Source: Deltaproteobacteria bacterium
Lineage (GTDB): Bacteria > Desulfobacterota > Binatia > HRBIN30 > JACQVA1
Direction: 5' to 3'
DNA length: 64,000 nucleotides
NCBI GenBank assembly: GCA_016210005.1
Contig: JACQVA010000158.1
Span: forward strand, 75,180 to 139,179
Shown here: positions 1-64,000 of the stretch, one piece after another
Layout of the letters: every line of letters begins with the position of its first letter
How positions within the stretch are numbered: position 1 is the stretch's first letter
Notes under the pieces: generated by a model
Seen by the model: only the letters and a program-made list of their open reading frames with translations
Told to the model about the DNA's origin: nothing
Database searches by the model: none
Translations under genes and position numbers: made by a program

Positions 1-1320
1 CGTTTGCACGGCCGCGTCGACGTGACCGGCCAGTTCGATGCTGAGATGAAGATTCACGCGGTCATTCTCGGCACGCTTGTCGGGTTCACTGTGCGGTTCG
101 AGGCACACGGCATAGGTGACACGCGTGTTGGGCGTGTTGCCCAGAGCTGCCATGATGTCGGCGAAGCTCGTGCCACTCGGATCGTGCGTCTGGAATTCCG
201 CCACACAAACCTCGTCGAGATGCTTCTGTCGGCTCTTGAACTCCGTCCAATTGGACGGATCGTGGTCGACGATCGTGATGCGCGGCAAGATGTTCTCACC
301 GACCTCGTTGGCGAAGTGGCAAAGGCGCGCGGCTTGGAGCATGAGCGCACGGCCCATGAGACCGAAGCCGATCACGACCAGGTGTACGATTGTGTCATCG
401 TGCTCACGAACCGGCTCGGTGTCGAGGCCGTCTCGCACATCCAACGCATGGTGGTTGAGCGCCAGACGCGCCGCGGTGGCGTGGTAGTCGAGATCGCTGA
501 GATTCACCCGATAGCGCGGCGCCGAATCATCGCGCGGAGCGAGGTGGGTCCCAGTCGGGATGAGTTTGCTGCCTAACAGCACATCACGCGTCTTCGGGTT
601 CCGAATCAGGAGCCGCACGAGCAGGGGATCGAGGCTCGCCGGCCGCCGGGCAAGCAACTGCCCGGCCAGCGCGGCGATGGCAGTGTTGGTATGATCGTCG
701 GCGCAAGCAGCCACGAGGCATTCCGCGCCGGCCACACGAGCGCGCCGCAGCGTCGACTCCTCGCACGCGTTGCCTTCCAGCACCAAGACGCCGCCCCTCC
801 GTGCTTGCTCAAGCACCGAGGCATTGCCGCTCTTCTCGATGGCGACCACGAAGCGGCCGCGACGCCGTCCGTCCAACGCCAGGCGCGGGCCGAGGTCGCC
901 AAGGCCACAAATCACCACGTGGTCGTCCCACCAGCGCAATCGCCGGCCGAGGTCGCCAAGACCGCAAAGCACCACGTAGGCCCGCCACCAGCGCAGACGC
1001 AGCCGCACGAGGAGCCACTCCTGGCGAAAGAAGCCGAGGAAGGCCAAGAAGCCCGCGAGAAACACGACGACCACACTGAGCGCGCGCGCAGCATGCAACT
1101 CGGGCGGCACAGCGTGATCGAGATGGGGCGCGTGAAGGATCAGCAACTGCAGCGCGTGATAGGTCGCCGAGGCGAAATCCGCGTGGCCATCGTTCTGGGC
1201 CTGCTCGTAGCGCGCGTGTCCGAGAAACCCGAGCCCCAGCACTCCGAGCGTGCCGAGCGTGATGACCCAAAACATCCAGCCGTGCCGCCAGTCGTTGTTG
1301 CCGGACGATCCGTGCTCCAT
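1..1320 (-). CDS. Membrane protein with two TrkA-N/RCK NAD-binding domains (K+ transport/channel-associated); partial, C-terminus beyond window start
   Basis: Manual reverse-complement translation gives an uninterrupted frame from ATG at 1320 to position 1 (MEHGSSGNNDWRHGWMFWVITLGTLGVLGLGFLG...). Two TM helices, then two Rossmann motifs VVICGLGDLGRRL and VVIGFGLMGRAL with downstream acidic residues typical of TrkA-N. Not in ORF track because it runs off the edge. Confidence 0.6.
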   Translation of the reverse strand, partial: MEHGSSGNNDWRHGWMFWVITLGTLGVLGLGFLGHARYEQAQNDGHADFASATYHALQLLILHAPHLDHAVPPELHAARALSVVVVFLAGFLAFLGFFRQEWLLVRLRLRWWRAYVVLCGLGDLGRRLRWWDDHVVICGLGDLGPRLALDGRRRGRFVVAIEKSGNASVLEQARRGGVLVLEGNACEESTLRRARVAGAECLVAACADDHTNTAIAALAGQLLARRPASLDPLLVRLLIRNPKTRDVLLGSKLIPTGTHLAPRDDSAPRYRVNLSDLDYHATAARLALNHHALDVRDGLDTEPVREHDDTIVHLVVIGFGLMGRALMLQAARLCHFANEVGENILPRITIVDHDPSNWTEFKSRQKHLDEVCVAEFQTHDPSGTSFADIMAALGNTPNTRVTYAVCLEPHSEPDKRAENDRVNLHLSIELAGHVDAAVQT

Positions 1321-1387
1321 AGCTCCTCCGATCAGTGCAATCGGTGTCCATCCGTGTTCATCGGTGGTTTCATTCCCCGGGCCGACA

Positions 1388-1948
1388 TCAGAAACTCTCG
1401 AACGTCACCCTACCCTGCTGATGACCCAGCGACGTGGGTTCCGTCGTGCCGGGTTTACGATTGCCCGCGTGCACCCACGCGATCGGCAGGCCACGGCGGC
1501 GAGCATCGGTGACCACGCGGCCGGTACCGTTGTCGAGTTGTCCGTCCCACACCGCAATCAGCACGTCGCACTGATCGAGCACATAGCGGCCCACCGCGTC
1601 GTACGCGACGCGCCGCGACGGCGACGGCGGTAGTTCGATCACTCGCTCGGCTCGCTTCAGCAGCTCGTTGAACTCGCGCTTTGAAATCGCGTCCTCGAAG
1701 TCGTTGAGGTAGTCCGCCTTCGGGAGCGGTAGCGGCACGATGAGCTGCGCGTGGCGTCGCGCCAGCACGCGCTCCGCCACTAGCCGGTCCGCTCCTTCCG
1801 CCAACGGCGAGACGATGATCAGCGGTCGTTCAGCGAACGCGCGTTCGATCCGTTGCAACGCGGCGTCGATGCCGGCGTTGATCTTGTCCATCTCCGCCAG
1901 GATGCGATGGCCGGTGACGCCGATGCGGCAAGGCGGTGGTTTCATCAT
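1388..1948 (-). CDS. YpsA/DUF1273-like SLOG (DprA/LOG superfamily) Rossmann-fold nucleotide-binding protein
   Basis: ORF 1388..2014. Likely start MMKPPPCRIGVTGHR; motif layout TGHR...SPLAEGADRLVAE...DVLIAVWDG..GTG resembles the YpsA-type SLOG domain. Family assignment from memory of motif order, not a search. Confidence 0.45.
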   Translation of the reverse strand: MMKPPPCRIGVTGHRILAEMDKINAGIDAALQRIERAFAERPLIIVSPLAEGADRLVAERVLARRHAQLIVPLPLPKADYLNDFEDAISKREFNELLKRAERVIELPPSPSRRVAYDAVGRYVLDQCDVLIAVWDGQLDNGTGRVVTDARRRGLPIAWVHAGNRKPGTTEPTSLGHQQGRVTFESF

Positions 1949-2099
1949 CTCGATGCGCTCGACGTCGGCGTGCGATAGCTTTCGGCCAACTCCCTCCGTA
2001 ACACCCTGCTTCACTCAGATCCCTTCCGGCGGCTCGGGCTTCTTGGTGATCAGCCGCTTCCAGAACGGCAGCGCCTACCAGGCCGCGAACCGGCAATGC

Positions 2100-2543
2100 T
2101 CACCAGGCGCTCGGCGTCAAGACCTCGAGTGAGAACTGACGGTGGCGGCGCCGTATCAGGTTGAAGTCATCGCGATTGAAAGTGAACACCGTCGCCCCGA
2201 GGCGTCGGGCGCACAGCGCGATGAGGATGTCGTTGAGAAGTTGCTGTGTCTTTGCCTTCACATGCGGTTGCTTGCGGGTCATTCGCGCGATGAGCTTGCC
2301 GGCGTCGCTCCAATCCTCAAAGCTCGGCACAATCACGCGCCCGACCCTTCGCAGGGTCCCAATGTACCGGTCCACCAGACCCAGCGCGACCTTGTCCAAC
2401 GCGCCGGCGTACAGTTCCTCGGCAACGACCCCGGAAAGGTAGGTGTTGAAGAGCAGCGGAAAGAAGCGACGCTCAAACGCCTGACGCCCCGCGTCGGAAC
2501 GCATGGCCTCCAGATACACGTTGGTATCGAGAAGCCACTTCAC
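2100..2543 (-). CDS. vapC: PIN-domain ribonuclease toxin VapC
   Basis: N-terminal WLLDTNVYLEA (PIN acidic motif), 147 aa, overlaps the upstream antitoxin by 4 nt. Confidence 0.8.
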   Translation of the reverse strand: MKWLLDTNVYLEAMRSDAGRQAFERRFFPLLFNTYLSGVVAEELYAGALDKVALGLVDRYIGTLRRVGRVIVPSFEDWSDAGKLIARMTRKQPHVKAKTQQLLNDILIALCARRLGATVFTFNRDDFNLIRRRHRQFSLEVLTPSAW

Positions 2544-2746
2544 TCCGGCGCCCGCTCCAGATCGGCAAATCGCCCGCGCCCCTGTCGGATCAAGCGTCGC
2601 AGAGCGGTTGCTGTTTGGCGGTTGGCAATGGCTTCCTCGAGCGCGCAGCGAACCGTTTCCACATCGCTGGAGCTCTTCATCGCTCGGCGTGCTCGCTTGA
2701 GCAGCGTGTCCTCGATTTTCAACGCAGCATGCTTGTTCCGCGGCAT
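2540..2746 (-). CDS. vapB: VapB-like antitoxin of the VapC at 2100-2543
   Basis: Small ORF (start MPRNKHAALKIEDTLLKRARR) immediately upstream of and overlapping the PIN gene; alpha-helical/RHH-like. Confidence 0.5.
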   Translation of the reverse strand: MPRNKHAALKIEDTLLKRARRAMKSSSDVETVRCALEEAIANRQTATALRRLIRQGRGRFADLERAPE

Positions 2747-2962
2747 CGTCACACCTCTCGTACCGTCGCGATCGACGGGCGTGAGCAGTCTACTGCCTTT
2801 GAAACTCCAGCTCAATCGGCTCCGACGGTCCCCCCCCTGACACCCGACACCGGTCCTCTCTCAGTGCCCCAGCGGCGGCTCGGGCACATGCTAATCCCCG
2901 GCCCCGGGTGCGGGCTGTGGGCGGCCAGTTGTGGTATGAAAGTCATCAGCAGGAGGAGCCGC

Positions 2963-3211
2963 ATGACAGACCAGGCGCTGCTGGGACGCATTACGTTCAA
3001 CGCAGACATTTTCGGCGGGAAGCCGATCATTCGCGGGATGCGCATCTCGGTTGAACTGATTCTGAGTCTGCTGGCTCAGGGAGAGACGCCTGAAGCGCTC
3101 CTGGCCGACTACCCAGACCTCGAGTCGGCGGACATCCGTGCCTGCCTCGCGTATGCGCACGCCGTCATCGCACACGACTCCCTTGATGCGGTAGAGACGG
3201 CAAACAAGTGA
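2963..3211 (+). CDS. DUF433 family protein (putative antitoxin of the DUF433/DUF5615 pair)
   Basis: MTDQALLGRITFNADIFGGKPIIRGMRISVELIL... typical DUF433; RBS AGGAGG 7 nt upstream of ATG 2963; stop overlaps start of next gene. Confidence 0.6.
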   Translation: MTDQALLGRITFNADIFGGKPIIRGMRISVELILSLLAQGETPEALLADYPDLESADIRACLAYAHAVIAHDSLDAVETANK

Positions 3212-3558
3212 AGTTCCTCGTCGATCGCTGTGCCGGCCGCCGTCTGTCCGACTGGCTGCGTGCCGAAGGGTACGACGTTGTCGAGACCCGCGAGCGCGGC
3301 GGCGACCCTGGCGATGCCGCCATCCTGAACTGGGCCGCTGACGACGGCCGCGTACTCGTCACGATCGATACGGACTTCGGACGAATCGTCTTCGCCCAAG
3401 GCGCGCGCCACTGTGGTGTTGTGCGCTTACCCGACGTCCCTGCCGGCGTGCGCATCGCATTGATGGCGCAGGTGTTGAAGCGGCACTGGGGAGATTTGGA
3501 AGCCGAGGCGATCGTGACCGTGCGCGGCGGGAGAATCCGAATCTCCCGGTCTTCGTGA
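3208..3558 (+). CDS. DUF5615 (Mut7-C/PIN-like) putative toxin
   Basis: MKFLVDRCAGRRLSDWLRAEGYDVV... typical DUF5615; ATGA overlap with the DUF433 gene. Confidence 0.6.
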   Translation: MKFLVDRCAGRRLSDWLRAEGYDVVETRERGGDPGDAAILNWAADDGRVLVTIDTDFGRIVFAQGARHCGVVRLPDVPAGVRIALMAQVLKRHWGDLEAEAIVTVRGGRIRISRSS

Positions 3559-3719
3559 CGCCTCTGAAAGATTCTCAGATTGAACCTAACGGCCAACACG
3601 CTAACAGCGTAACAACCTGCCCCTCTCAGATTCCGCTCGGCGGCACCGGCCGCTTCGTGGTCCAGCGCCTCCACAGCGGCAGCTTGCGCCACTCGGCGAG
3701 CTTGCGTTGGTACTCGATG

Positions 3720-3825
3720 GCGCGGCGTCGATGCCCGCGGTGATCTCGTCCATCTCCGTCACGATGCGATGGCCGGTGACGCCGATGCGGCACGGTGGTG
3801 GCGGTGTGGGCTTATCGTTGGCCAT
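3720..3825 (-). pseudogene. N-terminal fragment (~35 codons) homologous to the SLOG gene at 1388-1948
   Basis: MANDKPTPPPPCRIGVTGHRIVTEMDEITAGIDAA then divergence. About 90 bp of nucleotide identity between 3722-3815 and 1858-1945. Confidence 0.45.
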
Positions 3826-3957
3826 CACGGAGCGCGGTGGGTCACGGCGTCTTGCCGCTCGCGAGCTTCCCGAGCACTCGGACGGTTGCGGAGCCTGCCG
3901 CACAAGTCCACGCGCGCGTTTACGTGCCTTGCTACAAAGAATCCACAGCCGCAACCA

Positions 3958-5808
3958 TCACTGAACGGTGGCAAGGTAGGCATCGGCTGTGCTCTTCACG
4001 TCCTTGTCGCTGGTCGTGTCCCGGACGCGGCGGACAGCTTCAATTACGGGGGCTGCTCTCATTTCTTTCACTGGCCCCTTGATCAGCGCATTTTGAATGT
4101 ACGGAGTCTCTTTGCGGAGAACATCGGCAACGTACGAAGCGCAGCGGTCCCCTTCGAGCGCGACGAGCGATGAGACCAACCCCAGCACTTGGTAATTGCC
4201 GACATAGCGAATTCGGTCGATCGCCTTCTTGATCACCTCACCGGCATCACGATCACCCCACTTTACCAAGAGATTGGCCACCCATTGGAACTCGGCCGGG
4301 TCGGCCATCTTGAGCTTCTCACGCAGTGCTGGAATCGCTTCGCGGAAATCAAGCTTCTCAAGAGCAGCGCCAAGGTTCGATCCGAAGGATCCCGTCACGC
4401 GCGTCTTCATGAGCTTCACCATCGCGTTTCCCACATCTGAACGCATGGTAGGCGGCGAGACTGTCGACAGCGCCCGGAGTAGCTCCGCGAGTTCGGTCTC
4501 TTCTACGGCAGGAAGCAGACCGATCATCGCACGCGTCGCCTCCTCTTGTACCCGCAAGGAATCGATCACACCTAGGAGAGGCGCAAGGCCTGCGGCAATC
4601 TGGCCCTGCCCACTTCCAAGCTTGAAACCGGATATCAGGCATCGCGCCTTGCGTTCCGGAGGGAGCGAACTTTCTCTGATCGCAGACAGCGCTTCCGCCC
4701 TTACCGCCTGGCTTGCCGCGCCAAGCCCCCGCTCACAGAGCGCATCGAGGATGGCCTTCAAAGTCGTCTCGTCATCCACCGCCCGCTGACTGATACGGAG
4801 CAAGGCGACGATCTTCCACGGCACGTCGTTTGCCGTCGGCTGTCTTAGCAATTCGATCAATGGGGGTATTTCTCGACCGTGCAGCTTCTCATTGAGCCCC
4901 GTCCAGACACCAGGCAGATTTTGGCTGCTCATGCTCCCACCATAGCCGGGCTGCGTAACCACCGCAGCCACAGCTTGTTCGACGGTTGCACGGTCACTCC
5001 TTAATGCCGGCTTCTGGGGCGTCCCTGAGTCTTCGCCCGCCGTGGGCGCTGTGGGAACGGTCGGCTCGCGCTCCTCCTGTGTAGGAGCTGGAGTCACCGT
5101 TACGGTGGGGCTCCTTGTCTCGGTCGCCGTGCCAGTAGGGCTTAGAGTGTGCGTCGGCGTATCCGCGGCAACCGGCGACGGAGTCACCAACGGCGGGGGG
5201 CCTGGACCACGGCCACCCCGCATCAGGTACGCGGCTGCTGCTACCAGGACCAACGCGGCAACCGCTACAAGTATCCACAACCACACTTTCGGTTGGTCTG
5301 GCGGTGGGGGCGGCGGGAATGACTCCCGGATGGCGGCGATGAGCCGATCGATATCAGTTTCGAAGTCGAGGCCGCCGCGAATCTCGATCGGGATGAGGTC
5401 TGCCAGCCTTCCCAGTTCCTCGGGAAGCTCCTCCTTATGCGGTCGCCTGCCCCCAGGTATGAGGACCGTGATGATGGGAATCTTCCGATCGAGTGCGCTT
5501 TGCAGTTCCCCACGCACGAAGTCCTCTGCGTCGGCCAGGCCCCGCTGGCGCTCCGGCCGCTCCGGGTCCTCTCCTTCGCGCCAGCCTGGACCGAAGATGC
5601 ATAGCAAGACGATGCTCTTTTCCAGGTTTTCGGCCATCCATTCCTGGAAGGTCTTCGGACCACCGCGCTGGTAGGTATCAATGGCAATCGACCAGTCCGG
5701 GAACGCGCGCGCTAGGCGATCCCGTATCCATTCCACGTGAGGCTGCGCTTGTTCATGGCGACGCCACGAGATGAAGACAGTCGGCTTAGTGTCGGTCTTG
5801 TTCGGCAT
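3958..5808 (-). CDS. TIR domain - single TM helix - Pro/Thr-rich linker - HEAT/PBS-lyase repeat protein
   Basis: ORF 3958..5874, probable start MPNKTDTKPTVFISWRR at 5808. N-terminal TIR-like fold (VFISWRR...SIVLLCIFGPGW...), TM WLWILVAVAALVLVAAAAYL, C-terminal HEAT-like repeats. Confidence 0.65.
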   Translation of the reverse strand: MPNKTDTKPTVFISWRRHEQAQPHVEWIRDRLARAFPDWSIAIDTYQRGGPKTFQEWMAENLEKSIVLLCIFGPGWREGEDPERPERQRGLADAEDFVRGELQSALDRKIPIITVLIPGGRRPHKEELPEELGRLADLIPIEIRGGLDFETDIDRLIAAIRESFPPPPPPDQPKVWLWILVAVAALVLVAAAAYLMRGGRGPGPPPLVTPSPVAADTPTHTLSPTGTATETRSPTVTVTPAPTQEEREPTVPTAPTAGEDSGTPQKPALRSDRATVEQAVAAVVTQPGYGGSMSSQNLPGVWTGLNEKLHGREIPPLIELLRQPTANDVPWKIVALLRISQRAVDDETTLKAILDALCERGLGAASQAVRAEALSAIRESSLPPERKARCLISGFKLGSGQGQIAAGLAPLLGVIDSLRVQEEATRAMIGLLPAVEETELAELLRALSTVSPPTMRSDVGNAMVKLMKTRVTGSFGSNLGAALEKLDFREAIPALREKLKMADPAEFQWVANLLVKWGDRDAGEVIKKAIDRIRYVGNYQVLGLVSSLVALEGDRCASYVADVLRKETPYIQNALIKGPVKEMRAAPVIEAVRRVRDTTSDKDVKSTADAYLATVQ

Positions 5809-6063
5809 ATCAGTTCGGCCTCGCTGCGCTTGGGCGGACTTTCCAGACCGCTTCACGACGGTATGCCATAGCACGCCTGTGGCGCTCTATTGCAACAGGG
5901 GCCGAAGTCGCGGCAGCCGAAAAATCTCGATCCGGCGGCTGTCCAGCCCGCGTGCGGAGTAGCGCCGATGCTGCTCTGTCAGCCGCTCGTAGAACGCGGT
6001 GACCCAGCCGCTCTCGTTGTCCGCCCGGGAGTAGGAGAGGAAGAGATGATGCATGGCTCAGCG

Positions 6064-9012
6064 CTACGGCTTGGCGGCGGATCGGCGCGGCTTGGTCGCG
6101 TGCGGATCGTCCGCTGCCGCGAATACGATCTTCTTTCCGGCCTCCTTGGCAAAATCCGGATAGTGGCGGATCGCATCGCGGTCCTTGTTCTTCTGCACTT
6201 CGGCAAGCTCCGCGAACGGCAGCAGGCAATCGTGACGCTTGTGGTCTTCGTCCTTCTTGGCCGCGTAGCGCCAGCCCTGTTGCAGATGCCACTGCATCCA
6301 ACGGTGGTGTTCGGCTTCCGCCAACAGCTCCAAGTGATATTCGAGATGCTGGCGCACGGCCGCTTCTTCGTCTGCCGCCCAGCGGCCGCTGGCAAGGCGC
6401 AACCCGACGATGTCGAGAATCTCGGGCATCCGCCCCGCCGCTTCGCGGTTCGACTCGATCAAGAACTTGCCGAGCCAAGGCGGCTTTCTTTCTTCCGGGT
6501 CCTTCTGCTTCTTGTTGTACTTCTCAATCGCCGCAGGCAGGTCCGCCATCTCAGCGTCCAGCCATGGCTTCAGCCACCCGCCCTTGCGGCCCAGTTCGCG
6601 CCAGACCCGATGAATCGCCGGGGCTACAGCCGCCACGTCGGCCTCGCTCATCGGCGGGACCGTCCGCGCGGGTTCGGCTCCGTCGCACTGGGCGAGAAAA
6701 CCGGTTGCGTGGGTTTGCATGTCGAGTTGACCGCGCGGGGGCAACAACGACCGCTGCAGGCGCCCCGGTCGCGCCGCCTGCAAGGGTTGCAGGATCTTGT
6801 CGAGCGATCGCGCGCCATGCCTGTACCTCTCGGCCCGCAAGAGCGCGCGGACCAGCGCCTCGTCGATGTCCAGCTTCTCGTCTCGCGCGCAGCCGAGCTT
6901 GGAACGAATCATCAGCGCGCGGCTGATAGGGAAGGTGAGGTCTTCGAGATCTTCCCTGAAAGAGTAGCCGGAGATGGTTTCAGTGATCTCGTTATTCCCG
7001 TTCGAAACTGCACGCTTTGATTTGCCGGCCTTCTTGTCGGGTGGCGCTACAACCATTCTGCGGTTCGGGCCGACGACGTCGAGATAGGCATCGAGACGGC
7101 TCCTGAAGTCTGGACCCTTGGCGAGGACAAACTCGCGATGAGCCTTGCGCTCGTCATCGAGCGCGTCCTGCGAAGGCGCCGGTGGGCCGAACGTCTCGAA
7201 CGTCAAGCTCGTCGCCCCCGCGAACACGAAGATGCACTTGCCGAGCGTATGCGTGAGTTGGCCTTGCTGAAACTTGCCGTCTTGCATCGGAGCCAGCAGG
7301 TACTGCAGCCACCGATAGTGCTGTGAGTCGAACTCGTCGAAGAACGCCACCGGCAACTGCTGCTGGAGCACGCGATCGCGGATCTGGTGGAACGCCCCGT
7401 TCAATTCGGCCAAGGTGTCGAACTGCGACAAGTTGAATTCCAGCCAGCGTTGCTTGCCCAGCAACGCCTCTGCCAGCTGCGACACCGCGAAGGACTTGCC
7501 GGAACCCGGCGGACCGAAGATTCCGATCGAGAGCGGGAGCTTGCCTTTGTCGTGATCGCGATAACGACAGATGAGTTGATCGAGCGTGCGCAAGGATTCG
7601 ATTTCGTCACGATGGACGGCGATCAGGTTACCGATGCCCACGTGCGGAACGTCGTAGAGGGCAATCGGTCCGTTCAGCAAGACCAGCCGGGCCAGCTCGT
7701 AGGCGGGCTGGTCATCCGTCCTTTGGCGGCAGCGCTGCGAGTCAACCAAGAGACTCCACGCCTGCGAAGGGCCCATGCCCGCCGATTTTGGTGACGCCGG
7801 CGCCGACTTCGGGGCGGAACCCGGAAACTCGGCCCGCGAGAAGCGATAGCCGGGATCCTTGATCACGGCCGCGAGCCGCTCCGCGGGAAAGCCCGCGCCC
7901 GGATGACTGACCGAGCCATGGCCCTTTTCGCGCAGATCGCGCATGGCCGACAGGCCTTGCTCCAACGCTGCAGCGAAGTCTGGGGTCTCGAGGTTACGCG
8001 TCATCTGCCACGCCACCGACGCAGCGAGGCAGGAGAGAAAGCCGAAGGCGGTCCCTTTGATCTGGCGCGCGTGCTCTCCCTCGATGGCCGCAGCGTCGTA
8101 CACGAACTGCACACGACACGCGTCGATCGCGTTGGCGGGTGTGGTCCGCTCACTGAAGTCGAGCCAGGCCGCTCCCTCCGATTCGAAGATGACGAGCAGG
8201 TGCCGGCAACGAGTGAGCGGCTGCAGGTCCGAACTTTCCCGCAACTCGCGCAGCAAGCTCTCGATGGTCGCTTCCCACGAAAGTCCGGCGCTGATTCGGG
8301 CGGCCGACTTCCGCAGCTCGCGCGCGGACACAATCACCACCAATCGCTTGGCGTGGTTCGCGACCAGATCGCGCCAGAGCTGACCCGACGCCACCGGGGC
8401 GGCGGTTTTGAGGACGATCCAGCGGGCTTCGCCGAGTTCCAGGTCCTTCCAGCAGTCGGGCTGCTCGCGAAACCCCATGCCGCCTTCCGAGAACACGATG
8501 ATCTTGGGTTGTTTGGGAAACCCCGCGGAGTGCCGCGCCGTGGGCCACACCGGCGAAGGGAGAGTGGCACCGGTTTCACCGAATCCCATCGCCTCGCTCA
8601 CGCGCCAGTACTGCTTGCCCTCCGGAGCGTCCTGCGGAAACGGCCGCCAGAACGCGTAGGCGTGGTGGCTGCTGTCGGCTTGTGCAGGTTCCTTGACAGA
8701 CTCATACGAGGCCCATCCGCCCGCTGGTGGCGGCGCCTGCTTCTTGCCGTCGGCCTGCTCCTTCTGCCCCAGGAGTTCCTTCAGCAAGCAGTGGACGACC
8801 CGCGCGCCCCCGACTTCGCGGACGTCATGCACGCCGCGGCTCAACGAATCGCCGTAATGCTTCCGGCGTCCTTCGTAGATGTGTCGATCGATCACGAAGT
8901 CGCCGCCGACCAGGATGCTCCCTTGGTCATCAGCGGCGCCCGCCCGGTCATTCCGGTGCGCACTGCCCTTGGCTTTGTTGGCTTGGTGAGGATACCGCTT
9001 GGTGCGACTCAT
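6064..9012 (-). CDS. Large AAA+ ATPase with unknown N-terminal region and two C-terminal RyR (ryanodine-receptor-type) domains
   Basis: 982-aa intact ORF. Walker A GIFGPPGSGKSF and Walker B VAFFDEFD. C-terminal AIHRVWRELGRKGGW...EILDIVGLRL and AEHHRWMQWHLQQGWRYA...KDRDAIRHYPDF match the bacterial RyR domain pattern. Confidence 0.7.
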   Translation of the reverse strand: MSRTKRYPHQANKAKGSAHRNDRAGAADDQGSILVGGDFVIDRHIYEGRRKHYGDSLSRGVHDVREVGGARVVHCLLKELLGQKEQADGKKQAPPPAGGWASYESVKEPAQADSSHHAYAFWRPFPQDAPEGKQYWRVSEAMGFGETGATLPSPVWPTARHSAGFPKQPKIIVFSEGGMGFREQPDCWKDLELGEARWIVLKTAAPVASGQLWRDLVANHAKRLVVIVSARELRKSAARISAGLSWEATIESLLRELRESSDLQPLTRCRHLLVIFESEGAAWLDFSERTTPANAIDACRVQFVYDAAAIEGEHARQIKGTAFGFLSCLAASVAWQMTRNLETPDFAAALEQGLSAMRDLREKGHGSVSHPGAGFPAERLAAVIKDPGYRFSRAEFPGSAPKSAPASPKSAGMGPSQAWSLLVDSQRCRQRTDDQPAYELARLVLLNGPIALYDVPHVGIGNLIAVHRDEIESLRTLDQLICRYRDHDKGKLPLSIGIFGPPGSGKSFAVSQLAEALLGKQRWLEFNLSQFDTLAELNGAFHQIRDRVLQQQLPVAFFDEFDSQHYRWLQYLLAPMQDGKFQQGQLTHTLGKCIFVFAGATSLTFETFGPPAPSQDALDDERKAHREFVLAKGPDFRSRLDAYLDVVGPNRRMVVAPPDKKAGKSKRAVSNGNNEITETISGYSFREDLEDLTFPISRALMIRSKLGCARDEKLDIDEALVRALLRAERYRHGARSLDKILQPLQAARPGRLQRSLLPPRGQLDMQTHATGFLAQCDGAEPARTVPPMSEADVAAVAPAIHRVWRELGRKGGWLKPWLDAEMADLPAAIEKYNKKQKDPEERKPPWLGKFLIESNREAAGRMPEILDIVGLRLASGRWAADEEAAVRQHLEYHLELLAEAEHHRWMQWHLQQGWRYAAKKDEDHKRHDCLLPFAELAEVQKNKDRDAIRHYPDFAKEAGKKIVFAAADDPHATKPRRSAAKP

Positions 9013-9428
9013 CCCGTCCTCGCTTGTCCGGCGGATTGGAATTGCCGCCGGTGGGACCGGTTGTTACTTCAGCCGACCGTCCGAACGCAAGCGCCGACGG
9101 CGACGTCACCTGCGTGCGGTGCCGCGCGACGCCGCAAGAGCGGTTCGTGAGCGGCCAGTCCGGGCCTGCGAGCGGATTGTCAGCGAGAACTCGGAGCGAC
9201 TTCCAAGGCCAAGGCAAACACCAGGGCGCGCTTGATGTCCATCAATGCCTGGCGCGGCAACTGGCCTAGCCGACGTTCGAGCCGCACGGTCGGGAGGGAA
9301 CCAACCCCTTGCACGTTCGCCGCCCCGTCGCGCCGGCCGTACGAGCGCAACACAGTGTAGCGGCTACAACACCCTCTGATCGGCGGCAAGCCACATCGGG
9401 AGCGGCGCTCACGATCGCGTGTTTGCCG

Positions 9429-9939
9429 TCAACGGACCCGGCTCGCGATGCGTTCGAAGTGCAGGCGCGCCAGTCGGTCGCTGTCGTCGAGCACTTCCAG
9501 CCCCTCCTTCCGCAGTTGCTCGGCCACCAGCACGCGGGGCTCGACGCGGACGGCATCGCAGCGTTCGAGGGCGCCGCCCACAAAGACGAACCGCCACTCG
9601 CACCACGGCCGGCGCTCGTCGACGTAGTCACCCCAGAGAGACTCACGGTCTCGCAGGTACAACACGGGCTGGCACTGATCGCAGAACGCGTACGCCGTGA
9701 CCTCGGCAGTCAGCGCGACGGGATCGGCGATTCGCCGCGCCGACAGCACGAGCTTGTCCCCCTCGGCGAGGTGGACCGTCTCGTCATCTCTCTCGGCCGG
9801 CCGGTAGAGGCGCGCGCGATGGACGACATATTCCGCCATCGTGCATTCCAGATCCTTGGTTTGCAGCGAGCGCAGCACATGTCCCGCGGCACACCACGGC
9901 GCATCGTCGCCGTGGAAACGGATGGTGTCGTACATGCCC
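9429..9939 (-). CDS. Hypothetical protein
   Basis: ORF with ordinary amino-acid composition (not Arg/Ala shadow-like), possible start MGMYDTIRFHGDD; no family recognised. Confidence 0.3.
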
Positions 9940-10203
9940 ATGTCGATCTCCGTTCGTGTGATCATCAATGTAGCGCGGCAGTGGCAGCGCGTGAACGGCG
10001 CATCCACAGGCGTCGGAATTCCGTTGCACGTCCTGCTGGTTGCCGGTTGGCGCTGCTTCGCGCTACACCGGCGCGCATGTGGAGGCGATTCTTTTCACGC
10101 GGCGGCCGGTGCGGTGGCGACACCCGCGAGTTCCGGGCGCCACGTGGTGATTGTCACGCCCGGACGTATCCTGAAGCTGCAACCGTGTCCGCTACCCGGG
10201 TCG

Positions 10204-10602
10204 ATGCCGGCGAGTCAGGTGCAGCAGATCGAAAACCTGATTTCCCCGGCGGTGAAGCGGAACGTCGCTGCAATCGCGCACACCGAACTGACGGCGCTGC
10301 GGGAATCCGTGATCGAGGATCTCCGGTATTTCGGACGGAAGGTGGGGCGCCTGATTCTCAAGGAGGCTCGCAAGCAGCTCACGGCGGATCCGCTGGCGGA
10401 GACGGGACAGATGAAGAGCCTCCGTCCGAATCCAGTGGCGCAGCGAGAGCTGCGTCTATTCGGGAAATGCCGCGTGCTGTTCAATGTCGAGGCCGCGCGC
10501 GGCATCGTCGATGTGGTCCTCGTCGGAGAGAAGCGAGGCAATTCGCTCATCGTGCAGGGAAAGGAGTTCGTTGCGCACCATGAAAGTGATTCCGCTCAGT
10601 GA
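10204..10602 (+). CDS. RelE/ParE-superfamily toxin-like protein
   Basis: C-terminal ...ELRLFGKCRVLFNVEAARGIVDVVLVGEKRG resembles the RelE/ParE core; start MPASQVQQ at 10204 within the longer ORF 9841..10602. Confidence 0.45.
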   Translation: MPASQVQQIENLISPAVKRNVAAIAHTELTALRESVIEDLRYFGRKVGRLILKEARKQLTADPLAETGQMKSLRPNPVAQRELRLFGKCRVLFNVEAARGIVDVVLVGEKRGNSLIVQGKEFVAHHESDSAQ

Positions 10603-10640
10603 AGCCAAGGCGCACCTCAGCCGCTACGCGCGCGTGTGCC
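10580..10640 (+). pseudogene. Truncated Phd/YefM-type antitoxin start (MKVIPLSEAKAHLSRYAR), cut by repeat R1
   Basis: Characteristic Phd/YefM N-terminus present for only ~20 codons before the repeat sequence begins. Confidence 0.35.
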
Positions 10641-10895
10641 ACCCGTTCGGGAAGGTCGAGATGTGGTCGAGGGGCACCGGGAACCGTGCGACGGGGGCTG
10701 TGGTGGCCGCGTCTTCGATGACCGTTTCCAGCCCCCGACGGAGCGCGCGGAGGGGGAAGCGCGACGGCCCGGCGTCAATGGCCGCGACGTCCGCCTCGCG
10801 CCTGTGCCCTGGATCACTTCGCGGCACTCGCCGCTTGCCGCGTCCCACACCCGCACCGTCCGGTCATCTGACCCGCTGACGACCGCGCTCCCGAA
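10640..10895. repeat. Direct repeat R1 (core only) of the cassette-array repeat family
   Basis: Shares the core ccgttcgggaaggtcgagatgtg...ggcaccgggaacc...ctggatcacttcgcggcactcgccgc with copies R2-R7; minus-strand frame encodes a WD40-blade-like SDDRTVRVWDAASGECREVIQG. Confidence 0.8.
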
Positions 10896-11519
10896 TCAGA
10901 CTTGGTGAGAGCGACGGGCCGCGATCTCTCGGCTGGCCACGACCAATTCCCGGAAGTGCCGTGCCATAAAGAGCACCTTGGTGCCGTCACGCCGCTTCAT
11001 GGCCAGTGCGACGCTGCGAACGGCTCGGTACAGTTCCATCAAGTCGTCGACCGCGGGCAGCGGGCCGTCGGCAACGAAGGCATTGGTCAGCGCACGCATG
11101 ACGCCCTCTGGTGTCCCTTCGTGCACGAAGGGGTCGAAGCCGTTCAGATCGCTGAGGCTCTTTTGCAGCCGATACGCCTTCGCCTCGAAGACAAACCAGC
11201 GGTGCGTATCGGATAACTGGCTGAGGCCGACGGCCAACCCGAGCTCGAACGGCATATTGAACCGTGGGCAGCGCGGCGGCTCGTGCGACCGCTCAACGCG
11301 CGACAGATCGTGAATCGAAGCGTCACAGCTCTGCAGCAACTGGACGATCCGATCCAGGCGATTCCATGCCCGCGCCTGCGGCGGAATCTCGAGCACACAC
11401 CGCGGGTCGAGACCCAGGCCGGTCAGTCCGGCGATGAAGGCCAAATACAGGCGTTCGAACTTCGCATCGTAGGGGATGTTCAGGAAGACGGTGGTGCGGC
11501 GCTTGGGGCCAGCGGTCAT
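10896..11519 (-). CDS. Hypothetical protein, weakly TIR-like N-terminus
   Basis: 207-aa ORF MTAGPKRRTTVFLNIPYD...; the pattern VFLNIPY / SIHDLS / FELGLA is reminiscent of a TIR-like fold, but weak. Confidence 0.35.
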   Translation of the reverse strand: MTAGPKRRTTVFLNIPYDAKFERLYLAFIAGLTGLGLDPRCVLEIPPQARAWNRLDRIVQLLQSCDASIHDLSRVERSHEPPRCPRFNMPFELGLAVGLSQLSDTHRWFVFEAKAYRLQKSLSDLNGFDPFVHEGTPEGVMRALTNAFVADGPLPAVDDLMELYRAVRSVALAMKRRDGTKVLFMARHFRELVVASREIAARRSHQV

Positions 11520-11552
11520 CCGCGATGGGAGGAGTCGGCGCCGGTTCAGGCG

Positions 11553-11759
11553 TCAGGCAGGCCGCGCTCGTTTGCGGGCGAGCGACCGGGACCGCGGCGC
11601 TGTGGTCCCGCGCCCCTGGCGTTCGCCATTCTTCTTGGTCACCGCGTCCACGAGCTTCCGGATCCGGCGCAGCTCCGTGGCCGAGACACCGAGCAGACGT
11701 GCGGTCTCTTCCGTGGAGGGAGGCGACGTCTCAATCAAGAACGGCTTCGGATGCGCCAT
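11553..11759 (-). CDS. Small helix-turn-helix protein (sigma-70 region-4 / excisionase-like)
   Basis: 68 aa, ETARLLGVSATELRRIRKL HTH-like segment. Confidence 0.3.
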   Translation of the reverse strand: MAHPKPFLIETSPPSTEETARLLGVSATELRRIRKLVDAVTKKNGERQGRGTTAPRSRSLARKRARPA

Positions 11760-11828
11760 GGATCACGTATACGTCTGGTTGAGTGTCGGGTCAACGACGC
11801 GTTGGCGATGGACAACCTCGAGAACCGC

Positions 11829-12205
11829 GTGTGGCAGATGACGCATCGCTGATCGTTCGGACGATCCTCCGTGTTTACGCTCGGCGTCCTCGGTGCCTCT
11901 GTGGTTGGCTTCCTCCTGACCATCAGCCACCTGCGATCAAGCGATATGCCCCCTCTGGCTTTCCACTTTCAACTTTGGACTTTGGACTGTGTTCCATCCC
12001 GATTCAGGCGCGACCGTTCGGGAAGGTCGAGCTGTAATCGAGGGGCACCGGGAACCGCGCGACGGGGGCTGCGGTGACCGCGTCTTCGATAACCGTTTCG
12101 AGGCCACGACGGAGCGCGCGAAAGGGGAAGCACGACGGCCCGGCGGCAATGGCCTCGACGTCGCCCGTGCCCTGGATCACTTCGCGGCACTCGCCGCTGG
12201 CCTTA
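11829..12205. repeat. Direct repeat R2 (hairpin part + core)
   Basis: Left part gtggcagatgacgcatcgctgatcgttcggacgatcc...ctgaccatcagccacctgcgatcaagcgat forms an imperfect inverted repeat; core shared with R1-R7. Confidence 0.8.
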
Positions 12206-12322
12206 TCCTGGTGGAATGGAGAAGAGGCCGAAGAGCGGATGCTCCCGCGCAAAGGCGCCATGCCGCAAAGCAGGCGAGGCAGGAGCCGCTGCCGTGGCTG
12301 CCGAAGCCACCACCCCCCGGGC

Positions 12323-12781
12323 TTATGCCGCTCTGGAACGGAGGTAGTCCAGGCTCCCGGGTACATCGCGCACGATGCGTAAGAGCGCATCGTACGCGAC
12401 GCTTTGAACCGCCCGTTCCGTTTCCCAGCGCGCGACGAGGTCTTTGTTGACTCGGAGAGCGCGTGCTAATGCCGCGGCGCTCAGCCCGAGTTCTCTCCGC
12501 AGCGCGCCGATCTCCGTGGCAGCGAGCAACCGGTGCTTGCGCCGATAGATGGCCTGAGCGGAACGGAAGAGCAGGCGAGCCTCCGCCAGCGTGAACAGAC
12601 CCTCTCCGCAGCGAGGGCAGCCAAGGTGAGCGACGTCGCGTACCTGGATCGGCTCACCGTTGATGGCTAGCCGTACCTGTCTGCGTGTCGGCTTCATCGC
12701 CGTGCCGCACGAGGGGCAGGTGTCATCGTCGGGGCGTCCCCCGGCCCCGCGCCGGTTGTGCCTATTGTTTGTCGTCTTCAT
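12323..12781 (-). CDS. mqsA: MqsA-type antitoxin (zinc-finger + XRE HTH)
   Basis: Two CxxC pairs (CPSCG...CPRCG) followed by an HTH (LLAATEIGALRRELGLSAAALARALRVNKDLVARWE); lies downstream of mqsR as in the canonical mqsRA order. Confidence 0.6.
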   Translation of the reverse strand: MKTTNNRHNRRGAGGRPDDDTCPSCGTAMKPTRRQVRLAINGEPIQVRDVAHLGCPRCGEGLFTLAEARLLFRSAQAIYRRKHRLLAATEIGALRRELGLSAAALARALRVNKDLVARWETERAVQSVAYDALLRIVRDVPGSLDYLRSRAA

Positions 12782-13076
12782 GGAAGGAGATGACCACACA
12801 GTCGGAACGAAGGGCGAGCTTCAAATAGACGGGAATACCAGCAACTTCTGGTTTGAAGACGTACAGCCATTCCGGTGAGGTCTGAGACCGCAGCCGTTCG
12901 CCGAAGTCGTCGCGGGTCAGCTCGGACAGGACGAGGCACACATCGTCCGGATCGAGGCTCAGGTCGAGCGCCGCCAGCTCCACGAGTGCCTTGTCCGTTA
13001 GCCGGACGCTGCCCGATGCTGCGAGAGTGTGAATGCGATTGAGAACCTTTGAAAGCCATCGAGGCATGCACCACAA
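12762..13076 (-). CDS. mqsR: MqsR-family mRNA interferase toxin
   Basis: 104 aa; C-terminus PVYLKLALRSDCVVISFHEDDKQ matches the MqsR ...VYLKITVIHDVLIVSFKEK pattern. Confidence 0.65.
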   Translation of the reverse strand: MWCMPRWLSKVLNRIHTLAASGSVRLTDKALVELAALDLSLDPDDVCLVLSELTRDDFGERLRSQTSPEWLYVFKPEVAGIPVYLKLALRSDCVVISFHEDDKQ

Positions 13077-13178
13077 GCATCGACCGGCACACAGAATAGC
13101 TCAGGTTACCGTCTCGCAGCAACCTCGCATTCTGTCGGTCCTCCTCGTCGTAAATGCTGGTATCGAGAAGAACCTTCG

Positions 13179-13373
13179 TCACGCGACGCCGAAGATGTCG
13201 GTGAATCCACCGACGGCCTTCACGCGACGGTGGGGGCGCACGATTGCTTCTTCGGCGAGCACGAGATCGAGCGCACGTTCCACCGTTTCCCGCTGCGTCT
13301 TGGTACGCAGGATGCGGCGGGCACGATCGATCTTGGTCTGGCTGAGGCGGACGACAGCGGCTTTCGTGGTCAT
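13179..13373 (-). CDS. Orphan VapB/RHH-like antitoxin
   Basis: MTTKAAVVRLSQTKIDRARRILRTKTQRETVERALDLVL; no adjacent cognate toxin. Confidence 0.35.
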   Translation of the reverse strand: MTTKAAVVRLSQTKIDRARRILRTKTQRETVERALDLVLAEEAIVRPHRRVKAVGGFTDIFGVA

Positions 13374-13429
13374 GATGAGACGCACGATATTGCGGTCGGC
13401 AAGTTCTGCAACCCGGCAGCGCAGCGGCC

Positions 13430-13560
13430 ATCGCCATCGCCGCACGGGCGCGCTGCGGTTCGCCATCCAGACCCAGGGTGGCCACAGTGACTATGTCGAG
13501 TGGCGCCAGCGCACGCTCGGCACGCTCTCCGTCGACCGCGCGACGGCCCGGCGGCAATCC
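13430..13560 (+). repeat. Partial duplicate of the small gene at 16317-16556 (ALRF[AS]IQTQGG...DY.E.RQRTLG segment)
   Basis: About 85% nt identity to 16385-16485; reads on the plus strand, converging on the PIN gene at 13577-14008. Confidence 0.6.
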
Positions 13561-13576
13561 CGGACGACAGTCGCGG

Positions 13577-14008
13577 CTACGGGCGTGTTATCTTCAAGCG
13601 TCCCGCGACCCGCTCTTCTGCCAGAAACTCATACGGCAGCCTGACGCGTAGCCCGTAGAACTGGCCGCCAAGAAGATCGGCGAAATCTTCGCGATCCAGC
13701 GTCAGCAGCGTTCTTGAGCACGCAAGCGCGGTGAAGAGAATCGGGCGGTCCTTGCTGGCGGCGAAGATCACTGGGCGATCCAGGGAGACGATGTCATCCA
13801 CGATCATGAGCTGCGGTCGCAGGCGCAGCCATTCCACCGTCCCAGCAGCGGGCAGCTTGGGGAGGTTTCGAATCACCTCGTTGATTGCATAGGCGCTGCT
13901 CACCAGCGTCCATCCGGCCGCTGGCGCGAGATGAAAAATCGCGCGCGATGATCCTTTGGCAGAACCGCACGCCGCCAGCAGTACGCTTGCGTCGAGAAAG
14001 ACCTTCAC
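13577..14008 (-). CDS. vapC: PIN-domain toxin VapC
   Basis: MKVFLDASVLLAA PIN N-terminus; 4-nt overlap with upstream antitoxin. Confidence 0.75.
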   Translation of the reverse strand: MKVFLDASVLLAACGSAKGSSRAIFHLAPAAGWTLVSSAYAINEVIRNLPKLPAAGTVEWLRLRPQLMIVDDIVSLDRPVIFAASKDRPILFTALACSRTLLTLDREDFADLLGGQFYGLRVRLPYEFLAEERVAGRLKITRP

Positions 14009-14205
14009 TGTCCGGCAAGGAAACGGCGGTAGCCTGCCTCGTCATCGGCGATCCACCGTTCCATTTGCTCGCGGCTGAACTCACGCGGCGGCGGCAACGG
14101 GCCACTCTCCGCGCGCAACCGCGTCGCGAGGAACAAGAACAGCTCTTCCTGCTGTTCCGCCGGCAGCGCGTCGGCGGCGGCTTCGATCTCAGCAAGGGTG
14201 CTCAT
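14005..14205 (-). CDS. Antitoxin (Unstab_antitox / addiction-module-component-like)
   Basis: MSTLAEIEAAADALPAEQQEELFLFL... pattern of the putative addiction module component family; immediately upstream of VapC. Confidence 0.5.
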   Translation of the reverse strand: MSTLAEIEAAADALPAEQQEELFLFLATRLRAESGPLPPPREFSREQMERWIADDEAGYRRFLAGQ

Positions 14206-14269
14206 GCGAACGAAGTAGCACGCCTGCGCCGCTGGCGGCAAGGCTTGAGGCGGTGCGGTGCAGTGCAGT

Positions 14270-14760
14270 GTTTGTCGATGAACTCGCGCATCGCTGATCG
14301 TTCGGACGATCCTCCGTGTTTACGCTCGGCGTCCTCGGTGCCTCTGTGGTTGGCTTCCTCCTGACCATCAGCCATCTGCGATCAGCGATATGCCCCCTCT
14401 GGCTTTCCACTTCCAACTTTGGACCTTGAGCTGTCTTCCAGCGTGATGATGTACAGGTGATTCGCGCTCGTCCCGATTCAGGCGCGACCGTTCGGGAAGG
14501 TCGAGATGTGATCGAGGGGCACTGGGAACCATGCGACTGGTGCTCCGGTGGCCGCGTCTTCGATGACCGTTTCCAGCCCGCGACAGAGCGCGCGAAAAGG
14601 GAAGCGTGACGGCCCGGCGGCAATGGCCGCGACGTCGCTTGTGCCCTGAATTACTTCGCGGCACTCGCCGCTCGCCGCGTTCCACGCCCGCACCGTCTGG
14701 TCATCAGACCCGCTGGCGATCGTCGTGCCGTCGGCGCGGAGTCCGGTCTTTGGGCGGCCC
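14270..14760. repeat. Direct repeat R3 (hairpin + core + extended WD40-like blade)
   Basis: atcgctgatcg...gaccatcagccatctgcgatcagcgat hairpin then core; minus-strand frame encodes DGTTIASGSDDQTVRAWNAASGECREVIQG. Confidence 0.8.
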
Positions 14761-14871
14761 TCTTCGTCCGGAGCTCCGCGTTTACGCGACAAACAGGACG
14801 CGCCGCGCCTGGTCGGGCTTGCGCAGTCCGATTTCGACGTCGAGCTGTTGTCCCTCCGCCCGCGCCTTGGG

Positions 14872-15132
14872 TCACCCCTGTCGGCTGATCAGCCGCTCGT
14901 ATTCGTCGTGGGGACCGATCCAGACCCAGATGAAGTCGGCGCCGTCTTCGACCGCGAGGGCGCGGTGGGTAAGACCGGCCCGCACTGACCAGAGCTTGCC
15001 GACTTTCTTGAAATGGAGAGACGGATGGGCAGGATTCGCGCGCAGGAGTTCGAAATTCTCTCGCGCCACTCGCTGAGCTGACTGGGGCAAGCCAGCCAGG
15101 CGGGCCCAGAAGCGCGCGGTGGTGCGATGCAT
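14872..15132 (-). CDS. parE: ParE/RelE-family toxin
   Basis: 86 aa, WSVRAGLTHRALAVEDGADFIWVWIGPHDEY typical RelE/ParE C-terminus. Confidence 0.7.
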   Translation of the reverse strand: MHRTTARFWARLAGLPQSAQRVARENFELLRANPAHPSLHFKKVGKLWSVRAGLTHRALAVEDGADFIWVWIGPHDEYERLISRQG

Positions 15133-15333
15133 TCAGAGATCCCTGAGTTTGCCCTTCGCTTTCTCGTCGCCCGCTTCGCGGATCAGAAAATCGAGTCTGC
15201 CAGCCTGGGAGTCCGCCTCGATCTGCCGATCCCACCGCTCCCAGTCCTTCTCCGAGAGCCAGCGAAACAGCTCGCCGAGCTCCTCGGCGGGAAGCTGCTC
15301 GATTTCAGCTTTGAGTTCCTCTACGCGAGACAT
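15133..15333 (-). CDS. Antitoxin, putative addiction module component (Unstab_antitox-like)
   Basis: MSRVEELKAEIEQLPAEELGELFRWLSEKDWERWDRQIEADSQAGRLDFLI; directly upstream of parE. Confidence 0.6.
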   Translation of the reverse strand: MSRVEELKAEIEQLPAEELGELFRWLSEKDWERWDRQIEADSQAGRLDFLIREAGDEKAKGKLRDL

Positions 15334-15499
15334 CCGAACCTCCGTCCGACTCAAACCATACTGGAAGCACCCTCGGGCTTCCAGTGTCCGCAGCGGGACT
15401 GGTTGGCGGTGAATGCTGCAGGTGCAGAGCTGTTCTCCCTTCGTCCCGCCGTACGTCCGCAACTCCACTTCCAAGCTTGGACCTTAGACCTTGGACTTC

Positions 15500-15795
15500 G
15501 GACTCTCTTCCCCCTCCGGCTTTCCACTTTCAGCTTTCGGCTTTGAGCTGTCCTCCAGCGTGATGATGTACAGGTGGTTCGCGCTCGCCCCGACCCAGGC
15601 GCGACTGTCTGGGAAGGTCGAGATGTGATCGAGGGGCACCGGGAACCACGCGACGGGGGCCGCGGTGGCCGCGTCTTCGATGACCGTTTCCAGCCCCCGA
15701 CGGAGCGCGCGAAAGGGGAAGCGCGACGGCCCGGCGGCAATGGCCTCGGCGTCGCCCGTGGCCTGGATCACTTCGCGGCACTCACCGCTCGCCGC
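15500..15795. repeat. Direct repeat R4 (core)
   Basis: ggctttccactttcagctttcggctttgagctgtcctccagcgtgatgatgtacaggtg... core shared with other copies. Confidence 0.8.
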
Positions 15796-15829
15796 TGATT
15801 GAACTCGTTGAGCTGAACTCGTTGAGAGC

Positions 15830-16327
15830 TTGCCGAATTCCGATTGTGGCGGTACCGTACTCCTTGTGCGCATCTATCTGAACACGAGCGCGCTGAGCCG
15901 GCCGTTCGATGATCTGTCTCGCAGCCGAGCGCGTCACGAGGCAGAAGCCGTGAGCATGGTCGTCGCCGCCATTGAGGCACGACAGGCGGAGCTGGTCGCA
16001 TCGGAGTACTTGGTCTTCGAGCTGAGCCAGCATCCTGATCAAGAGCAAGCGCAGCGGATCGCGACCCCACTGCGGCTGGCCAAGACCATGGTGAAAGCCT
16101 CCGCTTCAGTAACCCTGCGAGCCCGCACCCTGGAGCAGTTTGGCCTGCGCGGATTAGATGCGCTGCACATCGCCAGCGCTGAAGCTGGAAAAGCGGATCT
16201 GCTCGTTACGACGGACGACCGGATGCTGAAGCGGGCGACGCGTGCGCGCGCCATGCTTCACGTGCGAGTGCTCTTGCCGGCAAGTGCCCTGGCGGTCATC
16301 TCGGAAGGAGGATCCCATGAAGAGTGA
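15830..16327 (+). CDS. vapC: PIN-domain toxin VapC-like
   Basis: TTG 15830 or in-frame GTG 15866 (MRIYLNTSALSRPFDD); PIN fold motifs. Confidence 0.7.
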   Translation: MPNSDCGGTVLLVRIYLNTSALSRPFDDLSRSRARHEAEAVSMVVAAIEARQAELVASEYLVFELSQHPDQEQAQRIATPLRLAKTMVKASASVTLRARTLEQFGLRGLDALHIASAEAGKADLLVTTDDRMLKRATRARAMLHVRVLLPASALAVISEGGSHEE

Positions 16328-16556
16328 GCGATTGACCGATGCGCAAGTCCGCGCCCTCGGGTGGGAAGCCTTGGTGGAGAAGCTCGGCCCCACGGGCGCG
16401 TTGCGGTTCAGCATCCAGACCCAGGGTGGCAACGGCGACTATGCCGAGTTGCGCCAGCGCACGCTCGGCCCGCTCTCCGTCGACCAATTGCTGGCCCGCA
16501 TGCGGTCGTCGTCGAAGACGGCCCGCCCCCGCCCGCGTCGCAGGCAACGGCCCTAA
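16317..16556 (+). CDS. Small protein overlapping the PIN gene 3-prime end (possible cognate antitoxin)
   Basis: MKSERLTDAQVRALGWEALVEKLGPTGALRFSIQTQGGNGDYAELRQRTLG...; 11-nt overlap with the PIN gene; a partial copy exists at 13430-13560. Confidence 0.4.
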   Translation: MKSERLTDAQVRALGWEALVEKLGPTGALRFSIQTQGGNGDYAELRQRTLGPLSVDQLLARMRSSSKTARPRPRRRQRP

Positions 16557-16589
16557 CAGCGTAACAGCCTAACCCCTTAACAACCTGTC

Positions 16590-16905
16590 CTCTGATCTAT
16601 TTTCGAGGCTGATGATGTACAGATGATTTGCGCTCGCCCCGACCCAGGTGCGACCGTTAGGGAAGGTCTTGATGTGCTCGAGGGGCACCGGGAACCACGC
16701 GACGGGGGCGGCGGTGGCCGCATCTTCGACGACCGTTTCCAGTCCCCGACGGAGCGCGCGAAAGGGGAAGCGCGACGGCCCGGCGGCAATGGCCTCGACG
16801 TCGCCCCGGCCCTGGATCACTTCGCGGCACTCGCCGCTCGCCGCGTGCCACACCCGCACCGTCTGGTCCGCAGCCCCGCTGACGACCCGTTGACGCATTT
16901 GGAAG
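16590..16905. repeat. Direct repeat R5 (core + extended blade)
   Basis: Core plus minus-strand RQRVVSGAADQTVRVWHAASGECREVIQG. Confidence 0.8.
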
Positions 16906-16967
16906 CGTCGCGCTGTGTCCGTTGCGGACCTCTGTGATATAGTTTGAACGGCAGTGGAGGAATACGG

Positions 16968-17216
16968 ATGCCGGCCCAGACCATAGAAGCACGGCTCCAC
17001 GCGCTCGAACGAGAGGTCACCCAGATCAAGCAGCTGCTGCAAGGCAAATCGGGGTCGGGCGACCCGTGGTGGGAACGCATCGCTGGAGCTTTTGAAGACG
17101 ATCCAGTCTACCAGCAAGCGATGAAGCTCGGACGGCAATACCGCGAATCCTTGCGGCCGAAGGGGCGCGAGCCTCGCGCGAAGAATCATGGTCGTCCTCG
17201 ACACCGACCATCTTAG
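16968..17216 (+). CDS. VapB-type antitoxin
   Basis: RBS GGAGG 7 nt upstream of ATG 16968; MPAQTIEARLHALEREVTQIKQLL; 3-prime end overlaps the VapC start. Confidence 0.55.
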   Translation: MPAQTIEARLHALEREVTQIKQLLQGKSGSGDPWWERIAGAFEDDPVYQQAMKLGRQYRESLRPKGREPRAKNHGRPRHRPS

Positions 17217-17618
17217 CCTGGTGGAATGGCGGGCGGGTTCGGACGCACGTTCGCTTCGTGCCCGACTGCGAGGAGTGGACCCCGCGTCAGTTGTCTCGAC
17301 CATCATCACCTTCGAGGAGCAAATGCGGGCTGGCTCGCGCAGTTGGCGAAGGCGCGGACGATGGCGCAGCAAGTCGCTGCCTACAGCCGGCTGAGCCGCC
17401 ACGTCCGCACGTTTCGCGAGGTGCCATTGCTGGAATTTGATGAGCGGGCTGCCGTCGAGTATCAGCGCCTGCGCAAGCTGCACCCCAGGACCGGCTCCAT
17501 GGACCTGAAGATCGCCGCCATCGTCCTGATCCACGGCGCCACGCTCCTCACAAGAAACGCGGCTGACTTCGGCGGAATACGTGGCCTGACAATCGAGGAT
17601 TGGACCGGGCTCGCGTGA
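17188..17618 (+). pseudogene. vapC: VapC PIN toxin disrupted by a frameshift near 17325-17340
   Basis: N-terminus MVVLDTDHLSLVEW...VSTIITFEEQ in frame 1 terminates at 17394; the conserved C-terminal half (WLAQLAKAR...DLKIAAIVLIHGATLLTRNAADFGGIRGL) continues in frame 0 (ORF 17226..17618). Confidence 0.55.
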
Positions 17619-17654
17619 CGCAAGGCCGAGCCGCCGTGCTCGCTCGGTGTCCTC

Positions 17655-17880
17655 GGTGTCTCTGTGTTTGCCTCCCCGCTGAGCCATCAGCCATCTGCGA
17701 TCAGCGATATGCTCCCTCTGGCTTTCCACTTTCAGCTTTCGCCTTTGAGCTGTCTTCTCCGCCCTCGAACGTGATGATGTACAGGTGATTCACGCTCGTC
17801 CGACCCAGGCGCGACCGTTCGGGAAGGTCGAGATGTGATCGAGGGGCACCGGGAACCGCGCGACGGGGGCTGCGGCTCCT
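17655..17880. repeat. Direct repeat R6 (right hairpin arm + truncated core)
   Basis: gagccatcagccatctgcgatcagcgatatgctccctctggctttccactttcagc...gtgatgatgtacaggtg...; core ends abruptly at ~17880. Confidence 0.7.
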
Positions 17881-17934
17881 ACAGTCACCGCGTGCTTGAG
17901 CCGCCTCGCGGAACTCGGCTATGATGTCGTTCAG

Positions 17935-18357
17935 ATGAAGGTCTTCCTCAGTTACGCCACTGTCGACAACAAGTGGGCGAGTCAGCTCCGTGAGCGGCTT
18001 GCCCACGCGGGTCTCGATGTGTGGGACCCGAACCGCGAGGTTCTTCCGGGCCAGGACTGGTCTGGGAAGATCAGCGGAGCCCTGCGCGACTCCGATGCAA
18101 TGGTTGTGCTGGTGTCACCGCAGGCCGCCGAGTCCGATTCAGTTCGGCGCGAGATCGAGTACGCACTCGGGTCGCCGCGCTATGCGCACCGCCTGATTCC
18201 CCTCGTCATCCGGCCCACGAGGAAGCTGCCGTGGATCCTGGAGCAGCTGCAGATGGTCCCGCTCAACAATAACATCGAGCGAGCCGCCCGAGCGATCGTC
18301 AAGCGACTGGAGCAGGGCACTGAGCGCGGCAAAGAAGCGCGGGCTGCGGCCCACTGA
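17935..18357 (+). CDS. TIR-domain protein (ThsB-like, TIR-only)
   Basis: MKVFLSYATVDNKWASQLRERLAHAGLDVWDP...AMVVLVSPQAAESDSVRREIEYAL canonical TIR layout; alternative upstream TTG 17896. Confidence 0.65.
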   Translation: MKVFLSYATVDNKWASQLRERLAHAGLDVWDPNREVLPGQDWSGKISGALRDSDAMVVLVSPQAAESDSVRREIEYALGSPRYAHRLIPLVIRPTRKLPWILEQLQMVPLNNNIERAARAIVKRLEQGTERGKEARAAAH

Positions 18358-18787
18358 GATCTTTCTCGCGCATTCCGCCCGCGACGTCGTCTTCGTCGCG
18401 GGGCTTGCCGAGCGGCTACGCGCCGATGGGATGCTCCCGTGGTACAGCGAGCGGCATATCGTCGGTGCGCGGCAATGGCACGACGAGATCGGCCAGGCCC
18501 TTGAGCGCTGCGATTGGTTCGCCGTGGTCCTCTCGCCATCGTCGGTGCGATCGGAATGGGTCAGACACGAGTTGCTCTACGCACTGGGCGAGGCACGTTA
18601 CCGGCGCCGGATCGTCCCGATCCTCTACCGGGCTTGTCAGGTCACTCGCCTCTCGTGGACCCTGCCAAGCTTTCAGTACATCGACTTCACAAAGGGATTC
18701 GACCCTGGCTACGCGGCTCTCCTTCGGGTCTGGGCGCGCGCATCAGCCTCCACGAGTGCGCGCCCATATCGGAGCCGCTCAAGGTGA
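18344..18787 (+). CDS. Second TIR-domain protein; conserved N-terminal beta-strand lies upstream of the only ATG, and no canonical start is in frame
   Basis: Frame open from stop 18194-18196 to 18787. Conserved IFLAHSARDVVFVAGLAERLRADGMLPWYSE...VVLSPSSVRSEWVRHELLYAL begins ~18359, but the first ATG/GTG/TTG is at 18431; only CTG at 18344. Frame is +1 relative to the preceding TIR gene, which ends at 18357. Confidence 0.45.
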   Translation: MRPTEIFLAHSARDVVFVAGLAERLRADGMLPWYSERHIVGARQWHDEIGQALERCDWFAVVLSPSSVRSEWVRHELLYALGEARYRRRIVPILYRACQVTRLSWTLPSFQYIDFTKGFDPGYAALLRVWARASASTSARPYRSRSR

Positions 18788-18807
18788 GCCGATCGGAAGG
18801 GACCCGC

Positions 18808-19290
18808 TTGTGGCAGATGGCATATGGCTGATCGTACGGACGACAGTTCGTGCGCTGGCTGGGTCTCCTCGGCGACTCTGTGTTTGCCTCCTCGCTGGAC
18901 CATCAGCCATCTGCGATCAGCGACATGCTCCGTCTGGCTTTGAGCTTTCAGCTTGTGGCTTGTAGCTCTCTCCGAGCGTGATGATGTACAAGTGATTCGC
19001 GCTCGCCCCGACCCAGGCGCGACCGTTCGGGAAGGTCGAGATATGATCGAGGGGCACCGGGAACCGCGCGACGGAGGTTGCGGTGGCCGCGTCTTCGATG
19101 ACCGTTTCCGGCCCCCGACGGAGCGCGCGAAAGGGGAAGCGCGACGGCCCGGCGGCAATGGCCTCGACGTGCGCCTCGCGGTCGCCCGTGCCCTGGATCA
19201 CGTTCCGCTCGCCGCTCGCCGCGTCCCAGACAGGCATCGTGTTGTCCAGAGGCGCGCTGACGATGGTGCGCCGTCAGCGCTCGGCGTCGA
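18808..19290. repeat. Direct repeat R7 (hairpin + core with ~15-bp insertion + diverged blade extension)
   Basis: ggcagatggcatatggctgatcg...gaccatcagccatctgcgatcagcgac hairpin; core 18960-19260. Confidence 0.8.
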
Positions 19291-19569
19291 CGGGCTGAGG
19301 TGCCACGGCAGCCCGAGCGGGTCGATCGCATCCTCAGTGGCGTTTGCATTGTCCACGAGGCCTCCCACGCCCTGAATACGCTCGTGGGCAGGGGTGGGAG
19401 GAAAAGCGAGGGCCGAGAACACATCGGCGGTGAGTACGGTGCGATCAGCGCCGGTGTCCACGAGGAACTCAGCCGCCAACCACAATCTGTCACGGGTAGC
19501 GACCTCGCCACGGATCACTGGCCGCTCGATGCCATCGTCGCAGAGCAACCATTCCCCGTTAACCCGCAT
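19198..19569 (-). CDS. Retropepsin-like (clan AA) aspartic protease
   Basis: LVDTGADRTVL = D-T/S-G-A active-site motif; C-terminal ~13 codons and stop lie inside repeat R7 (same stop position in all repeat copies). Confidence 0.5.
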   Translation of the reverse strand: MRVNGEWLLCDDGIERPVIRGEVATRDRLWLAAEFLVDTGADRTVLTADVFSALAFPPTPAHERIQGVGGLVDNANATEDAIDPLGLPWHLSPSTPSADGAPSSARLWTTRCLSGTRRAASGT

Positions 19570-19855
19570 AGATCCGGGCCACCTTCTCACGCGGGATGTA
19601 GCGAACGAAGCTGCCATCGTCGTCGGGATGCACCACCTTGGCTAATGCGCGGGCTTCTTGCGGTGTGTCCGCCACGAACAATTCTTCGCCCGCCACGCAA
19701 ATGTACTTCCCGCGATAGCGCGAATAGATCTCCGGAACATGCTCCTGCAGCCAAGCGGCGTTGCGATCGAAGCGCTCGCGTTGTGCCCGCGCTTTCGCAA
19801 GTTCCGCGGGGTCGGTGACCTCTTCCATCACGACCGAGCCATGATTGTCTGCCAT
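19559..19855 (-). CDS. Small protein, DUF5678-like partner of the aspartic protease
   Basis: MADNHGSVVMEEV...GKYICVAGEELFVADTPQEARALAKVVHPDD; overlaps the protease start by ~11 nt. Family assignment tentative. Confidence 0.35.
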   Translation of the reverse strand: MADNHGSVVMEEVTDPAELAKARAQRERFDRNAAWLQEHVPEIYSRYRGKYICVAGEELFVADTPQEARALAKVVHPDDDGSFVRYIPREKVARIYAG

Positions 19856-19880
19856 TGGACGCCCTTCTTCTTTTCGCATT

Positions 19881-20147
19881 CTACTGGCCGACCGTTATTG
19901 AAAGCAATCGCGCACATGATCGAGCGCCGCTTCCTCGCGAACGCCCCAGCGCAGGTCGATGGCCTGAAAGCGGCAGCCATGCCGTGCACACAGCTCCCGC
20001 AGACCTGCCCTGAGCGCAGTCGAACGGGCGCGGGAACACGTCGCGCTGCAAGGCGTCGCGCTCACGCTTGAGGTCCGTGAATGTCGAGCTGACGAAGACT
20101 CGAATGACAGGCCGGCGGCGGGGTTGTGCGTTGTCGTCTTCAATCAT
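19881..20147 (-). pseudogene. DUF4062 N-terminal fragment, internally frameshifted
   Basis: IRVFVSSTFTDLKRERDALQRDVFP in one frame (ORF 19881..20147) continues as LRELCARHGCRFQAIDLRWGVREEA in another (ORF 19895..20143); ~90 aa remnant only. Confidence 0.5.
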
Positions 20148-20327
20148 CGAGAGTCAGCCTCAAGCAGCGTTTGGACAACCTGCGTCCCGCCCGCGGCCCA
20201 GCACAGCCGCCACTGCGAGCTCGGCGGCGATGTGCGCGCCGGGCGAGTGGGAGGCGCAAATCCGCACTCCGCTTTGGGGCGTGTTCCGTTCTGCGCTCAT
20301 GATCTTGACTTCGAACGTCTTCTTGTT

Positions 20328-21557
20328 TCACTCCGCCCACAACGCTGACAACGGCACGAGCCACAGTTGATCGCCGGACGGTACAACCTGGTCACCCAAG
20401 TAAAGCACGATGCCGGCGGCGAACCGTTTGCGCAGTTGATCGCGCAAGGCGCGCAGCGCCGCGAAATCGGAGGCATCCACCGTGGCGCTGGCTTTGACTT
20501 CTACGGCGGCGATCGACCCGTCGGCCTTTTCCAGCACGACATCCACTTCCGAGCCGGTCGCCGTGCGAAAGTGGCACAGCGACGTTTGCGGATCCGTCCA
20601 GGAAATCTGCTTGTGGAGTTCGCCCACGACAAACGTCTCCAACATTCGCCCCAGCAAGGCGCGATCCTCGGTGAGCCGCCGGGCATTCGCGCCGAGGAGG
20701 TGGCAGGCCAAGCCGGTGTCCACCAGATGTAGTTTGGGCGCTTTGACCAGACGCTTGCCGAGGTTCGGCGACCACGCCGGCAGCCGATGAACCAGGAACA
20801 CCGTTTCCAGCAGCGACAGGTAGCGCGTCAGCGAGGTGTGCGGCAAGCGGGCGTCGCGACCCACGTCGGCGAGGTTCAGCAAGCCAGCGGCCCGGGCCGC
20901 CAGCAGCTTGAGCAGATTCGGCAGCGCGTGTAACGCGTCCACCCGCGCCAGATCGCGCACGTCTCGTTGCAGAATCGTGGAGATGTAGGACGCGAACCAC
21001 GCCGCCCGGCGTCCTTCATCTTTGCGCGCGACTGCTTCCGGGTAACCGCCGCGAGCCAATCGGACCGCAAGCTCATTCTTTGCGGAAACCAATTTCGCCT
21101 TGCCGACCGTGCCATCGAACAGGCGCTTCAAGAAGCCCTCGCGTTTGCCTGCGATTTCTCCCACCGAAAACGGAAACAAGGGAACGACCTCCATCCGCCC
21201 GGCCAGCGATTCCGACAACCGTGGCAGCGTCATCACATTGGCCGAACCAGTCAGCAGGAAGCGACCGGGCCGGCGGTTCTTGTCCACCGCGAGTTTGATG
21301 GCGGGAAACAGATCGGGGGCTTTCTGAATTTCATCGACAACGACCGGGCCAGACACGTTGCGAATGAACCCGGCCGGATCGCCGGCCGCCAACGCCAGCG
21401 TGGCGGCATCGTCGAAGGTGAAGTATTGCGCCCCGGTCTCTTCCGCGATCGCGCGGACCAGCGTGGTCTTCCCGGTCTGCCGCGCGCCGTTGAGCAGCAC
21501 CACCGGCGTGTCGGCCAACGCCTGCCGAATCGAGCCTTCGATGCTCCGCCGAATCAC
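20328..21557 (-). CDS. AAA+ ATPase with C-terminal DUF4143 (COG1373 family)
   Basis: 409 aa, Walker A GARQTGKTT, typical AAA_14 + DUF4143 architecture. Confidence 0.8.
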   Translation of the reverse strand: MIRRSIEGSIRQALADTPVVLLNGARQTGKTTLVRAIAEETGAQYFTFDDAATLALAAGDPAGFIRNVSGPVVVDEIQKAPDLFPAIKLAVDKNRRPGRFLLTGSANVMTLPRLSESLAGRMEVVPLFPFSVGEIAGKREGFLKRLFDGTVGKAKLVSAKNELAVRLARGGYPEAVARKDEGRRAAWFASYISTILQRDVRDLARVDALHALPNLLKLLAARAAGLLNLADVGRDARLPHTSLTRYLSLLETVFLVHRLPAWSPNLGKRLVKAPKLHLVDTGLACHLLGANARRLTEDRALLGRMLETFVVGELHKQISWTDPQTSLCHFRTATGSEVDVVLEKADGSIAAVEVKASATVDASDFAALRALRDQLRKRFAAGIVLYLGDQVVPSGDQLWLVPLSALWAE

Positions 21558-21639
21558 GGGGAGATATTCACCGGTTCGTGGTGAATTTGCAAGGCTTCAA
21601 AATACTCCCGAAGCCCGCCTCAGACCGACGGAAGGAGCA

Positions 21640-21760
21640 TCTTCTCGCTGATGGCTGATGGCCGATGGCAGGTCCCCCAATCAAGAGCGATAGCTCGGTG
21701 GTCGGCCCTCCACTGACCATCAGCCATCTGCGATCGGCCGTCTGCAAGCGGCCCGAGATC
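21640..21760. repeat. Solo copy of the repeat hairpin (R8), without the canonical core
   Basis: gctgatggctgatggccgatggcag...ctgaccatcagccatctgcgatcgg: inverted arms gatggctgatgg / ccatcagccatc ~60 bp apart. Confidence 0.6.
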
Positions 21761-21931
21761 ACTCGATAGTTCCGAAAATCGTCGAGGGGCGCAATCAAAT
21801 CAGATTGGCCGGTAGCGTGTCTGGCTTTGGACTTTTGAGTTTGCACTTTGGGCAGCGGGCGTAGCCCGCGCTGAGTTGCAGGTACGCGAGGACCGGGGCC
21901 TTTGCATTCTCATGCGTGTCCCCCTCGCGTG

Positions 21932-24900
21932 TCAGGACCGTTTTGGCACCAGGCGCAACCTATCCCTGGCACTGCTTTTTCGCCGTGATTGTGTGGCAGT
22001 GCCGCTGCGTCCCAGCACCTCCTCCATCCGAGCACGAATCGCGGCAGTATTATGGCCGAGTGCCGCCAGGCAGGCCTCATAATTTCCTATGGAATCTCGC
22101 AAGTTCCGATGCTCACCACCCATAGACTTGCTTATTGCCAAGTGCCCCTCCAGTGCGCGGCGGTAGAGTGGCTCCGCTGCTGCATAATCTCCTTTGCTTA
22201 CAAGTACGAACCCCAAGTTGTTCACGCTCTTTAAGGTCTCGGGATGCTCGGCTCCCAGCACCCTGTCCATTGCACCGAGTGCCCGGCAGAAGAGCGGCTC
22301 TGCCCTCGCGTAGTCCCCATTGCCAGCTAGCAGTCCCGCCAAGTCGCTCACGCTCACCAGAGTGTCACGATGCTCGGCTCCCAGCACCCGCTCCCTCCCC
22401 TTAAGAGCACCCCGCAAGAGCAGTTCCGCCTCCGCATAGCCCCCCTTGCGTTGAAGCAGTCCCGCGAGGTTTCTCATTGTCTCCAAGGTGTCTGGATGCT
22501 CGCTCCCCAGGATCCGCTCCGTCGCATTGAGCGCGCGCCGGTAGAGCGGCTCGGCTTCCGCGTAGTCCCCCTTTTTTGCGAGCAGTCCCGCGAGGATGCG
22601 CACTGTTTCCAAGGTGTTTGGATGCTCGATCCCCAGGATCCGCTCCGTCGCATTGAGCGCGCGCCGGTAGAGCGGCTCGGCTTCCGCGTAGTCCGCCTTC
22701 TCCGCCAGCAGCCCCGCTAGATGGCTCAGGCTCCTTAGGGTGTCGGGATGTTCTCCCAGAACCCGTTCCCTCCCCTTGAGAGCACGCCGGTAGAGCAGTT
22801 CCGCCTCTGCGTAGCCCGCCTTCTTCGTCAGTAGCACCGCTAGGTTGTTGACACAGGTCAAGGTGAGGGGATGATCGAGCCCCAGCAGCCCCTCCATCGC
22901 TTCGAGCGCGCGCCGGTATTGCGCTTCAGCCCCCAGGAAGTCCCCTTTGCTTGACAGCAATGCCGCCAGATTGTTCAGGCTCGTCAAGGTATTGGAATCG
23001 TCGGTGCCCGAAACCCGCTCACTTGCCGCGAGCGCGCGCCGGAAAAGTGCCTCGGCCTCGGCGTACTGTCCCGAGTCGTTATGGAATACAGCCGCTTCGT
23101 TGAGAACATACGCCAGCCGGTCCGGCGGAAGGTTGGGCTCCGCCTCGGCGACGGTATGGCGGTACACTTCCAACGGGTCGTAGCGTTCGCTGAGCGCCAA
23201 CCAAAGCCCGTGCAGCTCCCATTTCCAGCGCTCGGTGGAGCGCAGTCGGAGGAAGGTCGGCAGGTCGGCCAGCAGGTCCTTCAGCCGCTCCCACTCAGCA
23301 GTATCCCGCAGCAGCGCCGGCAGTTCGTCGAGCTTGCGGTTGGTGGGTTCGGTCATCGCCGCGAAATACCCGGCCAGTTGCAGGCGGAACTGCCGCACAG
23401 TGTCCGCTTCCTCAAGCCAGCGGTTGTGCACCGCCGCGCGCAGGTAGTCGTGGCCGAAGTTGAGCAGCCCGGCGCGCACGGCCAGGGCGTTCTCGGCGGC
23501 GAGGTGCAAGGGTGTCCACGGACGGCGAGGCAACGGCTCGCCGCCGTTGCCGAGCAGGTCCAGCAGCTCCGGTTCCGACAGCCCGAAGCGGGCGCAGGCG
23601 ATGAGGCAGAGGCTGCAGCGCACGAGGTCGGGATGCTCGGGGTCGCGCCCGAAGTCTTCGTGCCAGCGGGTGAGAATGCGGTCGAAGAGTGTTGGAAGGC
23701 CGGGGCGGAGAGATACCAGGCGGTGCGCTCGGCCAGGCGCCGGTGTTCGCCGAACTGGCGCAGCTCGTCGAGCACCGCGCGCAGGAAGAGGGCGTTGCAC
23801 GCCGCCGAGGTGGACTCGAGCTGGGCGAGGATCTCCTCCGGTAACTTCTTGCTGAAGACCGCAAAGTAGGCCGTGGCCGCCGGCGCGATGTCGGCGCGGC
23901 CGAAGAGCGGCACGGCCAGCTCCGGCCAGCCGCGTTTCTTCAGGGCTTCGAGGCTCTCGCCCGGCAGCGACGACACGAACAGACACACATTGCGCGGCAC
24001 CACGACCGGCAGCCAGCCGAGCTGGCGGGCGGCGGCATCGTCGCCGGAGAGCTGGTTGAGCGCATCCAGAACGAGCACGATGCGGCGTGAGCCAGCCGTC
24101 TTGACGAACCAGTCGTTGAGAGCTGTCCGCAGCGCGTCGGCCTGGATCGGTATCTCATCTGCAATGCCGAAGGCGCGCCTCAGCTCGCCGAGGATGCGAC
24201 GGACGATCCCCTGCCAGTCGGCGCTTTCCACCGTGCTGCCGATGTAGTGCTGGATGACGAGGTCGTCGGGGTGCTGCTCGCGCCAACGCGCCACCCACTC
24301 GGCCAGCAGCGCCGACTTGCCGCAGCCCGACTCGCCGGTAACGACTAGCGGTTCGGCAGACTGTTGAGGAACCCCACCCGATGCTTCGACAGGCTCAAGC
24401 ATGAGCGGAACCCCTTCCCGAGATCGCAGCCGCCGCATGCTCATCGATGCGGCGGAGCAGATCCTCGCGCCCGACGAAGGCGAGCCGGCGGCTCTGCGCA
24501 TACGCTTCGTGGCGCGCCGCCTCCTGATCCAGCGGGTCCGGCACCTGCTCCGCCGGATAGAGCGCGTCGATGATGGCGGTGAAGTCGGCCAGCACCAACT
24601 CGCCCAGCGCCTCGGGATTGGGGTAGTTCTCGCGCACTCGGGATTCGCTTGTTTGGAGTTCCGCGTTTACGCGGCCCGAACCGCCTGAAGGCGGAACTCC
24701 GAACCGGGCGCGGATGGCGTCTTTGAGTTGGCGCAGTTTCTCCCGACTTTCGCCATTCTCGGAGACGAAGTCCCCGCGTTTCTCTGCCGGCACGGTGTCC
24801 ACGAAAGCCGGATCGCGGAAGTAGAACAGCGAGCGGTCGGCCATCGCGGGGTTGCGCAACACACCGTGTAGGATCTCCAGCTCCGTCACTGAATGCTTGA

Positions 24901-25249
24901 GATGCTCCCGCAGCCACGGCTGCGATTCGAGCAGGTCGGCGGGAATTGACTGCGGCACCCAGCCGTAGCGTTCGCCGAGCAGGCCGATGAAGTAAGGACG
25001 GCAGCGTTCGATCTCCGCCAGGCAGAGCGGCAGCACCTTGCCCTCGGCCGTCTCCTCGTCAGTGATCCCCCAGCGCAGGTCCACCTCCGTCCACGACACC
25101 GCGCGCTCTTCGCACAGCTTGCGCAGCTGCGGGAAGATTTTCTTGATGAGAATGTCCCGCTCCGCCTGCATGTCGCGGAAGGTGGAGGAGACAAAGACGC
25201 GGATGACGCGTGGTTGAGTCACCGCACTCGGCTTCGGTTGTTCAGCCAT
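21932..25249 (-). pseudogene. DUF4062 - NACHT-like P-loop NTPase - TPR repeat protein, disrupted by at least two frameshifts
   Basis: Three consecutive minus-strand ORFs in different frames: 24395..25249 (DUF4062, VIRVFVSSTFRDMQAERD...FVGREDLLRRIDEH), 23353..24501 (Walker A LVVTGESGCGKSALL, Walker B IVLVLDALNQ) and 21932..23986 (>=8 TPR units). Frame switches at ~24400-24500 and ~23690-23720. Confidence 0.6.
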
Positions 25250-25365
25250 TGTTGAGGTGGTGGAGCGTCAGCGGGACCAGGTGCAACGGCGTGTCAGGTG
25301 CTAGACACGCCGATCGAATGGATGTGGGCTTGTCGTCCGGTCCCATGTGCTCGACGCACTCGTGT

Positions 25366-25578
25366 TCAGGCCGCGGCTCCGCGGCCACCCGCGGGAACGT
25401 CTTGAACAAGGTAGTCGAGTATCTCGCCTTGCATGCGCTCGATCTCCAGCCGGTACCCGGAACTCAGCGCCGCCCACTCCTCCGGCCGCGCGGTCTTGCG
25501 CAGTGCTTCGAGAAGCTTCTCCAAGCGTGCAACCCGTTCGCGGGCTACCGCCAGCTCCTGATCGTCACGGATCATCGT
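25366..25578 (-). CDS. Small alpha-helical protein downstream of the nucleotidyltransferase (possible partner)
   Basis: MIRDDQELAVARERVARLEKLLEALRK...; ~4-nt overlap with the upstream gene; no HEPN Rx4-6H motif seen. Confidence 0.3.
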   Translation of the reverse strand, partial: TMIRDDQELAVARERVARLEKLLEALRKTARPEEWAALSSGYRLEIERMQGEILDYLVQDVPAGGRGAAA

Positions 25579-26009
25579 CGTACCTCCACTATGCCGCGTT
25601 TGGTGCCGTCTCGCTTCGTTTGCCACGTGTCGAAGAACTCTTGCTCGATATCCGCGGGCAGCATCCCCTCGCGCAGCCAGAAGATACTGGCACCAAAGCG
25701 CGCCTCTGCGTCAGCGTGCGAGAACAAGGTCTGAGACTCGCGCGGGGCTGCCTCGTGTTTGAAGTCCGCCGCCATCACCAGAATCACATCCACGTCGCGC
25801 GGATTCGGCGCAGCCGACACGAAGCTTCCGAAGATCAGGAAGCGCGAAAGCTTCCCGGTGCGTTGCGCGAGATCGTGTAAGAGCCTGAGCTTGGCCAGTG
25901 CGCGCTGCCGCGCTTCAGAGCCGGTGCCGAATCGCTGCATCAGCTCAGCCCAGTTGGCTGGGTGCATGCCGGTGGGCAGGTCCCCGTTCTGATTCAGCGG
26001 CGGAAGCAT
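25572..26009 (-). CDS. Minimal nucleotidyltransferase-fold protein (Pol-beta superfamily, MNT-like)
   Basis: FLIFGSFVSAAPNPRDVDVILVM fits the hG[GS]-x(9-13)-DhD NTase motif. Confidence 0.5.
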   Translation of the reverse strand: MLPPLNQNGDLPTGMHPANWAELMQRFGTGSEARQRALAKLRLLHDLAQRTGKLSRFLIFGSFVSAAPNPRDVDVILVMAADFKHEAAPRESQTLFSHADAEARFGASIFWLREGMLPADIEQEFFDTWQTKRDGTKRGIVEVRR

Positions 26010-26028
26010 CGCTGCTCTTGTATATCAC

Positions 26029-26340
26029 TTACGGCACCAAGCATGCGATCTCTCTCCGCAAGGACGGGATGCGTTCGGGCACATCGTCGTGGCGCTCGCC
26101 GATGAAGTAGGGGTGGCAGCGCGCGACCTCCTCCAGGCAGATCCGCATGGTGCGGTTGTCCTTGCCGGCTTCCTCCGGCACGCCCCAGCGCAGGTCGATG
26201 GCCTGGAAGCGCAGGCCGTTGGACAGACAGAGCTGCCGCAGTTTTGGAAAGACGTCGCGCTGCAGCAAGTCACGCTCGGCCTTCATGTCCGAGAACGTCG
26301 AACTGACGAACAGGCGGATGGTGCGCGTCACTTGCGTCAT
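26029..26340 (-). pseudogene. DUF4062 N-terminal fragment (~100 aa), truncated
   Basis: MTQVTRTIRLFVSSTFSDMKAERDLLQRDVFPKLRQLCLSNGLRFQAIDLRWGVPEEAGKD...YFIGE then premature end, compared with the full domain at 24395-25249. Confidence 0.5.
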
Positions 26341-26732
26341 GGCCTTGCCCGTCCATCGGGCACACGGAGTGTGCTTCATGTCGCCGCCGAATGTCCAGAG
26401 GGACGAAATGGCCGGTGGACCGCGGTTCAGTCCGGGAGTTCGAAGGTGCCCAGCGCCTCGGCGGCCGTTCGCATCCGCCGATCGCAGGTGATCAGCACAC
26501 GCGTCGCGTGGGCGGCGGCAAGGGAGAGGTGCAATGCGTCCGCCGCGCACCGTGCAACGCGTCAACCGAGTCCGAGCAGCACGCGTTCCGCCTCGCGATG
26601 AACGCTCGCGGTCAGCTCGGCAAAACGTGAGTGACCTTGTGGGATGCTCAGGGGTGCCGAGAAGTCGATCGGGCTTGAGGTAGGAAGATAGGTGGGATTC
26701 TCCTGCGGGAGGTTCAACGTGTCGCGGGCGGC

Positions 26733-27752
26733 GTGAGTCGGAGCGCGATTTTCGACCAGGCTCCTGCTCACTGGCTACGCGAGCGCCGGCAGGTGGATCT
26801 CGAACAATCGAAGTCGCCCGCCTTCTTGCTGCAAGGTGTCATCATCCCTTCCCTTTTCGGCCCATCGCGGCTAACGTGCCGCGCCGTGCGAAGACTGCAC
26901 CCAGAACAAACGGTGGCGTTGATTCATCGCCTGTTGGCGATGACCTTCGCCGTTGTCGGTCTGCTCTTTGTCGCCGCGCCCAACGCGACGGTGCGGGCCA
27001 TCAATGCGCTGGGGTCGATCTTTCGCGTCTTCCCACCGGCACCGGAATCGGAGCTGCGTTTCTGGCTCAGCCTGGGTTTCGCTTACATGGTGCTGGTCAC
27101 GCTGTTGGCCTGGCGCATCGCCGGCGACCCGCGGGGGCAGCGCGCGCTGATGCCGTTGCTCGCCGCCGGTAAGTTCGCCTCGTCGTTCACGTGCCTGTGC
27201 TTCTTCCTGTTGCAGCAGGCGACGTTTCTCTATCTGCTCAACTTCCTCGTCGACGGCTCGATCGTTGTGCTCGTGCTCGGCTGCTACCTCTGGCTCGGCA
27301 TGGCGGAACAAACGGCGCAAGCGGCGGTCTTGCCGGCGGGACGGGTTGCCGAGCTGCTGCGGTTACTGCTCGGCACCATGGTGCCCGACGGCGCAGCCGT
27401 ACCCCGGTTGGAACAAGCAGTGTGGCGGTATTTCACCCGGCTCCACCCGCTGGGCGGCACCGCCTTGAGCGCGATCTTGTACCTGCTCGAATTCGCCCCG
27501 TACCTGTTCGGGCCGCGCCGGCGCCGCTTCTCCGCGCTCAGCGCGCCGGAACGCGAAGCCTATCTCAGCGGCTGGGAAACCTCGCGCCTGGCGCTGCGGC
27601 GCCAGCTCATCAACGGGATCAAGCTCGCCGTCATGCTGCACTACTACGATTCGCCCGCGGCCTGTGCCGCCATCGGCTACGACGGCGCCTATCTACGCGA
27701 CAAGCTGCTGGCCGGGCCGAACGCGGAATTCCACCGGGCGCGATTGGCATGA
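26733..27752 (+). CDS. Hypothetical polytopic membrane protein
   Basis: Multiple hydrophobic segments; true start may be internal (~26940); ends overlapping the GMC oxidoreductase start. Confidence 0.4.
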   Translation: MSRSAIFDQAPAHWLRERRQVDLEQSKSPAFLLQGVIIPSLFGPSRLTCRAVRRLHPEQTVALIHRLLAMTFAVVGLLFVAAPNATVRAINALGSIFRVFPPAPESELRFWLSLGFAYMVLVTLLAWRIAGDPRGQRALMPLLAAGKFASSFTCLCFFLLQQATFLYLLNFLVDGSIVVLVLGCYLWLGMAEQTAQAAVLPAGRVAELLRLLLGTMVPDGAAVPRLEQAVWRYFTRLHPLGGTALSAILYLLEFAPYLFGPRRRRFSALSAPEREAYLSGWETSRLALRRQLINGIKLAVMLHYYDSPAACAAIGYDGAYLRDKLLAGPNAEFHRARLA

Positions 27753-29260
27753 TCATCGACGGCGCCACGGTCGAGCGCGACCTCAATGTGCGCACCCAGG
27801 TGTGCGTGATCGGCTCGGGCGCCGGCGGCGCGGTCATTGCCAAGGAGCTGGCCGAGGCCGGCATCGAGGTGTGTTTGCTCGAGGAGGGCGCCTACTACCG
27901 GGGCAAGGATTTCACCGGCCAGCCGCGCGCCATGCTCGATCTGCTCTACCGCAACCGCGGCCTCACCGGTACGGTCGGTGGCCTGACAATTCCGATCCCG
28001 CTCGGCAAGTGCGTCGGCGGCACCACCACCGTCAACTCGGGCACGTGCTACCGCGCGCCGGACTACGTCCTGCAAGCCTGGCAAAGCGACCACGGCGTGG
28101 CCGACGTCTCGGAGCCGCAGTTGCGCTCGTACTTCGAGCGGGTCGAGCGCGAGCTCAACGTCGAGCCCGTGACCGATTCGACCTTCGGCAACAACGGCCG
28201 GCTATTCGAGCGCGGTGTACACGCACTCGGGTTTGCCGGCGCCCGCATTCCGCGCAACGCCAAGGGATGTATCGGCACGGGGGTGTGCGCGCTCGGTTGC
28301 CCGCAGGATGCCAAACAAGCAACGCACGTGAGCTATGTGCCCAAGGCACTCGCCGCTGGGGCGACGCTCTACACCCGCTGCCGCGCCGAGCGCGTGCTCA
28401 CCTCCAACGGCGCCGCCTTCGGCTTGGTCGCCGGCTTTGTCGGCCCCGATGAGCGCGACAACGGCCGCCAGCTGCATGTTGTCGCTGACCGTGTGGTGGT
28501 CGCCTGTGGCGCGTTGCTGACGCCGGCGCTGCTGGAGCGCAGCGCCATCCCCGATGCCTCGGGCTGGCGCGGGCGCAACTTGCACATCCATCCCGCCACG
28601 CGCGTCGGCGCGCAGTTCGACGAAGAGGTGCGGGCGTGGGAGGAAGTGCCGCAAGCGTACAACGTCCACGAGTTCACCCGCGAAGGTATCTTCATTCAAG
28701 GCCAGTTCGTTCCCCCCAGCCTCGCGGCCGCGGTCCTGCCGGGGATCGGCACCGTGCACGCGGAGCGCATGAGCCGTTACCGCAACTTGGCGTCGTACGG
28801 TGCGCTGATCTCCGATGTCTCGGCCGGGCGGGTACGGGCTCGCGGCCGCGGCTGGCCGCTGGTGACTTACAGCATGGTTCCCGAGGATGTTCGCAAGCTC
28901 ACCCGCGCCATCAGCCTTACCGCCCAGATCTTCTTCGCCGCCGGCGCCCGCGAGGTCTTTTCCGGCATTCATTCGCAGCCGGTGCTGGGCAGCGCCGATG
29001 AGGCCCGCGCCCTGACGGACCGGCCGCGCAAGGCGGCCGATATCGAGCTGATGGCGTTTCATCCCCAGGGCACCTGCCGCATGGGTGAGGACCCGGCCAA
29101 GGCCGTGGTTGACTCGTACGGCCGCCTTCACGGCACCCGCAACCTGCTCGTCGCCGACGCCAGCTTGTTCCCGTCATCGTGCAAGGTGAACCCGCAGATC
29201 ACCATCATGGCGCTAGCCACGCGCATCGCTGCTCGCTTAGCGGACGAACTCAAGCACTAA
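27749..29260 (+). CDS. GMC-family FAD-dependent oxidoreductase
   Basis: MIIDGATVERDL...CVIGSGAGGAVIAKELAEAG (FAD Rossmann) and C-terminal HPQGTCRMG; the first 186 codons of ORF 27191..29260 are a spurious extension. Confidence 0.8.
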   Translation: MIIDGATVERDLNVRTQVCVIGSGAGGAVIAKELAEAGIEVCLLEEGAYYRGKDFTGQPRAMLDLLYRNRGLTGTVGGLTIPIPLGKCVGGTTTVNSGTCYRAPDYVLQAWQSDHGVADVSEPQLRSYFERVERELNVEPVTDSTFGNNGRLFERGVHALGFAGARIPRNAKGCIGTGVCALGCPQDAKQATHVSYVPKALAAGATLYTRCRAERVLTSNGAAFGLVAGFVGPDERDNGRQLHVVADRVVVACGALLTPALLERSAIPDASGWRGRNLHIHPATRVGAQFDEEVRAWEEVPQAYNVHEFTREGIFIQGQFVPPSLAAAVLPGIGTVHAERMSRYRNLASYGALISDVSAGRVRARGRGWPLVTYSMVPEDVRKLTRAISLTAQIFFAAGAREVFSGIHSQPVLGSADEARALTDRPRKAADIELMAFHPQGTCRMGEDPAKAVVDSYGRLHGTRNLLVADASLFPSSCKVNPQITIMALATRIAARLADELKH

Positions 29261-29337
29261 CAGCCTGCGTTCGGCGTTCCTCCCAGGTCGAGAGACCGGG
29301 CTTCCGCCGGTATGGCCCCTCATGGTAGGCAGGAGCC

Positions 29338-30954
29338 GTGGACGGGACCCTGAAGGGCCTGGTCGGCCTGATCCGTGGTACTGACGTAGAAGCGCGGTGC
29401 GCCGCGCTGCTGGTGCTGACGCATCTGCGCTCCGGCGAGGCGCGCGTGGTGGAGACGATCGGCGACACGCTCAGCGCCAAGAACGTTGTCGTACGCGACT
29501 TTGCGATTGGGTATTTCGAACAGGTGCAGCCGCCCGACGGCGTCGGCCATCTCGTCCCGTTGCTCGACAGCGAGGAAGAGGCGTTGCGCCAGCGTGTCGC
29601 CGGCATTCTCGCCGCTTACGGCCAGCCGGCGGTAACGGCCCTACGAAAACTGGTCAAGGACGCGCCGCGGCGGCGGCTCAACGCGATCATCGACGTCTGC
29701 GCGCGGGTCCGCACCGGCGCCGCGCTCGACTTGCTGTTCGAGCTGATTGCCAGCGAGGATTTCGACGCCAGCCGCGCTGCCTGTGACGCCTTGATCGCGG
29801 TCGTACCGGCGCTCGATCCCCGCGCCCGCGCCGATCTGTTCGCACGCGCTGACCGGGTGGCGGCCAGCGCTAACGGCGCGCGCACTGCGCTCGTCGGTGC
29901 GGCCAAGCTGCTCGGCGCGCTGAGCGAAGCCAAGGCCCGCAAGCGCCTGCGGCCGCTGCTCGACAAGAAGTACGAGCACGCCGTGCGCACCCACGCCCTG
30001 GCGGCGCTGGCGGCGTGCCTGCGCGGGCAATCGCTCACCGCCGCGGAGATCGCCGCGCTGCTGCCGCTACTGGCCGAGGACGACGAAGCCGGCATCCTGC
30101 GCCCGGCCATTCACCTGCTCGAAGACCAGACTCTCGACCGTTCTTATCTCCCGCAGCTCAACCAGTTGGCCGACAGCCCGCAGCCGCTGGTGAAGCGGTT
30201 CGCGGTGCACAAGCTCGGCGCCTTCGAGTCGGGCGGCGTGGTAAAGACCTTGATCGGCTATCTCACCGACGCCAGCTACGCCCGTCGCGATGAAGCCGCG
30301 GCCTCGCTGAAGAAGCTGCCGGCCGCCCGCAGCGCCTTGATCAAGGAGTTCGTCGCCTGCGACGACGAGCGCAAAGCGTGGACGCTCGCCGGGGTCTTGC
30401 TTGCTCACGATCGCAACTGGAAGCGCGACGCGCTGCAGGAGCTCTGGCACAAGCTACAGAGCGCGCTGGAAGAGCGCGAAGACCGGCTCTACAGCGCTTA
30501 CTTCCAGTTCCTCAACACGCTCGATGACGCCTGGCTGGCCGAGCAGATTCGCTCCCGCGCCGAGCGCGCCCGCGGCAAGAAGGATTTCGCCGTCGCCGCC
30601 AGATGGCTCATGCTGCTTAAGGATACCCCGGCCTTTGACCCCGAGGCCAAATTCGCCCTGGCGCTGGCCGATCTCAAGGCGCGCCCGCGCGTGTTGGGCC
30701 CGGTCCGCCGTCACGATCTTGCTCTCGATCTGCTGCGCGAGCTGGCCGGCACCACCTTTCCCACCGCCGAGCGCCTGCGCAAGGATCGCGCGCTGAGCCC
30801 CGATGACTTGTTCTACGTCGCTTTCAACCTCGCCGAAGGCCGCGACGAGGAACCCGCCGTGGCCCGCGAGCTGTTGGAACATCTCGCCGACAAGCAGGGC
30901 CGCACCAAGGTCGGCAAGGCGGCCAAGAACAAGCTCAAGCTGCTGCGCGCGTGA
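29338..30954 (+). CDS. HEAT/PBS-lyase repeat protein
   Basis: GTG 29338 preceded by RBS AGGAG; 538 aa of Ala/Leu-rich alpha-helical repeats. Confidence 0.55.
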   Translation: MDGTLKGLVGLIRGTDVEARCAALLVLTHLRSGEARVVETIGDTLSAKNVVVRDFAIGYFEQVQPPDGVGHLVPLLDSEEEALRQRVAGILAAYGQPAVTALRKLVKDAPRRRLNAIIDVCARVRTGAALDLLFELIASEDFDASRAACDALIAVVPALDPRARADLFARADRVAASANGARTALVGAAKLLGALSEAKARKRLRPLLDKKYEHAVRTHALAALAACLRGQSLTAAEIAALLPLLAEDDEAGILRPAIHLLEDQTLDRSYLPQLNQLADSPQPLVKRFAVHKLGAFESGGVVKTLIGYLTDASYARRDEAAASLKKLPAARSALIKEFVACDDERKAWTLAGVLLAHDRNWKRDALQELWHKLQSALEEREDRLYSAYFQFLNTLDDAWLAEQIRSRAERARGKKDFAVAARWLMLLKDTPAFDPEAKFALALADLKARPRVLGPVRRHDLALDLLRELAGTTFPTAERLRKDRALSPDDLFYVAFNLAEGRDEEPAVARELLEHLADKQGRTKVGKAAKNKLKLLRA

Positions 30955-31215
30955 GCGGCGGCGGCAGTGGCGAGCAAATGACGAATCGCGCGATTAAGCC
31001 AACTCGCTGACACCACCGCAAACCCCGCCTCCACCTGCGAGCGCCGGCCCCGCCTCGGGTTCGCCCTGGCCTGGCGTTCGCATAGTCCGTAACCGTTTTG
31101 TTTGAATGTCGGGAACACCTGCAACGTCAATGCACCCGTCAGTAACGCGCTACGCGCACTGGACTGGGGACGGACGGCGTATTCGCCGCTCGGGCGCCAA
31201 AATGCGGAGGGCAAC

Positions 31216-31632
31216 ATGACGCAGACCGTGCTGATTGTGGACGAAGACGTCAACGCGCGCATCATCGCCGAAACCTTGCTGCGAACGCGCGGCGTACCGG
31301 TGCGGATCGCCGCCGACGGCATCGAGGCGTGTGACTTGGTTCGCCACCAGGGTGCCGCCGTCGTGGTCTTGGATTTGGCATTGTCGGGAATGAACGGCCT
31401 GGAGGTAATCCGCCGACTGTGCGGCCGCTTCGAGCCGTTGCCGGCGCCGACGCGGCCATACATCATCGTGCTCAGCGATCGGGACGAGCCGGAGGTCGAG
31501 CGCTTCGCGCTGCGCTTGGGCGCGGACGTCTTCTTGCGCAAGCCGCTCAACCCGCGCGAGTTCGTCACCACGGTGGAGCAAATCATCAGCGGCGACGCCA
31601 TGCCCCACGAGCCGATGGCGTACGCCGGCTAA
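31216..31632 (+). CDS. Response regulator receiver (CheY-like, stand-alone)
   Basis: MTQTVLIVDEDVNARIIAETLL...VVVLDLALSGMNGLEV...DVFLRKP receiver motifs; RBS GGAGG upstream. Confidence 0.8.
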   Translation: MTQTVLIVDEDVNARIIAETLLRTRGVPVRIAADGIEACDLVRHQGAAVVVLDLALSGMNGLEVIRRLCGRFEPLPAPTRPYIIVLSDRDEPEVERFALRLGADVFLRKPLNPREFVTTVEQIISGDAMPHEPMAYAG

Positions 31633-31743
31633 CTTTTCCCGCGGCGACGCCCGGCCGCGGGCATAGCGAATTGGCGCATGCCGGGGGCCGGCCTTTTCCC
31701 AGCAACAAGATTCAGCGCCCGACAGTGCCCGGGGCAAGCCCGG

Positions 31744-32796
31744 TTACGGATGCAAACCGGCGCCTTCGATGCCCATTTCCTCGGGTAGCCCGAGCATGCA
31801 GTTGAGGTTCTGAATCGCGGAGCTGGCGGCGCCCTTTCCCAAGTTGTCGAGCGCGCCGAACGCCACCACGCGGCCGCGGCGCTCGTCGACATCGACGCCG
31901 AGGTGCACGAAGTTCGAGCCCGCGACCGCGGCCACGCTCGGATAGGGCAGATATTGCCAGCTCACCTTGGGATCTTTTTCGAGCGTGTTGACGCGCACGA
32001 AGTATTCGCCCTGGTAGAAGTCCCGATACAGCGCCAGCACCTCCGCGCGCGCTACCGGGCGTGTCAGGAAGCCGTGGCAATTGGCGAGGATGCCGCGGGT
32101 GAAGGGGCAGTAGTAGGGAGTGAAATGGATGGCCACGGGGGCGCCGGCCACGCCGGCCAGCTCCTGCTCGATCTCGTAGGTATGGCGGTGTTCGACCACA
32201 TTATAGGGAAACACAGTGTTACTGATCTCGCTATGATGTGTTGGCACCGATGGCTCGGCGCCGGCACCGGAGCTGCCCGACAGCCCGTCCACCACGATCC
32301 GATCCAATTCGATCAGGCGGGCTTTCACCAGCGGCGCCAGGGTGAGGATGGTGGTGTAAGCGAAGCAGCCCGGGTTGGCCACCAAGCGCGCCTTTTGAAT
32401 CGCCTGGCGGTGCAGCTCGGTGGCGCCGTAAGGAGCTTCCTCGACCAAGTGCCAGGAGAGATGCTTGGCCTGGTATACGCGCTCGAACAAGGCCGCGTCC
32501 TTGAGCCGGAAGTCCGAGCCGACATCCACGACCTTCGCCCCTTGCTGCAGGTAGCGTTCGGCGCGATTCATCGACTCGCGCGACGGCATGCACAGGAACA
32601 CCGCGTCACAGGCGGTGGCGTCCTCTTCCTTTACGAAGCGCAACCCGGCGCCGAGCAAATTGCGGTGAACGGCTTCGACCTGCTTATCGGCACGCGAGGT
32701 CACCCAGGCGATGCGATAGCGCGGATGGGTGAGCAGCAACCGCAGCAGCTCGCCGCCCGAGTAACCTGATCCACCGACAATGCCAACCGAGATATC
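31744..32796 (-). CDS. argC: N-acetyl-gamma-glutamyl-phosphate reductase
   Basis: ISVGIVGGSGYSGGELLRLL...; probable GTG start at 32796. Confidence 0.8.
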   Translation of the reverse strand, partial: DISVGIVGGSGYSGGELLRLLLTHPRYRIAWVTSRADKQVEAVHRNLLGAGLRFVKEEDATACDAVFLCMPSRESMNRAERYLQQGAKVVDVGSDFRLKDAALFERVYQAKHLSWHLVEEAPYGATELHRQAIQKARLVANPGCFAYTTILTLAPLVKARLIELDRIVVDGLSGSSGAGAEPSVPTHHSEISNTVFPYNVVEHRHTYEIEQELAGVAGAPVAIHFTPYYCPFTRGILANCHGFLTRPVARAEVLALYRDFYQGEYFVRVNTLEKDPKVSWQYLPYPSVAAVAGSNFVHLGVDVDERRGRVVAFGALDNLGKGAASSAIQNLNCMLGLPEEMGIEGAGLHP

Positions 32797-32897
32797 CCTG
32801 GCCACGCGCGTTTCCTCCCGCGCCGCGCACTCTAGCCGGATCACGCCGGCAACGAAAGCCGCGGTGGGACGCTTGTCGAATCCGCGCGCTGGGGCAG

Positions 32898-33755
32898 TTA
32901 CTCCAGCAGCTCCGCTTGCAATTCGCTCTCGGCCACGAACGCCGTCACCCGCAACAGCGCGCGGCTCTGGAGCAGCACCTGCCCCCACAGCAAAGACACG
33001 GTGACCCCGAAGGCGGAGGTGGCCGGCACGAACATCACCACCGAGCGGTACAGCAGGTAGCCGGCCCCGCCCAGCGCCACCAGCACGAGCGCGAGCAAGA
33101 AGGCGCGGGCGTCGCCCCGGACCACGAACCACCCGGCCCAGCCCATGGCCTGCAGCGCCCCCCCGCCCTTGCGCGCGGCGTACAGCCGCGCGTGATCGTG
33201 AATCGTCACCAGCAGGAGCAAGAGTGGGCCGCCGACCACTGTGGCGGCGGCGATGAGGTAGTAGCGCGCCATTTCGTCGGGGCTTTCTGCCAACCAGCGC
33301 ACCCCCAGCCAGGTGGCCGACGCCAGGCCGCCCAACACCAGCAGCTCAGCAGCCGTCGCCAGCAGCCACAAACGGGCAAACACCGGATACAGCCCGAAGG
33401 CCCGTTTCCAGAACTCAGCCCAGGTGACCGCCGCCCGCGCATCCTGCGCCGTGCCGGCGACGCCGGCGTTGAGCGCAATGGTGACCGCGAGCTGAGTCAG
33501 CCCCAAGACCGCGCCCACCGCCAACAGCAGCGTCAACGACTCGCGGTGATAGTGCCACAGCTCGATCAGAAGGTTGAGGCTGAGATCCTGCAACAGCGTG
33601 CGCGTCGCCAGCGATGCCTCAAGCGCCTGATCGAGCCAGTGCCCGGCGGCGATGCTGAAGGCCAAGCCGAAGAGCGCACCGACCGCCCACAGCAAGAGCA
33701 CCACCGGCCACCGGCGCACGGCGCCGGCCAAGCCCACTACCAGCACCCGCCCCAT
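32898..33755 (-). CDS. Hypothetical polytopic membrane protein
   Basis: Hydrophobic 285-aa ORF directly downstream of the peptidase gene. Confidence 0.4.
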   Translation of the reverse strand: MGRVLVVGLAGAVRRWPVVLLLWAVGALFGLAFSIAAGHWLDQALEASLATRTLLQDLSLNLLIELWHYHRESLTLLLAVGAVLGLTQLAVTIALNAGVAGTAQDARAAVTWAEFWKRAFGLYPVFARLWLLATAAELLVLGGLASATWLGVRWLAESPDEMARYYLIAAATVVGGPLLLLLVTIHDHARLYAARKGGGALQAMGWAGWFVVRGDARAFLLALVLVALGGAGYLLYRSVVMFVPATSAFGVTVSLLWGQVLLQSRALLRVTAFVAESELQAELLE

Positions 33756-35740
33756 CACAGCCCCGTCAGCAAGTGCAGCAGGTTTTGAAACCAAAAGCCC
33801 CAGCGCCCGGCCAAGCGAATCACACCGCGAGTCCCGGTGGCGCGCATGCGCGAGTTGTTGATTAGGTTCACATCCAGTGGCAGCTTGCCGTAGCGGTCAA
33901 TGAACGCATATTCGACCCGTTGCGGCCCGAGGTACTCGAAGCGGCGCCAGCGGTCGTGTCCGTCCCAGCGCTCCGCGGTCTCCGTCCCGTCCTCGAAACC
34001 AACGGTGATATCGACGGGCATGCGGACGCTGCCGAGACGTTCCACCACTACTTCGTTGCGGTAGCGCCGTTCCTTCACCGCCGGTGGGTCTTGCGCTTCC
34101 GCTGCCGGCGGCACCCGTACGCCGGCGAAGTCGGCCAACTCGTCGGTATCGACCCGAGTGACCGCATAGTCGAGCACGCCGGTGCCGTAGAGCGTCTGCT
34201 CAAAGTACCAGTCGAGGTCTTCGCCGGCGGCTTCGTTGAGCGCGTCGGTGAAATCGCGCGCGGTCGGATGGCGAAAGCGCCAGCGCTCGAAATACAGCCG
34301 CAGCGCCGCCCGCATGCGCTCGGGGCCGAGGTAGCGCTCCAGCGTGGTCAGGACCAGCGCCGTCTTGGCGTAGCTTACGCCGGTGTAGCTGCGCCGATCG
34401 AGGAATTGCCACGCCGCACGTGCCAGCGGATCATGCTGCGGGGCGGCCAGGTAGCTCCAGCGGTTAACCGACACCCCATCGAGCGCCAGCCCGAGCCAGT
34501 CGGCGTAGCTGCCGGGATGACCGTAGTGCTCGTCCATCACCTTGGTCTCGAAGTAAGCGTTGATGCCTTCGTCCAACCAAGCCGACTCGAACTCGTTGTT
34601 CGCTACCATGCCGTACCAGTACTGGTGGCCGAACTCGTGGATGGCGATCACCTCCGGCAGTCGCAGCGTCGCCGGCATCCACCAGGTGGTTCCGACGGTG
34701 ATCAACGTCGGGTACTCCATGCCGCCGGCGGCGCCGCCGCCATGGCCGGGATCGACGATGGTCAACTGCGGGTAGGGGTAGGGACCGAGCCAGTCGCGCA
34801 AGCGCACCATCGCGGCTTTGACCGCCTCGAGGTGGCGGCCGGCCTGGGCCGCGTGCTGCGGTTGCAACAACAACCGCAACGCCACGTCATCGAACCGATC
34901 GGCGATTTCGACAAAGCGCGGATCGACCGCCCAGGCGAAATCGTGCACGTCCTCGGCATGTAGGCGCAGCGTCTTGCTGCCGTCGCCGTTGTCGCGCTCG
35001 TCTTCGATCACGCCGGTGGCGCCGACAACGCTGTCGCGCGGAACCGTCAGGCGGACATCGTAGACGCCGAAGTCGGAGAAGAACTCGGTGGTCGCGTGGT
35101 ACTGATGGCAGTTCCACGTCCCGTTTTCGTAAACGCCGAGCTTGGGAAACCACTGTGCGACGAAATGGAACGGCCCGGCGTAACCCGTACGGGCAAAGAC
35201 TTTGGGAAGCTTGGCAGTGAAGTCGATCTCGATGCGCGCCACCGCACCGGCGGCAACCGCCGACTCCAGCGGGACACGGATTACCGTGCGATCGTCGGTG
35301 TTGTCGTCGTCGGGATGGACGTACTCGATGGCAGCGGTGCGGTCGGCACCGTCGACCGCCAGCCGCGTGATCTCCTGGTAACCCCAGCCCTCGGGCTTGC
35401 GCCGCTGCCAGCGCCGCAGCTCGGCACCCGCCGCCCGCATGAAAGTGGAGCGATTGTTGGCGAAAGCATTGAGGTAGAGGTGGAAGTAGAGGTCAACCGC
35501 GTTTTCGGTGCTGGTGTTGTGCCAGGTCAGCACCTGGCGGGCGGTGACGGTATGTTGCGCCACGTCGAGGCGCGCGTCGATTTCGTAGTTGGCGATTCGC
35601 GGCGCCAGCGGCTCCGCTGCCGTCGCGGCGGCAGCAAGCCACAGCACCGCCGCCGCAATCTGTCTCGTCAGCCCCACCGAGTGGCGGTTATATACGACTA
35701 GGCGGCTGCCCCGCCACCCCCGCAAAGGGGTGCGCGACAA
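33755..35740 (-). CDS. M1-family zinc metallopeptidase (aminopeptidase N-like), secreted
   Basis: HEFGHQYWYG (HExxH) followed by NEFESAWLDEG; signal-peptide-like N-terminus. Confidence 0.8.
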   Translation of the reverse strand: MSRTPLRGWRGSRLVVYNRHSVGLTRQIAAAVLWLAAAATAAEPLAPRIANYEIDARLDVAQHTVTARQVLTWHNTSTENAVDLYFHLYLNAFANNRSTFMRAAGAELRRWQRRKPEGWGYQEITRLAVDGADRTAAIEYVHPDDDNTDDRTVIRVPLESAVAAGAVARIEIDFTAKLPKVFARTGYAGPFHFVAQWFPKLGVYENGTWNCHQYHATTEFFSDFGVYDVRLTVPRDSVVGATGVIEDERDNGDGSKTLRLHAEDVHDFAWAVDPRFVEIADRFDDVALRLLLQPQHAAQAGRHLEAVKAAMVRLRDWLGPYPYPQLTIVDPGHGGGAAGGMEYPTLITVGTTWWMPATLRLPEVIAIHEFGHQYWYGMVANNEFESAWLDEGINAYFETKVMDEHYGHPGSYADWLGLALDGVSVNRWSYLAAPQHDPLARAAWQFLDRRSYTGVSYAKTALVLTTLERYLGPERMRAALRLYFERWRFRHPTARDFTDALNEAAGEDLDWYFEQTLYGTGVLDYAVTRVDTDELADFAGVRVPPAAEAQDPPAVKERRYRNEVVVERLGSVRMPVDITVGFEDGTETAERWDGHDRWRRFEYLGPQRVEYAFIDRYGKLPLDVNLINNSRMRATGTRGVIRLAGRWGFWFQNLLHLLTGL

Positions 35741-35754
35741 ATCTGTGGGTAACG

Positions 35755-36010
35755 TGGTTCGGCGTTATGGCCGTCATTCCCGCGAAAGCGGGCCGTCATT
35801 CCCGCGAAAGCGGGAATCCAGTTTGGCGCTATGGACAAGCAGTTCTGCGTTTACATCCTGGCCAGCGCTGGCGGGTCGTAGCGAGCCGGTGCCGTGGATT
35901 CCCGCTTTCGCGGGAATGACAAATTGCGTCCCTTTCGGCCATGACAAATTGCGTCCCTTTCCGCCATGGGCCTCGGCCTGACAGTACACAGTACTGTCAG
36001 ACTGGTGAGG
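35755..36010. repeat. Cluster of short direct and inverted repeats plus a 23-bp perfect palindrome
   Basis: gtcattcccgcgaaagcggg x2 (35768, 35792) with inverse copy ggattcccgctttcgcgggaatgac (35897); atgacaaattgcgtccctttc x2; palindrome ctgacagtacacagtactgtcag at 35980-36002. Confidence 0.6.
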
Positions 36011-36119
36011 ATTTGCCCGGTCGGCTGCACGTTACCCACAGATTTGTCGCACACCCGGGCACTGGGGCGGGCCTCCGAGCGCTGGCCTCTGACCCCGGCC
36101 GCCTGCTATAGCGCGCGGC

Positions 36120-37346
36120 ATGCGCGCGCTGGTGGTCTATTACAGCCTGCCACGGCTGGCGGCGACGCGGCTGCTGGCCGCGCTGACGCCCCGGGCCTAC
36201 GTCGGGCCGCTGGCGCCGCTGGCGCTGACCGAGATTGCCGATCCGGTGTTGCCGGCGCCCGACTGGGTTACCATCCGCGCTCGCCTGTGCGGCTTGTGCG
36301 GCAGCGACTACAAGCAGGTGTTCCTGAAAGGCGCACTCGACAATCCCATGACCGCGCTGATCTCATTCCCGCAGGTGCTGGGCCACGAGGTCGTCGGCAC
36401 CATCGAGGCAGTGGGGCCGGCGGTGACGGCCCGCCGGGTGGGCGAGCGCGTGGTGCTCAATCCTTGGTTGTCGTGTGCGCCGCGCGGCGTCTCGCCGGTG
36501 TGTGGCTGGTGCGCGCAAGGTGAGTACGCCCAGTGTGAGAATTTCACTCGGGGCGTGATTGCTCCCGGTATTCACACCGGCAACAGCCGCCATGCCACCG
36601 GCGGCTTCGCGCCGCTGGTGCCGGCGCACGAATCGCAGTGCCTGCCGATTCCCGACGGCATTAGCGACGAGCAGGCGGTTCTGGCCGACCCCTTCTCGGT
36701 CTCACTGCACGCGGTCCTGCATCACCCGCCGGTGGCCGGCGGCACGGCCTTGATCTACGGCTGCGGCACCTTGGGGCTGTTGTCGATTGCGATTCTGCGG
36801 GCGCTTTATCCCAGCGTCCGGCTTTGCGCGGTGGCGCGCTACGACCACCAAGCGGAGCTCGCCCGCCGCTTCGGCGCCGAGCGCGTCATCATGTGGCGGC
36901 CGACCGCCGGCGTCATCCAGGCCGTCAGCCAGTTCACCGGCGCCGAGAGCCAGCCGCCGTGGCACGGGCTACCCATGCTCAACGGCGGCGTCGACGTCGT
37001 CTATGACTCGGTAGCCTCGGCTGAAGCCCTCGAAGTCGGCGTCCGCGTCACCCGCCCGCGCGGGCGTCTGGTGGTCACCGGCGTCGAGATTCCGCAACGT
37101 TTCGAGTGGACGCCGCTGTATTTCAAGGAGCTGGCCATCATCGGCTCGAACGCCTTCGCCCTCGAAGACTACGACGGCCGGCGCCAGCACGCGATGCAGT
37201 GGTACTTCGACTTCATTCAGAACAAGCAGTTAGATGTGACGCCGGTTCTGACACACCGCTACCGCCTCGAGGACTACCGCGAAGCCTTCATGACCTGCTG
37301 GGACCAAGGCCGAGCGCGCGCAGTGAAGGTGCTGTTCGAGTACTGA
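36120..37346 (+). CDS. Zinc-dependent alcohol dehydrogenase (MDR superfamily)
   Basis: CGLCGSD and GHEVVG zinc-ADH motifs; Rossmann GCGTLG. Confidence 0.75.
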   Translation: MRALVVYYSLPRLAATRLLAALTPRAYVGPLAPLALTEIADPVLPAPDWVTIRARLCGLCGSDYKQVFLKGALDNPMTALISFPQVLGHEVVGTIEAVGPAVTARRVGERVVLNPWLSCAPRGVSPVCGWCAQGEYAQCENFTRGVIAPGIHTGNSRHATGGFAPLVPAHESQCLPIPDGISDEQAVLADPFSVSLHAVLHHPPVAGGTALIYGCGTLGLLSIAILRALYPSVRLCAVARYDHQAELARRFGAERVIMWRPTAGVIQAVSQFTGAESQPPWHGLPMLNGGVDVVYDSVASAEALEVGVRVTRPRGRLVVTGVEIPQRFEWTPLYFKELAIIGSNAFALEDYDGRRQHAMQWYFDFIQNKQLDVTPVLTHRYRLEDYREAFMTCWDQGRARAVKVLFEY

Positions 37347-37406
37347 TCCGTCAGGTCTGCAAGCTCCGCCGGAGGCCGAAGCCGGCCGGCCGCTTGATCA
37401 TCGCGC

Positions 37407-38213
37407 TCAATGCTCGATCTTCGGTTCGACCCAATTGGGCTCGCGTTTCTCGGCGAAGGCACGGGGGCCTTCGAGCTGATCGGGATGATCCCACATGCCC
37501 ATCAGGTGGCGGCCGCCGGCTTTCATGGCCTCGGTCAAGCCGGCTTCGAGCGCGCCCCAGAGTGCGCGCTTTGAGGCGATCAGGGCGGTGGGCGAGTTCT
37601 TGGCGATCTTCTCCGCCAAGCTCTGCGCCTCGTCAAAAAGCCGCTCCGGTGGGTCGACGATCTGGCTGATCATCCCCAGCTCGTAGGCACGCTGGGCGCT
37701 CATGCGCTCGTACTTACCGGTCATGGCCATGCGCATGACGGCCTCGAACGGCATCCGCCGGGCGAGTCCGATGGCCTCGTACGCGACCACCTGGCCCACC
37801 GAGGTGTGCGGATCCATGAAGGTGGCGTTGCTGGCGGCGATGACGATATCGGCATCCGCGACGTAGTGCAGTCCCCCGCCGGCGCAGATGCCGTTGACCG
37901 CACAGATCACCGGCTTCTGCACGCCGCAGTGCCAGGAGGTCAGGCGCAAGTCGAAATTCTTCAACTTGTCGGTGGCGCGCTTCATTCCGCGCGGGTCGGC
38001 GGCGATCTCCTTGACGTCGACGCCGGTGTTGAACCCGCGCCCCGTGCCGCTGTTGACGATGACCCGCACGGCGGGGTCGCTGTCGAGTTCGATCCAGGCC
38101 TGAGCCGTCTCGTCCATTAACTTGGCGTTCATGGCGTTCAACGCTTGCGGGCGGTTGAAGATCAGCCAACCGACGCGCCCGCGCTTTTCAACGATGATGG
38201 TCTCGTATGCCAT
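37407..38213 (-). CDS. Enoyl-CoA hydratase/isomerase (crotonase) family protein
   Basis: MAYETIIVEKRGRVGWLIFNRPQALNAM...ICAVNGICAGGGLHYVADADIV. Confidence 0.8.
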   Translation of the reverse strand: MAYETIIVEKRGRVGWLIFNRPQALNAMNAKLMDETAQAWIELDSDPAVRVIVNSGTGRGFNTGVDVKEIAADPRGMKRATDKLKNFDLRLTSWHCGVQKPVICAVNGICAGGGLHYVADADIVIAASNATFMDPHTSVGQVVAYEAIGLARRMPFEAVMRMAMTGKYERMSAQRAYELGMISQIVDPPERLFDEAQSLAEKIAKNSPTALIASKRALWGALEAGLTEAMKAGGRHLMGMWDHPDQLEGPRAFAEKREPNWVEPKIEH

Positions 38214-38386
38214 TCGGTGCTCCTCTCCGCTGCCGGCGCTACGGTGTATCACCGGCACCGGTGTCCGCAAGGGGCGACGCGCAGCGGCGTTTGCCCATCA
38301 GCCCGGCTCTCGCCTATGATTCGGCGGTAGTTGGTTGAGGTAGCTCAGCGCTGTCGGTCAAGCCACCGATAGCAAGGGGGAGTGCG

Positions 38387-39796
38387 TTGTCTCGCCTGAG
38401 CATGATACGCGACGCGACCAAGCGGCTGTACCCTTGGGTACCGGCAATGGTGCAGGACGGGCTGCTGTCCGCCTACTTCGTCGCCAAGGCGCGCCGGCTT
38501 CATGGCGCCGCCTTTCGCCGGCGGCTCGCCGCACTTACAGAGAGTGAGCACTTCGATGCCGCCGGGCTTGCCGGCGGGCAGGCGCTCGCGCTGGCCGCCA
38601 TGCTGGAGGCCGCGGCGCACGCGCCCTATTACCGCCGCCTGTTTGCCGAGCGCGGGCTCGATCCGCGCGCGCTGCGCACGCCGGCGGACTTGGCGTTGCT
38701 GCCGTTGCTGGAAAAAGAGAGCGTGCGCCGGGCGGGCGACCAATTCGTCGACGCGCGGCTGGATCGGCGGCTGCTGCTGAGCGCCCGCACCAGCGGCACC
38801 ACCGGCACGCCGCTGCAAATCTATTTCACCCCCGAGTTCGAAGCGGCCGAGGAGGCTTTTCTGGCGCGGCAATGGCTCTGGGCCAACTGCCCGTTGGCGG
38901 CGCGGCGCGTGAAGCTGCGCGAGGACGTCGTGGTGGTGGGCGAGCACCCGCGGCGGCCGTACCGTTGGAACCTGGCCTTGCGCGAGCTGCGGACGTCGTC
39001 ATTCCATCTCTCCCCCGATACCGTGGCGGCCTATGTCGCGGCCATCCGCCGATTTCGCCCACTGGCGCTGGTGGGCTGGCCATCGACGGCGGGAACGCTG
39101 GCGACACTGATGCACGAGCAGGGCCTGGAGTGTCGCATCCCGTTCGTGTTCACCTCGTCGGAGAATCTGTCGCGCAGCCGCCGGGAACTGCTCGCGCGCG
39201 CGTTCGGCGCACAGGTCTTCGACCACTACGGACTCACCGAAGGCGTGGTCGCCATTCAACAGTGTGAGCGCGGCAGCTACCACATCATCCCGGAGTACGG
39301 CATCGTGGAGCTACTGCCGGTGGCGGGTGATCACTCGGGCGAGTTGCGCGAAATCGTCGCCACCGGGCTGCTTAATCGCGCGATGCCGCTGTTGCGCTAC
39401 CGCACCGGCGACCACGTGCGAGTCAAGGCCGGAGCCCGCTGCGACTGCGCCCGGGCGTTTCCGGTGGTGGAGGAAATCGTCGGGCGCGATTGCGACTTGC
39501 TGATGGCGGCCTCGGGCGCGCGCGTGCCTGCCGCCGATATCGCGCTCGCCAATCTCGAAGGGGTGCGCGAGAGCCAGATCGTACAGGAAGAGGACGGCCG
39601 CATCTCGGTGCAGCTGGTGCCCGGCGTGGACTACCTCGAAGCGATGTCCGAGCGCGTGCGGCGTGAAGTGCGCTTCCTCGTCGGCGAGCTGCCGATCGAG
39701 GTTAAGCTGACCAGCGCGATTCCGCGCGAAGCTAGCGGCAAGTTCCGGTCGGTGATCTCTCGCTGCCGCCCCCGCCCCGGGCGCAGCCCGAGCTAA
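38387..39796 (+). CDS. Phenylacetate-CoA ligase-like adenylating enzyme (PaaK/CapK/F390 synthetase family)
   Basis: TSGTTGTPL adenylation motif and overall PaaK-like layout; TTG 38387 or ATG 38402 start. Confidence 0.65.
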   Translation: MSRLSMIRDATKRLYPWVPAMVQDGLLSAYFVAKARRLHGAAFRRRLAALTESEHFDAAGLAGGQALALAAMLEAAAHAPYYRRLFAERGLDPRALRTPADLALLPLLEKESVRRAGDQFVDARLDRRLLLSARTSGTTGTPLQIYFTPEFEAAEEAFLARQWLWANCPLAARRVKLREDVVVVGEHPRRPYRWNLALRELRTSSFHLSPDTVAAYVAAIRRFRPLALVGWPSTAGTLATLMHEQGLECRIPFVFTSSENLSRSRRELLARAFGAQVFDHYGLTEGVVAIQQCERGSYHIIPEYGIVELLPVAGDHSGELREIVATGLLNRAMPLLRYRTGDHVRVKAGARCDCARAFPVVEEIVGRDCDLLMAASGARVPAADIALANLEGVRESQIVQEEDGRISVQLVPGVDYLEAMSERVRREVRFLVGELPIEVKLTSAIPREASGKFRSVISRCRPRPGRSPS

Positions 39797-40272
39797 TTGA
39801 GCGCGTGCGGATCAGTGCGGGCGATCAGGTCGCGCAGGCGCAAGGCGTGTCGGTCTTCGGCGTGGCAGAGCTGCTCGAACAACGCCGCGGCCTCGGGCAA
39901 GGTCTCGGCGAAATGGAAGGCGTCTTCGCGCAGCCGCTTGGCCGCCGCGCGGTGGCCTTCGAGGTCCTGCACCAGACGGCCCCAGTGATTGAGCGAGCCC
40001 GCAGCCGGGGTCTGGGCCGGTGAGGCACTGGCCGCGCCCCCGAGGGCGACCACCGCTTGCGCCACGCGCTGGGCCTCGGCTTCCTCCTCGTCCGCCAGGC
40101 GAGCAAGCTCGATGCAGCTGAGCTGATTGGGTCCCAACTGCGCGTGCCGGCGCAGTTGCTCGGCCCGCTGCACGAGTCCCGCGTGCGCCTGCTGCAGCTC
40201 CGGCAGTGCCTCGCGCACCATCACGCGCCGATCCCCGATCACCATTCTCGCCAAAGCCTCTCGCCAGCTCAT
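39793..40272 (-). CDS. Hypothetical alpha-helical protein
   Basis: 159-aa ORF of plausible composition; no family recognised. Confidence 0.35.
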   Translation of the reverse strand: MSWREALARMVIGDRRVMVREALPELQQAHAGLVQRAEQLRRHAQLGPNQLSCIELARLADEEEAEAQRVAQAVVALGGAASASPAQTPAAGSLNHWGRLVQDLEGHRAAAKRLREDAFHFAETLPEAAALFEQLCHAEDRHALRLRDLIARTDPHALN

Positions 40273-40388
40273 ACGGGCTCAGCCATTACTGGGACGGCAC
40301 AACGGAGTCAACTATGGCAGAAAGCGGGCGCGGCGCGAGTTGATTGGCGCGCCGAAGTGGGTAGAACCACAGCCGTGGGGAGAATGCG

Positions 40389-42272
40389 ATGATCAAGGGA
40401 TACGCGGGTCGCGTCCTCGAAGTCGATCTGGCAAATCAGCGCTTCGCCTTCAAGCCGCTCGATGAGGACATTGCTCGGCTCTATATCGGCGGCAAGGGTT
40501 ATGGCACCCGTTTGCTCTACGACATGACGGCGCCGGGCATCGATCCGCTGGGGCCGGAAAACCCGCTGATCTTCGCCACCGGCCCGCTCAACGGCTCGGT
40601 GGCGCCGCAATCCAACCGCTTCACGGTGGTGTGCAAGAGCCCGCTCACCGGCGGCATCGGCAACGCCGCCTGCGGCGGCTCGTTTGCGTACGGCCTCAAA
40701 CGCGCCGGCATCGACGTCCTCGTGCTCACGCGCCAGTCGGCGAAGCCCGTGCGTCTCGAAATCGACGGCGACCGTGACACGGTCAGTTTCATCGATGCTG
40801 CCGGCCTTTGGGGCAAAGGCACCTACGCGACGCAGGCGGCGTTGGGCAAGAAGCAGCACCACGCGGTGATCGGACCGGCGGGCGAGAACAAGGTCCTCTA
40901 CGCCGGCATCGTCTCCGAGGAGCGGATCGCGGGGCGCACCGGTGTCGGTGCGGTGATGGGCTCGAAACGGCTCAAGGCCATCTCCGTCAACGGCACGCGC
41001 AAGCTCGAGATGGATGACCCGGAGAAGTTCAAAGCCTACACCAAGTGGGTCCGCGAGCTGTTCCGCGAGCACCCGATGCTGGGCGAGAATCTCAAACGGT
41101 TTGGCACCGCCGGCATCGTCAACACCACCAATGCCCGCAACATCATCCCCACGCACAACTTCAAGTACGGCCATTTCAAAGACGCCATCAGCCTCTCCGG
41201 CGAGTACATGGAGGAGCACGAGCTGGTCGGCGTCAAGTCGAGCTGCATTCACTGCCCGGTGACCTGCGGTCGCGATGTCATGGTCGAGGGCGTCGGCCGG
41301 GTCAAAGGCCCGGAGTACGAAACCATCGGGTTGATGGGCACCAACCTGGAGATCGCGGATCTGAAGCAGGTCTCGGAGTGGAGCTACCTCGCCGACGATC
41401 TCGGCATGGACACCATCAGCCTCGGCGCCACGCTGAGTTTCACCATGGAACTCCAGGAGCGTGGCCTACTGGAAGCCGGCTTGCGTTTCGGCGACCCCAG
41501 CGGCGTGAGCGAGATGATCAAGGACATCGGTCATCGGCGCGGGCTGGGCAATGACCTTGCCGGCGGCGTCAAGCGCATGAGCGAGCAGTACGGCGGCAGC
41601 GAGTTCGCCATGCACGTCAAGGGGCTGGAGCTGTCGGCCTACGACCCGCGCGGCTCGTTTGCGCAAGGGGTCGAATACGCCACCAGCAACCGCGGCGGCT
41701 GTCACATTCAGGGTGCCAGCATGTACATGGAGTCCACCGGCCCACTAACGATCAACCCGCAGAACTTGAAGCTCAAGGCCGAGCTGCCGGTCATCCAGCA
41801 GAACCTGGCCTGCGCCATCAACTCCATGGTGCTGTGCATGTTCACCACCTACGGCATCGTGCCCAAAGCCGCGCACGCTTTGAACCCCAACTCATTGCTT
41901 CACAAAGCCATCACCACCGTGTTCGAGAACAGCGGGCCGGTGTTCCGCACGGTGATGGGCATCAAGGGGCGGCCGATGCTGTGGTTCGAGAAGTGGCTCA
42001 CTTACATCACCGGCCAGACCTTCTCCTCCGGGCATCTGCAAGAGATCGGCGCCCGCATCTTCAACCTCGAACGCATGTACAACCTGCGCGAAGGCAAGAG
42101 CGCCCAAGACGACACCCTGCCCGCGCGCATGCTCCACGAGCCGATCTTCAAGCACATGCAGTCCGGCCATCCGCTCGCGCAACTGCTGCCGCGCTACTAC
42201 AAGAACCGCGGCTGGGACGCCGCCGGCGTACCGACCAAGCGGACCCTGGAGCGGTTGCAGGTGAGGGTGTGA
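40389..42272 (+). CDS. Aldehyde:ferredoxin oxidoreductase (tungsten/molybdopterin AOR family)
   Basis: MIKGYAGRVLEVDL...YIGGKGYG...GPLNGSVAPQSNRF... conserved AOR N-terminal and C-terminal domains; 627 aa. Confidence 0.85.
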   Translation: MIKGYAGRVLEVDLANQRFAFKPLDEDIARLYIGGKGYGTRLLYDMTAPGIDPLGPENPLIFATGPLNGSVAPQSNRFTVVCKSPLTGGIGNAACGGSFAYGLKRAGIDVLVLTRQSAKPVRLEIDGDRDTVSFIDAAGLWGKGTYATQAALGKKQHHAVIGPAGENKVLYAGIVSEERIAGRTGVGAVMGSKRLKAISVNGTRKLEMDDPEKFKAYTKWVRELFREHPMLGENLKRFGTAGIVNTTNARNIIPTHNFKYGHFKDAISLSGEYMEEHELVGVKSSCIHCPVTCGRDVMVEGVGRVKGPEYETIGLMGTNLEIADLKQVSEWSYLADDLGMDTISLGATLSFTMELQERGLLEAGLRFGDPSGVSEMIKDIGHRRGLGNDLAGGVKRMSEQYGGSEFAMHVKGLELSAYDPRGSFAQGVEYATSNRGGCHIQGASMYMESTGPLTINPQNLKLKAELPVIQQNLACAINSMVLCMFTTYGIVPKAAHALNPNSLLHKAITTVFENSGPVFRTVMGIKGRPMLWFEKWLTYITGQTFSSGHLQEIGARIFNLERMYNLREGKSAQDDTLPARMLHEPIFKHMQSGHPLAQLLPRYYKNRGWDAAGVPTKRTLERLQVRV

Positions 42273-42455
42273 GGGGACGAGAAGACGGAGACGGACAAGA
42301 CTACAACGGATTGGACGGATTGCGGGGGCGGGTCGTGCAGCTTGGCCGCGCGCGCCCTCGGCCGTCCTGTCCCCCGCCGTTTTGATCTTTCGCACTATCC
42401 TGAGCTATGCAGTGACGGACAGCCCATCTTTGGGGAGGTGCTCAGGAGACCGCAG

Positions 42456-42632
42456 ATGCCGCGAATCTTCGACAACATCGACCAGTCACTGCTCCCGGCC
42501 CTGCGCGAGACGATCGAAGTATCTGACCGCGCCGACTTCTGCGTCGGCTACTTCAACCTGCGCGGCTGGGAGCAGATCGAGCGTTGCGCACGGGGTGAAC
42601 CCGACAAGTGGGCCGAGCGATGCCATTGCTGA
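42456..42632 (+). pseudogene. Truncated N-terminus of a PLD-like domain / helicase gene
   Basis: [41 protein letters not shown] is the characteristic N-terminus of PLD-helicase proteins; ends after ~58 codons where hsdR begins. RBS AGGAGA upstream. Confidence 0.45.
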
Positions 42633-45280
42633 ACGAGGCCGATACTCGCGCAAAGCTGATCGACCCAAAGATCAAAGCGGCTGGCTGGGGCGAGAGTCAG
42701 ATTGAACGCGAGCACTTCGTTGTGAAGGGAAAGGCCTTCACGGCAGGTCGGATCTACCTTGTTGGCGAGGAGTCTCGTCGTCGGTCGCCGCGACGTGCCG
42801 ACTACCTGTTCCGCATTCACAACGCGCTGGCGATCGCGGTTCTTGAAGCCAAGGACGAGTCGCACAGCGTCGATGCTGGCCTTGAGCAAGCCAAGGGCTA
42901 CGCGATGACGCTCGGGCTCCCGTTCGCCTACTGCAGCAACGGGCACGGCTTCGTAGAGTTCGACTTCTTCCTGAATCGTAGCCGGGAACTGGCAGTGTTC
43001 CCTGGTCCAGAGGACCTCCTGAGTCGCTGGCAGGCGCAGACCGGACATTCCAGGCTCGACGCCACCCTTGATAGGGCGGCCGAGGAGCAGGAGCGCACCG
43101 GGGGATTTGGCGGTCCACCACCGAGAGATCCGGTTCTTCAGCCACCGTGTCCGCAATCCGTCTGCGGCAAAGAGCTGCGCTACTTCCAGGAGGTTGCCGT
43201 CGAACGCGTGCTCAAGCGGGTGGTAGCCGGTCAACGGCGCATCTTGCTCACGATGGCGACTGGAACGGGTAAGACCTTCACCGCGTTTCAGGTTGTCTGG
43301 AAATTGAAGAAGTCGGGCTGGCTCAGAAAGCCGATCTTGTTCTTAGCTGACCGAATCGTGCTGCGCGATCAGGCCTACAACAACTTCGCACCCTTCGTAG
43401 ACGACCAGTCCGATCCACGCTCCATCATTCGAGGCGGGAAGTGGAACCGCAACCGTGACCTTTATTTCGCCTTGTACCAGGCGCTCGACTCGGGCGACGG
43501 CGCGGAGCCGCTCTTCAAGAGCATTGCGAAGGATTTCTTCGGCCTGATCATCATTGATGAGTGCCACCGTTCCGGGTTCGGCAAGTGGAACAACATCCTG
43601 CAGCACTTCAGCGACGCAGCTCAGCTCGGCATGACCGCGACGCCGAAACGCTCCGAGAGCATTGACACCTACGACTACTTCTGCCGCGAAGAGCCCGAGG
43701 TGCCGATCGATCCTGACGACCCGTCGAAGGGAACCTGGAACCCACCCGCCTACCAGTACAGCCTTGGCCAAGGCATCGACGATGGGTTCCTCGCCACGTA
43801 CAAGGTTCACAAGGTCCGAACGACCGTGGACAAGACCGGCTTGCACGTACAGGACGCCCAGACTCAGGGCGCCGAGATCTATGTGCCGGAGGGTGCGGAG
43901 CTACGCGACGTGTACCTCACACCACAATTCGAGCGCGAGATCTCGCTGCCCGACCGCACCGAGGTGATGGTGAACCACCTCGCTGGTCTCTTGCGCCGGT
44001 TCGGCCCGCGCGAGAAGATGATGGTCTTTTGCGTCGACATCGAACATGCACGGCTCGTGTCGCGCCTGCTGCAGAACGCCTTCGCAGATCTGGGCGACCC
44101 GCAGTACGCTGTGCCGATCGTGTCGGAAGAGGGTGACGCGCTCACCTGGCTGGAGCACTTCCAGGACAGCGACAAGAAGAGCCCGGTGGTGGCAACCACG
44201 GCGGAACTGCTGTCCACGGGCGTCGACGTTCCCGCTTGCCGGAACATCGTCTTCATGAAGACCATCTCGTCACCGCTTCTCTTCAAGCAGATCATCGGCC
44301 GCGGTTCCCGGGTGGACCCGAGCACCGGGAAGGAATGGTTCCGCATCATCGATTACGTCGGCGCGACACGTCTCTTCGATAAATGGGATCGGCCGCCCGG
44401 CGAGCAACCACCGGAAGTGAGCGGCGCGCGCACGGCTAAGATTGAAGGCACAGTGGTGGATGCAGACTCCGGTGCATTGATCGTCGGGGCGTCGGTCAGT
44501 GCACTGATTGGCCCCAACGAACAACAGGGGCCGTTTCGCACCGACGGCGAGGGCTGCTTCCACTTCACGCAGCTCCCCGCGGGGACGATTCGTATCTCAG
44601 TCAGCGGTGCTGACTATCGGCCGCGGCAGGTATCGGTCGAGACCGAGGCGGGCAGCGTGCAGACAGTCACCATCGAGCTCAAGACGCAAACTGGTCCGGT
44701 GGAGAAGATCCGAGTGCAGAATCTCACCGTGACCATTGCCGACGAAGCGACGTTCATGATCGAGAGCACCGGACAGCAGCTCACGCTCTGGCAGTACCTC
44801 GACTACACACGACAGAAGGTCGTCGGGCACGTGCCTGATTGGGCTAGGCTGCACGAGGTGTGGACCGATCCGGCGAAACGCGAAGCCTTTCTCTTCGACC
44901 TCGAAGCTGAGAGCGTCCACGCTGAAGTGCTGGCGGAAGTGCTGAACCAACCGCGAGCCGATCAATTCGACCTCTTGGCGCACATCGCCTTCGACAGACC
45001 GATCCGCACGCGTGACGAGCGCGCGGAAGGGTTCGTGAACTACGAACAGCACTTTCTCAACACCTATGATGCGAAGGCGCGCGAGGTCGTCTTGGCATTG
45101 CTCGACAAATACCGTCTCAGCGGGGTGACGGAGATCACCAGCCCCGATGTCTTCCGTTTGTCGCCGTTCCGTGAAATGGGGCAGGCACCCGGTGTCATCG
45201 AGCGCTTCGGTGGCGCGGAGTCATTGCGGCAGACGCTGACTGAGATGCAGCAGCGCTTGTATAGAAAGGAAACGGCATGA
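42608..45280 (+). CDS. hsdR: Type I restriction endonuclease R subunit
   Basis: N-terminal [15 protein letters not shown] nuclease region, helicase motifs [10 protein letters not shown] and IIIDECHRS, 890 aa. Confidence 0.85.
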
Positions 45281-46815
45281 GCCGCGAGCAACTGGCGAAC
45301 GACATCTGGCGCGCCTGCGACATCATGCGGCGCGACAACAACTGCGGCGGCGTCATGGAGTACCTCGAGCACCTCTCGTGGGTGCTCTTCCTGAGATTCC
45401 TCGATGAGCAGGAGACGATCTTCGAGGCAGAGGCCGGCATCGCTCGGCGCAAGTACACGCGCATCCTCTCGGGGCCGTACCGCTGGTCGAACTGGGTCAG
45501 CTCGGCGTTGGGCGAGAAGGACGAGAAGACCGGCAAGCGAAAGTCGCCGAAGTGGACGGCGGAAGACCTGCTCCGGTTCGTCCACGGCGACCTCCTGCCG
45601 CACCTGCAGAGCTTGTCTGGCTCGCCCGAGCGCGAGGTGATCAAGGGTATCTTCTCCGACCGCAACGTCATCGTGTGCGCGTCGCCGTACAATCTGAAGG
45701 ACGTGTTGGAGATCGTCGACGGCATCGACTTCACGAACCAGGACGACATCCACACCGTCTCGCACGTGTACGAAGGGCTGCTCCAGAAGCTCGGCAACGA
45801 GAACAAGCTCGCCGGCGAGTTCTATACGCCGCGACCGGTGATTCGGTTCGTCGTCGACGTGGTAGCCCCACAGCTGGGCGAAACGGTGTACGATCCCGCA
45901 GCTGGCTCCTGCGGCTTTCTTGTACAGGCGTACGAACACATGAAGGGTCAGGAGAAGAGCCGTCGCGACCACGGGCGCCTGCAGCGCGAGACGTTCGTCG
46001 GCCACGAGAAGAAGTCGGTGCCAGCGCTGCTCGGCCTGATGAACATGGTTTTGCACGGCGTGATGACCCCCGACATCCGGCGGCGGAACACTTTGGAAGA
46101 AAACATCCGGAGCGTGTCCGAGCGTTTCGACGTTGTGCTGACCAACCCGCCGTTCGGCGGCACCGAGAACGCGCAGATCCAGCAGAACTTCCCGGTGAAG
46201 TCGAACGCGACTGAGCTGCTGTTCATCGAGCACGTCATGAAGAAGCTGAAGCCGCGTGACGGCGCGCGTTGCGGCATGGTCGTCCCAGAGGGAACGCTCT
46301 TCCGCGGCGGCACGTTCGCCACGGTAAAGGCGGACCTGCTCAAGGACTTCAACCTCCACACCGTCGTCAGCCTTCCGCCGGGCACGTTCGCGCCATACTC
46401 CGACGTGAAGACCGGTCTGCTCTTCTTCGAACGTCCCGGCCCGACGAAAGAGACGCTCTACTACGAGCTATCCATTCCGGAAGGCCTGAAGAAGTTCAGC
46501 AAGGGCAGTCCGATCGCCGATGAACACTTCGCCGAAGCAGGCGAGGTGTGGCGGTGTTGGGATGCCTACCGTCGCGGCAACGGGCGCAGACCAAAGCCTA
46601 CCGAGAGTGCCTGGATCGAAACTGCCGAGGCTCTGGCGCAGCGCGGCTATGACCTGTCGGCCAAGAACCCGAACCGCCCCGAAGGCGCCAAGCTCCCGCA
46701 CCCAGCGGAACTCACCGCGAGCCTTCTCGAACGGAACCGTGAACTGCATGCGATTCTCGAAAACCTGCATGCGATGTTGAGTAACGGTGAACAAGAGGCA
46801 GTTGAGGGGCCATGA
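45277..46815 (+). CDS. hsdM: Type I restriction-modification N6-adenine DNA methyltransferase M subunit
   Basis: FYTPRPVIRFVV, DPAAGSCGF, VLTNPPFGG motifs; ATGA overlap with hsdR. Confidence 0.9.
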   Translation: MSREQLANDIWRACDIMRRDNNCGGVMEYLEHLSWVLFLRFLDEQETIFEAEAGIARRKYTRILSGPYRWSNWVSSALGEKDEKTGKRKSPKWTAEDLLRFVHGDLLPHLQSLSGSPEREVIKGIFSDRNVIVCASPYNLKDVLEIVDGIDFTNQDDIHTVSHVYEGLLQKLGNENKLAGEFYTPRPVIRFVVDVVAPQLGETVYDPAAGSCGFLVQAYEHMKGQEKSRRDHGRLQRETFVGHEKKSVPALLGLMNMVLHGVMTPDIRRRNTLEENIRSVSERFDVVLTNPPFGGTENAQIQQNFPVKSNATELLFIEHVMKKLKPRDGARCGMVVPEGTLFRGGTFATVKADLLKDFNLHTVVSLPPGTFAPYSDVKTGLLFFERPGPTKETLYYELSIPEGLKKFSKGSPIADEHFAEAGEVWRCWDAYRRGNGRRPKPTESAWIETAEALAQRGYDLSAKNPNRPEGAKLPHPAELTASLLERNRELHAILENLHAMLSNGEQEAVEGP

Positions 46816-48101
46816 CCTTGGGAAACGGCGCAGCGAGTGTGGCCGCAGTTCCACCGGCGGCTGATCGAGAGGCGCGCGGCGCGCCCTGGGAACTACCGTG
46901 GGGTTGGGAGTGGATTCCGCTTGGAGACCTCTGCCACCTGGTTAACGGGCGGGCCTTCAAGCCGAGCGAGTGGTCGGATGTGGGGCTCCCTATTGTTCGG
47001 ATTCAGAACCTGAACGATCCTTCGAAGCCCTTCAACTACTTCAATGGGGAGCCGAGCCCGAAACACCTCGTCAACGATCGCGACGTCCTCATCTCCTGGT
47101 CCGGAACGCCGGGCACGTCGTTCGGCGCGTTCCTGTGGAACCGCGGCAGGGCACTCCTGAACCAGCACATCTATCGAGCGGACCTCGACCATGAACGAAG
47201 CGAACCATTGTATCTCGTCCACGCCGTGAACGTGAGGCTTGATGAGATGATCCGACGCGCGCACGGCGGAGTGGGCCTGGGACACATCACCAAGGGCGAA
47301 CTCGAACGAGTCCGTCTCCCGATTCCGTTTCCGCAAGAGCCAGAACGATCCCTGGACGTCCAGCGCCGCATCGTGGCGCGGATTGAGGCGCTGCTGGCCG
47401 AGATGAAGGAAGCCCGTGCCCTCGCCGAGGACATCCGCAGCGACACCGACCGGGTCATGGATGCTGCGGTGGAGGAAGCAATGTCCCAGTTGGGGCCGGG
47501 CAGGCAGGCACTGATTGAGGTGCTCGACGGAAAGCCACGAAATGGTTGGTCGCCGCAATGCGACAATGATCCGGCCGGCGCGCCCGTGCTAAAGCTCGGT
47601 GCCGTGCTAGGCTTTCGCTTCAACCCAGGGGCGATCAAGTACACGAACATCAAGGTCGACCGCAAAGCTCACTACTGGCTGAACCCCGGCGACATCCTAA
47701 TCTCACGGAGTAACACCCCGGATTTGGTGGGCCACGCGGCCATCTACGGCGGGGAGCCGCATCCCTGCATCTACCCAGACCTGCTCGTGCGTATGCGCGT
47801 CAGAACTGATGCGGCAGACGCACAGTTCGTCGTCTACTGGTTGCGCAGCAGGGAGGCGCGCGAATACGTCGCCGCGCACGCCAGCGGCGCGAGTTCTACG
47901 ATGAAGAAGATCACGCAAGGCGATGTCTGTGAGCTGCCGTTCCCGTACGTCTGCGTCGAGTTGCAGCGAGCAATCGTGGCGCAGCTCGACACGGTCCAAA
48001 CCGAGGTCAACGAAATGTGCCGACTGCAAGCTCATGACGCGGAGTTGCTCGATCAGGTGGAGCAGGCGATCCTGGAGCGGGCGTTCCGGGGAGAGCTGTG
48101 A
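46812..48101 (+). CDS. hsdS: Type I restriction-modification specificity subunit
   Basis: Two target-recognition-domain halves with conserved central and C-terminal helices (...LQRAIVAQLDTVQTEVNEMCRLQAHDAELLDQ); overlaps hsdM stop. Confidence 0.85.
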   Translation: MTLGNGAASVAAVPPAADREARGAPWELPWGWEWIPLGDLCHLVNGRAFKPSEWSDVGLPIVRIQNLNDPSKPFNYFNGEPSPKHLVNDRDVLISWSGTPGTSFGAFLWNRGRALLNQHIYRADLDHERSEPLYLVHAVNVRLDEMIRRAHGGVGLGHITKGELERVRLPIPFPQEPERSLDVQRRIVARIEALLAEMKEARALAEDIRSDTDRVMDAAVEEAMSQLGPGRQALIEVLDGKPRNGWSPQCDNDPAGAPVLKLGAVLGFRFNPGAIKYTNIKVDRKAHYWLNPGDILISRSNTPDLVGHAAIYGGEPHPCIYPDLLVRMRVRTDAADAQFVVYWLRSREAREYVAAHASGASSTMKKITQGDVCELPFPYVCVELQRAIVAQLDTVQTEVNEMCRLQAHDAELLDQVEQAILERAFRGEL

Positions 48102-48191
48102 TTACGGCAAACGATCGAATACATCTTCGCATCTCCGGGAAGACCCAAGCCTCGCCATGTGGTACGAGGAGGGGCCAATGAGGACAGGCGA

Positions 48192-48992
48192 ATGACAGGG
48201 GCAACACCTCAGGTTCGTCTTATAGAGGCGTACCGTGCACCGGTTGGGCCGGCACGAATGCTGGGCCGGAGGACCGAGTCGACGCATGAGACCCGCCGAT
48301 ATCTTCAACGCCGCGTCCGGGAGCGACTGCGCATCGCTTCCAGCGAGCGGCAGATTGAAAGCTACGTTGATGAGCTTCGAGCCACTGGCTTCGATGTAGG
48401 TGGCATCGCAGCGGCAGCTCAGCAGAGCCCACCGCGCCCCTGGGAAATCGGTGAGGCGCTGGCTGAAACCCTCCTGGAGGATCACGAAGAAGCGTACTTT
48501 CCGTGGCCACCAGCGTGGGACAAGCGCACTGAATCAGCGAGCCTGCAGGGTCCAGACTTGGTTGGCCTACACGCGCCGAACCGAGCCCCGCGGCTGCTGT
48601 TCGGCGAAGTGAAGACCTCGTCGGATGTGGACGCGCCACCGAGTGTGGTGACCCATCGAGACGACGGTCTCCGGAGTCAGCTCCTGCGGATTGTCACGTC
48701 TGAGCGGCGTCGGCAGACACTGGTGGCCTGGCTCTCGGTGCGAGCTCGCAACCAAAGTTGGCAGGGAGCATTCAATGCAGCGCTTCGCGCTTATCTCGGG
48801 GACCCCAGTAACGCCGTTGTGATCGGCGTGCTACTGCGAGATACGTCGCCGACCGAAAGAGACTTGGAAACCGTCAAGTCGGCACTCGATGCGTGCGCTA
48901 CGACCTTTGAGCTAGCAGTGCTCGCCTTCTATTTTGCGCTGGCCATCAAGGAGTGGCCGGAGGCCATCACTGGCACAGAGGACGCTCCGTAA
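48192..48992 (+). CDS. PD-(D/E)xK-like protein, candidate Hachiman HamA (DUF1837-like)
   Basis: GPDLVGLHAPNRAPRLLFGEVKTS resembles a D...E-V-K nuclease motif; ~267 aa; stop overlaps the start of the downstream helicase (TAATG). Confidence 0.45.
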   Translation: MTGATPQVRLIEAYRAPVGPARMLGRRTESTHETRRYLQRRVRERLRIASSERQIESYVDELRATGFDVGGIAAAAQQSPPRPWEIGEALAETLLEDHEEAYFPWPPAWDKRTESASLQGPDLVGLHAPNRAPRLLFGEVKTSSDVDAPPSVVTHRDDGLRSQLLRIVTSERRRQTLVAWLSVRARNQSWQGAFNAALRAYLGDPSNAVVIGVLLRDTSPTERDLETVKSALDACATTFELAVLAFYFALAIKEWPEAITGTEDAP

Positions 48993-51900
48993 TGCCACCG
49001 CCTACTGAGGCCCTGGCCAGTTCAACGCTCCGAGAGGCATTCGGAACGGAGCGATATCGGCAAGCCCTCGGAGCATCGCGGGCGTGGTTGCTGCGCTCCG
49101 TGCTGGATCAAGTTGCCGCGGGCGATTCGTCGCAACTCGCAACGCTAGTAGACGAGGATGCGCTTCTGATTGAGAGAGCTCTCGCCGTAGCGGAGCTGTC
49201 GGCTTTAGAGCTGTTGGACGAATGGGCCAATGATCCAAAGGGACGCCGGGCCGCGTTATTTCGTGAGGCAGCGAGCGATGCATTTTATCTGGCCCGCGCG
49301 GTTCCGCTTCCACCCGACACAGATGAGGCCCTAAAAGCGTTCCTGCGCCTCGTGTCTTTTGCTGTTCTTGGAGACCGATCTGCGGATGCGCGTCGCTGGT
49401 TGCACGAGCATCCGTGGCCGAAGCCTGATTCGGATGCGCCGTGGGACGCGCGGGTGTTCCAGTTTGCCACCGACGCCTTCCTGCGAGTCGTTCGCAAGGA
49501 GGGCTGGCAGGATCTCCATCAGGTGGCCAAGGCAATTGGAGAACTCCGAACCCTTCAGACGACTTTCGAATCGTCCCATCTTAAGGACAGTGGCGACTGT
49601 GTGGATCGAGCCGCCCTCGAACTCGTCTCTCTCTATCACTTTGCGAAAGCCGTGGAGACCTTGGCCTCATATGCTGCGAAGGGTACGCCGACAAGTGTAG
49701 TCGATGAGCTGAAGTTCCATTACGCGCGTTCGATTCGGGCTGCTGGTGCCGCTGCGATCTTCGAACTGGAGATCCTCCTCCGATGGGTGCGTGCTGCGTG
49801 CCTCCAGGTTGCGCAGAACTCGGTCTGGTGGCTGCTCCGATCCTTCAATTCTCAGATCTCTCAGCACGTTCGGAACCTCGCCGCAGAAGCAAACGACCGG
49901 CCTCTACTGGAGCTGCTACCGCCGCAACGTCGAGCGCTACTCGACGAAGGGCTCCTTGATCCTGCCAACCGAGCGGTAGTTGTCGAAACACCAACGTCGA
50001 GCGGCAAGACGCTCCTCGCCGAGTTTCGGATTCTTCAGGCCCGGAACAGCTTCCCCAAGTGCTGGGTTGCCTACCTCGTGCCCACACGTGCTCTCGTGAA
50101 CCAGATATTGCTGCGCCTGCGTCGTGACCTGGGGCCACTGGGTATCCAAGTAGAGAGTGCGACTCCAGCCATCGAGATCGACGTCTTCGAGGAGGAGCTT
50201 CTGGTTGTGGCAGACGAGGTCGATGTTCTCGTGACCACACCGGAGAAGCTGGACCTGCTTGTGCGGAGCCGTCAACGCGGTCGACCGCTTGGTCTCGTTG
50301 TTCTTGATGAGGCCCACAACCTGGGCGAGGGTGAGCGCGGATTGCGTGCTGAACTTCTTCTCTCCACTCTGAACCGAGAATGCCCCGACGCCCAGTTTCT
50401 CTTGCTGACGCCCTTCGTACCGAACGCTAGCGAACTGGCAACGTGGCTAGACGAGCAGCGTTCAAAAGCGATCGTCGCGCTTGATTGGCAGCCAAACGAC
50501 TTCACTGTTGCCTACGCCTACGCAACGGGCCAGCGTCGCAGCTGGGAACTTCGCCTACGAACGCTGCACACGAGCCGCCCGGGTATAGAACTGGACGAAG
50601 AACTGGTTCTATCAGGGACGCCATCGCCTCTTGATATCCCCGTGTCGAAGGCTCGATCAAAGAGCGCGACAGCGGCTGCGATTGCGAAGTCTCTGTCGTC
50701 GCGCGGCACAGTCATTTTGCTCGCGTACTCCCCCCGGGACACTTGGAGCATTGGGGAACTGCTGTCGAAGAACATGCCCGACGTTGATCCTCCAAAGGAT
50801 CGAATCGATCTGGTTCAGCGATTCCTGGCCACTGAATTGGGCAGCGACTTTCAGCTTTCTGCTCTGCTATCGAAAGGCATCGCCGTGCACCATGCGGGGC
50901 TGCCTCCCGATGTTCGGTTCTTGATTGAATGGCTTGCCGAGGAGGGAGAGATTCGGGTTCTTGTGGCGACGACGTCACTCGCCCAAGGCGTGAACTTCCC
51001 GGTTTCGTCTGTCGTCCTCGCTACGCATCAGCTGTATCAACCGTACGCCGGCCGCCAGGCCATGGCGCCGGCAGCGTTCTGGAACATCGCCGGGCGAGCT
51101 GGGCGAATCTTTCAAGAGACTCTTGGGCTCATCGTTTTCGCTTCTGTGGACGAGGAAGCCAAGGAGATCAGGGAATTCGTCGGACAGAACGTGACACAGC
51201 TCGCTTCGACCCTTGAAGCGATGGTTGAAGAGGTTCTGCAGCGCGGATGGGACCTCAACCTTGCGTCACTCGTCCGCAGCGATCGGCGCTGGTCTAGCTT
51301 CGTGCAGTATCTGGCACATGCCTATCGGTTGGCGGCCGACCATGGCAAGTTCATCGCCGATACAGAGAAGCTACTTCGAGGCACTCTCGGCTATCGCCGT
51401 CTGGCCGAGTCGCGACCCGTCGTTGCAGAGCAATTGGTCGACTCTGCCCGAGCCTACGCGGAGACATTGGCGAAGATGGGGCCGGGCATCGTGTCGCTGG
51501 TCGATACCACCGGTTTCTCCGGAGAATCGATCTTGGAACTGCTGTCCCGCAAGGAGCAGATTCCCAGCGACCCGACAGCATGGGTGCCGGGGAAACTCTT
51601 CTCCGGCTCAGTGAACGAGCTTCAAGGTATCATCGGGGCGCTCCTGCCGGTTCGAGAGTTACAGTTCGAGGCAGGTGGTGGAGCTGGGGGAAATGAGATC
51701 GCCACTGTGATTTCAAAGTGGGTGCTCGGGCGTTCCATCCGGAACATTGCCGAAGATCACTTCCAGGATGGTGGTGACATCACTGCGGCCATAACGGAAT
51801 GCTGTCGTGGGCTCTTCCAGCGACTGATCCAGCCCGCAGCATGGGGCCTCGGCGCGGCGCAAGCTCTCGCCAGCATCGACACGGCCACGCTCTCTCCTGA

Positions 51901-52189
51901 GCAGGTCGAGGAGGTACGAACGCTACCAGCAATGGTCTATTACGGCGTGGACACGGTTCCTGGCGTGCTTATGCGATCTCTCTCCGTACCGCGCTCTGTG
52001 GCGGTACCGCTAGGTGAACGATTTGCGAGGGAGACTGCGGGAGGAACGGGGCCGCGGTTGCCACGGGCGCGCATATGGCTGGAGCAGCAGCCTGTGGCCA
52101 CGTGGGAAGCCGTGCGGCGGCAGGCTGCGGCAGTATCCGGAGCCGACTACCGACGAGTGTGGCGAATATTGGCCGGTCTGGACCGGTAG
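48992..52189 (+). CDS. SF2 Ski2-like DEAH-box helicase, candidate Hachiman HamB
   Basis: Walker A VVVETPTSSGKT, DEAH box LVVLDEAHNLG, helicase C motif VLVATTSLAQGVNFP; 1066 aa; translationally coupled to upstream gene. Confidence 0.65.
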   Translation: MPPPTEALASSTLREAFGTERYRQALGASRAWLLRSVLDQVAAGDSSQLATLVDEDALLIERALAVAELSALELLDEWANDPKGRRAALFREAASDAFYLARAVPLPPDTDEALKAFLRLVSFAVLGDRSADARRWLHEHPWPKPDSDAPWDARVFQFATDAFLRVVRKEGWQDLHQVAKAIGELRTLQTTFESSHLKDSGDCVDRAALELVSLYHFAKAVETLASYAAKGTPTSVVDELKFHYARSIRAAGAAAIFELEILLRWVRAACLQVAQNSVWWLLRSFNSQISQHVRNLAAEANDRPLLELLPPQRRALLDEGLLDPANRAVVVETPTSSGKTLLAEFRILQARNSFPKCWVAYLVPTRALVNQILLRLRRDLGPLGIQVESATPAIEIDVFEEELLVVADEVDVLVTTPEKLDLLVRSRQRGRPLGLVVLDEAHNLGEGERGLRAELLLSTLNRECPDAQFLLLTPFVPNASELATWLDEQRSKAIVALDWQPNDFTVAYAYATGQRRSWELRLRTLHTSRPGIELDEELVLSGTPSPLDIPVSKARSKSATAAAIAKSLSSRGTVILLAYSPRDTWSIGELLSKNMPDVDPPKDRIDLVQRFLATELGSDFQLSALLSKGIAVHHAGLPPDVRFLIEWLAEEGEIRVLVATTSLAQGVNFPVSSVVLATHQLYQPYAGRQAMAPAAFWNIAGRAGRIFQETLGLIVFASVDEEAKEIREFVGQNVTQLASTLEAMVEEVLQRGWDLNLASLVRSDRRWSSFVQYLAHAYRLAADHGKFIADTEKLLRGTLGYRRLAESRPVVAEQLVDSARAYAETLAKMGPGIVSLVDTTGFSGESILELLSRKEQIPSDPTAWVPGKLFSGSVNELQGIIGALLPVRELQFEAGGGAGGNEIATVISKWVLGRSIRNIAEDHFQDGGDITAAITECCRGLFQRLIQPAAWGLGAAQALASIDTATLSPEQVEEVRTLPAMVYYGVDTVPGVLMRSLSVPRSVAVPLGERFARETAGGTGPRLPRARIWLEQQPVATWEAVRRQAAAVSGADYRRVWRILAGLDR

Positions 52190-52249
52190 CGCCAGCCAGG
52201 GGCCGCGTGCATGACCGGGGTGGAGTTGCAGCAGGCGATGTCTGCGAAT

Positions 52250-52392
52250 CCCCTTTCCAACGGGTCGGCGTGGACGAGCAGCGTGCTTTCGTCGCGCTCG
52301 ATGCCGTCAACGGGGAGGTCGACGAGATGTGCCGCCTGGAGGCCCGGGACGTCGAACTGCTCATCCAACACCTTCAGCGGGGAGTTGTAAGT
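52250..52392 (+). pseudogene. hsdS C-terminal remnant (~45 codons)
   Basis: ESPFQRVGVDEQRAFVALDAVNGEVDEMCRLEARDVELLIQHLQ parallels the hsdS C-terminus ELPFPYVCVELQRAIVAQLDTVQTEVNEMCRLQAHDAELLDQVEQ at 47930-48070. Confidence 0.5.
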
Positions 52393-53400
52393 ATGGCAAC
52401 GGCGGAACAGGTGAAGGCCCTCTTGAAGAGCTACTCGCAGGGCGACAGCGAGCACTTCGTCTCCGTTGCGCTCCAGATCGCCGCGCATGAGGCGCGTACC
52501 GGCAAGGGCAAGCTTGCACAGGAGCTCCGGAACCTCGTCGACGACATCAAGCGAAGAGATGCGGCGGGCAGGATTGGTGGAGCCGTGCCGATCGCGAGGC
52601 CGACGGGGGAACTGGCGGGCCTCCTGGCAGTGACCTATCCAAAGCCCCGCCTTTCGGAGATGGTCCTCAGCGACAAGACATGCGAGCAGGTCGAACGCGT
52701 CCTGCGCGAGTACCGCCAACGCGACAAACTGCGCGCACATGGCCTCTCCGCTCGTCGCAAGCTCTTGCTGATTGGACCGCCTGGCTGTGGCAAGACGATG
52801 ACCGCATCTGTCTTGGCCGGCGAGCTGAAACTGCCGCTCTTCTCTGTGCAGCTCCACGGGCTGATCACCAAGTTCATGGGCGAGACGGCGGCCAAGCTGC
52901 ACGTGGTGTTCGAGGCGATGAGACAGACGCGTGGCGTCTATTTCTTCGACGAGTTCGACGCCATCGGCGCCGATCGCGGCACCAAGAATGACGTCGGCGA
53001 AATCCGGCGCGTCCTCAATTCGTTCCTCCAGTTCCTGGAGCAAGATGACTCCGAGAGTATCATCATCGCCGCAACCAACTACGTCGGCATGCTCGATGAG
53101 GCGCTGTTTCGGCGCTTTGACGACGTCATCCGCTACGGGCGACCTGCAGACCGCCAGGTTGACGATCTCGTGCGCAACCGGCTCGCGGGGCTTCTCGTGA
53201 AACGACCCGACTGGGCACACATTTGCAAAGCCGCGGCTGGTCTGAGCCACGCTGATATTGCCCGCGCCTGTGACAACGCGGCCAAGGACTGCATCCTTCG
53301 CGGGACAAAGCGCATCAACACGGCGATGCTTGCCTCGGTTCTCGGCGAACGTCGCGGTTCGGAGCACTCTGAGGGCGCTCACGATTCGCGCGTCGGCTGA
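52393..53400 (+). CDS. Classic-clade AAA family ATPase
   Basis: LLLIGPPGCGKTMTA Walker A, VYFFDEFD Walker B, second region of homology; start MATAEQVKALL. Confidence 0.75.
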   Translation: MATAEQVKALLKSYSQGDSEHFVSVALQIAAHEARTGKGKLAQELRNLVDDIKRRDAAGRIGGAVPIARPTGELAGLLAVTYPKPRLSEMVLSDKTCEQVERVLREYRQRDKLRAHGLSARRKLLLIGPPGCGKTMTASVLAGELKLPLFSVQLHGLITKFMGETAAKLHVVFEAMRQTRGVYFFDEFDAIGADRGTKNDVGEIRRVLNSFLQFLEQDDSESIIIAATNYVGMLDEALFRRFDDVIRYGRPADRQVDDLVRNRLAGLLVKRPDWAHICKAAAGLSHADIARACDNAAKDCILRGTKRINTAMLASVLGERRGSEHSEGAHDSRVG

Positions 53401-53574
53401 TCATGGCCAACCTGCCGCATCTCTTTCCGCCGGGAACAGCGGCCGCCAAACAGTACACCTACGCTCGGGAGGTCAAAGGTAGGCCACTCAAGGTCCCAAC
53501 TCGTGATCGCGTACCACACGGGACCAAGCTGATCCACGGCCTACGAGACGCGGAACAACAACGAACAGCTCTAC

Positions 53575-53744
53575 ATCCGCACCGGCAACTCGACGCGGTT
53601 GCTGACGACGAAGGAAGCCATCGACTACTGCAAGAGTCGGTGGAAGATAGCATGATGGTGCGGCACTACGGCTTCACGGACGAGGAGTTCGACCTTTTCG
53701 CCAACTACGTCATCAGGTACCGCCTGGACGGCGAGGCGGACTGA
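53575..53744 (+). repeat. Repeat A1: degenerate AlbA_2-gene 3-prime fragment + downstream conserved ~85 bp
   Basis: ...YIRTGNSTRLLTTKEAIDYCKSRWKIA* then tgatggtgcggcactacgg...; ~90% nt identity to A2/A3. Confidence 0.7.
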
Positions 53745-54931
53745 TGCCGCGAAAACCCGCCAAGGTGAAGACATCCGAGCATGGCCTGAACTTCACCGCC
53801 CTGGTCGAAGCGGTCCGGCAGGTGCACGAGCGAAGCGCCGCCACAGCTGCTCGTGCGGTGAATGTGAGCCTCACCCTGCGTAACTGGCTCATCGGGCGGC
53901 ACATCTGCGAGTACGAGCAGCGCGGTGCTGACCGCGCCGAGTACGGCGACCGTCTGCTGGAGCGGTTGGCCGAGGCGTTGCGCCGGAGGGACGCGGACAT
54001 GTCCGCCCGATCACTCCGGCTCTACCGCCAGTTTTACCTCGTCTATCCCGAGATTTGGCAATCGGCGATTGCCAAGTCCTCAGGCAGCCACTTGTCGGAA
54101 CCGATTTGGCGGTCACTGATTGCCAAATCCAGCACAAGCGGTCTTTTCCGGGAACCGACGACTCCCAAATCAAAGACATCCCGACGACTGGGGATTGATG
54201 GGCGCCTGCTCATCGCTCGGCTTTCGTTCACCCATCTGGCTGAACTCATTGCCATCGACGACCCACTCAAACGCGCCTTCTACGAGGTGGAATGCATTCG
54301 CGGCAACTGGTCGGTGCGGGCGCTCAAGCGCCAGATCGCGACCCTGTACTTCGAGCGCTCGGGGCTCTCCACCAACAAGGAAGACCTTGCGGCGCTGACC
54401 CACGGCGCCGCCGAAGAGGCCGAGCCGAAACTCGCTATTCGTGACCCCTATGTTTTCGAGTTCCTCGGCCTTCGGCCAAAGGAGGCGGTCAGCGAATCCG
54501 ACCTGGAGGATGCCCTGCTCGACAAGCTGCAGGACTTTCTCCTGGAACTGGGCCACGGCTTCTGTTTCGAGGCGCGACAGAAGAGCATCGTCATCGGCAA
54601 GACGCGCGGCTTTGTGGACCTCGTCTTCTATCACCGCGTTCTCAAGTGCCATGTGCTCATCGAGCTGAAGGTCGACGAGTTTCGCCACGAACACCTTGGC
54701 CAGCTCAACACCTACGTCACCTGGTGTCGGCGGCACATGATGGCCGAACACGACAACCCGCCGGTGGGCCTGCTGCTCTGCACGCAGAAGGACCATGCTC
54801 TGGTGGAGTACGCGCTCGCCGGCATGGACAGCGGCCTGTTCGTCTCCAAGTACCAGCTCGAACTGCCGAGCAAGGAAGACCTGAGGCGTTTCCTGGAGGA
54901 AAAGCGCCGGGAGATGAACGACCGTGGATAA
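53744..54931 (+). CDS. DUF1016/YhcG-family PD-(D/E)xK nuclease domain protein
   Basis: C-terminal GFCFEARQKSIVIGKTRGFVDLVFYHRVLKCHVLIELKVDEF restriction-endonuclease-like core; 395 aa. Confidence 0.7.
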   Translation: MPRKPAKVKTSEHGLNFTALVEAVRQVHERSAATAARAVNVSLTLRNWLIGRHICEYEQRGADRAEYGDRLLERLAEALRRRDADMSARSLRLYRQFYLVYPEIWQSAIAKSSGSHLSEPIWRSLIAKSSTSGLFREPTTPKSKTSRRLGIDGRLLIARLSFTHLAELIAIDDPLKRAFYEVECIRGNWSVRALKRQIATLYFERSGLSTNKEDLAALTHGAAEEAEPKLAIRDPYVFEFLGLRPKEAVSESDLEDALLDKLQDFLLELGHGFCFEARQKSIVIGKTRGFVDLVFYHRVLKCHVLIELKVDEFRHEHLGQLNTYVTWCRRHMMAEHDNPPVGLLLCTQKDHALVEYALAGMDSGLFVSKYQLELPSKEDLRRFLEEKRREMNDRG

Positions 54932-55496
54932 ACATTGCCTTGCCCGAGGGGGGGATCTCTATCCGGACATCTTGTGTACCCGCCTTGGAGAAGACGCACC
55001 AGCAACGCTCACGGCAATCGGCTCCCTGGCACATCTCGCCCAACGCAAGACAGCGCTCTTCTGCTCCGCGCGCACCCCCGGCCACATCATCCTCGCCGCC
55101 TACGACCAGGCCGCGCGCTGGCGCGACGCGGGCCGCTGCGTCATCAGCGGCTTCCATTCCCCGGTGGAGAAAGAATGCCTGCGCATTCTCCTGCGCGGCC
55201 GGCAACCCGTCATCATCTGCCTCGCTCGCGGAGTGGAGGGTATGCGCCTGCCGGCCGAATGGAAAGCGGCGATGGCGGACAACCGATTGCTGGTCCTGTC
55301 GCCGTTCCCCGCATCGGAACGACGGGTGACCAAGAGCCTGGCCACGGACCGCAATCGACTCGTGGCTGCTCTAGCCGATGAGGTCGTGTTCGGCCATATC
55401 ACACCGGGCGGCCACCTGGATGAATTGAGGTGGCTCATTGTTAGCTGGCGAGTTCCCCAGCGCGTGCTCTCGGATGGAGCCGAGCTACCGTCATGA
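54924..55496 (+). CDS. DprA/Smf-like SLOG Rossmann-domain protein (stand-alone)
   Basis: ALFCSARTPGHIILAAYDQAARWRDAGRCVISGFHSPVEKECL...DRNRLVAALADEVVF matches the DprA Rossmann core; overlaps the DUF1016 gene by 8 nt. Confidence 0.6.
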   Translation: MDKHCLARGGDLYPDILCTRLGEDAPATLTAIGSLAHLAQRKTALFCSARTPGHIILAAYDQAARWRDAGRCVISGFHSPVEKECLRILLRGRQPVIICLARGVEGMRLPAEWKAAMADNRLLVLSPFPASERRVTKSLATDRNRLVAALADEVVFGHITPGGHLDELRWLIVSWRVPQRVLSDGAELPS

Positions 55497-55790
55497 ACAC
55501 CGTCGGCAAAGACCTCACCCCCCAACTCGCCATCACCTTCCACTCCCTCGATGGCAAAGACCTCTGCCGCGTCACCATCCAACCCAGCCCGCGGCCGGTG
55601 TTCATCAAGGAAGGCCAGTTCGAGCACCTGTACATCCGCACCGGCAACTCGACGCGGTTGCTGACGACGAAGGAAGCGATCGAGTACTGCAGGACGCGGT
55701 GGAAGACAGCGTGATGACGCGGCACTGCATCAACTACGACATCAAGTACCGCATGGGCGGCGAGGCGGAGGCCGAGGACGAATGACCTAC
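55493..55790 (+). repeat. Repeat A2: AlbA_2 (Schlafen-like) domain C-terminal fragment ORF (73 aa) + downstream conserved segment
   Basis: MNTVGKDLTPQLAITFHSLDGKDLCRVTIQPSPRPVFIKEGQFEHLYIRTGNSTRLLTTKEAIEYCRTRW; start overlaps DprA-like stop (ATGA). Confidence 0.7.
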
Positions 55791-56033
55791 ACGTTGACGG
55801 CGCATGCGAAGAGGGTGCTGGCGGAGAGGGAGATCCGGCTCGATTGGCTCGAACGCACACTGAACGATCCGGTGTTGCGCCGACCCGATCCGGACGATAC
55901 TTCGATCGAGCGTCTCTATCGCCCGATCCCTGAGTTCGGTGGGCGGGTGTTGCGCGTGGCGGTGAACTCCACGGTTGCACCGGCCCGCGTCGTGAGCGTA
56001 TTCTTTGACCGGAGCATGAGAGGCAAACTATGA
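55782..56033 (+). CDS. DUF4258 family protein (putative toxin)
   Basis: MTYTLTAHAKRVLAEREIRLDWLERTLNDP... DUF4258 pattern; 83 aa. Confidence 0.55.
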   Translation: MTYTLTAHAKRVLAEREIRLDWLERTLNDPVLRRPDPDDTSIERLYRPIPEFGGRVLRVAVNSTVAPARVVSVFFDRSMRGKL

Positions 56034-56248
56034 GACTCCACGTGGACCAGGAAGCCGATGCGCTGTACCTGCGCTTGGACGACTCGCCAATCGTCGAATC
56101 CGAGGAGGTCTCCCCAGGTGTGGTGTTGGACTTCAACGCCGACAATCAGGTCGTGGGCGTCGAGATTCTGCGCCTCTCCCAACGCGCCCCCGGGCTGGAT
56201 GCGGGCAAGTTGGTGTTCGAGACGGCGCGAGCGACCGCGGCGCAGTAA
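56030..56248 (+). CDS. DUF2283 family protein (putative antitoxin of DUF4258)
   Basis: MRLHVDQEADALYLRLDDSPIVESEEV...VGVEIL; 4-nt overlap with DUF4258 gene. Confidence 0.55.
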   Translation: MRLHVDQEADALYLRLDDSPIVESEEVSPGVVLDFNADNQVVGVEILRLSQRAPGLDAGKLVFETARATAAQ

Positions 56249-56311
56249 CGCCACACACCGGACCATCGGTGCATCATTGCGCCGAGTGTTTGGCGACGGC
56301 GTTGTCCACGG

Positions 56312-56866
56312 ATGACCCCGTTGACCGTTGTGGCCGGTGCTCCCAGCTACCCAGATCGATTGCGAGAGCGCCTGGGTGCAGACGCGCCCGCGGAGCTGAG
56401 GTTGGTGGGCAACCTCGACGGGCTGGACCTGCCGAAGACAGCGCTCTTCTGCTCCGCGAGCAGTCCGGGTCACACCATCCTCGCCGCCTACGACCAGGCC
56501 GCACGCTGGCGCGACGAGGGCCGTTGCGTCATCAGCGGCTTCCATTCCCCGGTGGAGAAAGAATGCCTGCGCATTCTCCTGCGCGGTCGACAACCCGTCA
56601 TCGTCTGCCTCGCTCGCGGATTGCAAGGCATGCGCCTGCCGGCCGAATGGAAGCAGCCGCTGGCGGACAATCGGTTGCTCATCTTGTCGCAGTTCCCCGC
56701 CGCGGCGCGACGGGTCACCAAGGACCTCGCCACCGACCGCAATCGCCTCGTGGCGGCGCTGGCGGACGAGGTCGTGTTCGCGCACGTCGCCCCGGGAGGG
56801 CAGGTTGATGAATTGAAGCAGCTCGTCACGCGCTGGGGCATCCCGTACCAAACGGTCGTAGGATGA
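56312..56866 (+). CDS. DprA/Smf-like SLOG Rossmann-domain protein, paralog of 54924-55496
   Basis: ~85% aa identity to the first copy over the Rossmann core (KTALFCSASSPGHTILAAYDQAARWRDEGRCVISGFHSPVEKECL...). Confidence 0.6.
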   Translation: MTPLTVVAGAPSYPDRLRERLGADAPAELRLVGNLDGLDLPKTALFCSASSPGHTILAAYDQAARWRDEGRCVISGFHSPVEKECLRILLRGRQPVIVCLARGLQGMRLPAEWKQPLADNRLLILSQFPAAARRVTKDLATDRNRLVAALADEVVFAHVAPGGQVDELKQLVTRWGIPYQTVVG

Positions 56867-56950
56867 GAACCGTGGCGCTCAGGCCGGCTGCCGGATGTGA
56901 CTCGACCGCCCGTTGACAGCCGCAACGGAAATGGGTGAGAGGAGACCTCT

Positions 56951-58108
56951 ATGGATTCCGGAACGCCAACGCTGCGCTCTCGCGAGCGTTGGTACCGCAA
57001 GCTGGCGCGCCGTCCCGAATACGCTGCCGGCGTCACGCTGTTGGGATTATTGGCGGGGGTGCTCGGCTCTGTCTACAGCGCAGACATCGGGCGCGCGTTC
57101 CCATTTTCATGGATTGGTGGCACGGTTCCATAGCCGCCCGCTCTCTTCTGGGGCGCCGCGATCCTCACCGCCCTGTTCTTCTTTCTGCGCCAGGGAGCCA
57201 TTGACGCTGCTCGCCGAGAATCGGAGGAGAACCTCGGGCGTCGTTCGGATGAGCTGGTGAAGCTGATTAGCACCCTCCCTCCCAAAGGGTTTTTCTCCAC
57301 GTTCCAGCGATTGTACTGGCATTGCAGTGCCGTGCTGACAGATGTCCTCAACGTGCCGGCCGAAGAGCTGCCTGCTGCATCCGTTGAACGCGCGATTCGA
57401 ATCGTACTGAGTGAGGTTGCAGCGCTGGCGCATGACTTCGACGGCAGAGCCAGGGACGTGTTGTACGCTGCCAACATCATGCTGTTTCGGCCTGGCGAAT
57501 CGCTGCCCTCAGGAAGGACGGCATTGACCGAACGCCTACGCTTTGCCGAACCCGAAACCGACCTGACCGCCCTGGAAGGCGTCCTGGATCTGTGCGTGGA
57601 GCTTTCGACCACCACGCAAGCGGAAGACTACGGCCCCGATAAGGATCTGCAACCGATGGCGCTGCCTGTGCCCAGAGTCAAACGTAGCCCCGATGGGCGG
57701 CGAAGCCGCGTACTGCCGGGAGCGCCGCGCGCATATTCTGAACGTCTGTTGGACATTTACGCCGACACGCACACCCTGGGACAATGGTGCCGCGAGAAGG
57801 GCGACTTCAGCGAGACCGTGTGCACGCAGGTCGATGACTACTTCCGCAGCCAGCAGTCAGTGCGCAGCTTCGTGGCGGTTCCGCTGATGCAACTGCGCGA
57901 CGCGCGACCCCTGGCGGTGTTGAACATTCATCGCAACAGCGAGGGAATCCTGCGAACGAGAGCGGGATCGGACCCCGAGGTTTTGGATCAGTTCTCCGCT
58001 CTGCTCGGTCCGTTTTCGTCGACGTTGCTCTTGTTGCTGGCGCGCCTGGATCGATCGACGGCGCTCGGCGCACCATCTGTGTCGGGCAGCCAAGGGGTGC
58101 GGCATTAG
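56951..58108 (+). pseudogene. Membrane-anchored protein (2 TM + ~320-aa soluble domain) interrupted by an in-frame TAG at 57131-57133
   Basis: ORFs 56951..57133 and 57257..58108 are in the same frame; the sequence between (PPALFWGAAILTALFFFLRQ...) is a second TM helix. Alternatively a soluble protein starting at ATG 57257. Confidence 0.4.
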
Positions 58109-58351
58109 CGTGTTGCCTATGCTATGTCTTTTCGCCCCGGAGGAGGCACATGATGCGAGACACGAAGATCACCGTTGAGGAGCTCAACCGCAGGCTCGAC
58201 CAAACTGCCCGAGACCTGAAGCAGTTCATCTCCGAGCCCGACCGTCGCGAACGCTCGGTTGTCTTCCGGGACGGCGACCACGTGTCGGTGCGTATTCTGC
58301 CGAACAAGCCGGACGACGAGTAGCGCTGACTCCCTGATGATGTGAGCGCCT

Positions 58352-58760
58352 GTGCGCGCATTCGCGCCTCTGATCGGCGTCAACGACGACGCCACGGTCA
58401 TCGGCCTGCAGTACGATTACCAGGCCGTCCACAAGAAGAGCCGCGACGGCTACGAGCTGTTCCTCCATGACCTGTTGCTCAACAACGTCGGCAAAGACCT
58501 TACCCCGCAGCTCGGAATCACGTTCCACTCGCTCGACGGCAAAGACCTCTGCCTCGTCGCCATCCAACCCAGCCCGCGCCCGGTGTTCATCAAGGAGGGC
58601 CAGTTCGAGCACCTCTACCTCCGCAACGGCAATTCGACGCGGTTGTTGACGACGAAGGAAGCGATCGACTACTGCAAGACGCGGTGGAGGTCGGGGTGAT
58701 GCTTGCAGACGCAGCCGAGATCCCCTACCGCACGGGCCGCGGTGCAAATGGGGCGGCCGG
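58352..58760 (+). repeat. Repeat A3: longest AlbA_2 C-terminal fragment ORF (115 aa) + downstream segment
   Basis: LIGVNDDATVIGLQYDY...VFIKEGQFEHLYLRNGNSTRLLTTKEAIDYCKTRW. Confidence 0.7.
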
Positions 58761-59099
58761 ATGAAGCTGCCCAACGCGCATCTGGCGGTGGTCGAGCGCG
58801 AGAAGATCACCGGCTACCTGCTTAATCCTGCGCATCCCGATAACGGTGGCAAAGCCGCCTTCTTCCAAGCACAGGGCTTCAAAGGCAGCGACTGGCAGAC
58901 GCTGGCCGACGCCTTTCGCAAGCTGGCCGTGAGCGACGACGTCACCGAAGCTGTGGAATCAAGGCACGGTCGGAAGTATATTCTCGACGGTCGTATTGAG
59001 ACCCCAAGCGGCAAGGTGTCAGTTGTGCGAACTGTTTGGATTGTAGATCGAGGGCTTGACGCGCCGCGACTGATCACGGCGTATCCGCGTGAAGAATGA
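58761..59099 (+). CDS. DUF6883 family protein (putative toxin)
   Basis: MKLPNAHLAVVEREKITGYLLNPAHPDNGGKAAFF... typical DUF6883. Confidence 0.5.
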   Translation: MKLPNAHLAVVEREKITGYLLNPAHPDNGGKAAFFQAQGFKGSDWQTLADAFRKLAVSDDVTEAVESRHGRKYILDGRIETPSGKVSVVRTVWIVDRGLDAPRLITAYPREE

Positions 59100-59108
59100 G
59101 AGGGAGCC

Positions 59109-59345
59109 ATGATTCGCGAACACGAACGCGTAGTGCTCACAACCCCAGCCCCTAACGAAGGGCTCGAACCTGGTGACGTTGGAACCGTGGTGCACGTATA
59201 CAGGGACGGCGAGGCATATGAGGTGGAGTTCGTTGCCCTCGACGGGCACACCGCGGCGGTGGTTACCCTTGAGGCATCGCAAGTTCGGCCGGTCTCGCAT
59301 CGGGAGATCACCCACGCTCGCGAATTCTCGGCAGCTAGCTCGTGA
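59109..59345 (+). CDS. DUF4926 family protein (partner of DUF6883)
   Basis: MIREHERVVLTTPAPNEGLEPGDVGTVVHVYRDGEAYEVEF typical DUF4926. Confidence 0.55.
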   Translation: MIREHERVVLTTPAPNEGLEPGDVGTVVHVYRDGEAYEVEFVALDGHTAAVVTLEASQVRPVSHREITHAREFSAASS

Positions 59346-59348
59346 ACT

Positions 59349-59560
59349 GTGCCAGCGCGGACATCCTCCAGACGTCACCCCGCAGCTTTCGCCATCACGT
59401 TTCGCGCCCTCGGCGGCAAAGACCTCTCCTGCGTCGCCATCCAACCCCGCCCGCGCCCGGTGTTCATCAAGGAAGGCCAGTTCGAGCACCTGTACATTCG
59501 CACCGGCAACTCGACCCGGCTGCTGACGGCGCCGGTGTTGTGGCATTGCTGGCGCAATAA
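59349..59560 (+). repeat. Repeat A4: degenerate AlbA_2 3-prime fragment
   Basis: ...KDLSCVAIQPRPRPVFIKEGQFEHLYIRTGNSTRLLTA then divergence. Confidence 0.6.
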
Positions 59561-59628
59561 ACGAATTCCCGCGAAGAACTTGGATGCCCAGCCGTGCCTG
59601 GGCTATAGGACGACAAGGGAGGCGCGGG

Positions 59629-61467
59629 ATGACTAACACGATGCGTGCGGCCGCGAGCCGCCGGACTTTTCTCAAGGCGGTGGGAGGCGTGCTCGGCGCC
59701 GCCACCCTGCCGATCGGCGCAACCCTGGCGCGGGGCGAGCGGGAGGCAACCGAGCCCGACGTGGTTGTGATCGGCGGCGGCTTCGCCGGCGTCACCGCGG
59801 CGCGCGAGCTCGGTCACGCGGGCCTGCGTGTGCTGCTGCTCGAAGCGCGCAACCGACTCGGCGGGCGTACGTTGACCACCAAGGTCGGCGAAGAGATTTT
59901 CGAGCTCGGCGGCACCTGGATCCACTCAACGCAGCCACACGTGTGGGCGGAGGCCAACCGCTACGGTCTCGAGCTCGTCGAAACCCCGGATGGGTTTCCC
60001 GAGCGGATCGTGTGGTGGGACGGCGAGCAGACGAAGGAAGCGGGAATACTGGACGCCCTACCGCTCGTCGGCTCCGCGCTCTGCGCCAGCCCCGACGACG
60101 TTGTCCCCGAAATGCCCTTGCCCGTGCTGCATGCCTTTGCGCTCCTCGACCAAGTCATGTCGAAGTTCCATGCGGAGGCAGCCACGGCCTTTCCGCGGCC
60201 GTTCGATCCGTTCTTCTCCGACGCCTGGCAGGCGAGCGACCGCCTCTCGATCCGCGATCGGCTCGACTCGATGGGCCTCTCCGCATCCCGGCGCGCGCTG
60301 CTCGAGGGCGTGCTCGGCGCTAGCGCACACGGAGCCTTCGAGGAGGCCGGCTTGGCCGACATGCTCCGCTGGTGGGCGCTGTCCGGAAGCGACCTGCAGC
60401 GCTACTCCGACACCGTGGCGCGCTTTCGCTTCCGCCAGGGCACCTCACGCCTGATCGACGCCATGATCGCCGATGGCAAGCCCGACGTGCGCCTGCAAAG
60501 CCCGGTGACCCGCGTCGTGCAAACGGGCGGGCGCGTCGAGGTCACGATCGCCGGCGGCGAGACGTTTCGCGCACGCGCCGTGATCGCAGCGCTTCCCATG
60601 AACGTTCTCGCGAACATCGACTTCTCGCCCGCGCTCGACCCGGCGAAGATCGCGGCGTCAAAGGAACGGCACGCCGGAGCCGGCGTCAAAGCCTACATCC
60701 GCGTGCGCGGCGAGGTGCCGAGGCTGCTCGCGCTCGCGCCCGAGCCCGAGCCTTTCTCGACACTGATGACCGCGCACGGCGGCAAGGACGGCGGCGTGCT
60801 CATCGGCTTCGGCACTGATCCGAAGAAGATCGACATCCACGCGACCGGCGCGGTGCAACAGGCGGTTCGGCGCTTTCTGCCGGCCGCCGAGGTCACCGAG
60901 GTCTTCGCTTACGACTGGCATCTGGATCCCTACTCGCTCGGCACGTGGTGCATTCTTCGCAAAGGACAGATGACGAAGTACTTCGCCGCTCTTCGCGCCC
61001 CCGAGGGGCTCGTGCACTTCGCCGGCGGAGACTTTGCGCTCGGATTTCGCGGCTTCATCGACGGCGCGATCGAGAGCGGCACACGCACCGCGCGCGTGGT
61101 GATCGAGCGCCTCGCAGGCAGTCTCGCGCTTGGGGCAGAGGCGGAGACGGCACCGGCGGCCACGGCGGGGGCGCCAGGCGAAGCCGCCTTCGAACCCTGC
61201 GCGGTGTGTCACTCGGTCGACGAATCGGGCAAAGCCGGCATCGGCCCGAACCTGCACGGCGTCGTCGGGCGCAAAGCCGCCAGCGACCCGTCGTTCGCAT
61301 ACTCCGAAGCGCTCCGCAGCCGCGGGATCACGTGGACCGAGAAGGACCTCGACGCGTTTCTCGCCGACCCGCAGGCCTTCATCCCGGGCACGCAGATGCC
61401 GTTCACCGGCCTCAAGGACCCGGCCGATCGCGCGGCGGTGATCCGGTTCCTGCTCAGCGCGAAATAG
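59629..61467 (+). CDS. Flavin-containing amine oxidase fused to a C-terminal class I cytochrome c domain; Tat signal peptide
   Basis: SRRTFLKAVGG twin-arginine motif; VVVIGGGFAGVTAARELGHAG FAD Rossmann; C-terminal CAVCH heme site with downstream Met ligand region. Confidence 0.7.
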   Translation: MTNTMRAAASRRTFLKAVGGVLGAATLPIGATLARGEREATEPDVVVIGGGFAGVTAARELGHAGLRVLLLEARNRLGGRTLTTKVGEEIFELGGTWIHSTQPHVWAEANRYGLELVETPDGFPERIVWWDGEQTKEAGILDALPLVGSALCASPDDVVPEMPLPVLHAFALLDQVMSKFHAEAATAFPRPFDPFFSDAWQASDRLSIRDRLDSMGLSASRRALLEGVLGASAHGAFEEAGLADMLRWWALSGSDLQRYSDTVARFRFRQGTSRLIDAMIADGKPDVRLQSPVTRVVQTGGRVEVTIAGGETFRARAVIAALPMNVLANIDFSPALDPAKIAASKERHAGAGVKAYIRVRGEVPRLLALAPEPEPFSTLMTAHGGKDGGVLIGFGTDPKKIDIHATGAVQQAVRRFLPAAEVTEVFAYDWHLDPYSLGTWCILRKGQMTKYFAALRAPEGLVHFAGGDFALGFRGFIDGAIESGTRTARVVIERLAGSLALGAEAETAPAATAGAPGEAAFEPCAVCHSVDESGKAGIGPNLHGVVGRKAASDPSFAYSEALRSRGITWTEKDLDAFLADPQAFIPGTQMPFTGLKDPADRAAVIRFLLSAK

Positions 61468-62372
61468 GTCGCGGCGCGGACGCAGCCGGCGCGGCTCCGC
61501 CGTAGCCACCTCGGCGCCGCTCGCGCCGTCGAGCGACGCGGTGGGCTCGTGGGCAAGAACGACCCGGCAGTTGACACCGCGGCAGCAAGAGCGCCCAGCC
61601 GGTTTTGGCGGCTCGGATGAATACTACTCTTTATCATGATAAACGGGAGCCATGGTTATCGAGCGACATCTGCGGCTAGATCCCAAGCGCAGCTGTCTGC
61701 TGTTGGGTTGGCGACGCGTCGGCAAGACCACCTTTTTCCACGCTGCGTGCCCGGACGTCACCTCGGTCAGACGTCTGAAGCGTCTTTGCCGCTTGCTGGA
61801 GTCAAGAAGATATTCACAACACCTCGGCGGTCGCACAGGCAAGCTGCGTGCAGCACAGATTTTCCACTAGCCGGAGAGCGGATCAGGCGGTATAGGCTTC
61901 CAGCCCCTATGTCTTGATGCGGCCTCGTACGGTCATGACCCCGTTTATGGTGGCTCGACCGTGCTGCGCCGCGCTGCCCGCGGTGTTCGACATGCCGTTC
62001 GACTGCCGCCAGACCAGCTCGTCGACGGCGACCTCCTGGTCGCTGTCGCGGTCACCGGTGCAGGTCTGGGCAGCCGCCGCGGGGGCAACCGGAGAACCTC
62101 ACCACAGAGAACGCAGACGGCGCAGAGGAGAAGCAATTGGCGCCCAGGGTCACCCGGAAGACAGCTCTCGCACCCGTCAACAATGATGCCATTCGCTTGG
62201 CCTTCCGATCTTGAGGGCGGGAGCGGTGCTCCCGCCGCACTTCGTCGCGATCGCGGCACGTCGTTGATTTCCTCCGGGTGGAGCATTGCTCCACCCCTCC
62301 GAGTTTTTCACAACCTCTGAGCGCCCGAAGCGGCCGCCGCCGGGTAACTCACCTAGTGCCAGCGCGCCCCGG

Positions 62373-63770
62373 CTAGCGCGCGTTGCCGGCGGTTTCTGCC
62401 TTCAACCGGTCGAGGTCGGCGTGGGTGACCGCTTTGTGCGGCTCGCGCTGCAAGAACAACAGCACGCCGCCGGGAATCGACAGCGGGAGCTTCTCGATCC
62501 AGAAGCCCAGGTGGCCGATGAGGAAGGCCTTGACCGCGCCGGCTTTCGAGCCCAGCAACCAGACGAAGACAATCTCGCGAACGCCTTCGCCGGAAGCCGA
62601 CGGGAGCACGAAAGTGCCCAAGGTCATGACCGCGCTGGCGAACAGCACTTCGAGCGGCTGCACGTTACCGGTGTGGATCGCGAGCGCGTTGCAGAAGTAC
62701 ATCAACGTCGTCGTAATCTGACCGAACACGGCCAGCGCCACGGCTGCCAGCAAATGGCCGCGCCGGTGCGCGTAGGCAGCGGCGGCTTCGATGACGCTGA
62801 GGAGAAAGCGCCGCAGGCGCGCGGATGGTACGATGTTCAACAGCCCTTTGAACCAGGACGGCTGCAACAGCACCAGGACGGCGAACACCACCGCCCCCGC
62901 TAGGGGAATCTTCATCGCCGCCACTAGCTCGCCGAAAGATTGACCGCGGGTAACCGCACCGGCAAACGGCATAAACAGCAGGATCACCACCAGCAACGCC
63001 ACCAGCCCGATGACGCGCTCGACCGCCAGTGCGGTGGTGCACTGAATCGGTTTTCGCGTCACGCGGATGGTGTCGTACAAGCGCCAGCCGTCCAGCCCCA
63101 TGGTCGACGGGGTGACGATGCCGAAGTAGCGACCGATGAAGTAAGTACTGGCCAGAAAGCGAAACGTGAGATCAATCCCTTGCCCGCGCAGGAGGATTTG
63201 CCAGCGCCAGATGTTGGCAAAGATGCCGGCAAGCTTGACCAGTATGGCCAGCGTGAACCAAGGCACGAACAGAGCCAGGTCGAGCGCACGCACCTCACGC
63301 CATAGGTCGGCAACTTCCACCGGCACCAGCTGCCACCCGTGCACCCGAAAGTAGGCGGTGTCACGGGCTTGGCTCCGCGGTACGGCCACGAATTCATCTT
63401 GCAGCAGCACGAACACGTACGCCAAGCGGCCATCCTGGCAATGACGAAAAGCCTTGAAGGGCTGTGCCGCGCCCTCGCTGCGTACAAAGACACGCCGGTC
63501 GGCGCTCGCCACGCAGACCTCGTCCGGGCTCATCGGCACTCGCGGCGGCGGCAGCTCGCGGCCGGCCAACCGGGCTTTGAGGCGCCCGACGACGCCCGGG
63601 TATTGCGGGTTGGCTGCTTCAAACGTGCCCGGGCGGTCGAGCAGGGCAACCGGCACAGCGCGGTAGCCGCCCCCGATCTCTACGAAGATGGCAACGAAGA
63701 TAGCGGCGGTAACGGCCAGCTTGGCGGCGCCTTTGGCAATGGTACGAAAACTCATCGGCAGCGGCATCCT
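62373..63770 (-). CDS. Flippase-like / lysylphosphatidylglycerol-synthase-TM-region family (UPF0104) membrane protein
   Basis: Polytopic membrane ORF with conserved GEGVREIVFVWLL-type segment; probable start MPLPMSFRTIAKGAA. Confidence 0.55.
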   Translation of the reverse strand, partial: RMPLPMSFRTIAKGAAKLAVTAAIFVAIFVEIGGGYRAVPVALLDRPGTFEAANPQYPGVVGRLKARLAGRELPPPRVPMSPDEVCVASADRRVFVRSEGAAQPFKAFRHCQDGRLAYVFVLLQDEFVAVPRSQARDTAYFRVHGWQLVPVEVADLWREVRALDLALFVPWFTLAILVKLAGIFANIWRWQILLRGQGIDLTFRFLASTYFIGRYFGIVTPSTMGLDGWRLYDTIRVTRKPIQCTTALAVERVIGLVALLVVILLFMPFAGAVTRGQSFGELVAAMKIPLAGAVVFAVLVLLQPSWFKGLLNIVPSARLRRFLLSVIEAAAAYAHRRGHLLAAVALAVFGQITTTLMYFCNALAIHTGNVQPLEVLFASAVMTLGTFVLPSASGEGVREIVFVWLLGSKAGAVKAFLIGHLGFWIEKLPLSIPGGVLLFLQREPHKAVTHADLDRLKAETAGNAR

Positions 63771-63813
63771 ATACGGGTACGCCGCGACGAAAGCAACGCG
63801 GCAAGCCCGACGG

Positions 63814-64000
63814 TCAGCGCGGAGATAACCGCAGCTCCAGCCCCTCAACCGCGGCGCGACTATGAGGGAAGATAGTGCGGGCGAGACGTTCGAGGCGGCG
63901 AATCTCGGCGTCGTCGTGCTCGGGATCGTGATGGTACAGGATCAGCTGACCAACACCGGCGGCGCGCGCGGCCTCGGCCGCCATCCGCACCGTACTGTGC
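63814..64000 (-). CDS. MBL-fold metallo-hydrolase, C-terminal end (partial, N-terminus beyond window)
   Basis: Manual translation: ...HSTVRMAAEAARAAGVGQLILYHHDPEHDDAEIRRLERLARTIFPHSRAAVEGLELRLSPR*; LILYHHDPEHDD resembles the C-terminal metal-binding His segment of MBL-fold enzymes. Confidence 0.45.
   Translation of the reverse strand, partial: HSTVRMAAEAARAAGVGQLILYHHDPEHDDAEIRRLERLARTIFPHSRAAVEGLELRLSPR

Follow-up and report, generated by a model that had tools for sequence, protein, structure and literature searches.

Among described defence systems, Hachiman is the closest relative of the nuclease-helicase pair discussed in this work. In E. coli HamAB the helicase restrains the nuclease, and damaged or free-ended DNA causes the release of the nuclease and indiscriminate degradation of DNA (PMC12278908). 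A related arrangement is known from Vibrio cholerae, where TgvAB sits inside the VPI-2 type I restriction-modification (R-M) system (PMC11411939). Three further comparisons are relevant here: IetAS, a plasmid and phage defence system composed of an AAA+ ATPase and an S8 protease; the candidate sets that PADLOC lists as C3a139 ("HKD+Snf2") and REase_MTase_IIG PDLC03628; and the defence-island hot spots, in which the cargo varies.

Positions 42456-53400 of the window (the whole stretch of 64,000 nucleotides that was analysed) are a patchwork of anti-virus genes, in which intact systems, namely a type I R-M system and a Hachiman-like nuclease-helicase pair, lie between the ends of destroyed older ones. 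This interval makes up the left two-thirds of a ~17-kb defence island (~42.4-59.6 kb), and all features described below lie on the + strand. As in the defence-island hot spots, different systems occupy one frame in different genomes; unlike in those hot spots, the flanks come from the ends of genes that themselves belonged to a defence system rather than from core or prophage genes, and there is no integrase. The locus is an ordinary defence island and no new mechanism is demonstrated by it, yet it is an unusually readable record of turnover. It offers a clean, independently assembled example in which new systems were placed in the frame of an old one, whose promoter they probably borrow, and in which the nested gene ends left behind record the order of events. 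Every element named in the preliminary description of this DNA is present where it had been placed, and in the independent assemblies as well.

The type I R-M operon and the Hachiman-like pair

The hsdR, hsdM and hsdS genes form a complete, translationally coupled R-M operon of the EcoAI family (type IB-like), with 4-nt overlaps at both the hsdR/hsdM and the hsdM/hsdS junctions. The identities originally proposed for the three genes are confirmed by full-length profile matches. hsdR (42620-45280) encodes a type I restriction subunit of the EcoAI/FtnUII family (NCBIfam NF046051, 688 bits against a cut-off of 550, covering 4-882) with the N-terminal nuclease and SF2 translocase typical of HsdR; its Pfam matches comprise ResIII, an inserted CarboxypepD_reg domain and an EcoEI_R_C tail. 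The product of hsdM (45277-46815) is a type I N6-adenine methyltransferase (MTase) with an HsdM_N domain (Pfam N6_Mtase 2e-57, HsdM_N 1e-12; PADLOC MTase_I 3e-139 over the full length). hsdS (46812-48101) encodes a full-length specificity subunit of 429 aa (PADLOC Specificity_I, 32-429 of 429; Pfam Methylase_S) that possesses two target-recognition domains and conserved helices, Specificity_I being matched over this range or in two stretches and the C-terminal helix being present. The enzyme would methylate self DNA and cut unmodified DNA after translocation.

The two genes that follow hsdS encode a HamA-like PD-(D/E)xK nuclease of 266 aa (48192-48992) and a HamB-like Ski2/Hel308-type DEAH helicase of 1065 aa (48992-52189). 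They match the PADLOC profiles PDC-M23A (4e-61, residues 25-273 of the 277-aa ORF) and PDC-M23B (full length, 1159 bits over 30-1075) in adjacent genes, which is the composition that PADLOC prescribes for the candidate system PDC-M23. These matches and the TAATG overlap of the two genes agree with the earlier proposal of a HamAB-like pair. The expectation of sequence similarity to DUF1837 was not borne out: the Pfam HamA/DUF1837 profile (PF08878) gives no match to the small protein at E <= 1 and matches only 4 of its 73 relatives, weakly (best 6.6e-5), with a precomputed PF08878 match existing for some relatives at 33-42% identity. At the level of the fold, however, the relationship to HamA holds. 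In a Foldseek search of the PDB with the AF2 model (pLDDT 90), the HamA chains 8vx9_A and 8vxy_A are the sole significant matches, and they extend over the whole length of the protein (8vx9_A, E 2e-6, TM 0.63 over 262 columns). Residues D122, E139 and K141 are invariant, and from their position only we infer that E138 and K140 of E. coli HamA are the equivalents of the triad residues. The helicase matches the PADLOC HamB profile (2e-62) and HamB in the PDB (8vx9_B, E 7e-31, residues 302-723 against 301-722), and it groups with HamB and Ski2-like helicases, not with the Lhr/HrpA-type enzymes that the preliminary description had named as the alternative.

Compared to Hachiman of E. coli ECOR31 (HamAB, PDB 8vx9), the resident pair exhibits the same gene order, here with overlapping genes, a HamA fold with the D...ExK triad in the small protein, and a Ski2-like DEAH helicase core whose residue positions agree with those in HamB. 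On the other hand, the small protein is only 16% identical to HamA, and PADLOC keeps PDC-M23 apart from Hachiman as a separate candidate system, a name of which we found no mention in the literature. The modelled fold shows this uncharacterised candidate to be a divergent Hachiman. The two genes remain together in 77 of 80 genome loci, and in two of the other three the locus is truncated at a contig end or close to one. By analogy to the E. coli system (PMC12278908), the resident helicase would keep the nuclease in check until an encounter with damaged or free-ended DNA, and the freed nuclease would then degrade DNA indiscriminately.

The hsdS relic, IetA and the hsdS-pair linkage

Just downstream of the helicase gene lies a segment of 45 codons (52233-52365) that corresponds to codons 367-415 of the resident hsdS. 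The similarity to the hsdS C-terminus noted there previously is upheld by alignment (BLASTP, 30 identities in 49 positions, 61% at the amino acid level, E 2e-15). Its description as a duplicate of the resident tail is not: the nucleotide sequences are ~70% identical (local score 60, against 19 +/- 2.3 for shuffles), and their longest identical run is 12 nt. The segment is truncated at both ends, because its own last ~15 codons and stop codon are also missing. It appears to be the leftover of an older, different hsdS rather than the result of a duplication.

It can be argued that only the pair entered the resident hsdS, through homologous recombination within the conserved 3' region and with duplication of the tail, in which case the relic would be the original end of the present hsdS. 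The relic does lie directly after the pair, and its start coincides approximately with that of the distal conserved region of hsdS; in locus L067 an analogous hsdS relic, 84% identical to the locus' own hsdS tail over 70 nt, is found beyond the pair. Together with the hsdS tail stubs located upstream of the pair in L006 and L058, this suggests that hsdS tails occur repeatedly at the joints. However, a recent duplication would have left less divergence between the relic and the resident tail than is seen, and homologous recombination would not be efficient at this divergence; the truncation of the relic on both sides also speaks against such an insertion. Moreover, L006, which contains the closest relative of the pair (72% nucleotide identity) in a setting without R-M genes, retains just upstream of it an hsdS tail stub with 84% identity to the tail of the resident gene; that tail resembles the stub more than it does the relic, so it came in with the pair. 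We regard the insertion of the pair alone as unlikely and favour the view that the pair moves as a unit with the resident hsdS tail, as the sequences indicate. Since L006 keeps the same tail upstream of the pair, the incoming piece would have included at least these two, and it may have been all of hsdRMS with the pair.

The relic is followed by a full-length IetA AAA+ ATPase (52393-53400; PADLOC IetA 3.6e-72, profile 2-325 of 374), which is 63% identical to a Paludisphaera ATPase that precedes an S8 peptidase and scores 198 bits with the NCBIfam IteA model, below the cut-off of 510. The preliminary description had the hsdS-like segment run into this ATPase. The frame is indeed continuous, but the IetA profile begins at the gene's own ATG (52393), which is preceded by a ribosome-binding site (GGGGAG, 8 nt upstream). 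A genuine fusion protein, in which the segment would serve as a functional N-terminal extension, is compatible with the absence of an intervening stop codon and with the upstream start chosen by one gene caller, which yields 397 aa. We nevertheless find it scarcely credible, given the position of the profile start and of the GGGGAG motif, the length of the closest IetA (334 aa, without an extension), and the nature of the segment itself, a coiled-coil helix fragment without its domain.

As in IetAS, the next ORF starts 3 nt after the stop codon of IetA, which is also the spacing seen in intact operons. Unlike in IetAS, the S8 protease is absent from this position and IetS is reduced to a probable 5' stub of ~52 codons (53403-53560) without a peptidase domain. 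The stub aligns colinearly with two IetS N-termini, albeit weakly (E 0.85 and 0.005), and a tblastn search against plasmids returned no match for it. The IetAS system is incomplete here and would be dead, IetA alone probably being without effect.

The association of the pair with hsdS recurs elsewhere. In the species-representative genomes scanned for pair loci, a set that does not include the source metagenome-assembled genome (MAG), hsdS is the gene immediately upstream of the pair in 14 of 69 loci; hsdR lies directly downstream in three loci, and other orders exist, e.g. M-[AB]-S-R. Among the sequence clusters of the helicase, four contain loci linked to R-M genes. In roughly a quarter to a third of the species-level loci the pair is attached to or embedded in type I loci, with several hsdS families and gene orders, a linkage far above chance expectation. 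The situation resembles that of TgvAB in that a second, mechanistically different defence module is found inside or beside hsdM/S/R, and in that the arrangement recurs across taxa while the module is also found alone. However, the module is a Hachiman-like pair rather than a type IV enzyme, and it comes after hsdS, terminating an operon of the order R-M-S that is not split (split forms occur in relatives, e.g. in L080).

It is tempting to consider the PDC-M23 pair as a functional partner of type I R-M systems rather than a chance neighbour, and the HKD-SNF2/MTase ends described below as a recurrent landing frame for such cassettes, although we can advance this idea only tentatively. The trigger of the helicase could be DNA ends or stalled translocation complexes generated by the type I enzyme or by phage anti-restriction. 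If the partnership is true, the two would make up a two-layer system with shared regulation. The linkage provides a concrete, testable lead for cooperation between a restriction system and an abortive system that senses DNA damage.

The destroyed helicase/MTase/DprA-like system

The left end of the patchwork is the 5' stub of an HKD(PLD)-SNF2 helicase gene, 58 codons and a TGA (42456-42632), whose stop codon overlaps the start of hsdR (ATG at 42620). Its translation matches the N-termini of proteins of ~1110-1160 aa annotated as "helicase-related" or "phospholipase D-like", including the start of an intact 1129-aa gene in L099 (88% identity over 42 aa), and a tblastn search against plasmids returned 22 records (E down to 1e-15); the full-length parent would have had ~1130 aa. 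Residues 1-48 of a Pelobacter propionicus protein correspond to positions 42456-42611 (E 5e-12), so that this homology ends 9 nt before the hsdR ATG; altogether, the helicase homology reaches approximately codon 48-52. That a PLD-helicase gene is cut after ~58 codons at the start of hsdR, as first described, is in keeping with this purely N-terminal homology. Alignment with the stub locus L009 delineates a non-coding leader (42395-42455), presumably the promoter/5'UTR of the old gene, in which the two loci have TTTTGATCTT..ATCCTG.GCT.TGCAGT.ACG in common upstream of the ATG. A consensus scan of the leader found no sigma-70 consensus, which tells neither for nor against its use as a promoter.

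At the opposite side, positions 53646-53744 encode the last ~30 codons of the helicase's partner, a type IIG-like MTase (tblastn E 2e-4; positions 1068-1095 of the 1100 in PADLOC PDLC03628, a profile that matches the P. propionicus partner MTase with 874 bits). This segment is the right-hand end of the wrecked system. Its survival implies that the whole 11-kb block replaced the interior of a helicase/MTase/DprA-like system, and with the stub before hsdR it bears out the earlier suggestion that the block displaced the body of a PLD-helicase gene. Both ends of the C3a139 and PDLC03628 sets are thus matched, with DprA-like genes downstream as in intact loci, but full-length helicase and MTase genes are absent from this locus; only ~48 and ~30 codons being left, it is a wreck rather than a member of the HKD-SNF2/MTase set. 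The intact architecture is present in at least 23 metagenome loci, the DprA-like gene following the MTase in L099, L106, L107, L128, L156 and L171. We found no described function for it. These loci define an undescribed three-gene set (HKD-SNF2 helicase, type IIG-like MTase and DprA-like protein) that has often been wrecked and overwritten.

Other metagenomes carry the same helicase stub with other cargo: an unrelated type I R-M system (hsdR 27% identical to the resident one), AbiE and RadC, terminated by an MTase 3' stub, in L140; hsdM in L166; Druantia DruD/DruE in L167; and MNT-HEPN in L011. In L123, L118, L097 and L152 the 5' part of the helicase gene is fused directly to the MTase 3' end.

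Turnover and the right-hand part of the island

We consider it likely that the island was built by serial replacement inside the former HKD(PLD)-SNF2 helicase / type IIG-like MTase / DprA-like system. The survivors of the old system would be the helicase leader with the first ~48 codons, the last ~30 MTase codons in two copies, and the DprA-like genes; hsdRMS, the PDC-M23 pair, the hsdS relic, and IetA with the probable IetS stub now occupy the space between the old ends. The joints may have been made by illegitimate or very-short-homology recombination without the involvement of a recombinase; there is no tRNA, recombinase, transposase or inverted repeat within the interval. Transcription of the array would start at the promoter of the old helicase gene, and the stub ORF would be coupled to hsdR. 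What is observed is the identity of the genes, the scars and where they lie, the independent assembly, and the repeated occurrence elsewhere both of the linkage between hsdS and the pair and of loci with a stub plus cargo. The order and number of events are read from the scars alone, as we found no sister genome in which the helicase is intact, or an older hsdS uninterrupted, at this site.

Two other origins of the mosaic deserve consideration. The helicase 5' end and the MTase 3' end could act as a docking frame, in which flanked cassettes are swapped by homologous recombination, or as a recombination hot spot. A stub of ~40-110 codons with differing cargo behind it is present in at least 10 loci, several of which also retain the MTase 3' end, and 8 of the 15 truncations in an 80-locus metagenome sample end before codon 130. 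However, short contigs favour the detection of short stubs (where at least 3.9 kb follow the start, only 3 of 7 truncations fall into the short class), and the skew is accounted for just as well by repeated trimming or by a useful promoter having been retained. Furthermore, the breakpoints vary between loci, the synonymous sites of the first 45 codons are as saturated as those in the rest of the gene (1.78 versus 1.71 bits), and the mean pairwise nucleotide identity of the first 114 nt is 71%; there is therefore no site conserved at the DNA level, and little substrate for homologous recombination. A docking frame is accordingly quite improbable. As regards an assembly chimera, the sequence does come from a MAG, and Logan contigs end at 42562-42565 and at 53601, positions that lie in conserved or repeated sequence. 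Yet contigs from two sequencing runs (L176/L177) contain the stub tail and hsdR with the exact hsdR product, and so span that joint, the longer one including hsdM as well (42536-46894); another contig, from one of those two runs, extends from hsdM through the pair, the relic and IetA to the IetS stub (45316-53601) with 100% identity. The MAG assembly is needed only for the link between the upstream AOR gene and the stub, the only one that crosses a graph branch (of ~30 nt), and a chimera is hardly to be believed. Serial replacement remains our preferred reading.

Between the IetS stub and the MTase end lies a 3' fragment of an AlbA_2/Schlafen-domain gene (53562-53650). It belongs to a repeat present in four copies (families D1 and D3, frame translations), the longer of which match Pfam SLFN_AlbA_2. 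Outside the interval in question, the same island contains an intact YhcG-type PDDEXK nuclease (53744-54931, PADLOC PDC-S02, by profile matches). It is followed by a DprA-like gene (54924-55496; Pfam DNA_processg_A, PADLOC PsyrA-like), which corresponds to the third gene of the intact form of the wrecked system, and by a second copy of the AlbA_2 3' fragment with the MTase 3' end (55493-55785; repeats D1, D3 and D4), in which INYDIKYRMG matches the MTase C-terminus. A second copy of the DprA-like gene (56312-56866) is 83% identical to the first at the nucleotide level over 300 nt.

The helicase stub and its type I neighbour

The interval 42456-53400, in which every gene of interest lies on the + strand, is in our judgement probably the product of serial replacement within a former helicase/methyltransferase (MTase)/DprA-like system, an account that draws on directly observed features, namely what the genes are, how complete they are and in what order they stand, the scars at their joints and their recurrence elsewhere. 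The open reading frame at 42456-42632 encodes 58 residues corresponding to the extreme N-terminus of 1109-1156-aa proteins annotated as "helicase-related" or "phospholipase D-like" (tblastn against plasmids), and these full-length helicases are classified as HKD+Snf2 (C3a139) in PADLOC. The similarity to the helicase of Pelobacter propionicus covers its residues 1-48 (window 42456-42611), the ATG of hsdR lies at 42620, and the TGA of the stub (42630-42632) overlaps hsdR. The joint therefore falls no more than about 10 nt from where hsdR starts, in agreement with the preliminary description, according to which hsdR begins where a PLD-helicase gene is cut after about 58 codons. A GTG at 42608 was also considered as the hsdR start and discarded: no record with the exact sequence uses it, and the recorded product starts at the ATG at 42620.

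The hsdR product scores 688 bits against the EcoAI/FtnUII equivalog model (curated cut-off 550) and carries an inserted CarboxypepD_reg domain, while hsdM and hsdS are full length, each overlapping the preceding gene by 4 nt; the type I system would act as a classical restriction-modification (R-M) system. The insert in HsdR, a carboxypeptidase-regulatory-like (Ig-like beta-sandwich) domain at residues 612-692 (window 44450-44700), separates the helicase core from the EcoEI_R_C tail and is uncommon among type I R subunits.

The other end of the interrupted system is preserved as well. The MTase gene that follows the helicase gene in P. propionicus encodes 1089 aa, its product scoring 874 bits on the PADLOC profile PDLC03628, and the end of a 113-aa reading frame at 53403-53744 matches the last 28 positions of this profile. 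Searching with the P. propionicus MTase (tblastn) returned 53646-53726 and a second copy at 55723-55782 (INYDIKYRMG). Among metagenome loci with sufficient sequence, the usual state is a helicase of ~1130 aa, an MTase of ~1085 aa and often a DprA-like protein of ~180 aa, a three-gene set for which we found no published description; two DprA-like (PsyrA-like) genes lie in the window at 54924-55496 and 56312-56866, with 83% nucleotide identity over 300 nt. Taken together, the stub, the MTase tail and the three-gene norm place the 11-kb stretch that begins with hsdR and ends with the IetS stub (see below) between the 5' end of the first gene and the 3' end of the second. The earlier proposal that the block displaced the body of a PLD-helicase gene thus holds, with the addition that the 3' end of the partner MTase is retained at 53646-53744.

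The unit formed by the 3' fragment of an AlbA_2 gene and the MTase tail (53562-53744) is repeated at 55493-55785, and further AlbA_2 fragments lie at 58352-58699 (repeat copy to 58711) and 59358-59578. These four direct repeats, all from the 3' end of a gene with an AlbA_2/Schlafen domain, are 70-90% identical, and two of them run on into the last MTase codons. The repetition indicates that this frame formerly held an AlbA_2 gene, which was in turn overwritten on more than one occasion; the copies have the look of nested remains of such events. Between them lie small genes (55782-56033 and 58761-59099) with DUF4258 or DUF6883 domains, which belong to toxin-antitoxin-like families, and a 283-aa reading frame (57257-58108) has no family match.

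The window (62% G+C) derives from a metagenome-assembled genome (MAG) deposited at NCBI as "Deltaproteobacteria bacterium", in which it lies on a contig of 174.5 kb with locus tags HY699_154xx, and an aldehyde:ferredoxin oxidoreductase (AOR) gene lies upstream of the island at 40389-42272. Logan contigs from SRR12113401 and SRR12113390, both starting at window 42536, carry the stub tail with hsdR, the longer one also hsdM, and a separate Logan contig spans 45316-53601 at 100% identity; the internal structure is therefore sound. The AOR-bearing Logan contigs stop at 42562 and 42565 and overlap the hsdR contigs by ~30 nt within conserved stub codons. Since contigs of two runs break on both sides of 42536-42565, this segment is a k-1 branch of the de Bruijn graph, at which a second sequence in the community shares the 30-mer, and the MAG assembly is the sole support for one link, that from AOR to the stub. 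The second sequence is possibly an intact helicase allele. Neither the source species nor a sister genome was recovered in the scan of species-representative genomes, where the best match was 49% identical.

A Hachiman-like pair linked to type I genes

After a 90-nt spacer, hsdS is followed by genes for a 266-aa protein (48192-48992) and a 1065-aa helicase (48992-52189), which overlap as TAATG and correspond to the PADLOC candidate system PDC-M23 (M23A, E 4e-61; M23B, 1159 bits over the full length). The preliminary description regarded their architecture as consistent with Hachiman HamAB. For the helicase the profiles agree: its core matches HamB profiles at 2e-62, its matches comprise Ski2-like helicases and HamB, and residues 302-723 align with HamB 301-722 (E 7e-31). 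The expected profile similarity of the small protein to HamA did not appear, as it has no Pfam match and weak HamA matches occur in only 4 of the 73 members of its family. Its fold nonetheless supports the assignment. An AlphaFold model built with the 73 homologues (pLDDT 90, pTM 0.88) has as its only significant Foldseek matches in the PDB 8vx9_A and 8vxy_A, both HamA chains from the HamAB complex of E. coli, with 262 aligned columns, a TM-score of 0.63 and 16% identity. D122, E139 and K141 are invariant across the nuclease family and, to judge from the numbering, are probably placed like the E138/K140 pair mutated in 8vxy. By analogy with HamAB, in which the nuclease is held back by the helicase until damaged DNA is sensed (PMC12278908), the helicase of this pair would restrain its nuclease in the same way. 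Hachiman is already characterised and PDC-M23 already catalogued, the latter with no mention in the literature we searched; the assignment of PDC-M23 to Hachiman at the level of fold is a modest new point.

Scanning species-representative genomes gave 80 loci of this family; in 77 of them the helicase gene adjoins the nuclease gene. Directly upstream of the pair, hsdS stands in 14 of the 69 loci that could be scored, more often by a wide margin than any other gene, and hsdR lies directly downstream in three. Other orders include hsdS-x-pair, hsdM-pair-hsdS-hsdR (L080) and pair-hsdM-hsdS (L017), and type I genes are found nearby in about 26 of 83 pair loci overall. The type I-linked loci are distributed among four clusters of helicase-core sequences and interleaved with unlinked loci. 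This strong and recurrent linkage of PDC-M23 to type I R-M is again a modest new point, and defence genes embedded in a type I R-M operon have a precedent in TgvAB of VPI-2 in V. cholerae (PMC11411939). With such precedents, a characterised Hachiman and a catalogued PDC-M23, the locus belongs to known kinds.

In five loci of the two helicase-core clusters closest to ours (L007, L014, L016, L018 and L019) the neighbours of the pair are large genes of ~830-970 aa, with DUF499 confirmed in L007 and L014 and a DinG-like helicase upstream in L007, which suggests that PDC-M23 has another recurrent partner system.

Scars of hsdS and IetAS

A remnant of hsdS at 52233-52365 begins 43 nt past the helicase stop and aligns with codons 367-415 of the resident gene (30 of 49 identical, E 2e-15; nucleotide score 60, compared with 19 +/- 2.3 for shuffled sequences). 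The preliminary description took it for a duplicated end of the resident hsdS. The similarity is real, but duplication does not fit: the remnant is ~70% identical to the resident tail, matches it without a break over at most 12 nt and lacks its own last ~15 codons and stop codon, and is therefore, as the sequence comparison argues, what is left of another hsdS. The 53-aa relic, used as the query of a protein search, gave no match.

The suggestion that the 3' region of hsdS served as the joint of the pair fits the comparison loci. Among relatives of the pair the closest, L006 (67% and 79% protein identity, 72% nucleotide identity), adjoins genes of acyl-CoA metabolism and has no R-M genes nearby; directly upstream of its nuclease gene, however, lies a ~20-codon hsdS tail, 84% identical to the resident tail, so that this tail and the pair were already linked in the common ancestor. 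A similar tail stub precedes the pair in L058, and L067 contains a 15-codon relic 1.8 kb past the pair, 84% identical to the tail of its own hsdS. Thus, hsdS tails are found repeatedly at the joints. The incoming DNA may have been an hsdS tail with the pair or a complete hsdRMS with the pair.

The relic is in frame with the downstream AAA ATPase, and the gene caller placed the start of IetA (52393-53400) upstream of 52393. The IetA profile starts at the ATG at 52393, with GGGGAG 8 nt upstream, and the closest homologue (334 aa) lacks the extension. IetA is complete and 63% identical to an ATPase on a Paludisphaera plasmid, which is followed after 3 nt by an 826-aa S8 peptidase. The next reading frame here also begins 3 nt past the IetA stop, and its first ~52 residues are weakly colinear with the N-termini of IetS; tblastn against plasmids gave no match for them. 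From its position and this colinearity it is probably an IetS stub. The frame continues into the AlbA_2 3' fragment and then the MTase tail, and on this reading of the ~52 codons IetAS would be dead.

Recurrent overwriting and its possible mechanism

A metagenome scan with the stub alignment returned 80 loci, comprising 24 intact helicase genes, 41 cut by contig ends and 15 truncated. Short stubs are followed by varying cargo: in L140 by a type I R-M system (hsdR 27% identical to ours), AbiEi/AbiEii, RadC and then an MTase 3' stub; in L166 by hsdM; in L011 by MNT-HEPN and a DprA-like gene; and in L170 by a DprA-like gene and a different type IIG enzyme. In L167 (88-2662) a 70-codon stub precedes a C-terminal DruD fragment and DruE, hence a partial Druantia in the same frame. 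In L118 (68-532), L097 (6385-7194) and L152 the 5' part of the helicase is joined directly to the MTase tail, as is the stub in L123 (464-926), where a complete AlbA_2-HATPase_c_4 gene comes next, then a DprA-like gene; these fusions are in frame or nearly so and retain the last 40-80 MTase codons. The breakpoints vary by locus, so that the events are independent, and the repeated overwriting of the three-gene set is a further modest new point. In these four fusions the right-hand end of the deletion recurrently falls within the same short MTase 3' region.

The replacements would have occurred by illegitimate recombination, with no dedicated recombinase. The interval contains no integrase, transposase, tRNA or inverted repeats, and the whole window no tRNA and no Rfam family, which makes an integrative element that targets tRNA genes unlikely. 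A recombination site or RNA element within the stub was rejected as well, as its third codon positions are saturated. Among 23 intact helicase genes the third-position entropy is 1.78 bits in the first 45 codons and 1.71 in the remainder, and the first 114 nt have a pairwise nucleotide identity of 71%; the 5' end of the helicase gene therefore has no conserved DNA element and is a poor substrate for homologous recombination. Nor are short stub-like reading frames enriched: all 120 listed matches of one search are 43-102 aa, several of those looked at being normal genes with a frameshift or a cut, and in the unbiased scan intact genes outnumber truncated ones among the judgeable loci (24 to 15). 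The excess of short stubs is explained partly by short contigs, as an effect of detection, and otherwise by repeated trimming or by the keeping of a promoter and start region that are of use. Transcription of the island would start at the old helicase promoter; the leader of the stub is conserved with the comparison locus L009, and a scan for promoter and terminator consensus sequences carries little information in DNA of 62% G+C.

Three helicase-family reading frames (P0123, P0125 and P0197, from different sources that include Tectomicrobia and Entotheonella) stop at exactly one position, after 62 aa (...CCRLLVGM), at which intact helicase genes go on with QRLP, and several further short reading frames of the family have a frameshift just past the WSGG codons.

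What the first reader, a model, noticed from the sequence alone, without database searches (positions are those of the whole stretch)
53500..59650. Second cassette array bounded by 3-prime fragments of an AlbA_2 (Schlafen-like) gene
Four direct copies (A1-A4; 53575, 55493, 58352, 59349) of the last 80-350 bp of an AlbA_2-domain gene (...VFIKEGQFEHLYIRTGNSTRLLTTKEAI[DE]YC[KR]TRW*) plus ~85 bp of conserved downstream sequence. They share ~90% nt identity and separate the modules DUF1016 nuclease + DprA-like SLOG / DUF4258-DUF2283 + DprA-like SLOG + membrane protein / DUF6883-DUF4926. Two of the fragments are retained as ORFs whose ATG overlaps the stop of the preceding gene. Like the WD40 array, this looks like repeated insertion into, or cassette exchange at, the 3-prime end of a single target gene, giving two independent accretion arrays in one 64-kb window.
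Basis: seen in the sequence. Interest (0 to 1): 0.75.

Follow-up and report, generated by a model that had tools for sequence, protein, structure and literature searches.

The report
Toxin cassette array with gene-tail spacers
A row of small toxin–antidote and defence gene sets is separated by decaying copies of the tail of a restriction-enzyme gene; related bacteria carry the same sets in different orders, which suggests ordinary recombination at these tails shuffles the sets without a dedicated enzyme.

Summary
Four direct copies of the 3' end of an AlbA_2-coding sequence lie at 53562-53655, 55494-55714, 58346-58699 and 59370-59533, and they separate three gene modules. All four are truncated remnants. 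The parent is not a small AlbA_2 gene. It is the C-terminal domain of a ~1,330-aa type IIG restriction-methyltransferase, which is intact only in other phyla.

The same architecture recurs on at least seven independent contigs, two from Candidatus Binatia MAGs and the rest unclassified metagenome contigs. I found 38 unique fragments, with 21 left-junction classes and 18 right-flank classes, freely recombined. Each left junction travels with its upstream cassette. Sites inside the repeat show recombination (PHI p<0.0005). No integrase, hairpin or att-like core was found.

Best explanation: toxin-immunity and defence cassettes accrete and shuffle at the tail of a defence island, by homology-anchored insertion followed by homologous recombination between the tails. 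The tails are scars that double as portable homology. The closest analogue is the orphan toxin/immunity arrays of Rhs/CDI loci, but here the repeat ends at its own stop codon and the variable parts are separate genes.

Verdict: new variant of a known kind, moderate-to-high interest. The mechanism is inferred, not shown.

The parts
53403..53561 (+). 53-codon stub ORF directly after IetA, fused to A1. Probably the N-terminus of the IetA partner gene, cut by the deletion that made the left edge of the array.
   Evidence: It starts 3 nt after the IetA stop. Its only relatives are N-termini of other proteins, and one of these has a weak IetS match (E=1.8e-4). The identity is inconclusive.
53562..53655 (+). 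A1: last 28 codons plus stop of the AlbA_2 tail (ref 483-567).
   Evidence: 92% to L014.
53652..53744 (+). Small ORF (30 aa, MMVRHYGFTDEEFDLFANYVIRYRLDGEAD). Its start overlaps the A1 stop, and its stop overlaps the DUF1016 start.
   Evidence: Sequence. It belongs to a family of 76 small proteins.
53744..54931 (+). Cassette 1, gene 1: DUF1016/YhcG PD-(D/E)XK nuclease (PADLOC candidate defence gene PDC-S02).
54924..55496 (+). Cassette 1, gene 2: DprA-like protein, PsyrA-like. Its stop codon abuts A2.
   Evidence: The same DprA-to-ref-356 junction occurs in L005 (twice) and L035.
55494..55714 (+). A2: AlbA_2 tail from ref 356, an intact 73-codon ORF.
55714..55785 (+). Small ORF (23 aa, MTRHCINYDIKYRMGGEAEAEDE). 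It is an internally deleted form of the A1 small ORF and overlaps both the A2 stop and the DUF4258 start.
55782..56248 (+). Cassette 2a: DUF4258 (55782-56033; Ntox49/colicin-like BECR RNase toxin family) plus DUF2283 (56030-56248; presumed antitoxin).
   Evidence: family assignment from bioRxiv 10.64898/2026.08.28.747851.
56312..56866 (+). Cassette 2b: second DprA-like/PsyrA-like gene (72% aa identity to the first, 83-86% at nucleotide level).
57257..58323 (+). Cassette 2c: a 283-aa protein with no family (57257-58108) plus a 57-aa ORF (58150-58323). The same pair is found in L010; L013 carries the 57-aa ORF after an unrelated 250-aa gene.
58346..58699 (+). A3: the longest AlbA_2 fragment (Pfam AlbA_2 positions 36-117). 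It is an L010-type junction that has lost a further 131 nt.
58699..58764 (+). Different small ORF (21 aa) that bridges the A3 stop and the DUF6883 start.
58761..59345 (+). Cassette 3: DUF6883 (58761-59099; BECR-Tox3 RNase toxin family) plus DUF4926 (59109-59345; presumed immunity).
59370..59533 (+). A4: AlbA_2 fragment ref 372-531. It has indels at its 5' end, and its last ~36 nt and trailer are deleted. This is the right edge of the array, and the amine oxidase gene follows.
   Evidence: The same DUF4926-to-ref-372 junction occurs in L005, L036 and L038, where the tail is complete.

Best explanation
The region is the downstream end of a defence island: type I R-M, then PDC-M23, then IetA, then the array. 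It is an integrase-free cassette array.

Each unit has three elements:
- a 5'-truncated remnant of the last 90-350 nt of a type IIG restriction-methyltransferase gene, the part that encodes its C-terminal AlbA_2 domain;
- a short trailing ORF or its remnant;
- one to five small genes. These are BECR-type RNase toxin plus immunity pairs, a DUF1016 nuclease with a DprA-like protein, and others.

Proposed mechanism (inferred):
1. A cassette that sat behind a functional tail enters a resident locus by homologous pairing in the tail.
2. An illegitimate join forms at its far end (homology-facilitated illegitimate recombination, or Campbell-type integration of a circle).
3. This pushes the resident tail and its cassette downstream as a 5'-truncated 'orphan'.
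4. Repetition builds an array.
5. The ~85-96%-identical tails then act as portable homology for RecA-type recombination. That recombination excises, reinserts, swaps and deletes cassettes within and between genomes.
6. Deletions erode the useless 5' parts of the tails up to the stop codon of the upstream gene.

The tails themselves are non-functional scars. What the array delivers is a changeable stock of toxin/immunity and defence genes, probably co-transcribed with the island.
For: Shown:
1. All copies are truncated. The parent is a ~1,330-aa Eco57I/MmeI-type enzyme with a C-terminal AlbA_2 domain.
2. The architecture recurs on independent contigs: L005 (4 tails), L036 (4), L039 (5), and L035, L037, L014 and L046 (2 each).
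3. In L014 the longest copy heads an array: long tail, DUF4258/DUF2283, short tail, DUF6883/DUF4926.
4. Single tails sit directly after the last gene of unrelated defence systems: hsdS in L011, ZorD in L013, and a type IIG plus SNF2 helicase pair in L007.
5. Left junctions are inherited with the upstream cassette: DprA to ref 356 in four copies, and DUF4926 to ref 372 in four copies. The same junction is nevertheless followed by up to four different downstream cassettes, and the same downstream cassette is preceded by up to five different junctions.
6. There is recombination inside the 122-nt core. 458 of 1,035 site pairs are incompatible. PHI is 0.43 against a permuted 0.52±0.026, with 0 of 2,000 permutations as low. 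Variants near ref 550 follow the downstream class and variants near ref 490 follow the upstream class.
7. Divergence among tails is coding-type, with heterozygosity 3.3/3.4/9.8 at codon positions 1/2/3. This is expected if each tail once ended a functional gene. Six tails now carry frameshifts or stops.
8. Erosion is visible: A3 equals the L010 junction minus 131 nt. A1 is fused to a gene stub. A4 has lost its 3' end.
9. No integrase or transposase was found among the window ORFs scanned. The repeat has no hairpin (z = -0.3 to +2.0). No promoter, terminator or Rfam match was found.

The displacement model itself is established for CDI/Rhs orphans (PMC4927057).
Against: - No intact parent gene was found in the window or on any Binatia-type contig. 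Even the L014 copy is truncated about 190 nt upstream of ref 1.
- No circular intermediate or population-level polymorphism at one orthologous locus was observed. The arrays compared lie at different genomic sites.
- Tail cores are 85-96% identical across contigs, as conserved as or more conserved than the linked protein-coding cassettes (66-97%). Most tails remain open reading frames. Selection on the tail as DNA, RNA or peptide is therefore not excluded.
- Many cassette starts overlap the tail's stop codon, and many upstream stops abut the tail. This could reflect function (translational coupling) rather than mere trimming.
- Crossover mapping rests on few polymorphic sites.
Confidence: 0.6

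Rival explanations
1. The tail plus small ORF is a functional leader kept by selection. It would be translated, or at least transcribed, so that ribosomes terminating at its stop codon re-initiate on the promoterless toxin/immunity cassette. Alternatively it carries an internal promoter or regulatory RNA. On this view the repeats are a required 5' module of each cassette, and recombination is a side effect.
For: - Stop/start overlaps link the tail to the small ORF and the small ORF to the first cassette gene at A1, A2 and A3, and in most cassette classes elsewhere.
- Tails are at least as conserved as the cassette genes.
- Most tails remain open with conserved residues.
- The minimal retained piece always includes the last 18-28 codons.
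- The small ORF is a family of 76 proteins.
Against: - Tail lengths range from 56 to more than 560 nt.
- Six tails have frameshifts or in-frame stops.
- A1 has no start codon of its own in the AlbA_2 frame.
- No sigma-70-like promoter, Rfam family or significant fold was found in the core.
- A4 persists with no cassette behind it.
- Trailers differ between cassette classes (18 right-flank classes).
Confidence: 0.17
2. The array is built by site-specific recombination, like an integron or a tandem accretion of integrative elements at the 3' end of a target gene. A recombinase encoded elsewhere would act on a core site in the AlbA_2 tail.
For: - The cassettes are same-strand, promoterless and mostly toxin-antitoxin, as in chromosomal integrons.
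- Some 5' boundaries cluster at ref 349-372 and 408-415.
- At least one crossover (L036_3126) lies within ~10 nt of the tail's end.
Against: - No integrase was found among the window ORFs scanned. In the gene lists of L005, L007, L010, L011 and L013 the only mobility genes are an IS66 set and a transposase-like DUF772 gene, both upstream and well away from the tails.
- There is no inverted-repeat or hairpin structure.
- The clustered boundaries are identical by descent with their upstream gene.
- Both edges of the repeat are ragged.
- Linkage of variants switches from the upstream to the downstream cassette along the tail, and PHI is significant. This fits crossovers at many positions.
Confidence: 0.1
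3. The array arose by local tandem duplication of one ancestral unit (DprA-like gene plus AlbA_2 tail) within this genome, followed by divergence and insertions. No exchange between genomes was involved.
For: The DprA-like gene is also duplicated (54981-55280 vs 56369-56668, 83% nt identity), and A2 follows the first DprA copy directly.
Against: - The three modules share no genes other than DprA.
- Tails in the window are no more alike (87-93%) than tails from other contigs (up to 96%).
- Identical junctions and cassettes occur elsewhere in other orders.
Confidence: 0.05

Closest known systems
Orphan (displaced) toxin/immunity modules downstream of cdiBAI and rhs loci in polymorphic toxin systems
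   Same: - Both are same-strand tandem arrays.
- In both, each unit begins with a 5'-truncated piece of a conserved region of a large upstream gene, followed by a variable toxin and its immunity gene.
- The fragment lengths vary.
- The fragments provide homology for recombination (PMC4927057).
- The toxins here, DUF4258/Ntox49 and DUF6883/BECR-Tox3, belong to RNase folds also used by polymorphic toxins.
   Different: - The conserved fragment here is the extreme 3' end of the gene and finishes with its own stop codon.
- The toxins are free-standing ORFs, not in-frame C-terminal fusions.
- The parent is an intracellular type IIG restriction enzyme, not a secreted or delivered protein.
- Non-toxin cargo also occurs (DUF1016 nuclease, DprA-like proteins, whole defence systems).
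- No intact main gene heads the array in this window.
Chromosomal integron cassette arrays / CALINs
   Same: Both hold many small, promoterless, co-oriented cassettes rich in toxin-antitoxin pairs. The cassettes are separated by a repeated ~100-300-nt element, and their order differs between relatives.
   Different: There is no IntI and no attC hairpin. The repeat is a decaying coding fragment with ragged ends. Crossovers appear distributed along the repeat, which fits homologous rather than site-specific recombination.
Silent 5'-truncated cassettes used in gene conversion (Neisseria pilS/pilE; hsdS half-gene shufflons)
   Same: Both have arrays of promoterless, 5'-truncated copies of one gene kept next to each other, which recombine through shared conserved segments.
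   Different: In those systems the variable information lies inside the repeated gene. Here the repeats are the constant part, and the variable information is the unrelated genes between them. This comparison rests on my own knowledge and was not tested here.
Tandem accretion of integrative elements (ICE/CIME) at the 3' end of a target gene
   Same: Both show direct repeats of a gene's 3' end bounding successive inserted segments.
   Different: In ICE/CIME accretion the repeats are att sites of fixed extent made by an integrase. Here there is no integrase, the repeat extents vary, and the cassettes are only 0.6-2.6 kb. This comparison rests on my own knowledge.

Membership tests
Integron / CALIN | IntI tyrosine recombinase next to the array (complete integron) | tested here: not met
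   Pfam scans of the called genes in 42.6-61.5 kb and of the larger ORFs elsewhere in the window found no integrase. A CALIN would not need one.
Integron / CALIN | attC site after each cassette: an imperfect inverted repeat that folds as a single-stranded hairpin | tested here: not met
   Single-strand DNA folds of the repeat core on both strands give z = -0.33, +0.49, +1.04 and +1.98 against shuffles. The inverted-repeat scan found no arm pair that recurs across the four tails.
Integron / CALIN | Co-oriented, mostly promoterless small cassettes | tested here: met
   All genes from 53744 to 59345 are on the + strand. No promoter-like or terminator-like site was found on that strand within the array.
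Orphan modules of polymorphic toxin loci (Rhs/CDI type) | Each unit starts with a 5'-truncated fragment of a conserved region of a large gene | tested here: met
   A1-A4 start at ref 483, 356, 247 and 372 of the tail. The parent is ~1,330 aa.
Orphan modules of polymorphic toxin loci (Rhs/CDI type) | Variable toxin domain fused in frame to the conserved fragment | tested here: not met
   Every complete tail ends at its own stop codon (...TRWK*). The toxins are separate ORFs.
Orphan modules of polymorphic toxin loci (Rhs/CDI type) | Intact main gene upstream of the array | tested here: not met
   None is present in the window. The longest related copy (L014) is also truncated.
Orphan modules of polymorphic toxin loci (Rhs/CDI type) | Toxin followed by a cognate immunity gene | tested here: inconclusive
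   The pairs DUF4258+DUF2283 and DUF6883+DUF4926 are present. They are assigned as toxin and immunity by family and neighbourhood only. Activity was not tested.
Site-specific tandem accretion at a gene's 3' end (ICE/CIME type) | Repeats of constant extent sharing one crossover core, plus an integrase | tested here: not met
   There are 21 different left boundaries and 18 right flanks among 38 tails. No integrase was found.
AlbA_2 (PF04326) domain proteins | Complete AlbA_2 domain (profile positions 1-118) above the gathering score | tested here: not met
   A3 scores 29.2 bits but covers only positions 36-117. A2 scores 20.8 bits, below the 25.3 cut-off, and covers positions 66-117. The A4 ORF gave no hit, and the ORF spanning A1 (a different frame) gave none.
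Type IIG restriction-methyltransferase with C-terminal AlbA_2 (parent of the tails) | Eco57I/MmeI methyltransferase region and AlbA_2 domain in one ~1,300-aa ORF | tested here: met
   This holds for the distant homologues only. L016 (1,362 aa) has Eco57I, MmeI_Mtase and AlbA_2 domains and matches PADLOC REase_MTase_IIG at 1e-123. L019 and L021-L024 carry ORFs of 1,315-1,337 codons. It is not met by any Binatia-type copy.

The most novel reading that the evidence does not exclude
The AlbA_2 tail plus its trailing small ORF could be a dedicated docking module of a previously unrecognised cassette-capture system. Such a system would be an integron-like platform that works without a site-specific integrase. 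It might rely on host RecA or DprA-type functions, or on an unlinked recombinase, to recruit toxin/immunity and defence genes to the end of defence islands. The tail would be kept by selection both as the recombination substrate and as a translational-coupling leader.
Probability: 0.12. Interest if true: 0.85.

Novelty: new variant of a known kind. Interest (0 to 1): 0.6.

Why it matters
Defence islands and toxin-antitoxin repertoires turn over quickly, yet outside integrons and polymorphic-toxin loci the mechanics of that turnover are poorly understood.

These arrays show a recurrent, lineage-wide architecture. A decaying gene tail serves as the common joint between interchangeable cassettes, and apparently only general recombination is needed. 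If confirmed, the 'orphan module' logic would extend from secreted toxins to intracellular toxin-immunity pairs and defence genes.

It would also give a simple sequence signature for finding such arrays: repeated 3' fragments of one gene. The same window holds a second array built on WD40-gene tails and an hsdS-tail duplication, which suggests the process is general in this organism.

Tried and rejected
- Integron/attC reading: rejected. There is no integrase, no hairpin and no inverted repeats.
- Promoter, terminator or known RNA in the repeat: nothing found.
- Independent small AlbA_2 genes: rejected. The copies are truncated or frameshifted and derive from a large parent gene.
- Misassembly: rejected. 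An independent assembly (L006) and many independent contigs show the same structure.
- Small ORF as the C-terminal remnant of a large methyltransferase. I recalled a similar C-terminal motif, and the small ORF weakly resembles the parent's 'AHLYGLTEEEFAYIL' linker (tblastn E 0.03-1.6). However, the database search returned only 29-72-aa proteins. This remains unresolved and is not claimed.
- Stub 53403-53561 as IetS: only weak support.
- Shared flanking genes to find an orthologous locus with a different array: none among the fetched loci.
- Look-up of the NCBI contig beyond the window through the A4 ORF product: not on record.
- Literature searches for DUF4258+DUF2283 and for AlbA_2 + type IIG: no papers.

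Full report
OBSERVATION

The four copies are real. Repeat finding, direct reading and alignment place them at 53562-53655 (A1), 55494-55714 (A2), 58346-58699 (A3) and 59370-59533 (A4).

Coordinates below use the longest related copy, the L014 gene, as reference ('ref' 1-567). On that scale the copies start at ref 483, 356, 247 and 372. They are 86-92% identical to it, with E-values from 6e-29 to 4e-120. A4 also lacks its last ~36 nt. An independent Logan assembly reproduces the DprA2-to-A4 stretch exactly.

Pfam confirms the modules between the copies:
- DUF1016/YhcG nuclease plus a DprA-like protein.
- DUF4258 plus DUF2283, then a second DprA-like protein, an unassigned 283-aa protein and a 57-aa ORF.
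- DUF6883 plus DUF4926.

Each complete tail is followed by a 21-30-codon ORF. Its start overlaps the tail's stop, and its stop overlaps the first cassette gene. The A1 and A2 small ORFs are related, and A2 is an internally deleted form. The A3 small ORF is different.

WHAT THE REPEATED PIECE IS

None of the four is a complete gene. A3 covers Pfam AlbA_2 positions 36-117 and A2 covers 66-117, below the gathering score. A1 is 28 codons. A4 has indels and no 3' end.

Homologues of 180-200 aa at first looked like the full-length gene. However, the L014 copy continues upstream, in frame, into sequence that ends in stop codons. In other phyla the same sequence is the C-terminus of 1,315-1,364-codon ORFs. 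These ORFs carry Eco57I/MmeI methyltransferase regions plus AlbA_2 and match PADLOC type IIG restriction-methyltransferase models at 1e-123.

The repeats are therefore 3' remnants of a large defence gene. No intact copy was seen in the window or on any contig carrying Binatia-type tails.

CONTEXT

The source is a MAG labelled Deltaproteobacteria bacterium (HY699 locus tags). Its nearest relatives are Candidatus Binatia MAGs.

Upstream of the array, all on the + strand, the order is:
- hsdR, hsdM and hsdS.
- The candidate system PDC-M23 A/B.
- IetA without IetS.

A 53-codon stub follows IetA and is fused to A1, so the left edge of the array is a deletion junction. Downstream of A4 come an amine oxidase and a membrane protein. 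No integrase or transposase was found among the window ORFs scanned. There is no sigma-70-like promoter, terminator or Rfam match in the array.

COMPARATIVE EVIDENCE

Look-ups and scans gave 74 loci. BLAST mapping shows the same architecture on many independent contigs:
- L005 has four tails, in the order DUF6883/DUF4926, then DUF4258/DUF2283/DprA, then DUF1016/DprA, then DUF6883/DUF4926. It lies between a helicase-DUF559 gene set and the ATP synthase operon.
- L036 has four tails and L039 has five.
- L035, L037, L046 and L014 have two each.
- Further cassettes on these contigs include PIN-like, zinc-finger antitoxin-like and other small pairs.
- In L014 the longest copy heads the array.
- Single tails directly follow the last gene of unrelated defence systems: type I hsdS (L011), Zorya ZorD (L013), and a type IIG enzyme plus SNF2 helicase (L007).
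- A cyanobacterial-type contig (L074) shows a 266-aa tail left behind where a type II R-M system replaced the methyltransferase part.

Distant intact homologues carry no arrays within 10 kb.

ANATOMY OF THE JOINTS

An alignment of 38 unique tails shows that universal homology ends at the tail's stop codon. After the stop there are 18 trailer classes. On the 5' side there are 21 junction classes.

Junctions are inherited with the upstream gene. The DprA stop joins ref 356 in A2, in L005 (twice) and in L035. DUF4926 joins ref 372 in A4, L005, L036 and L038.

The same junction is nevertheless followed by up to four different downstream cassettes, and one downstream class is preceded by up to five different junctions. 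This combinatorial pattern requires exchange inside the tail.

Several results support exchange at many positions:
- 458 of 1,035 informative site pairs in the 122-nt core fail the four-gamete criterion.
- Neighbouring sites are more compatible than distant ones. PHI is 0.43 against a permuted 0.52±0.026, with 0 of 2,000 permutations as low.
- Variants at ref 550-557 follow the downstream class, and variants around ref 490 follow the upstream class or locus.

No common motif precedes the junctions, and the core has no significant fold.

STATE OF THE TAILS

Divergence among tails is concentrated at third codon positions. Heterozygosity is 3.3, 3.4 and 9.8 for positions 1, 2 and 3. Most differences therefore arose while the sequences ended functional genes.

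Within junction classes the bias weakens to 54:50:108. Six tails carry frameshifts or in-frame stops.

A3 shares its leader with L010 but has lost a further 131 nt. This shows stepwise erosion from the 5' side.

Tail cores are 85-96% identical between contigs, whereas cassette genes are 66-97% identical. Tails within the window are no more alike than tails from different contigs.

MECHANISM

The data fit the displacement model worked out for CDI/Rhs orphan modules (PMC4927057).

An incoming tail-plus-cassette pairs with the resident tail. Its far end joins illegitimately, and the resident tail plus cassette is pushed downstream as a 5'-truncated copy. The accumulated tails then serve as homology for excision, reinsertion and exchange, while deletions trim the useless 5' parts.

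Shown by the data:
- The tails are truncated and eroding.
- Junctions are inherited with their upstream cassettes.
- Cassettes are combinatorially shuffled.
- Recombination occurs within the tail.
- There are no integron features.

Inferred:
- The direction of events.
- RecA dependence.
- Movement between genomes.
- Co-transcription of the array.

The main unresolved rival is that the tail and small ORF are kept because they couple translation into the promoterless cassette. The stop/start overlaps and the high conservation fit that reading. The variable lengths, the frameshifts and the cassette-less A4 do not.

COMPARISON WITH KNOWN SYSTEMS

The array works like orphan toxin/immunity arrays, and its toxins belong to RNase folds used by polymorphic toxins. 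DUF4258 is Ntox49/colicin-like, and DUF6883 is BECR-Tox3 with DUF4926 as its partner.

It is not a member of that family. The toxins are not fused to the conserved fragment, the parent is an intracellular restriction enzyme, and no main gene is present.

It resembles integron arrays in content and orientation but fails the attC and integrase tests.

I found no paper describing this arrangement, though the searchable library is limited.

VERDICT

The feature is real and recurrent, and it is a new variant of a known kind. Interest is moderate to high, chiefly because of three things: it is lineage-wide, the evidence for shuffling is clean, and two further examples of 3'-tail repeats lie in the same window.

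Noticed in passing
Six or seven copies (76-286 nt, 63-96% identical) of the 3' end of a WD40-type gene on the minus strand separate cassettes that look, by eye and untested by family scans, like PIN-like, MqsA-like zinc-finger and TIR-like genes, on both strands. The logic is the same as in the AlbA_2 array.
   Followed up: partly
window 47910-48056 and 52225-52368: A diverged copy of the hsdS 3' end (61% aa over 49 residues, E=3e-10; ~72% nt) lies just after the PDC-M23 helicase gene. The two-gene PDC-M23 system is therefore also bracketed by direct repeats of the 3' end of the upstream gene. This is a third instance of the pattern in one window.
   Followed up: partly
window 52396-53561: IetA (AAA ATPase, PADLOC 2.6e-72) has no IetS partner. 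Only a 53-codon stub follows, fused to A1. The Ietat system here is probably inactivated by the deletion that formed the left edge of the array.
   Followed up: partly
L039 2651-2788, L033 1032-1154, L005 12023-12151; proteins P0170-P0245: The trailing small ORF belongs to a family of 76 small proteins (29-72 aa) with the motif IDEIDRVLAxHYGFTDEELDFI...INYDIKYRMG. Binatia-type members carry an 8-residue insert (PSTKLRAG) between FI and INYDIKY, present in one to three tandem copies. This looks like a short repetitive DNA element.
   Followed up: partly
L074 4587-8801: On a contig from another lineage, a 266-aa AlbA_2 tail survives next to a type II R-M pair (EcoO109I-like) and a transposase-like gene. 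These occupy the place of the methyltransferase part, downstream of an SNF2 helicase. Retention of the tail after replacement of the 5' part is thus not confined to Binatia.
   Followed up: no
L020, L025, L028, L048, L053, L056: This is a second architecture of the same AlbA_2 subfamily: an N-terminal response-regulator receiver domain fused to AlbA_2 (~295-325 aa).
   Followed up: no
window 22232-22998: Six tandem 126-nt units are the TPR_10/TPR_12 repeats of a 684-aa protein. It lies next to a NACHT/AAA_16 ATPase and a DUF4062 protein, so this is probably a STAND-type conflict gene cluster. Ordinary.
   Followed up: partly
window 1859-1939 and 3721-3801: An 81-nt direct repeat (91% identical) lies 1.86 kb apart in a region where the ORFs have no Pfam family. 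Unexplained.
   Followed up: no
window 31744-35740 vs L011 16851-20282: The semialdehyde dehydrogenase, 298-aa and M1 peptidase gene trio is syntenic with L011, which carries a type I R-M plus a single AlbA_2 tail nearby. The genomes are related but the island positions differ.
   Followed up: no

Follow-up and report, generated by a model that had tools for sequence, protein, structure and literature searches.

The window analysed here, 64,000 nucleotides in length, carries two small DprA-like genes, one of which overlaps a gene for a DUF1016/YhcG nuclease, and raises the question of what such proteins do and with which partners they belong. The original prediction was a dedicated two-gene system made of the nuclease and a nucleotide- or DNA-binding SLOG protein. 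We found that the conserved partners are instead a methyltransferase and a helicase, and consider it probable (roughly 60%) that the DprA-like genes are surviving end-pieces of a widespread three-gene restriction-like system, decayed here, in which their products would act as ssDNA-binding safeguards or modulators of the ShosA/PsyrA kind.

The DUF1016 gene and both DprA-like open reading frames are as first described (Table 1) and, since the DUF1016 stop codon (TAA) occupies positions 54929-54931, the overlap with DprA-like 1 is exactly the 8 nt reported. The identity of the two DprA-like proteins, given as ~85%, was too high; we obtained 72% (126/174), with 74% identity of the DNA in a codon alignment (83% in the central 300 nt) and a dN/dS of 0.31. 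Both proteins match Pfam DNA_processg_A (1.4e-10 for DprA-like 1 and 6.6e-12 for DprA-like 2) over profile positions ~9-161 of 212 only and lack the SAM and the C-terminal DML1 domains, consistent with the prediction of stand-alone proteins without the DprA extensions. There are 2788 homologues at E<1e-5, the best 120 matches being 58-86% identical and coming from several phyla; at E<=1e-30 they form 516 clusters (50% identity), mostly of 170-230 aa, and the ~184-aa proteins occur in at least 576 GTDB species genomes. In the alignment the length of ~184 aa and the termini are kept across phyla, and the N-terminus of DprA-like 1 lines up with that of the family. The Pfam match and the label 'DNA-processing protein DprA' in public records could suggest truncated or duplicated housekeeping dprA pseudogenes, 5'-truncated ones having been the concern at the outset. 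This reading has practically no chance of being correct and is refuted by the family data: the conserved length and termini, the dN/dS, the consistent defence-island context and an NCBIfam dprA score of 34 bits against a cutoff of 191.

We analysed the fold using an AF2 model of DprA-like 2 (pLDDT 94.3). In Foldseek searches the best structural match was ShosA, the antitoxin of ShosTA and itself a defence-locus DprA-type Rossmann domain (PDB 8ZVA; TMq 0.83, E 2.7e-12), followed by DprA (3uqz, 3maj and 4ljr; 0.74-0.80, with 0.80 for 3uqz), in contrast to LOG, MCP and the ThsA SLOG domain (0.39-0.53). Structure prediction had been suggested as a check for a LOG/DprA ligand-binding pocket; a DprA/ShosA-type fold emerged from it, and resemblance to LOG is weak (at most 0.53). 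Among defence proteins the best sequence-profile match was PsyrA/RqlI, the antitoxin of PsyrTA/RqlHI (PADLOC PsyrA, 1e-17 and 2e-20 for the two window copies), restricted to profile positions 97-250 of 398; similarity to ShosA is marginal in sequence (PADLOC ShosA, 2.5e-4 for DprA-like 2 and no match for DprA-like 1).

Canonical DprA/Smf (3UQZ, 4LJR) shares with the family the Rossmann-fold core, the Pfam domain and the RNR motif, conserved here as R143-N144-R145 and corresponding to R143 of H. pylori DprA and to R234 of ShosA, the ssDNA-binding arginine of the latter. Eight arginines of the family are invariant. However, the family lacks SAM and DML1, scores far below the NCBIfam equivalog cutoff, has CSAR/CSAS instead of GSR (the GSR arginine being Ser in DprA-like 2 and its closest relatives) and SGFHSPVE instead of SGxAxGID, and belongs to defence islands rather than to competence or housekeeping, where canonical DprA is a recombination mediator of transformation. 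The C-terminus is also ~30-35 aa shorter than in canonical Rossmann domains. In S. pneumoniae DprA, dimerisation and RecA contacts involve the C-terminal region that is missing from the family; the shortening thus makes RecA loading uncertain. Three beta-strands have an invariant residue at or just beyond their C-terminal ends (C47, H78 and C99), and C85, likewise invariant, is part of the following helix.

We then compared gene neighbourhoods. A type IIG-like gene or its remnant lies upstream on the same strand in 56 of 85 DprA-like loci; the methyltransferase C-terminus is kept in 51, where it either abuts the DprA-like gene (10 loci, gap <=50 nt) or leaves a slot of 0.4-5.7 kb (41 loci). 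The partner (~1100 aa) matches PADLOC PDLC03628 over its full length (E=0) and contains a Pfam Eco57I methylase domain. It is preceded, in 28 of the 29 loci with sequence there, by a PLD-SNF2 helicase-nuclease of ~1150 aa (PADLOC 'HKD+Snf2' 1e-44 to 1e-48; DrmD 1e-33), upstream of which nothing is conserved among the related loci. Reciprocally, of 40 metagenomic loci retrieved by means of the methyltransferase, each with at least 3 kb downstream, 27 had a DprA-like gene there on the same strand. The remaining 13 had none within 3-10 kb downstream, indicating that the gene is not essential for the core, being absent from about one-third of core loci. Conversely, 12 of ~53 DprA-like loci with at least 4 kb of upstream sequence had no trace of the core; the persistence of intact DprA-like genes after loss of the core, of which the window is an example, implies either a core-independent function or only recent decay. 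Natural fusions of 688-759 aa (P0144, P0170 and others), in which a C-terminal DprA-like domain follows a methyltransferase-like N-terminal half (30% identical to the L014 methyltransferase, E 4e-39, with the NPPY motif lost), tie the two proteins together. DprA-like and methyltransferase distances were correlated (Mantel r=0.53, p=5e-4) as strongly as those of methyltransferase and helicase, a correlation of which shared host phylogeny can account for part.

The slot, which extends from the methyltransferase stop to the DprA-like start, takes more than 20 interchangeable cargo families, including DarT+Macro (DarTG), DUF3644, DUF2283/DUF4258, DUF1016, GmrSD, AAA_21, DUF3800, HNH, RhuM, Lit peptidase and Mrr_N. 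Cargo frames often begin at or overlap the methyltransferase stop and finish on the DprA-like start, and similarity among DprA-like proteins does not follow cargo type. The loci L026, L022, L019, L072, L064 and L088 also carry DUF1016 in the slot. The DUF4258/DUF2283 pair, a toxin-antitoxin-like pair whose position ahead of DprA-like 2 had been recognised correctly, also precedes DprA-like genes in L078, L070, L083 and L088, and less clearly in L079 (~2.4 kb upstream) and L057 (DUF2283 only). The placing of the SLOG genes in defence cassettes thus holds, for proteins of the DprA clade.

In the window the intact core is absent, and a 5' stub of the helicase and two C-terminal stubs of the methyltransferase are left (Table 1). 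The helicase remnant, contained in a frame at 42342-42632 that we compared with the L014 helicase N-terminus, is 63-67% identical to residues 1-48/52 of the L014 and L041 helicases (tblastn, E 4e-16) and sets the left boundary of the decayed system. Methyltransferase stub 1, whose stop overlaps the DUF1016 start, matches positions 1068-1095 of 1100 of PADLOC REase_MTase_IIG (E 3e-5), is 56% identical to the L014 and L062 methyltransferases (tblastn, E 2e-5) and agrees with the consensus C-terminus of alignment A4; stub 2 is 55% identical to residues 1098-1117 of the L014 methyltransferase (tblastn) and corresponds to repeat D4. Ahead of every cassette stands a repeated junction, in which the 3' fragment of an AlbA_2 gene is followed by the last ~20-30 methyltransferase codons (53562-53744, 55496-55782 and 58352-58760). 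A fourth copy, with the AlbA_2 fragment only, forms the right end of the array, directly 5' of an amine oxidase/cytochrome c gene. Repeat copy 1 was recognised from direct-repeat family D3, alignment A1 and tblastn with the 115-aa AlbA_2 fragment; copy 2 begins on the DprA-like 1 stop (ATGA), and this DprA-like-to-repeat junction recurs in L088 (690 nt at 85.5% nucleotide identity). Internal deletions similar to that of the core in the window were seen in L074, L078, L068 and L032. The membrane protein proposed downstream of DprA-like 2 has two N-terminal hydrophobic helices, and a TAG codon in frame (57131-57133) interrupts the gene; its 283-aa part had no match in Pfam, PADLOC or NCBIfam.

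Table 1. Core remnants, junction repeats and cassette genes of the window.
Feature	Position	Strand	Description
PLD(HKD)-SNF2 helicase-nuclease remnant	42456-42575	+	First ~40-48 codons; directly 5' of hsdR
Junction repeat, copy 1	53562-53650	+	3'-terminal ~90 nt of a small AlbA_2 (Schlafen-like) gene
Methyltransferase stub 1	53646-53744	+	C-terminal ~30 codons, type IIG-like (ending YGFTDEEFDLFANYVIRYRLDGEAD, stop)
DUF1016/YhcG PD-(D/E)xK nuclease	53744-54931	+	395 aa; cassette 1 cargo; Pfam YhcG_C 5.7e-55, DUF1016_N 4.9e-27; PADLOC PDC-S02 5e-127
DprA-like 1	54924-55496	+	190 aa, GTG start; Rossmann-only, DprA clade
Junction repeat, copy 2	55493-55716	+	73-codon AlbA_2 3' fragment; Pfam SLFN_AlbA_2 5.7e-4; repeat D1
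Methyltransferase stub 2	55723-55782	+	Degenerate C-terminal codons, type IIG-like (ending INYDIKYRMGGEAEAEDE, stop)
DUF4258	55782-56033	+	Cassette 2 cargo; Pfam 5.1e-7
DUF2283	56030-56248	+	Cassette 2 cargo; Pfam 2.9e-18
DprA-like 2	56312-56866	+	184 aa; Rossmann-only, DprA clade
Two-TM membrane protein	56951-58108	+	Single reading frame 3' of DprA-like 2; ~283-aa soluble domain
Junction repeat, copy 3	58352-58701	+	Longest AlbA_2 fragment, 115 codons; Pfam SLFN_AlbA_2 1.5e-6; repeat D1
DUF6883/DUF4926	58761-59345	+	Cargo after repeat copy 3; Pfam 1.5e-32 and 2.8e-21
Junction repeat, copy 4	59358-59578	+	Repeat D1, 70% identity; alignment A1

The 8-nt overlap in the window, and the overlapping pair in L088, might be taken to indicate that the DUF1016 nuclease and the DprA-like protein form an operonic defence of their own, by abortive infection or against plasmids. 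We regard this as highly improbable. Only ~8 of 85 related loci have DUF1016 as the gene next upstream, and in three of these it is a pseudogene or a fragment, while more than 90% of family members adjoin other genes; the pairing is thus mostly absent elsewhere, which is the outcome that the original prediction had named as speaking against it. L088 lends no independent support, since it carries a closely related DNA copy of this cassette (88.8% nucleotide identity over 1.5 kb). Furthermore, the DprA-like proteins that adjoin DUF1016 are not mutual closest relatives, tight or overlapping junctions are usual for cargo in the slot, and DUF1016 is already a candidate single-gene system in PADLOC (PDC-S02).

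The DprA-like protein could also be a sensor or activator instead of a protector of the host, recognising phage ssDNA, replication intermediates or the loss of RecA binding, and recruiting or licensing the PLD-SNF2 nuclease-methyltransferase complex. The DprA-type fold with its conserved RNR motif is compatible with such a role. The interaction of ShosA with RecA is sensitive to ssDNA, and a sensor role within its own system has been suggested for ShosA (PMC12961424); the fusions, in which the DprA-like domain is joined to a catalytically dead half of a methyltransferase, point to a regulatory module. We nevertheless think this unlikely, given that one-third of core systems lack the gene and that a pure activator fits poorly with core-less orphan copies kept under purifying selection. 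It is improbable, too, that the pocket takes a nucleotide-derived small molecule, as in LOG or the ThsA SLOG, and not DNA. SLOG superfamily membership, a 'PGG' loop (FAHxxPGG) resembling the PGGxGTxxE loop of LOG, and the invariant C47, H78, C99 and C85, to which Gly-rich loops of DprA correspond in the sequence alignment, would fit a ligand-binding or enzymatic protein; the TMq values, the invariant arginines and the RNR motif argue against it, as does the lack of any conserved nucleotide cyclase, TIR or other signal generator near the DprA-like genes of related loci.

On the reading that we prefer, a safeguard or modulator, the complete operon of other genomes runs from the PLD-SNF2 helicase-nuclease through an Eco57I/PglX-like N6-adenine methyltransferase-specificity protein (PADLOC 'type IIG') to the DprA-like gene, with unrelated defence or toxin-antitoxin modules, such as DUF1016 and DUF4258/DUF2283, occupying the slot. 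The window has lost this core, either by deletion or by exchange for a type I R-M, a Hachiman-like PDC-M23 pair and IetA, leaving the stubs and two stub-cargo-DprA-like cassettes, probably duplicated and shuffled via the homologous junction repeats. By analogy with ShosA and PsyrA/RqlI, the DprA-like protein may bind ssDNA and act with the methyltransferase subunit, limiting or repairing (through RecA-dependent repair) self-inflicted DNA damage from the linked nuclease machinery; it is also possible that it gates the activity of that machinery.

ShosA, which binds both RecA and ssDNA, does not bind the toxin that it neutralises (PMC11961720, PMC12961424), and RqlI/PsyrA constrains a genotoxic helicase (PMC4670107); RqlI homologues unpaired with RqlH, reported in the latter paper, resemble the orphan DprA-like copies here. 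Both differ from the family in architecture, ShosA (~328 aa) having a SAM domain at the N-terminus and an additional C-terminal helix required for stability and dimerisation, and PsyrA (~400 aa) N-terminal and HTH extensions. Both also pair with PRTase toxins rather than restriction-like enzymes: the partner of ShosA is a PRTase, of which there is no gene near the DprA-like genes, and that of PsyrA a RecQ-like helicase-PRTase, in contrast to the PLD-SNF2 helicase and methyltransferase found here. The latter resemble class 1 DISARM (DrmC PLD, DrmD SNF2, DrmMI methylase) in combining PLD and SNF2 with an Eco57I/PglX/DrmMI-like N6A methyltransferase, and DISARM and MANTIS/BR-type-2 MtsC-MtsD follow the same methylase and motor-nuclease logic (bioRxiv 10.64898/2026.09.23.753747; PMC12839542). 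However, the related loci showed neither DrmA/DrmB nor DUF499/DUF3780 genes, and the gene order is different. Term searches of these two reports gave no mention of a DprA-like third gene, and we found no description of this three-gene restriction-like system in the literature; the genomic architecture looks new, while the kind of component is already known. Variable defence cargo between conserved genes of one operon has been described for hmaABC (PMC11232893), an insertion hotspot similar to the slot. Here, however, the bracketing genes differ, and the cassettes, which carry stubs of the bracketing gene, can occur in tandem as permuted arrays in which the DprA-like gene is duplicated.

All the reading frames named in the original prediction are present in the window (see the table). 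The DUF1016/YhcG gene indeed overlaps the first of the two DprA-like genes by 8 nt (TAA stop at 54929-54931, GTG start at 54924), and the GTG start is credible because the N-terminus of the protein aligns with the rest of its family. DUF1016/YhcG itself is a full-length member of PDC-S02, a candidate single-gene defence family (the PADLOC match covers residues 14-393). The two DprA-like copies are, however, less similar than the ~85% first estimated: the proteins are 72% identical, and the genes are 74% identical overall and 83% in the central 300 nt. The dN/dS ratio between them is 0.31, and they have therefore evolved under purifying selection. The membrane protein described downstream of copy 2 does have two hydrophobic N-terminal helices, but its single frame is broken by an in-frame TAG, and the gene is either a pseudogene or two ORFs.

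Features of the defence island, in window coordinates
Feature	Coordinates	Remarks
Helicase 5' remnant	42456-42575	within ORF 42342-42632; first ~40-48 codons, 63-67% identical; directly before hsdR
Type I R-M	42608-48101	between the helicase and methyltransferase remnants
PDC-M23A/B pair	48159-52189	Hachiman-like candidate; between type I R-M and IetA
IetA	about 52390-53400	PADLOC 3.6e-72; without IetS protease partner
Methyltransferase C-terminal stubs	53646-53744 and 55723-55782
DUF1016/YhcG	53744-54931	Pfam YhcG_C 5.7e-55 and DUF1016_N 4.9e-27, both above cutoffs; PADLOC PDC-S02 5.3e-127
DprA-like 1 (copy 1)	54924-55496
DprA-like 2 (copy 2)	56312-56866	downstream of DUF4258 (55782-56033) and DUF2283 (56030-56248)
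Two-TM protein gene	56951-58108	in-frame TAG 57131-57133; 283-aa soluble domain, matches no known family

We analysed the sequence and the fold of the DprA-like proteins. Both match Pfam DNA_processg_A, but just positions ~9-161 of the 212 in that profile, and score 32.5 and 33.9 bits against NCBIfam TIGR00732 (the dprA equivalog), where the curated cutoff is 191. At 184-190 aa they lack the SAM-Rossmann-DML1/winged-helix architecture (~280-370 aa), so the DNA-binding extensions of DprA are absent, as had been noticed from the sequence; a Foldseek alignment spans only the Rossmann part of 3uqz/3maj (TMt 0.42-0.54). Homology search returned 2788 proteins at E<1e-5, and the best 120 of these are almost all 160-200 aa long, 58-86% identical to the query, and encoded by Deltaproteobacteria, Binatia, Acidobacteria, Verrucomicrobia, Chloroflexi and other groups. 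The family is encoded in at least 576 matched stretches of a species-representative genome collection, and 516 clusters (50% identity) came out of an exhaustive profile search at E<=1e-30, most of them 170-230 aa long. The AlphaFold model (31-sequence alignment, pLDDT 94.3) is matched over its full length by ShosA (8ZVA, TMq 0.83) and by the Rossmann domains of DprA (3UQZ, 3MAJ and 4LJR, 0.74-0.80), a better fit than to other SLOG clades, with the LOG, Moco-carrier (MCP) and ThsA SLOG domains reaching only 0.39-0.53. From the profile and structure matches, the DprA-like proteins are therefore complete, Rossmann-only members of the DprA clade, neither truncated housekeeping dprA products nor LOG-like; the weaker structural similarity to LOG and ThsA SLOG domains counts against ligand binding of the LOG kind.

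Eight arginines, an RN(R) motif and the residues C47, H78, C85 and C99 are invariant in the family. The ssDNA-contacting arginines of the GSR and RNR motifs, R52 and R143 in H. pylori DprA, correspond to R139 and R234 in ShosA. The family RN(R) motif, in which R143 and N144 are invariant and R145 is present in both window copies, aligns with two arginines that bind ssDNA, R143 in H. pylori DprA and R234 in ShosA. The equivalent of GSR is shifted to 'CSAR', with Arg in copy 1 and Ser in copy 2. In the numbering of the 56312-56866 product, three beta-strands have C47, H78 and C99 at their C-terminal ends or just past them, and the helix that follows contains C85; in an alignment to S. pneumoniae DprA, the invariant Cys/His positions replace the glycine-rich loops of DprA. 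These four residues could form a metal or catalytic site.

The gene neighbourhood points to a partner other than DUF1016. We fetched 85 loci encoding relatives of the DprA-like proteins and searched them with the proteins of the window. DUF1016 adjoins the DprA-like gene in only ~8 of them, three being pseudogenes or fragments, and DUF4258/DUF2283 lies upstream in ~5. The last ~30 residues of the small ORF before DUF1016 (53646-53744, ...YGFTDEEFDLFANYVIRYRLDGEAD) are found upstream on the same strand in 44 of the 85, in most of which they close a reading frame of ~1100 aa. Its product matches PADLOC PDLC03628 'type IIG restriction enzyme-methyltransferase' over the full length (E=0), and has a Pfam Eco57I methylase domain, an invariant NPPY motif and a weaker likeness to PglX and DrmMI. 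With the full-length methyltransferase as query, the gene or a remnant of it was found upstream in 56 of the 85 loci; 17 of the 29 loci without a trace have less than 4 kb of upstream sequence. The methyltransferase C-terminus is present in 51 loci, always upstream of the DprA-like gene and on the same strand, either abutting it (10 loci, gap <=50 nt) or 0.4-5.7 kb away (41 loci).

Immediately upstream of the methyltransferase, a ~1150-aa PLD(HKD)-SNF2 helicase is encoded in 28 of the 29 loci with sequence there (Pfam PLDc_2, SNF2-rel_dom and Helicase_C; best PADLOC matches 'HKD+Snf2', 1e-44 to 1e-48, and DrmD, 1e-33). These two genes, hereafter the core, are intact in many related loci (L008, L014, L041, L047, L062 and L086, for example). 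In the related loci, neither the region before the helicase nor that after the DprA-like gene yielded a fourth conserved gene. Among solved structures we found no match for the methyltransferase, and only generic SNF2 matches for the helicase. The linkage also holds in the reciprocal direction: among 40 metagenomic loci fetched by the methyltransferase and having at least 3 kb of downstream sequence, 27 (68%) encode a DprA-like protein downstream on the same strand. A divergent DprA-like gene hidden in the other 13 was sought by hmmsearch with the family profile, which found nothing. Pairwise distances of the DprA-like proteins and the methyltransferases co-vary (Mantel r=0.53, p=5e-4), as strongly as those of methyltransferase and helicase, although shared host phylogeny may contribute.

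The stretch between the methyltransferase stop and the DprA-like start behaves as a slot for variable cargo. We scanned 77 ORFs from it against Pfam and found DarT with Macro (DarTG) and DUF3644 (4 loci each), DUF2283/DUF4258, DUF1016, GmrSD, AAA_21/AAA_15 ATPases, DUF3800, HNH, RhuM, DUF488, Lit peptidase, Mrr_N, DUF932, nucleotidyltransferase, Unstab_antitox and an IS630 transposase. The cargo ORFs commonly start at or overlap the methyltransferase stop and finish on the DprA-like start; the 8-nt overlap in the window is therefore typical of the slot and not specific to DUF1016. Co-transfer of cargo with the DprA-like gene was considered and rejected, as DprA-like similarity does not follow cargo type; DprA-like proteins adjoining DUF1016 in different genomes are not mutual closest relatives. 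The slot therefore exchanges its cargo without regard to the DprA-like gene beside it. Thus, the dedicated two-gene system of DUF1016 and a DprA-like protein put forward in the original prediction is not upheld. The Hma operon provides a precedent for variable defence cargo inside a multigene defence operon (PMC11232893).

We compared the DprA-like genes and their surroundings with named systems. PsyrA is their best match among defence proteins (PADLOC 1e-17 and 2e-20), but the match covers only positions 97-250 of the 398 of the PsyrA profile, and Pfam and PADLOC scans found no RecQ or PRTase gene in the window island; in PsyrTA, the RecQ-like helicase/PRTase PsyrT is encoded next to PsyrA. 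Unlike ShosA, the DprA-like proteins have no SAM domain, and the ShosA profile matches copy 2 only, weakly (E 2.5e-4); the PRTase neighbour that ShosTA would have is missing from the window island, and no PRTase is found among the 25 commonest cargo families in the related loci. DrmA (the DUF1998-associated helicase) and DrmB of class 1 DISARM were not found in the window. Identity with MANTIS/BR-type-2 was rejected, since there are no DUF499 or DUF3780 genes and the gene order differs, and so were plasmid or phage carriage and an anti-defence role, as tblastn searches of the PLSDB plasmids (E 1e-10) and the INPHARED phages (E 1e-6) gave no match. Full-text searches of open-access papers and bioRxiv preprints returned no account of a DprA-like protein whose gene is linked to a restriction-like system of the type IIG, PglX-like or SNF2-PLD kind. 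Defence loci with a DprA-like safeguard are known, and the component is thus of a familiar kind; the novelty appears to lie in its partner system, in the minimal architecture, in the sharply delimited slot for cargo and in the fusions described below.

Several clusters of the profile search (P0144, P0170, P0201, P0223, P0227 and P0269; loci L169 and L170) consist of 688-759-aa proteins with the DprA-like domain at the C-terminus and no other Pfam domain. In P0144, the ~500 residues at the N-terminus show homology to methyltransferase residues 18-133, the N-terminal domain, and 483-773, the first half of the methylase domain (30% identity, E 4e-39). P0144 has 'GGFDVVLGD' in place of NPPY, and P0170 has the same architecture. 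Judged by these sequences, the proteins have a type IIG-like N-terminal half, predicted to be inactive as a methylase, fused to a DprA-like domain. Such a fusion argues that the DprA-like domain works physically with a methyltransferase-type protein. The fusions occur without the helicase, one alone and one after RmuC. The latter gene lies directly 3' of the RmuC gene, with a 4-nt overlap; upstream of another fusion gene, at a distance of ~2.2 kb, the opposite strand encodes a RecQ helicase.

ShosA binds both ssDNA and RecA and stimulates recombination; it counteracts its toxin although the two do not bind each other (PMC11961720, PMC12961424). The RecQ-like RqlH, which is genotoxic, is kept in check by RqlI/PsyrA, and RqlI homologues also occur unpaired (PMC4670107). 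By analogy with these proteins, we propose that the 184-aa DprA-like protein would bind ssDNA beside the methyltransferase subunit, and would then either curb or mend the damage that the PLD-SNF2 nuclease does to its own host, or control the activity of that nuclease. Three observations stand against a strict dependency. One third of the cores have no DprA-like gene, and many intact DprA-like copies are orphans. Furthermore, the C-terminal region of DprA carries the dimerisation and RecA contacts, and this region appears shortened in the DprA-like family. A role in binding a small molecule, suggested by a LOG-like 'PGG' loop and by the invariant Cys and His residues close to where strands end, seems less likely; the PGGxGTxxE and GGGxxGxMG motifs of LOG/ThsA-type SLOG proteins are absent, the 'PGG' tripeptide being all that is common. 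With ShosA and PsyrA/RqlI, a picture is emerging in which bacterial immunity makes recurrent use of DprA-like proteins as safeguards. Such safeguards are so far known beside PRTase toxins only. A safeguard role of the present family would widen the theme in three respects: the protein is a minimal, Rossmann-only one, the system is restriction-like, with a methylase and a motor-nuclease, and the hosts number hundreds of species, most of them uncultured. For these genes, automatic annotation as 'DNA-processing protein DprA' is unsafe, and tight gene overlap in a defence island need not mean a dedicated system. The slot, in turn, is precise and easily recognised, and could be mined for new defence genes.

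The window does not have an intact core, only stubs of the unnamed PLD-SNF2/methyltransferase/DprA-like operon, and each of its two DprA-like genes follows a methyltransferase C-terminal stub and cargo. Since the helicase and methyltransferase ends remain, the ~17-kb island (42.4-59.6 kb) sits in the 'ghost' of one decayed system, and it illustrates how a defence island can build up inside such a ghost. The PDC-M23 pair within it consists of a 277-aa protein and a 1078-aa HamB-like DEAD-box helicase (PADLOC E 4e-61 and 0). Four other loci (L074, L078, L068 and L032) have internal deletions by which the N-terminus of the helicase is fused to the C-terminus of the methyltransferase, with cargo and DprA-like gene left intact. 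These deletions are independent, and the core has therefore been lost repeatedly while the DprA-like end was kept. That duplicated genes flank the island was considered and rejected: the two 627-aa genes at its sides (40389-42272 and 59584-61467) are unrelated to each other, one encoding an aldehyde ferredoxin oxidoreductase and the other an amine oxidase-cytochrome c. No known RNA was found in the island and no tRNA anywhere in the window, and promoter and terminator scans gave no more sites than shuffled controls.

In front of each window cassette stands a composite junction repeat, made of the 3' part of a small AlbA_2 gene and the methyltransferase stub. Such repeats also part cassettes in two other genomes, at 7100-10600 of L086 (Ca. 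Binatia GCA_023150935.1), where helicase and methyltransferase are intact, and at 7700-13900 of L088 (ENA ERZ25039477 contig_77005), with 75-92% nucleotide identity across the three. The arrays of both L086 and L088 contain cassette types of the window, and differ from it in their order and chromosomal context. L088 has two DprA-like genes; its order is DUF4258/DUF2283 and DprA-like, DUF1016 and DprA-like (with the same 8-nt overlap), then DUF6883/DUF4926. The simplest reading is that cassettes were duplicated and permuted by unequal and homologous recombination via the junction repeats and the conserved bracketing genes. ShosA is reported to promote recombination between repeats as short as 6-8 bp (PMC11961720), and one can imagine, though we think it very improbable, that the bracket of methyltransferase 3' end and DprA-like gene is a dedicated, integrase-free site for capture and shuffling of defence genes, at which the DprA-like protein, being homologous to a RecA loader, would itself stimulate the short-homology recombination by which cassettes are swapped, duplicated and permuted. 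The tight or overlapping cargo junctions, the similarity of the repeats in three genomes, the reordered cassettes of L088, and the duplication of a DprA-like gene that outlasts the restriction core are consistent with this reading.

AlbA_2 was also considered as the true partner of the DprA-like protein and rejected, as the fragment was found only in the window and in L086 and L088, which are close relatives; a cargo gene truncated at its 5' end, it acts as a junction repeat, and L086 has a near-complete AlbA_2 pseudogene copy. A 113-aa ORF at 53403-53744 is a mosaic, with the methyltransferase stub as its C-terminal third, an out-of-frame AlbA_2 fragment in the middle, and ~40 further residues at the N-terminus. 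The true start of IetA is probably near 52390 (MATAEQVK...). The longer IetA ORF (52075-53400) has an N-terminal extension (52225-52368) that is 61% identical over 49 aa to the HsdS C-terminus (47910-48056), and looks like a second restriction-gene C-terminal stub at a cassette boundary.
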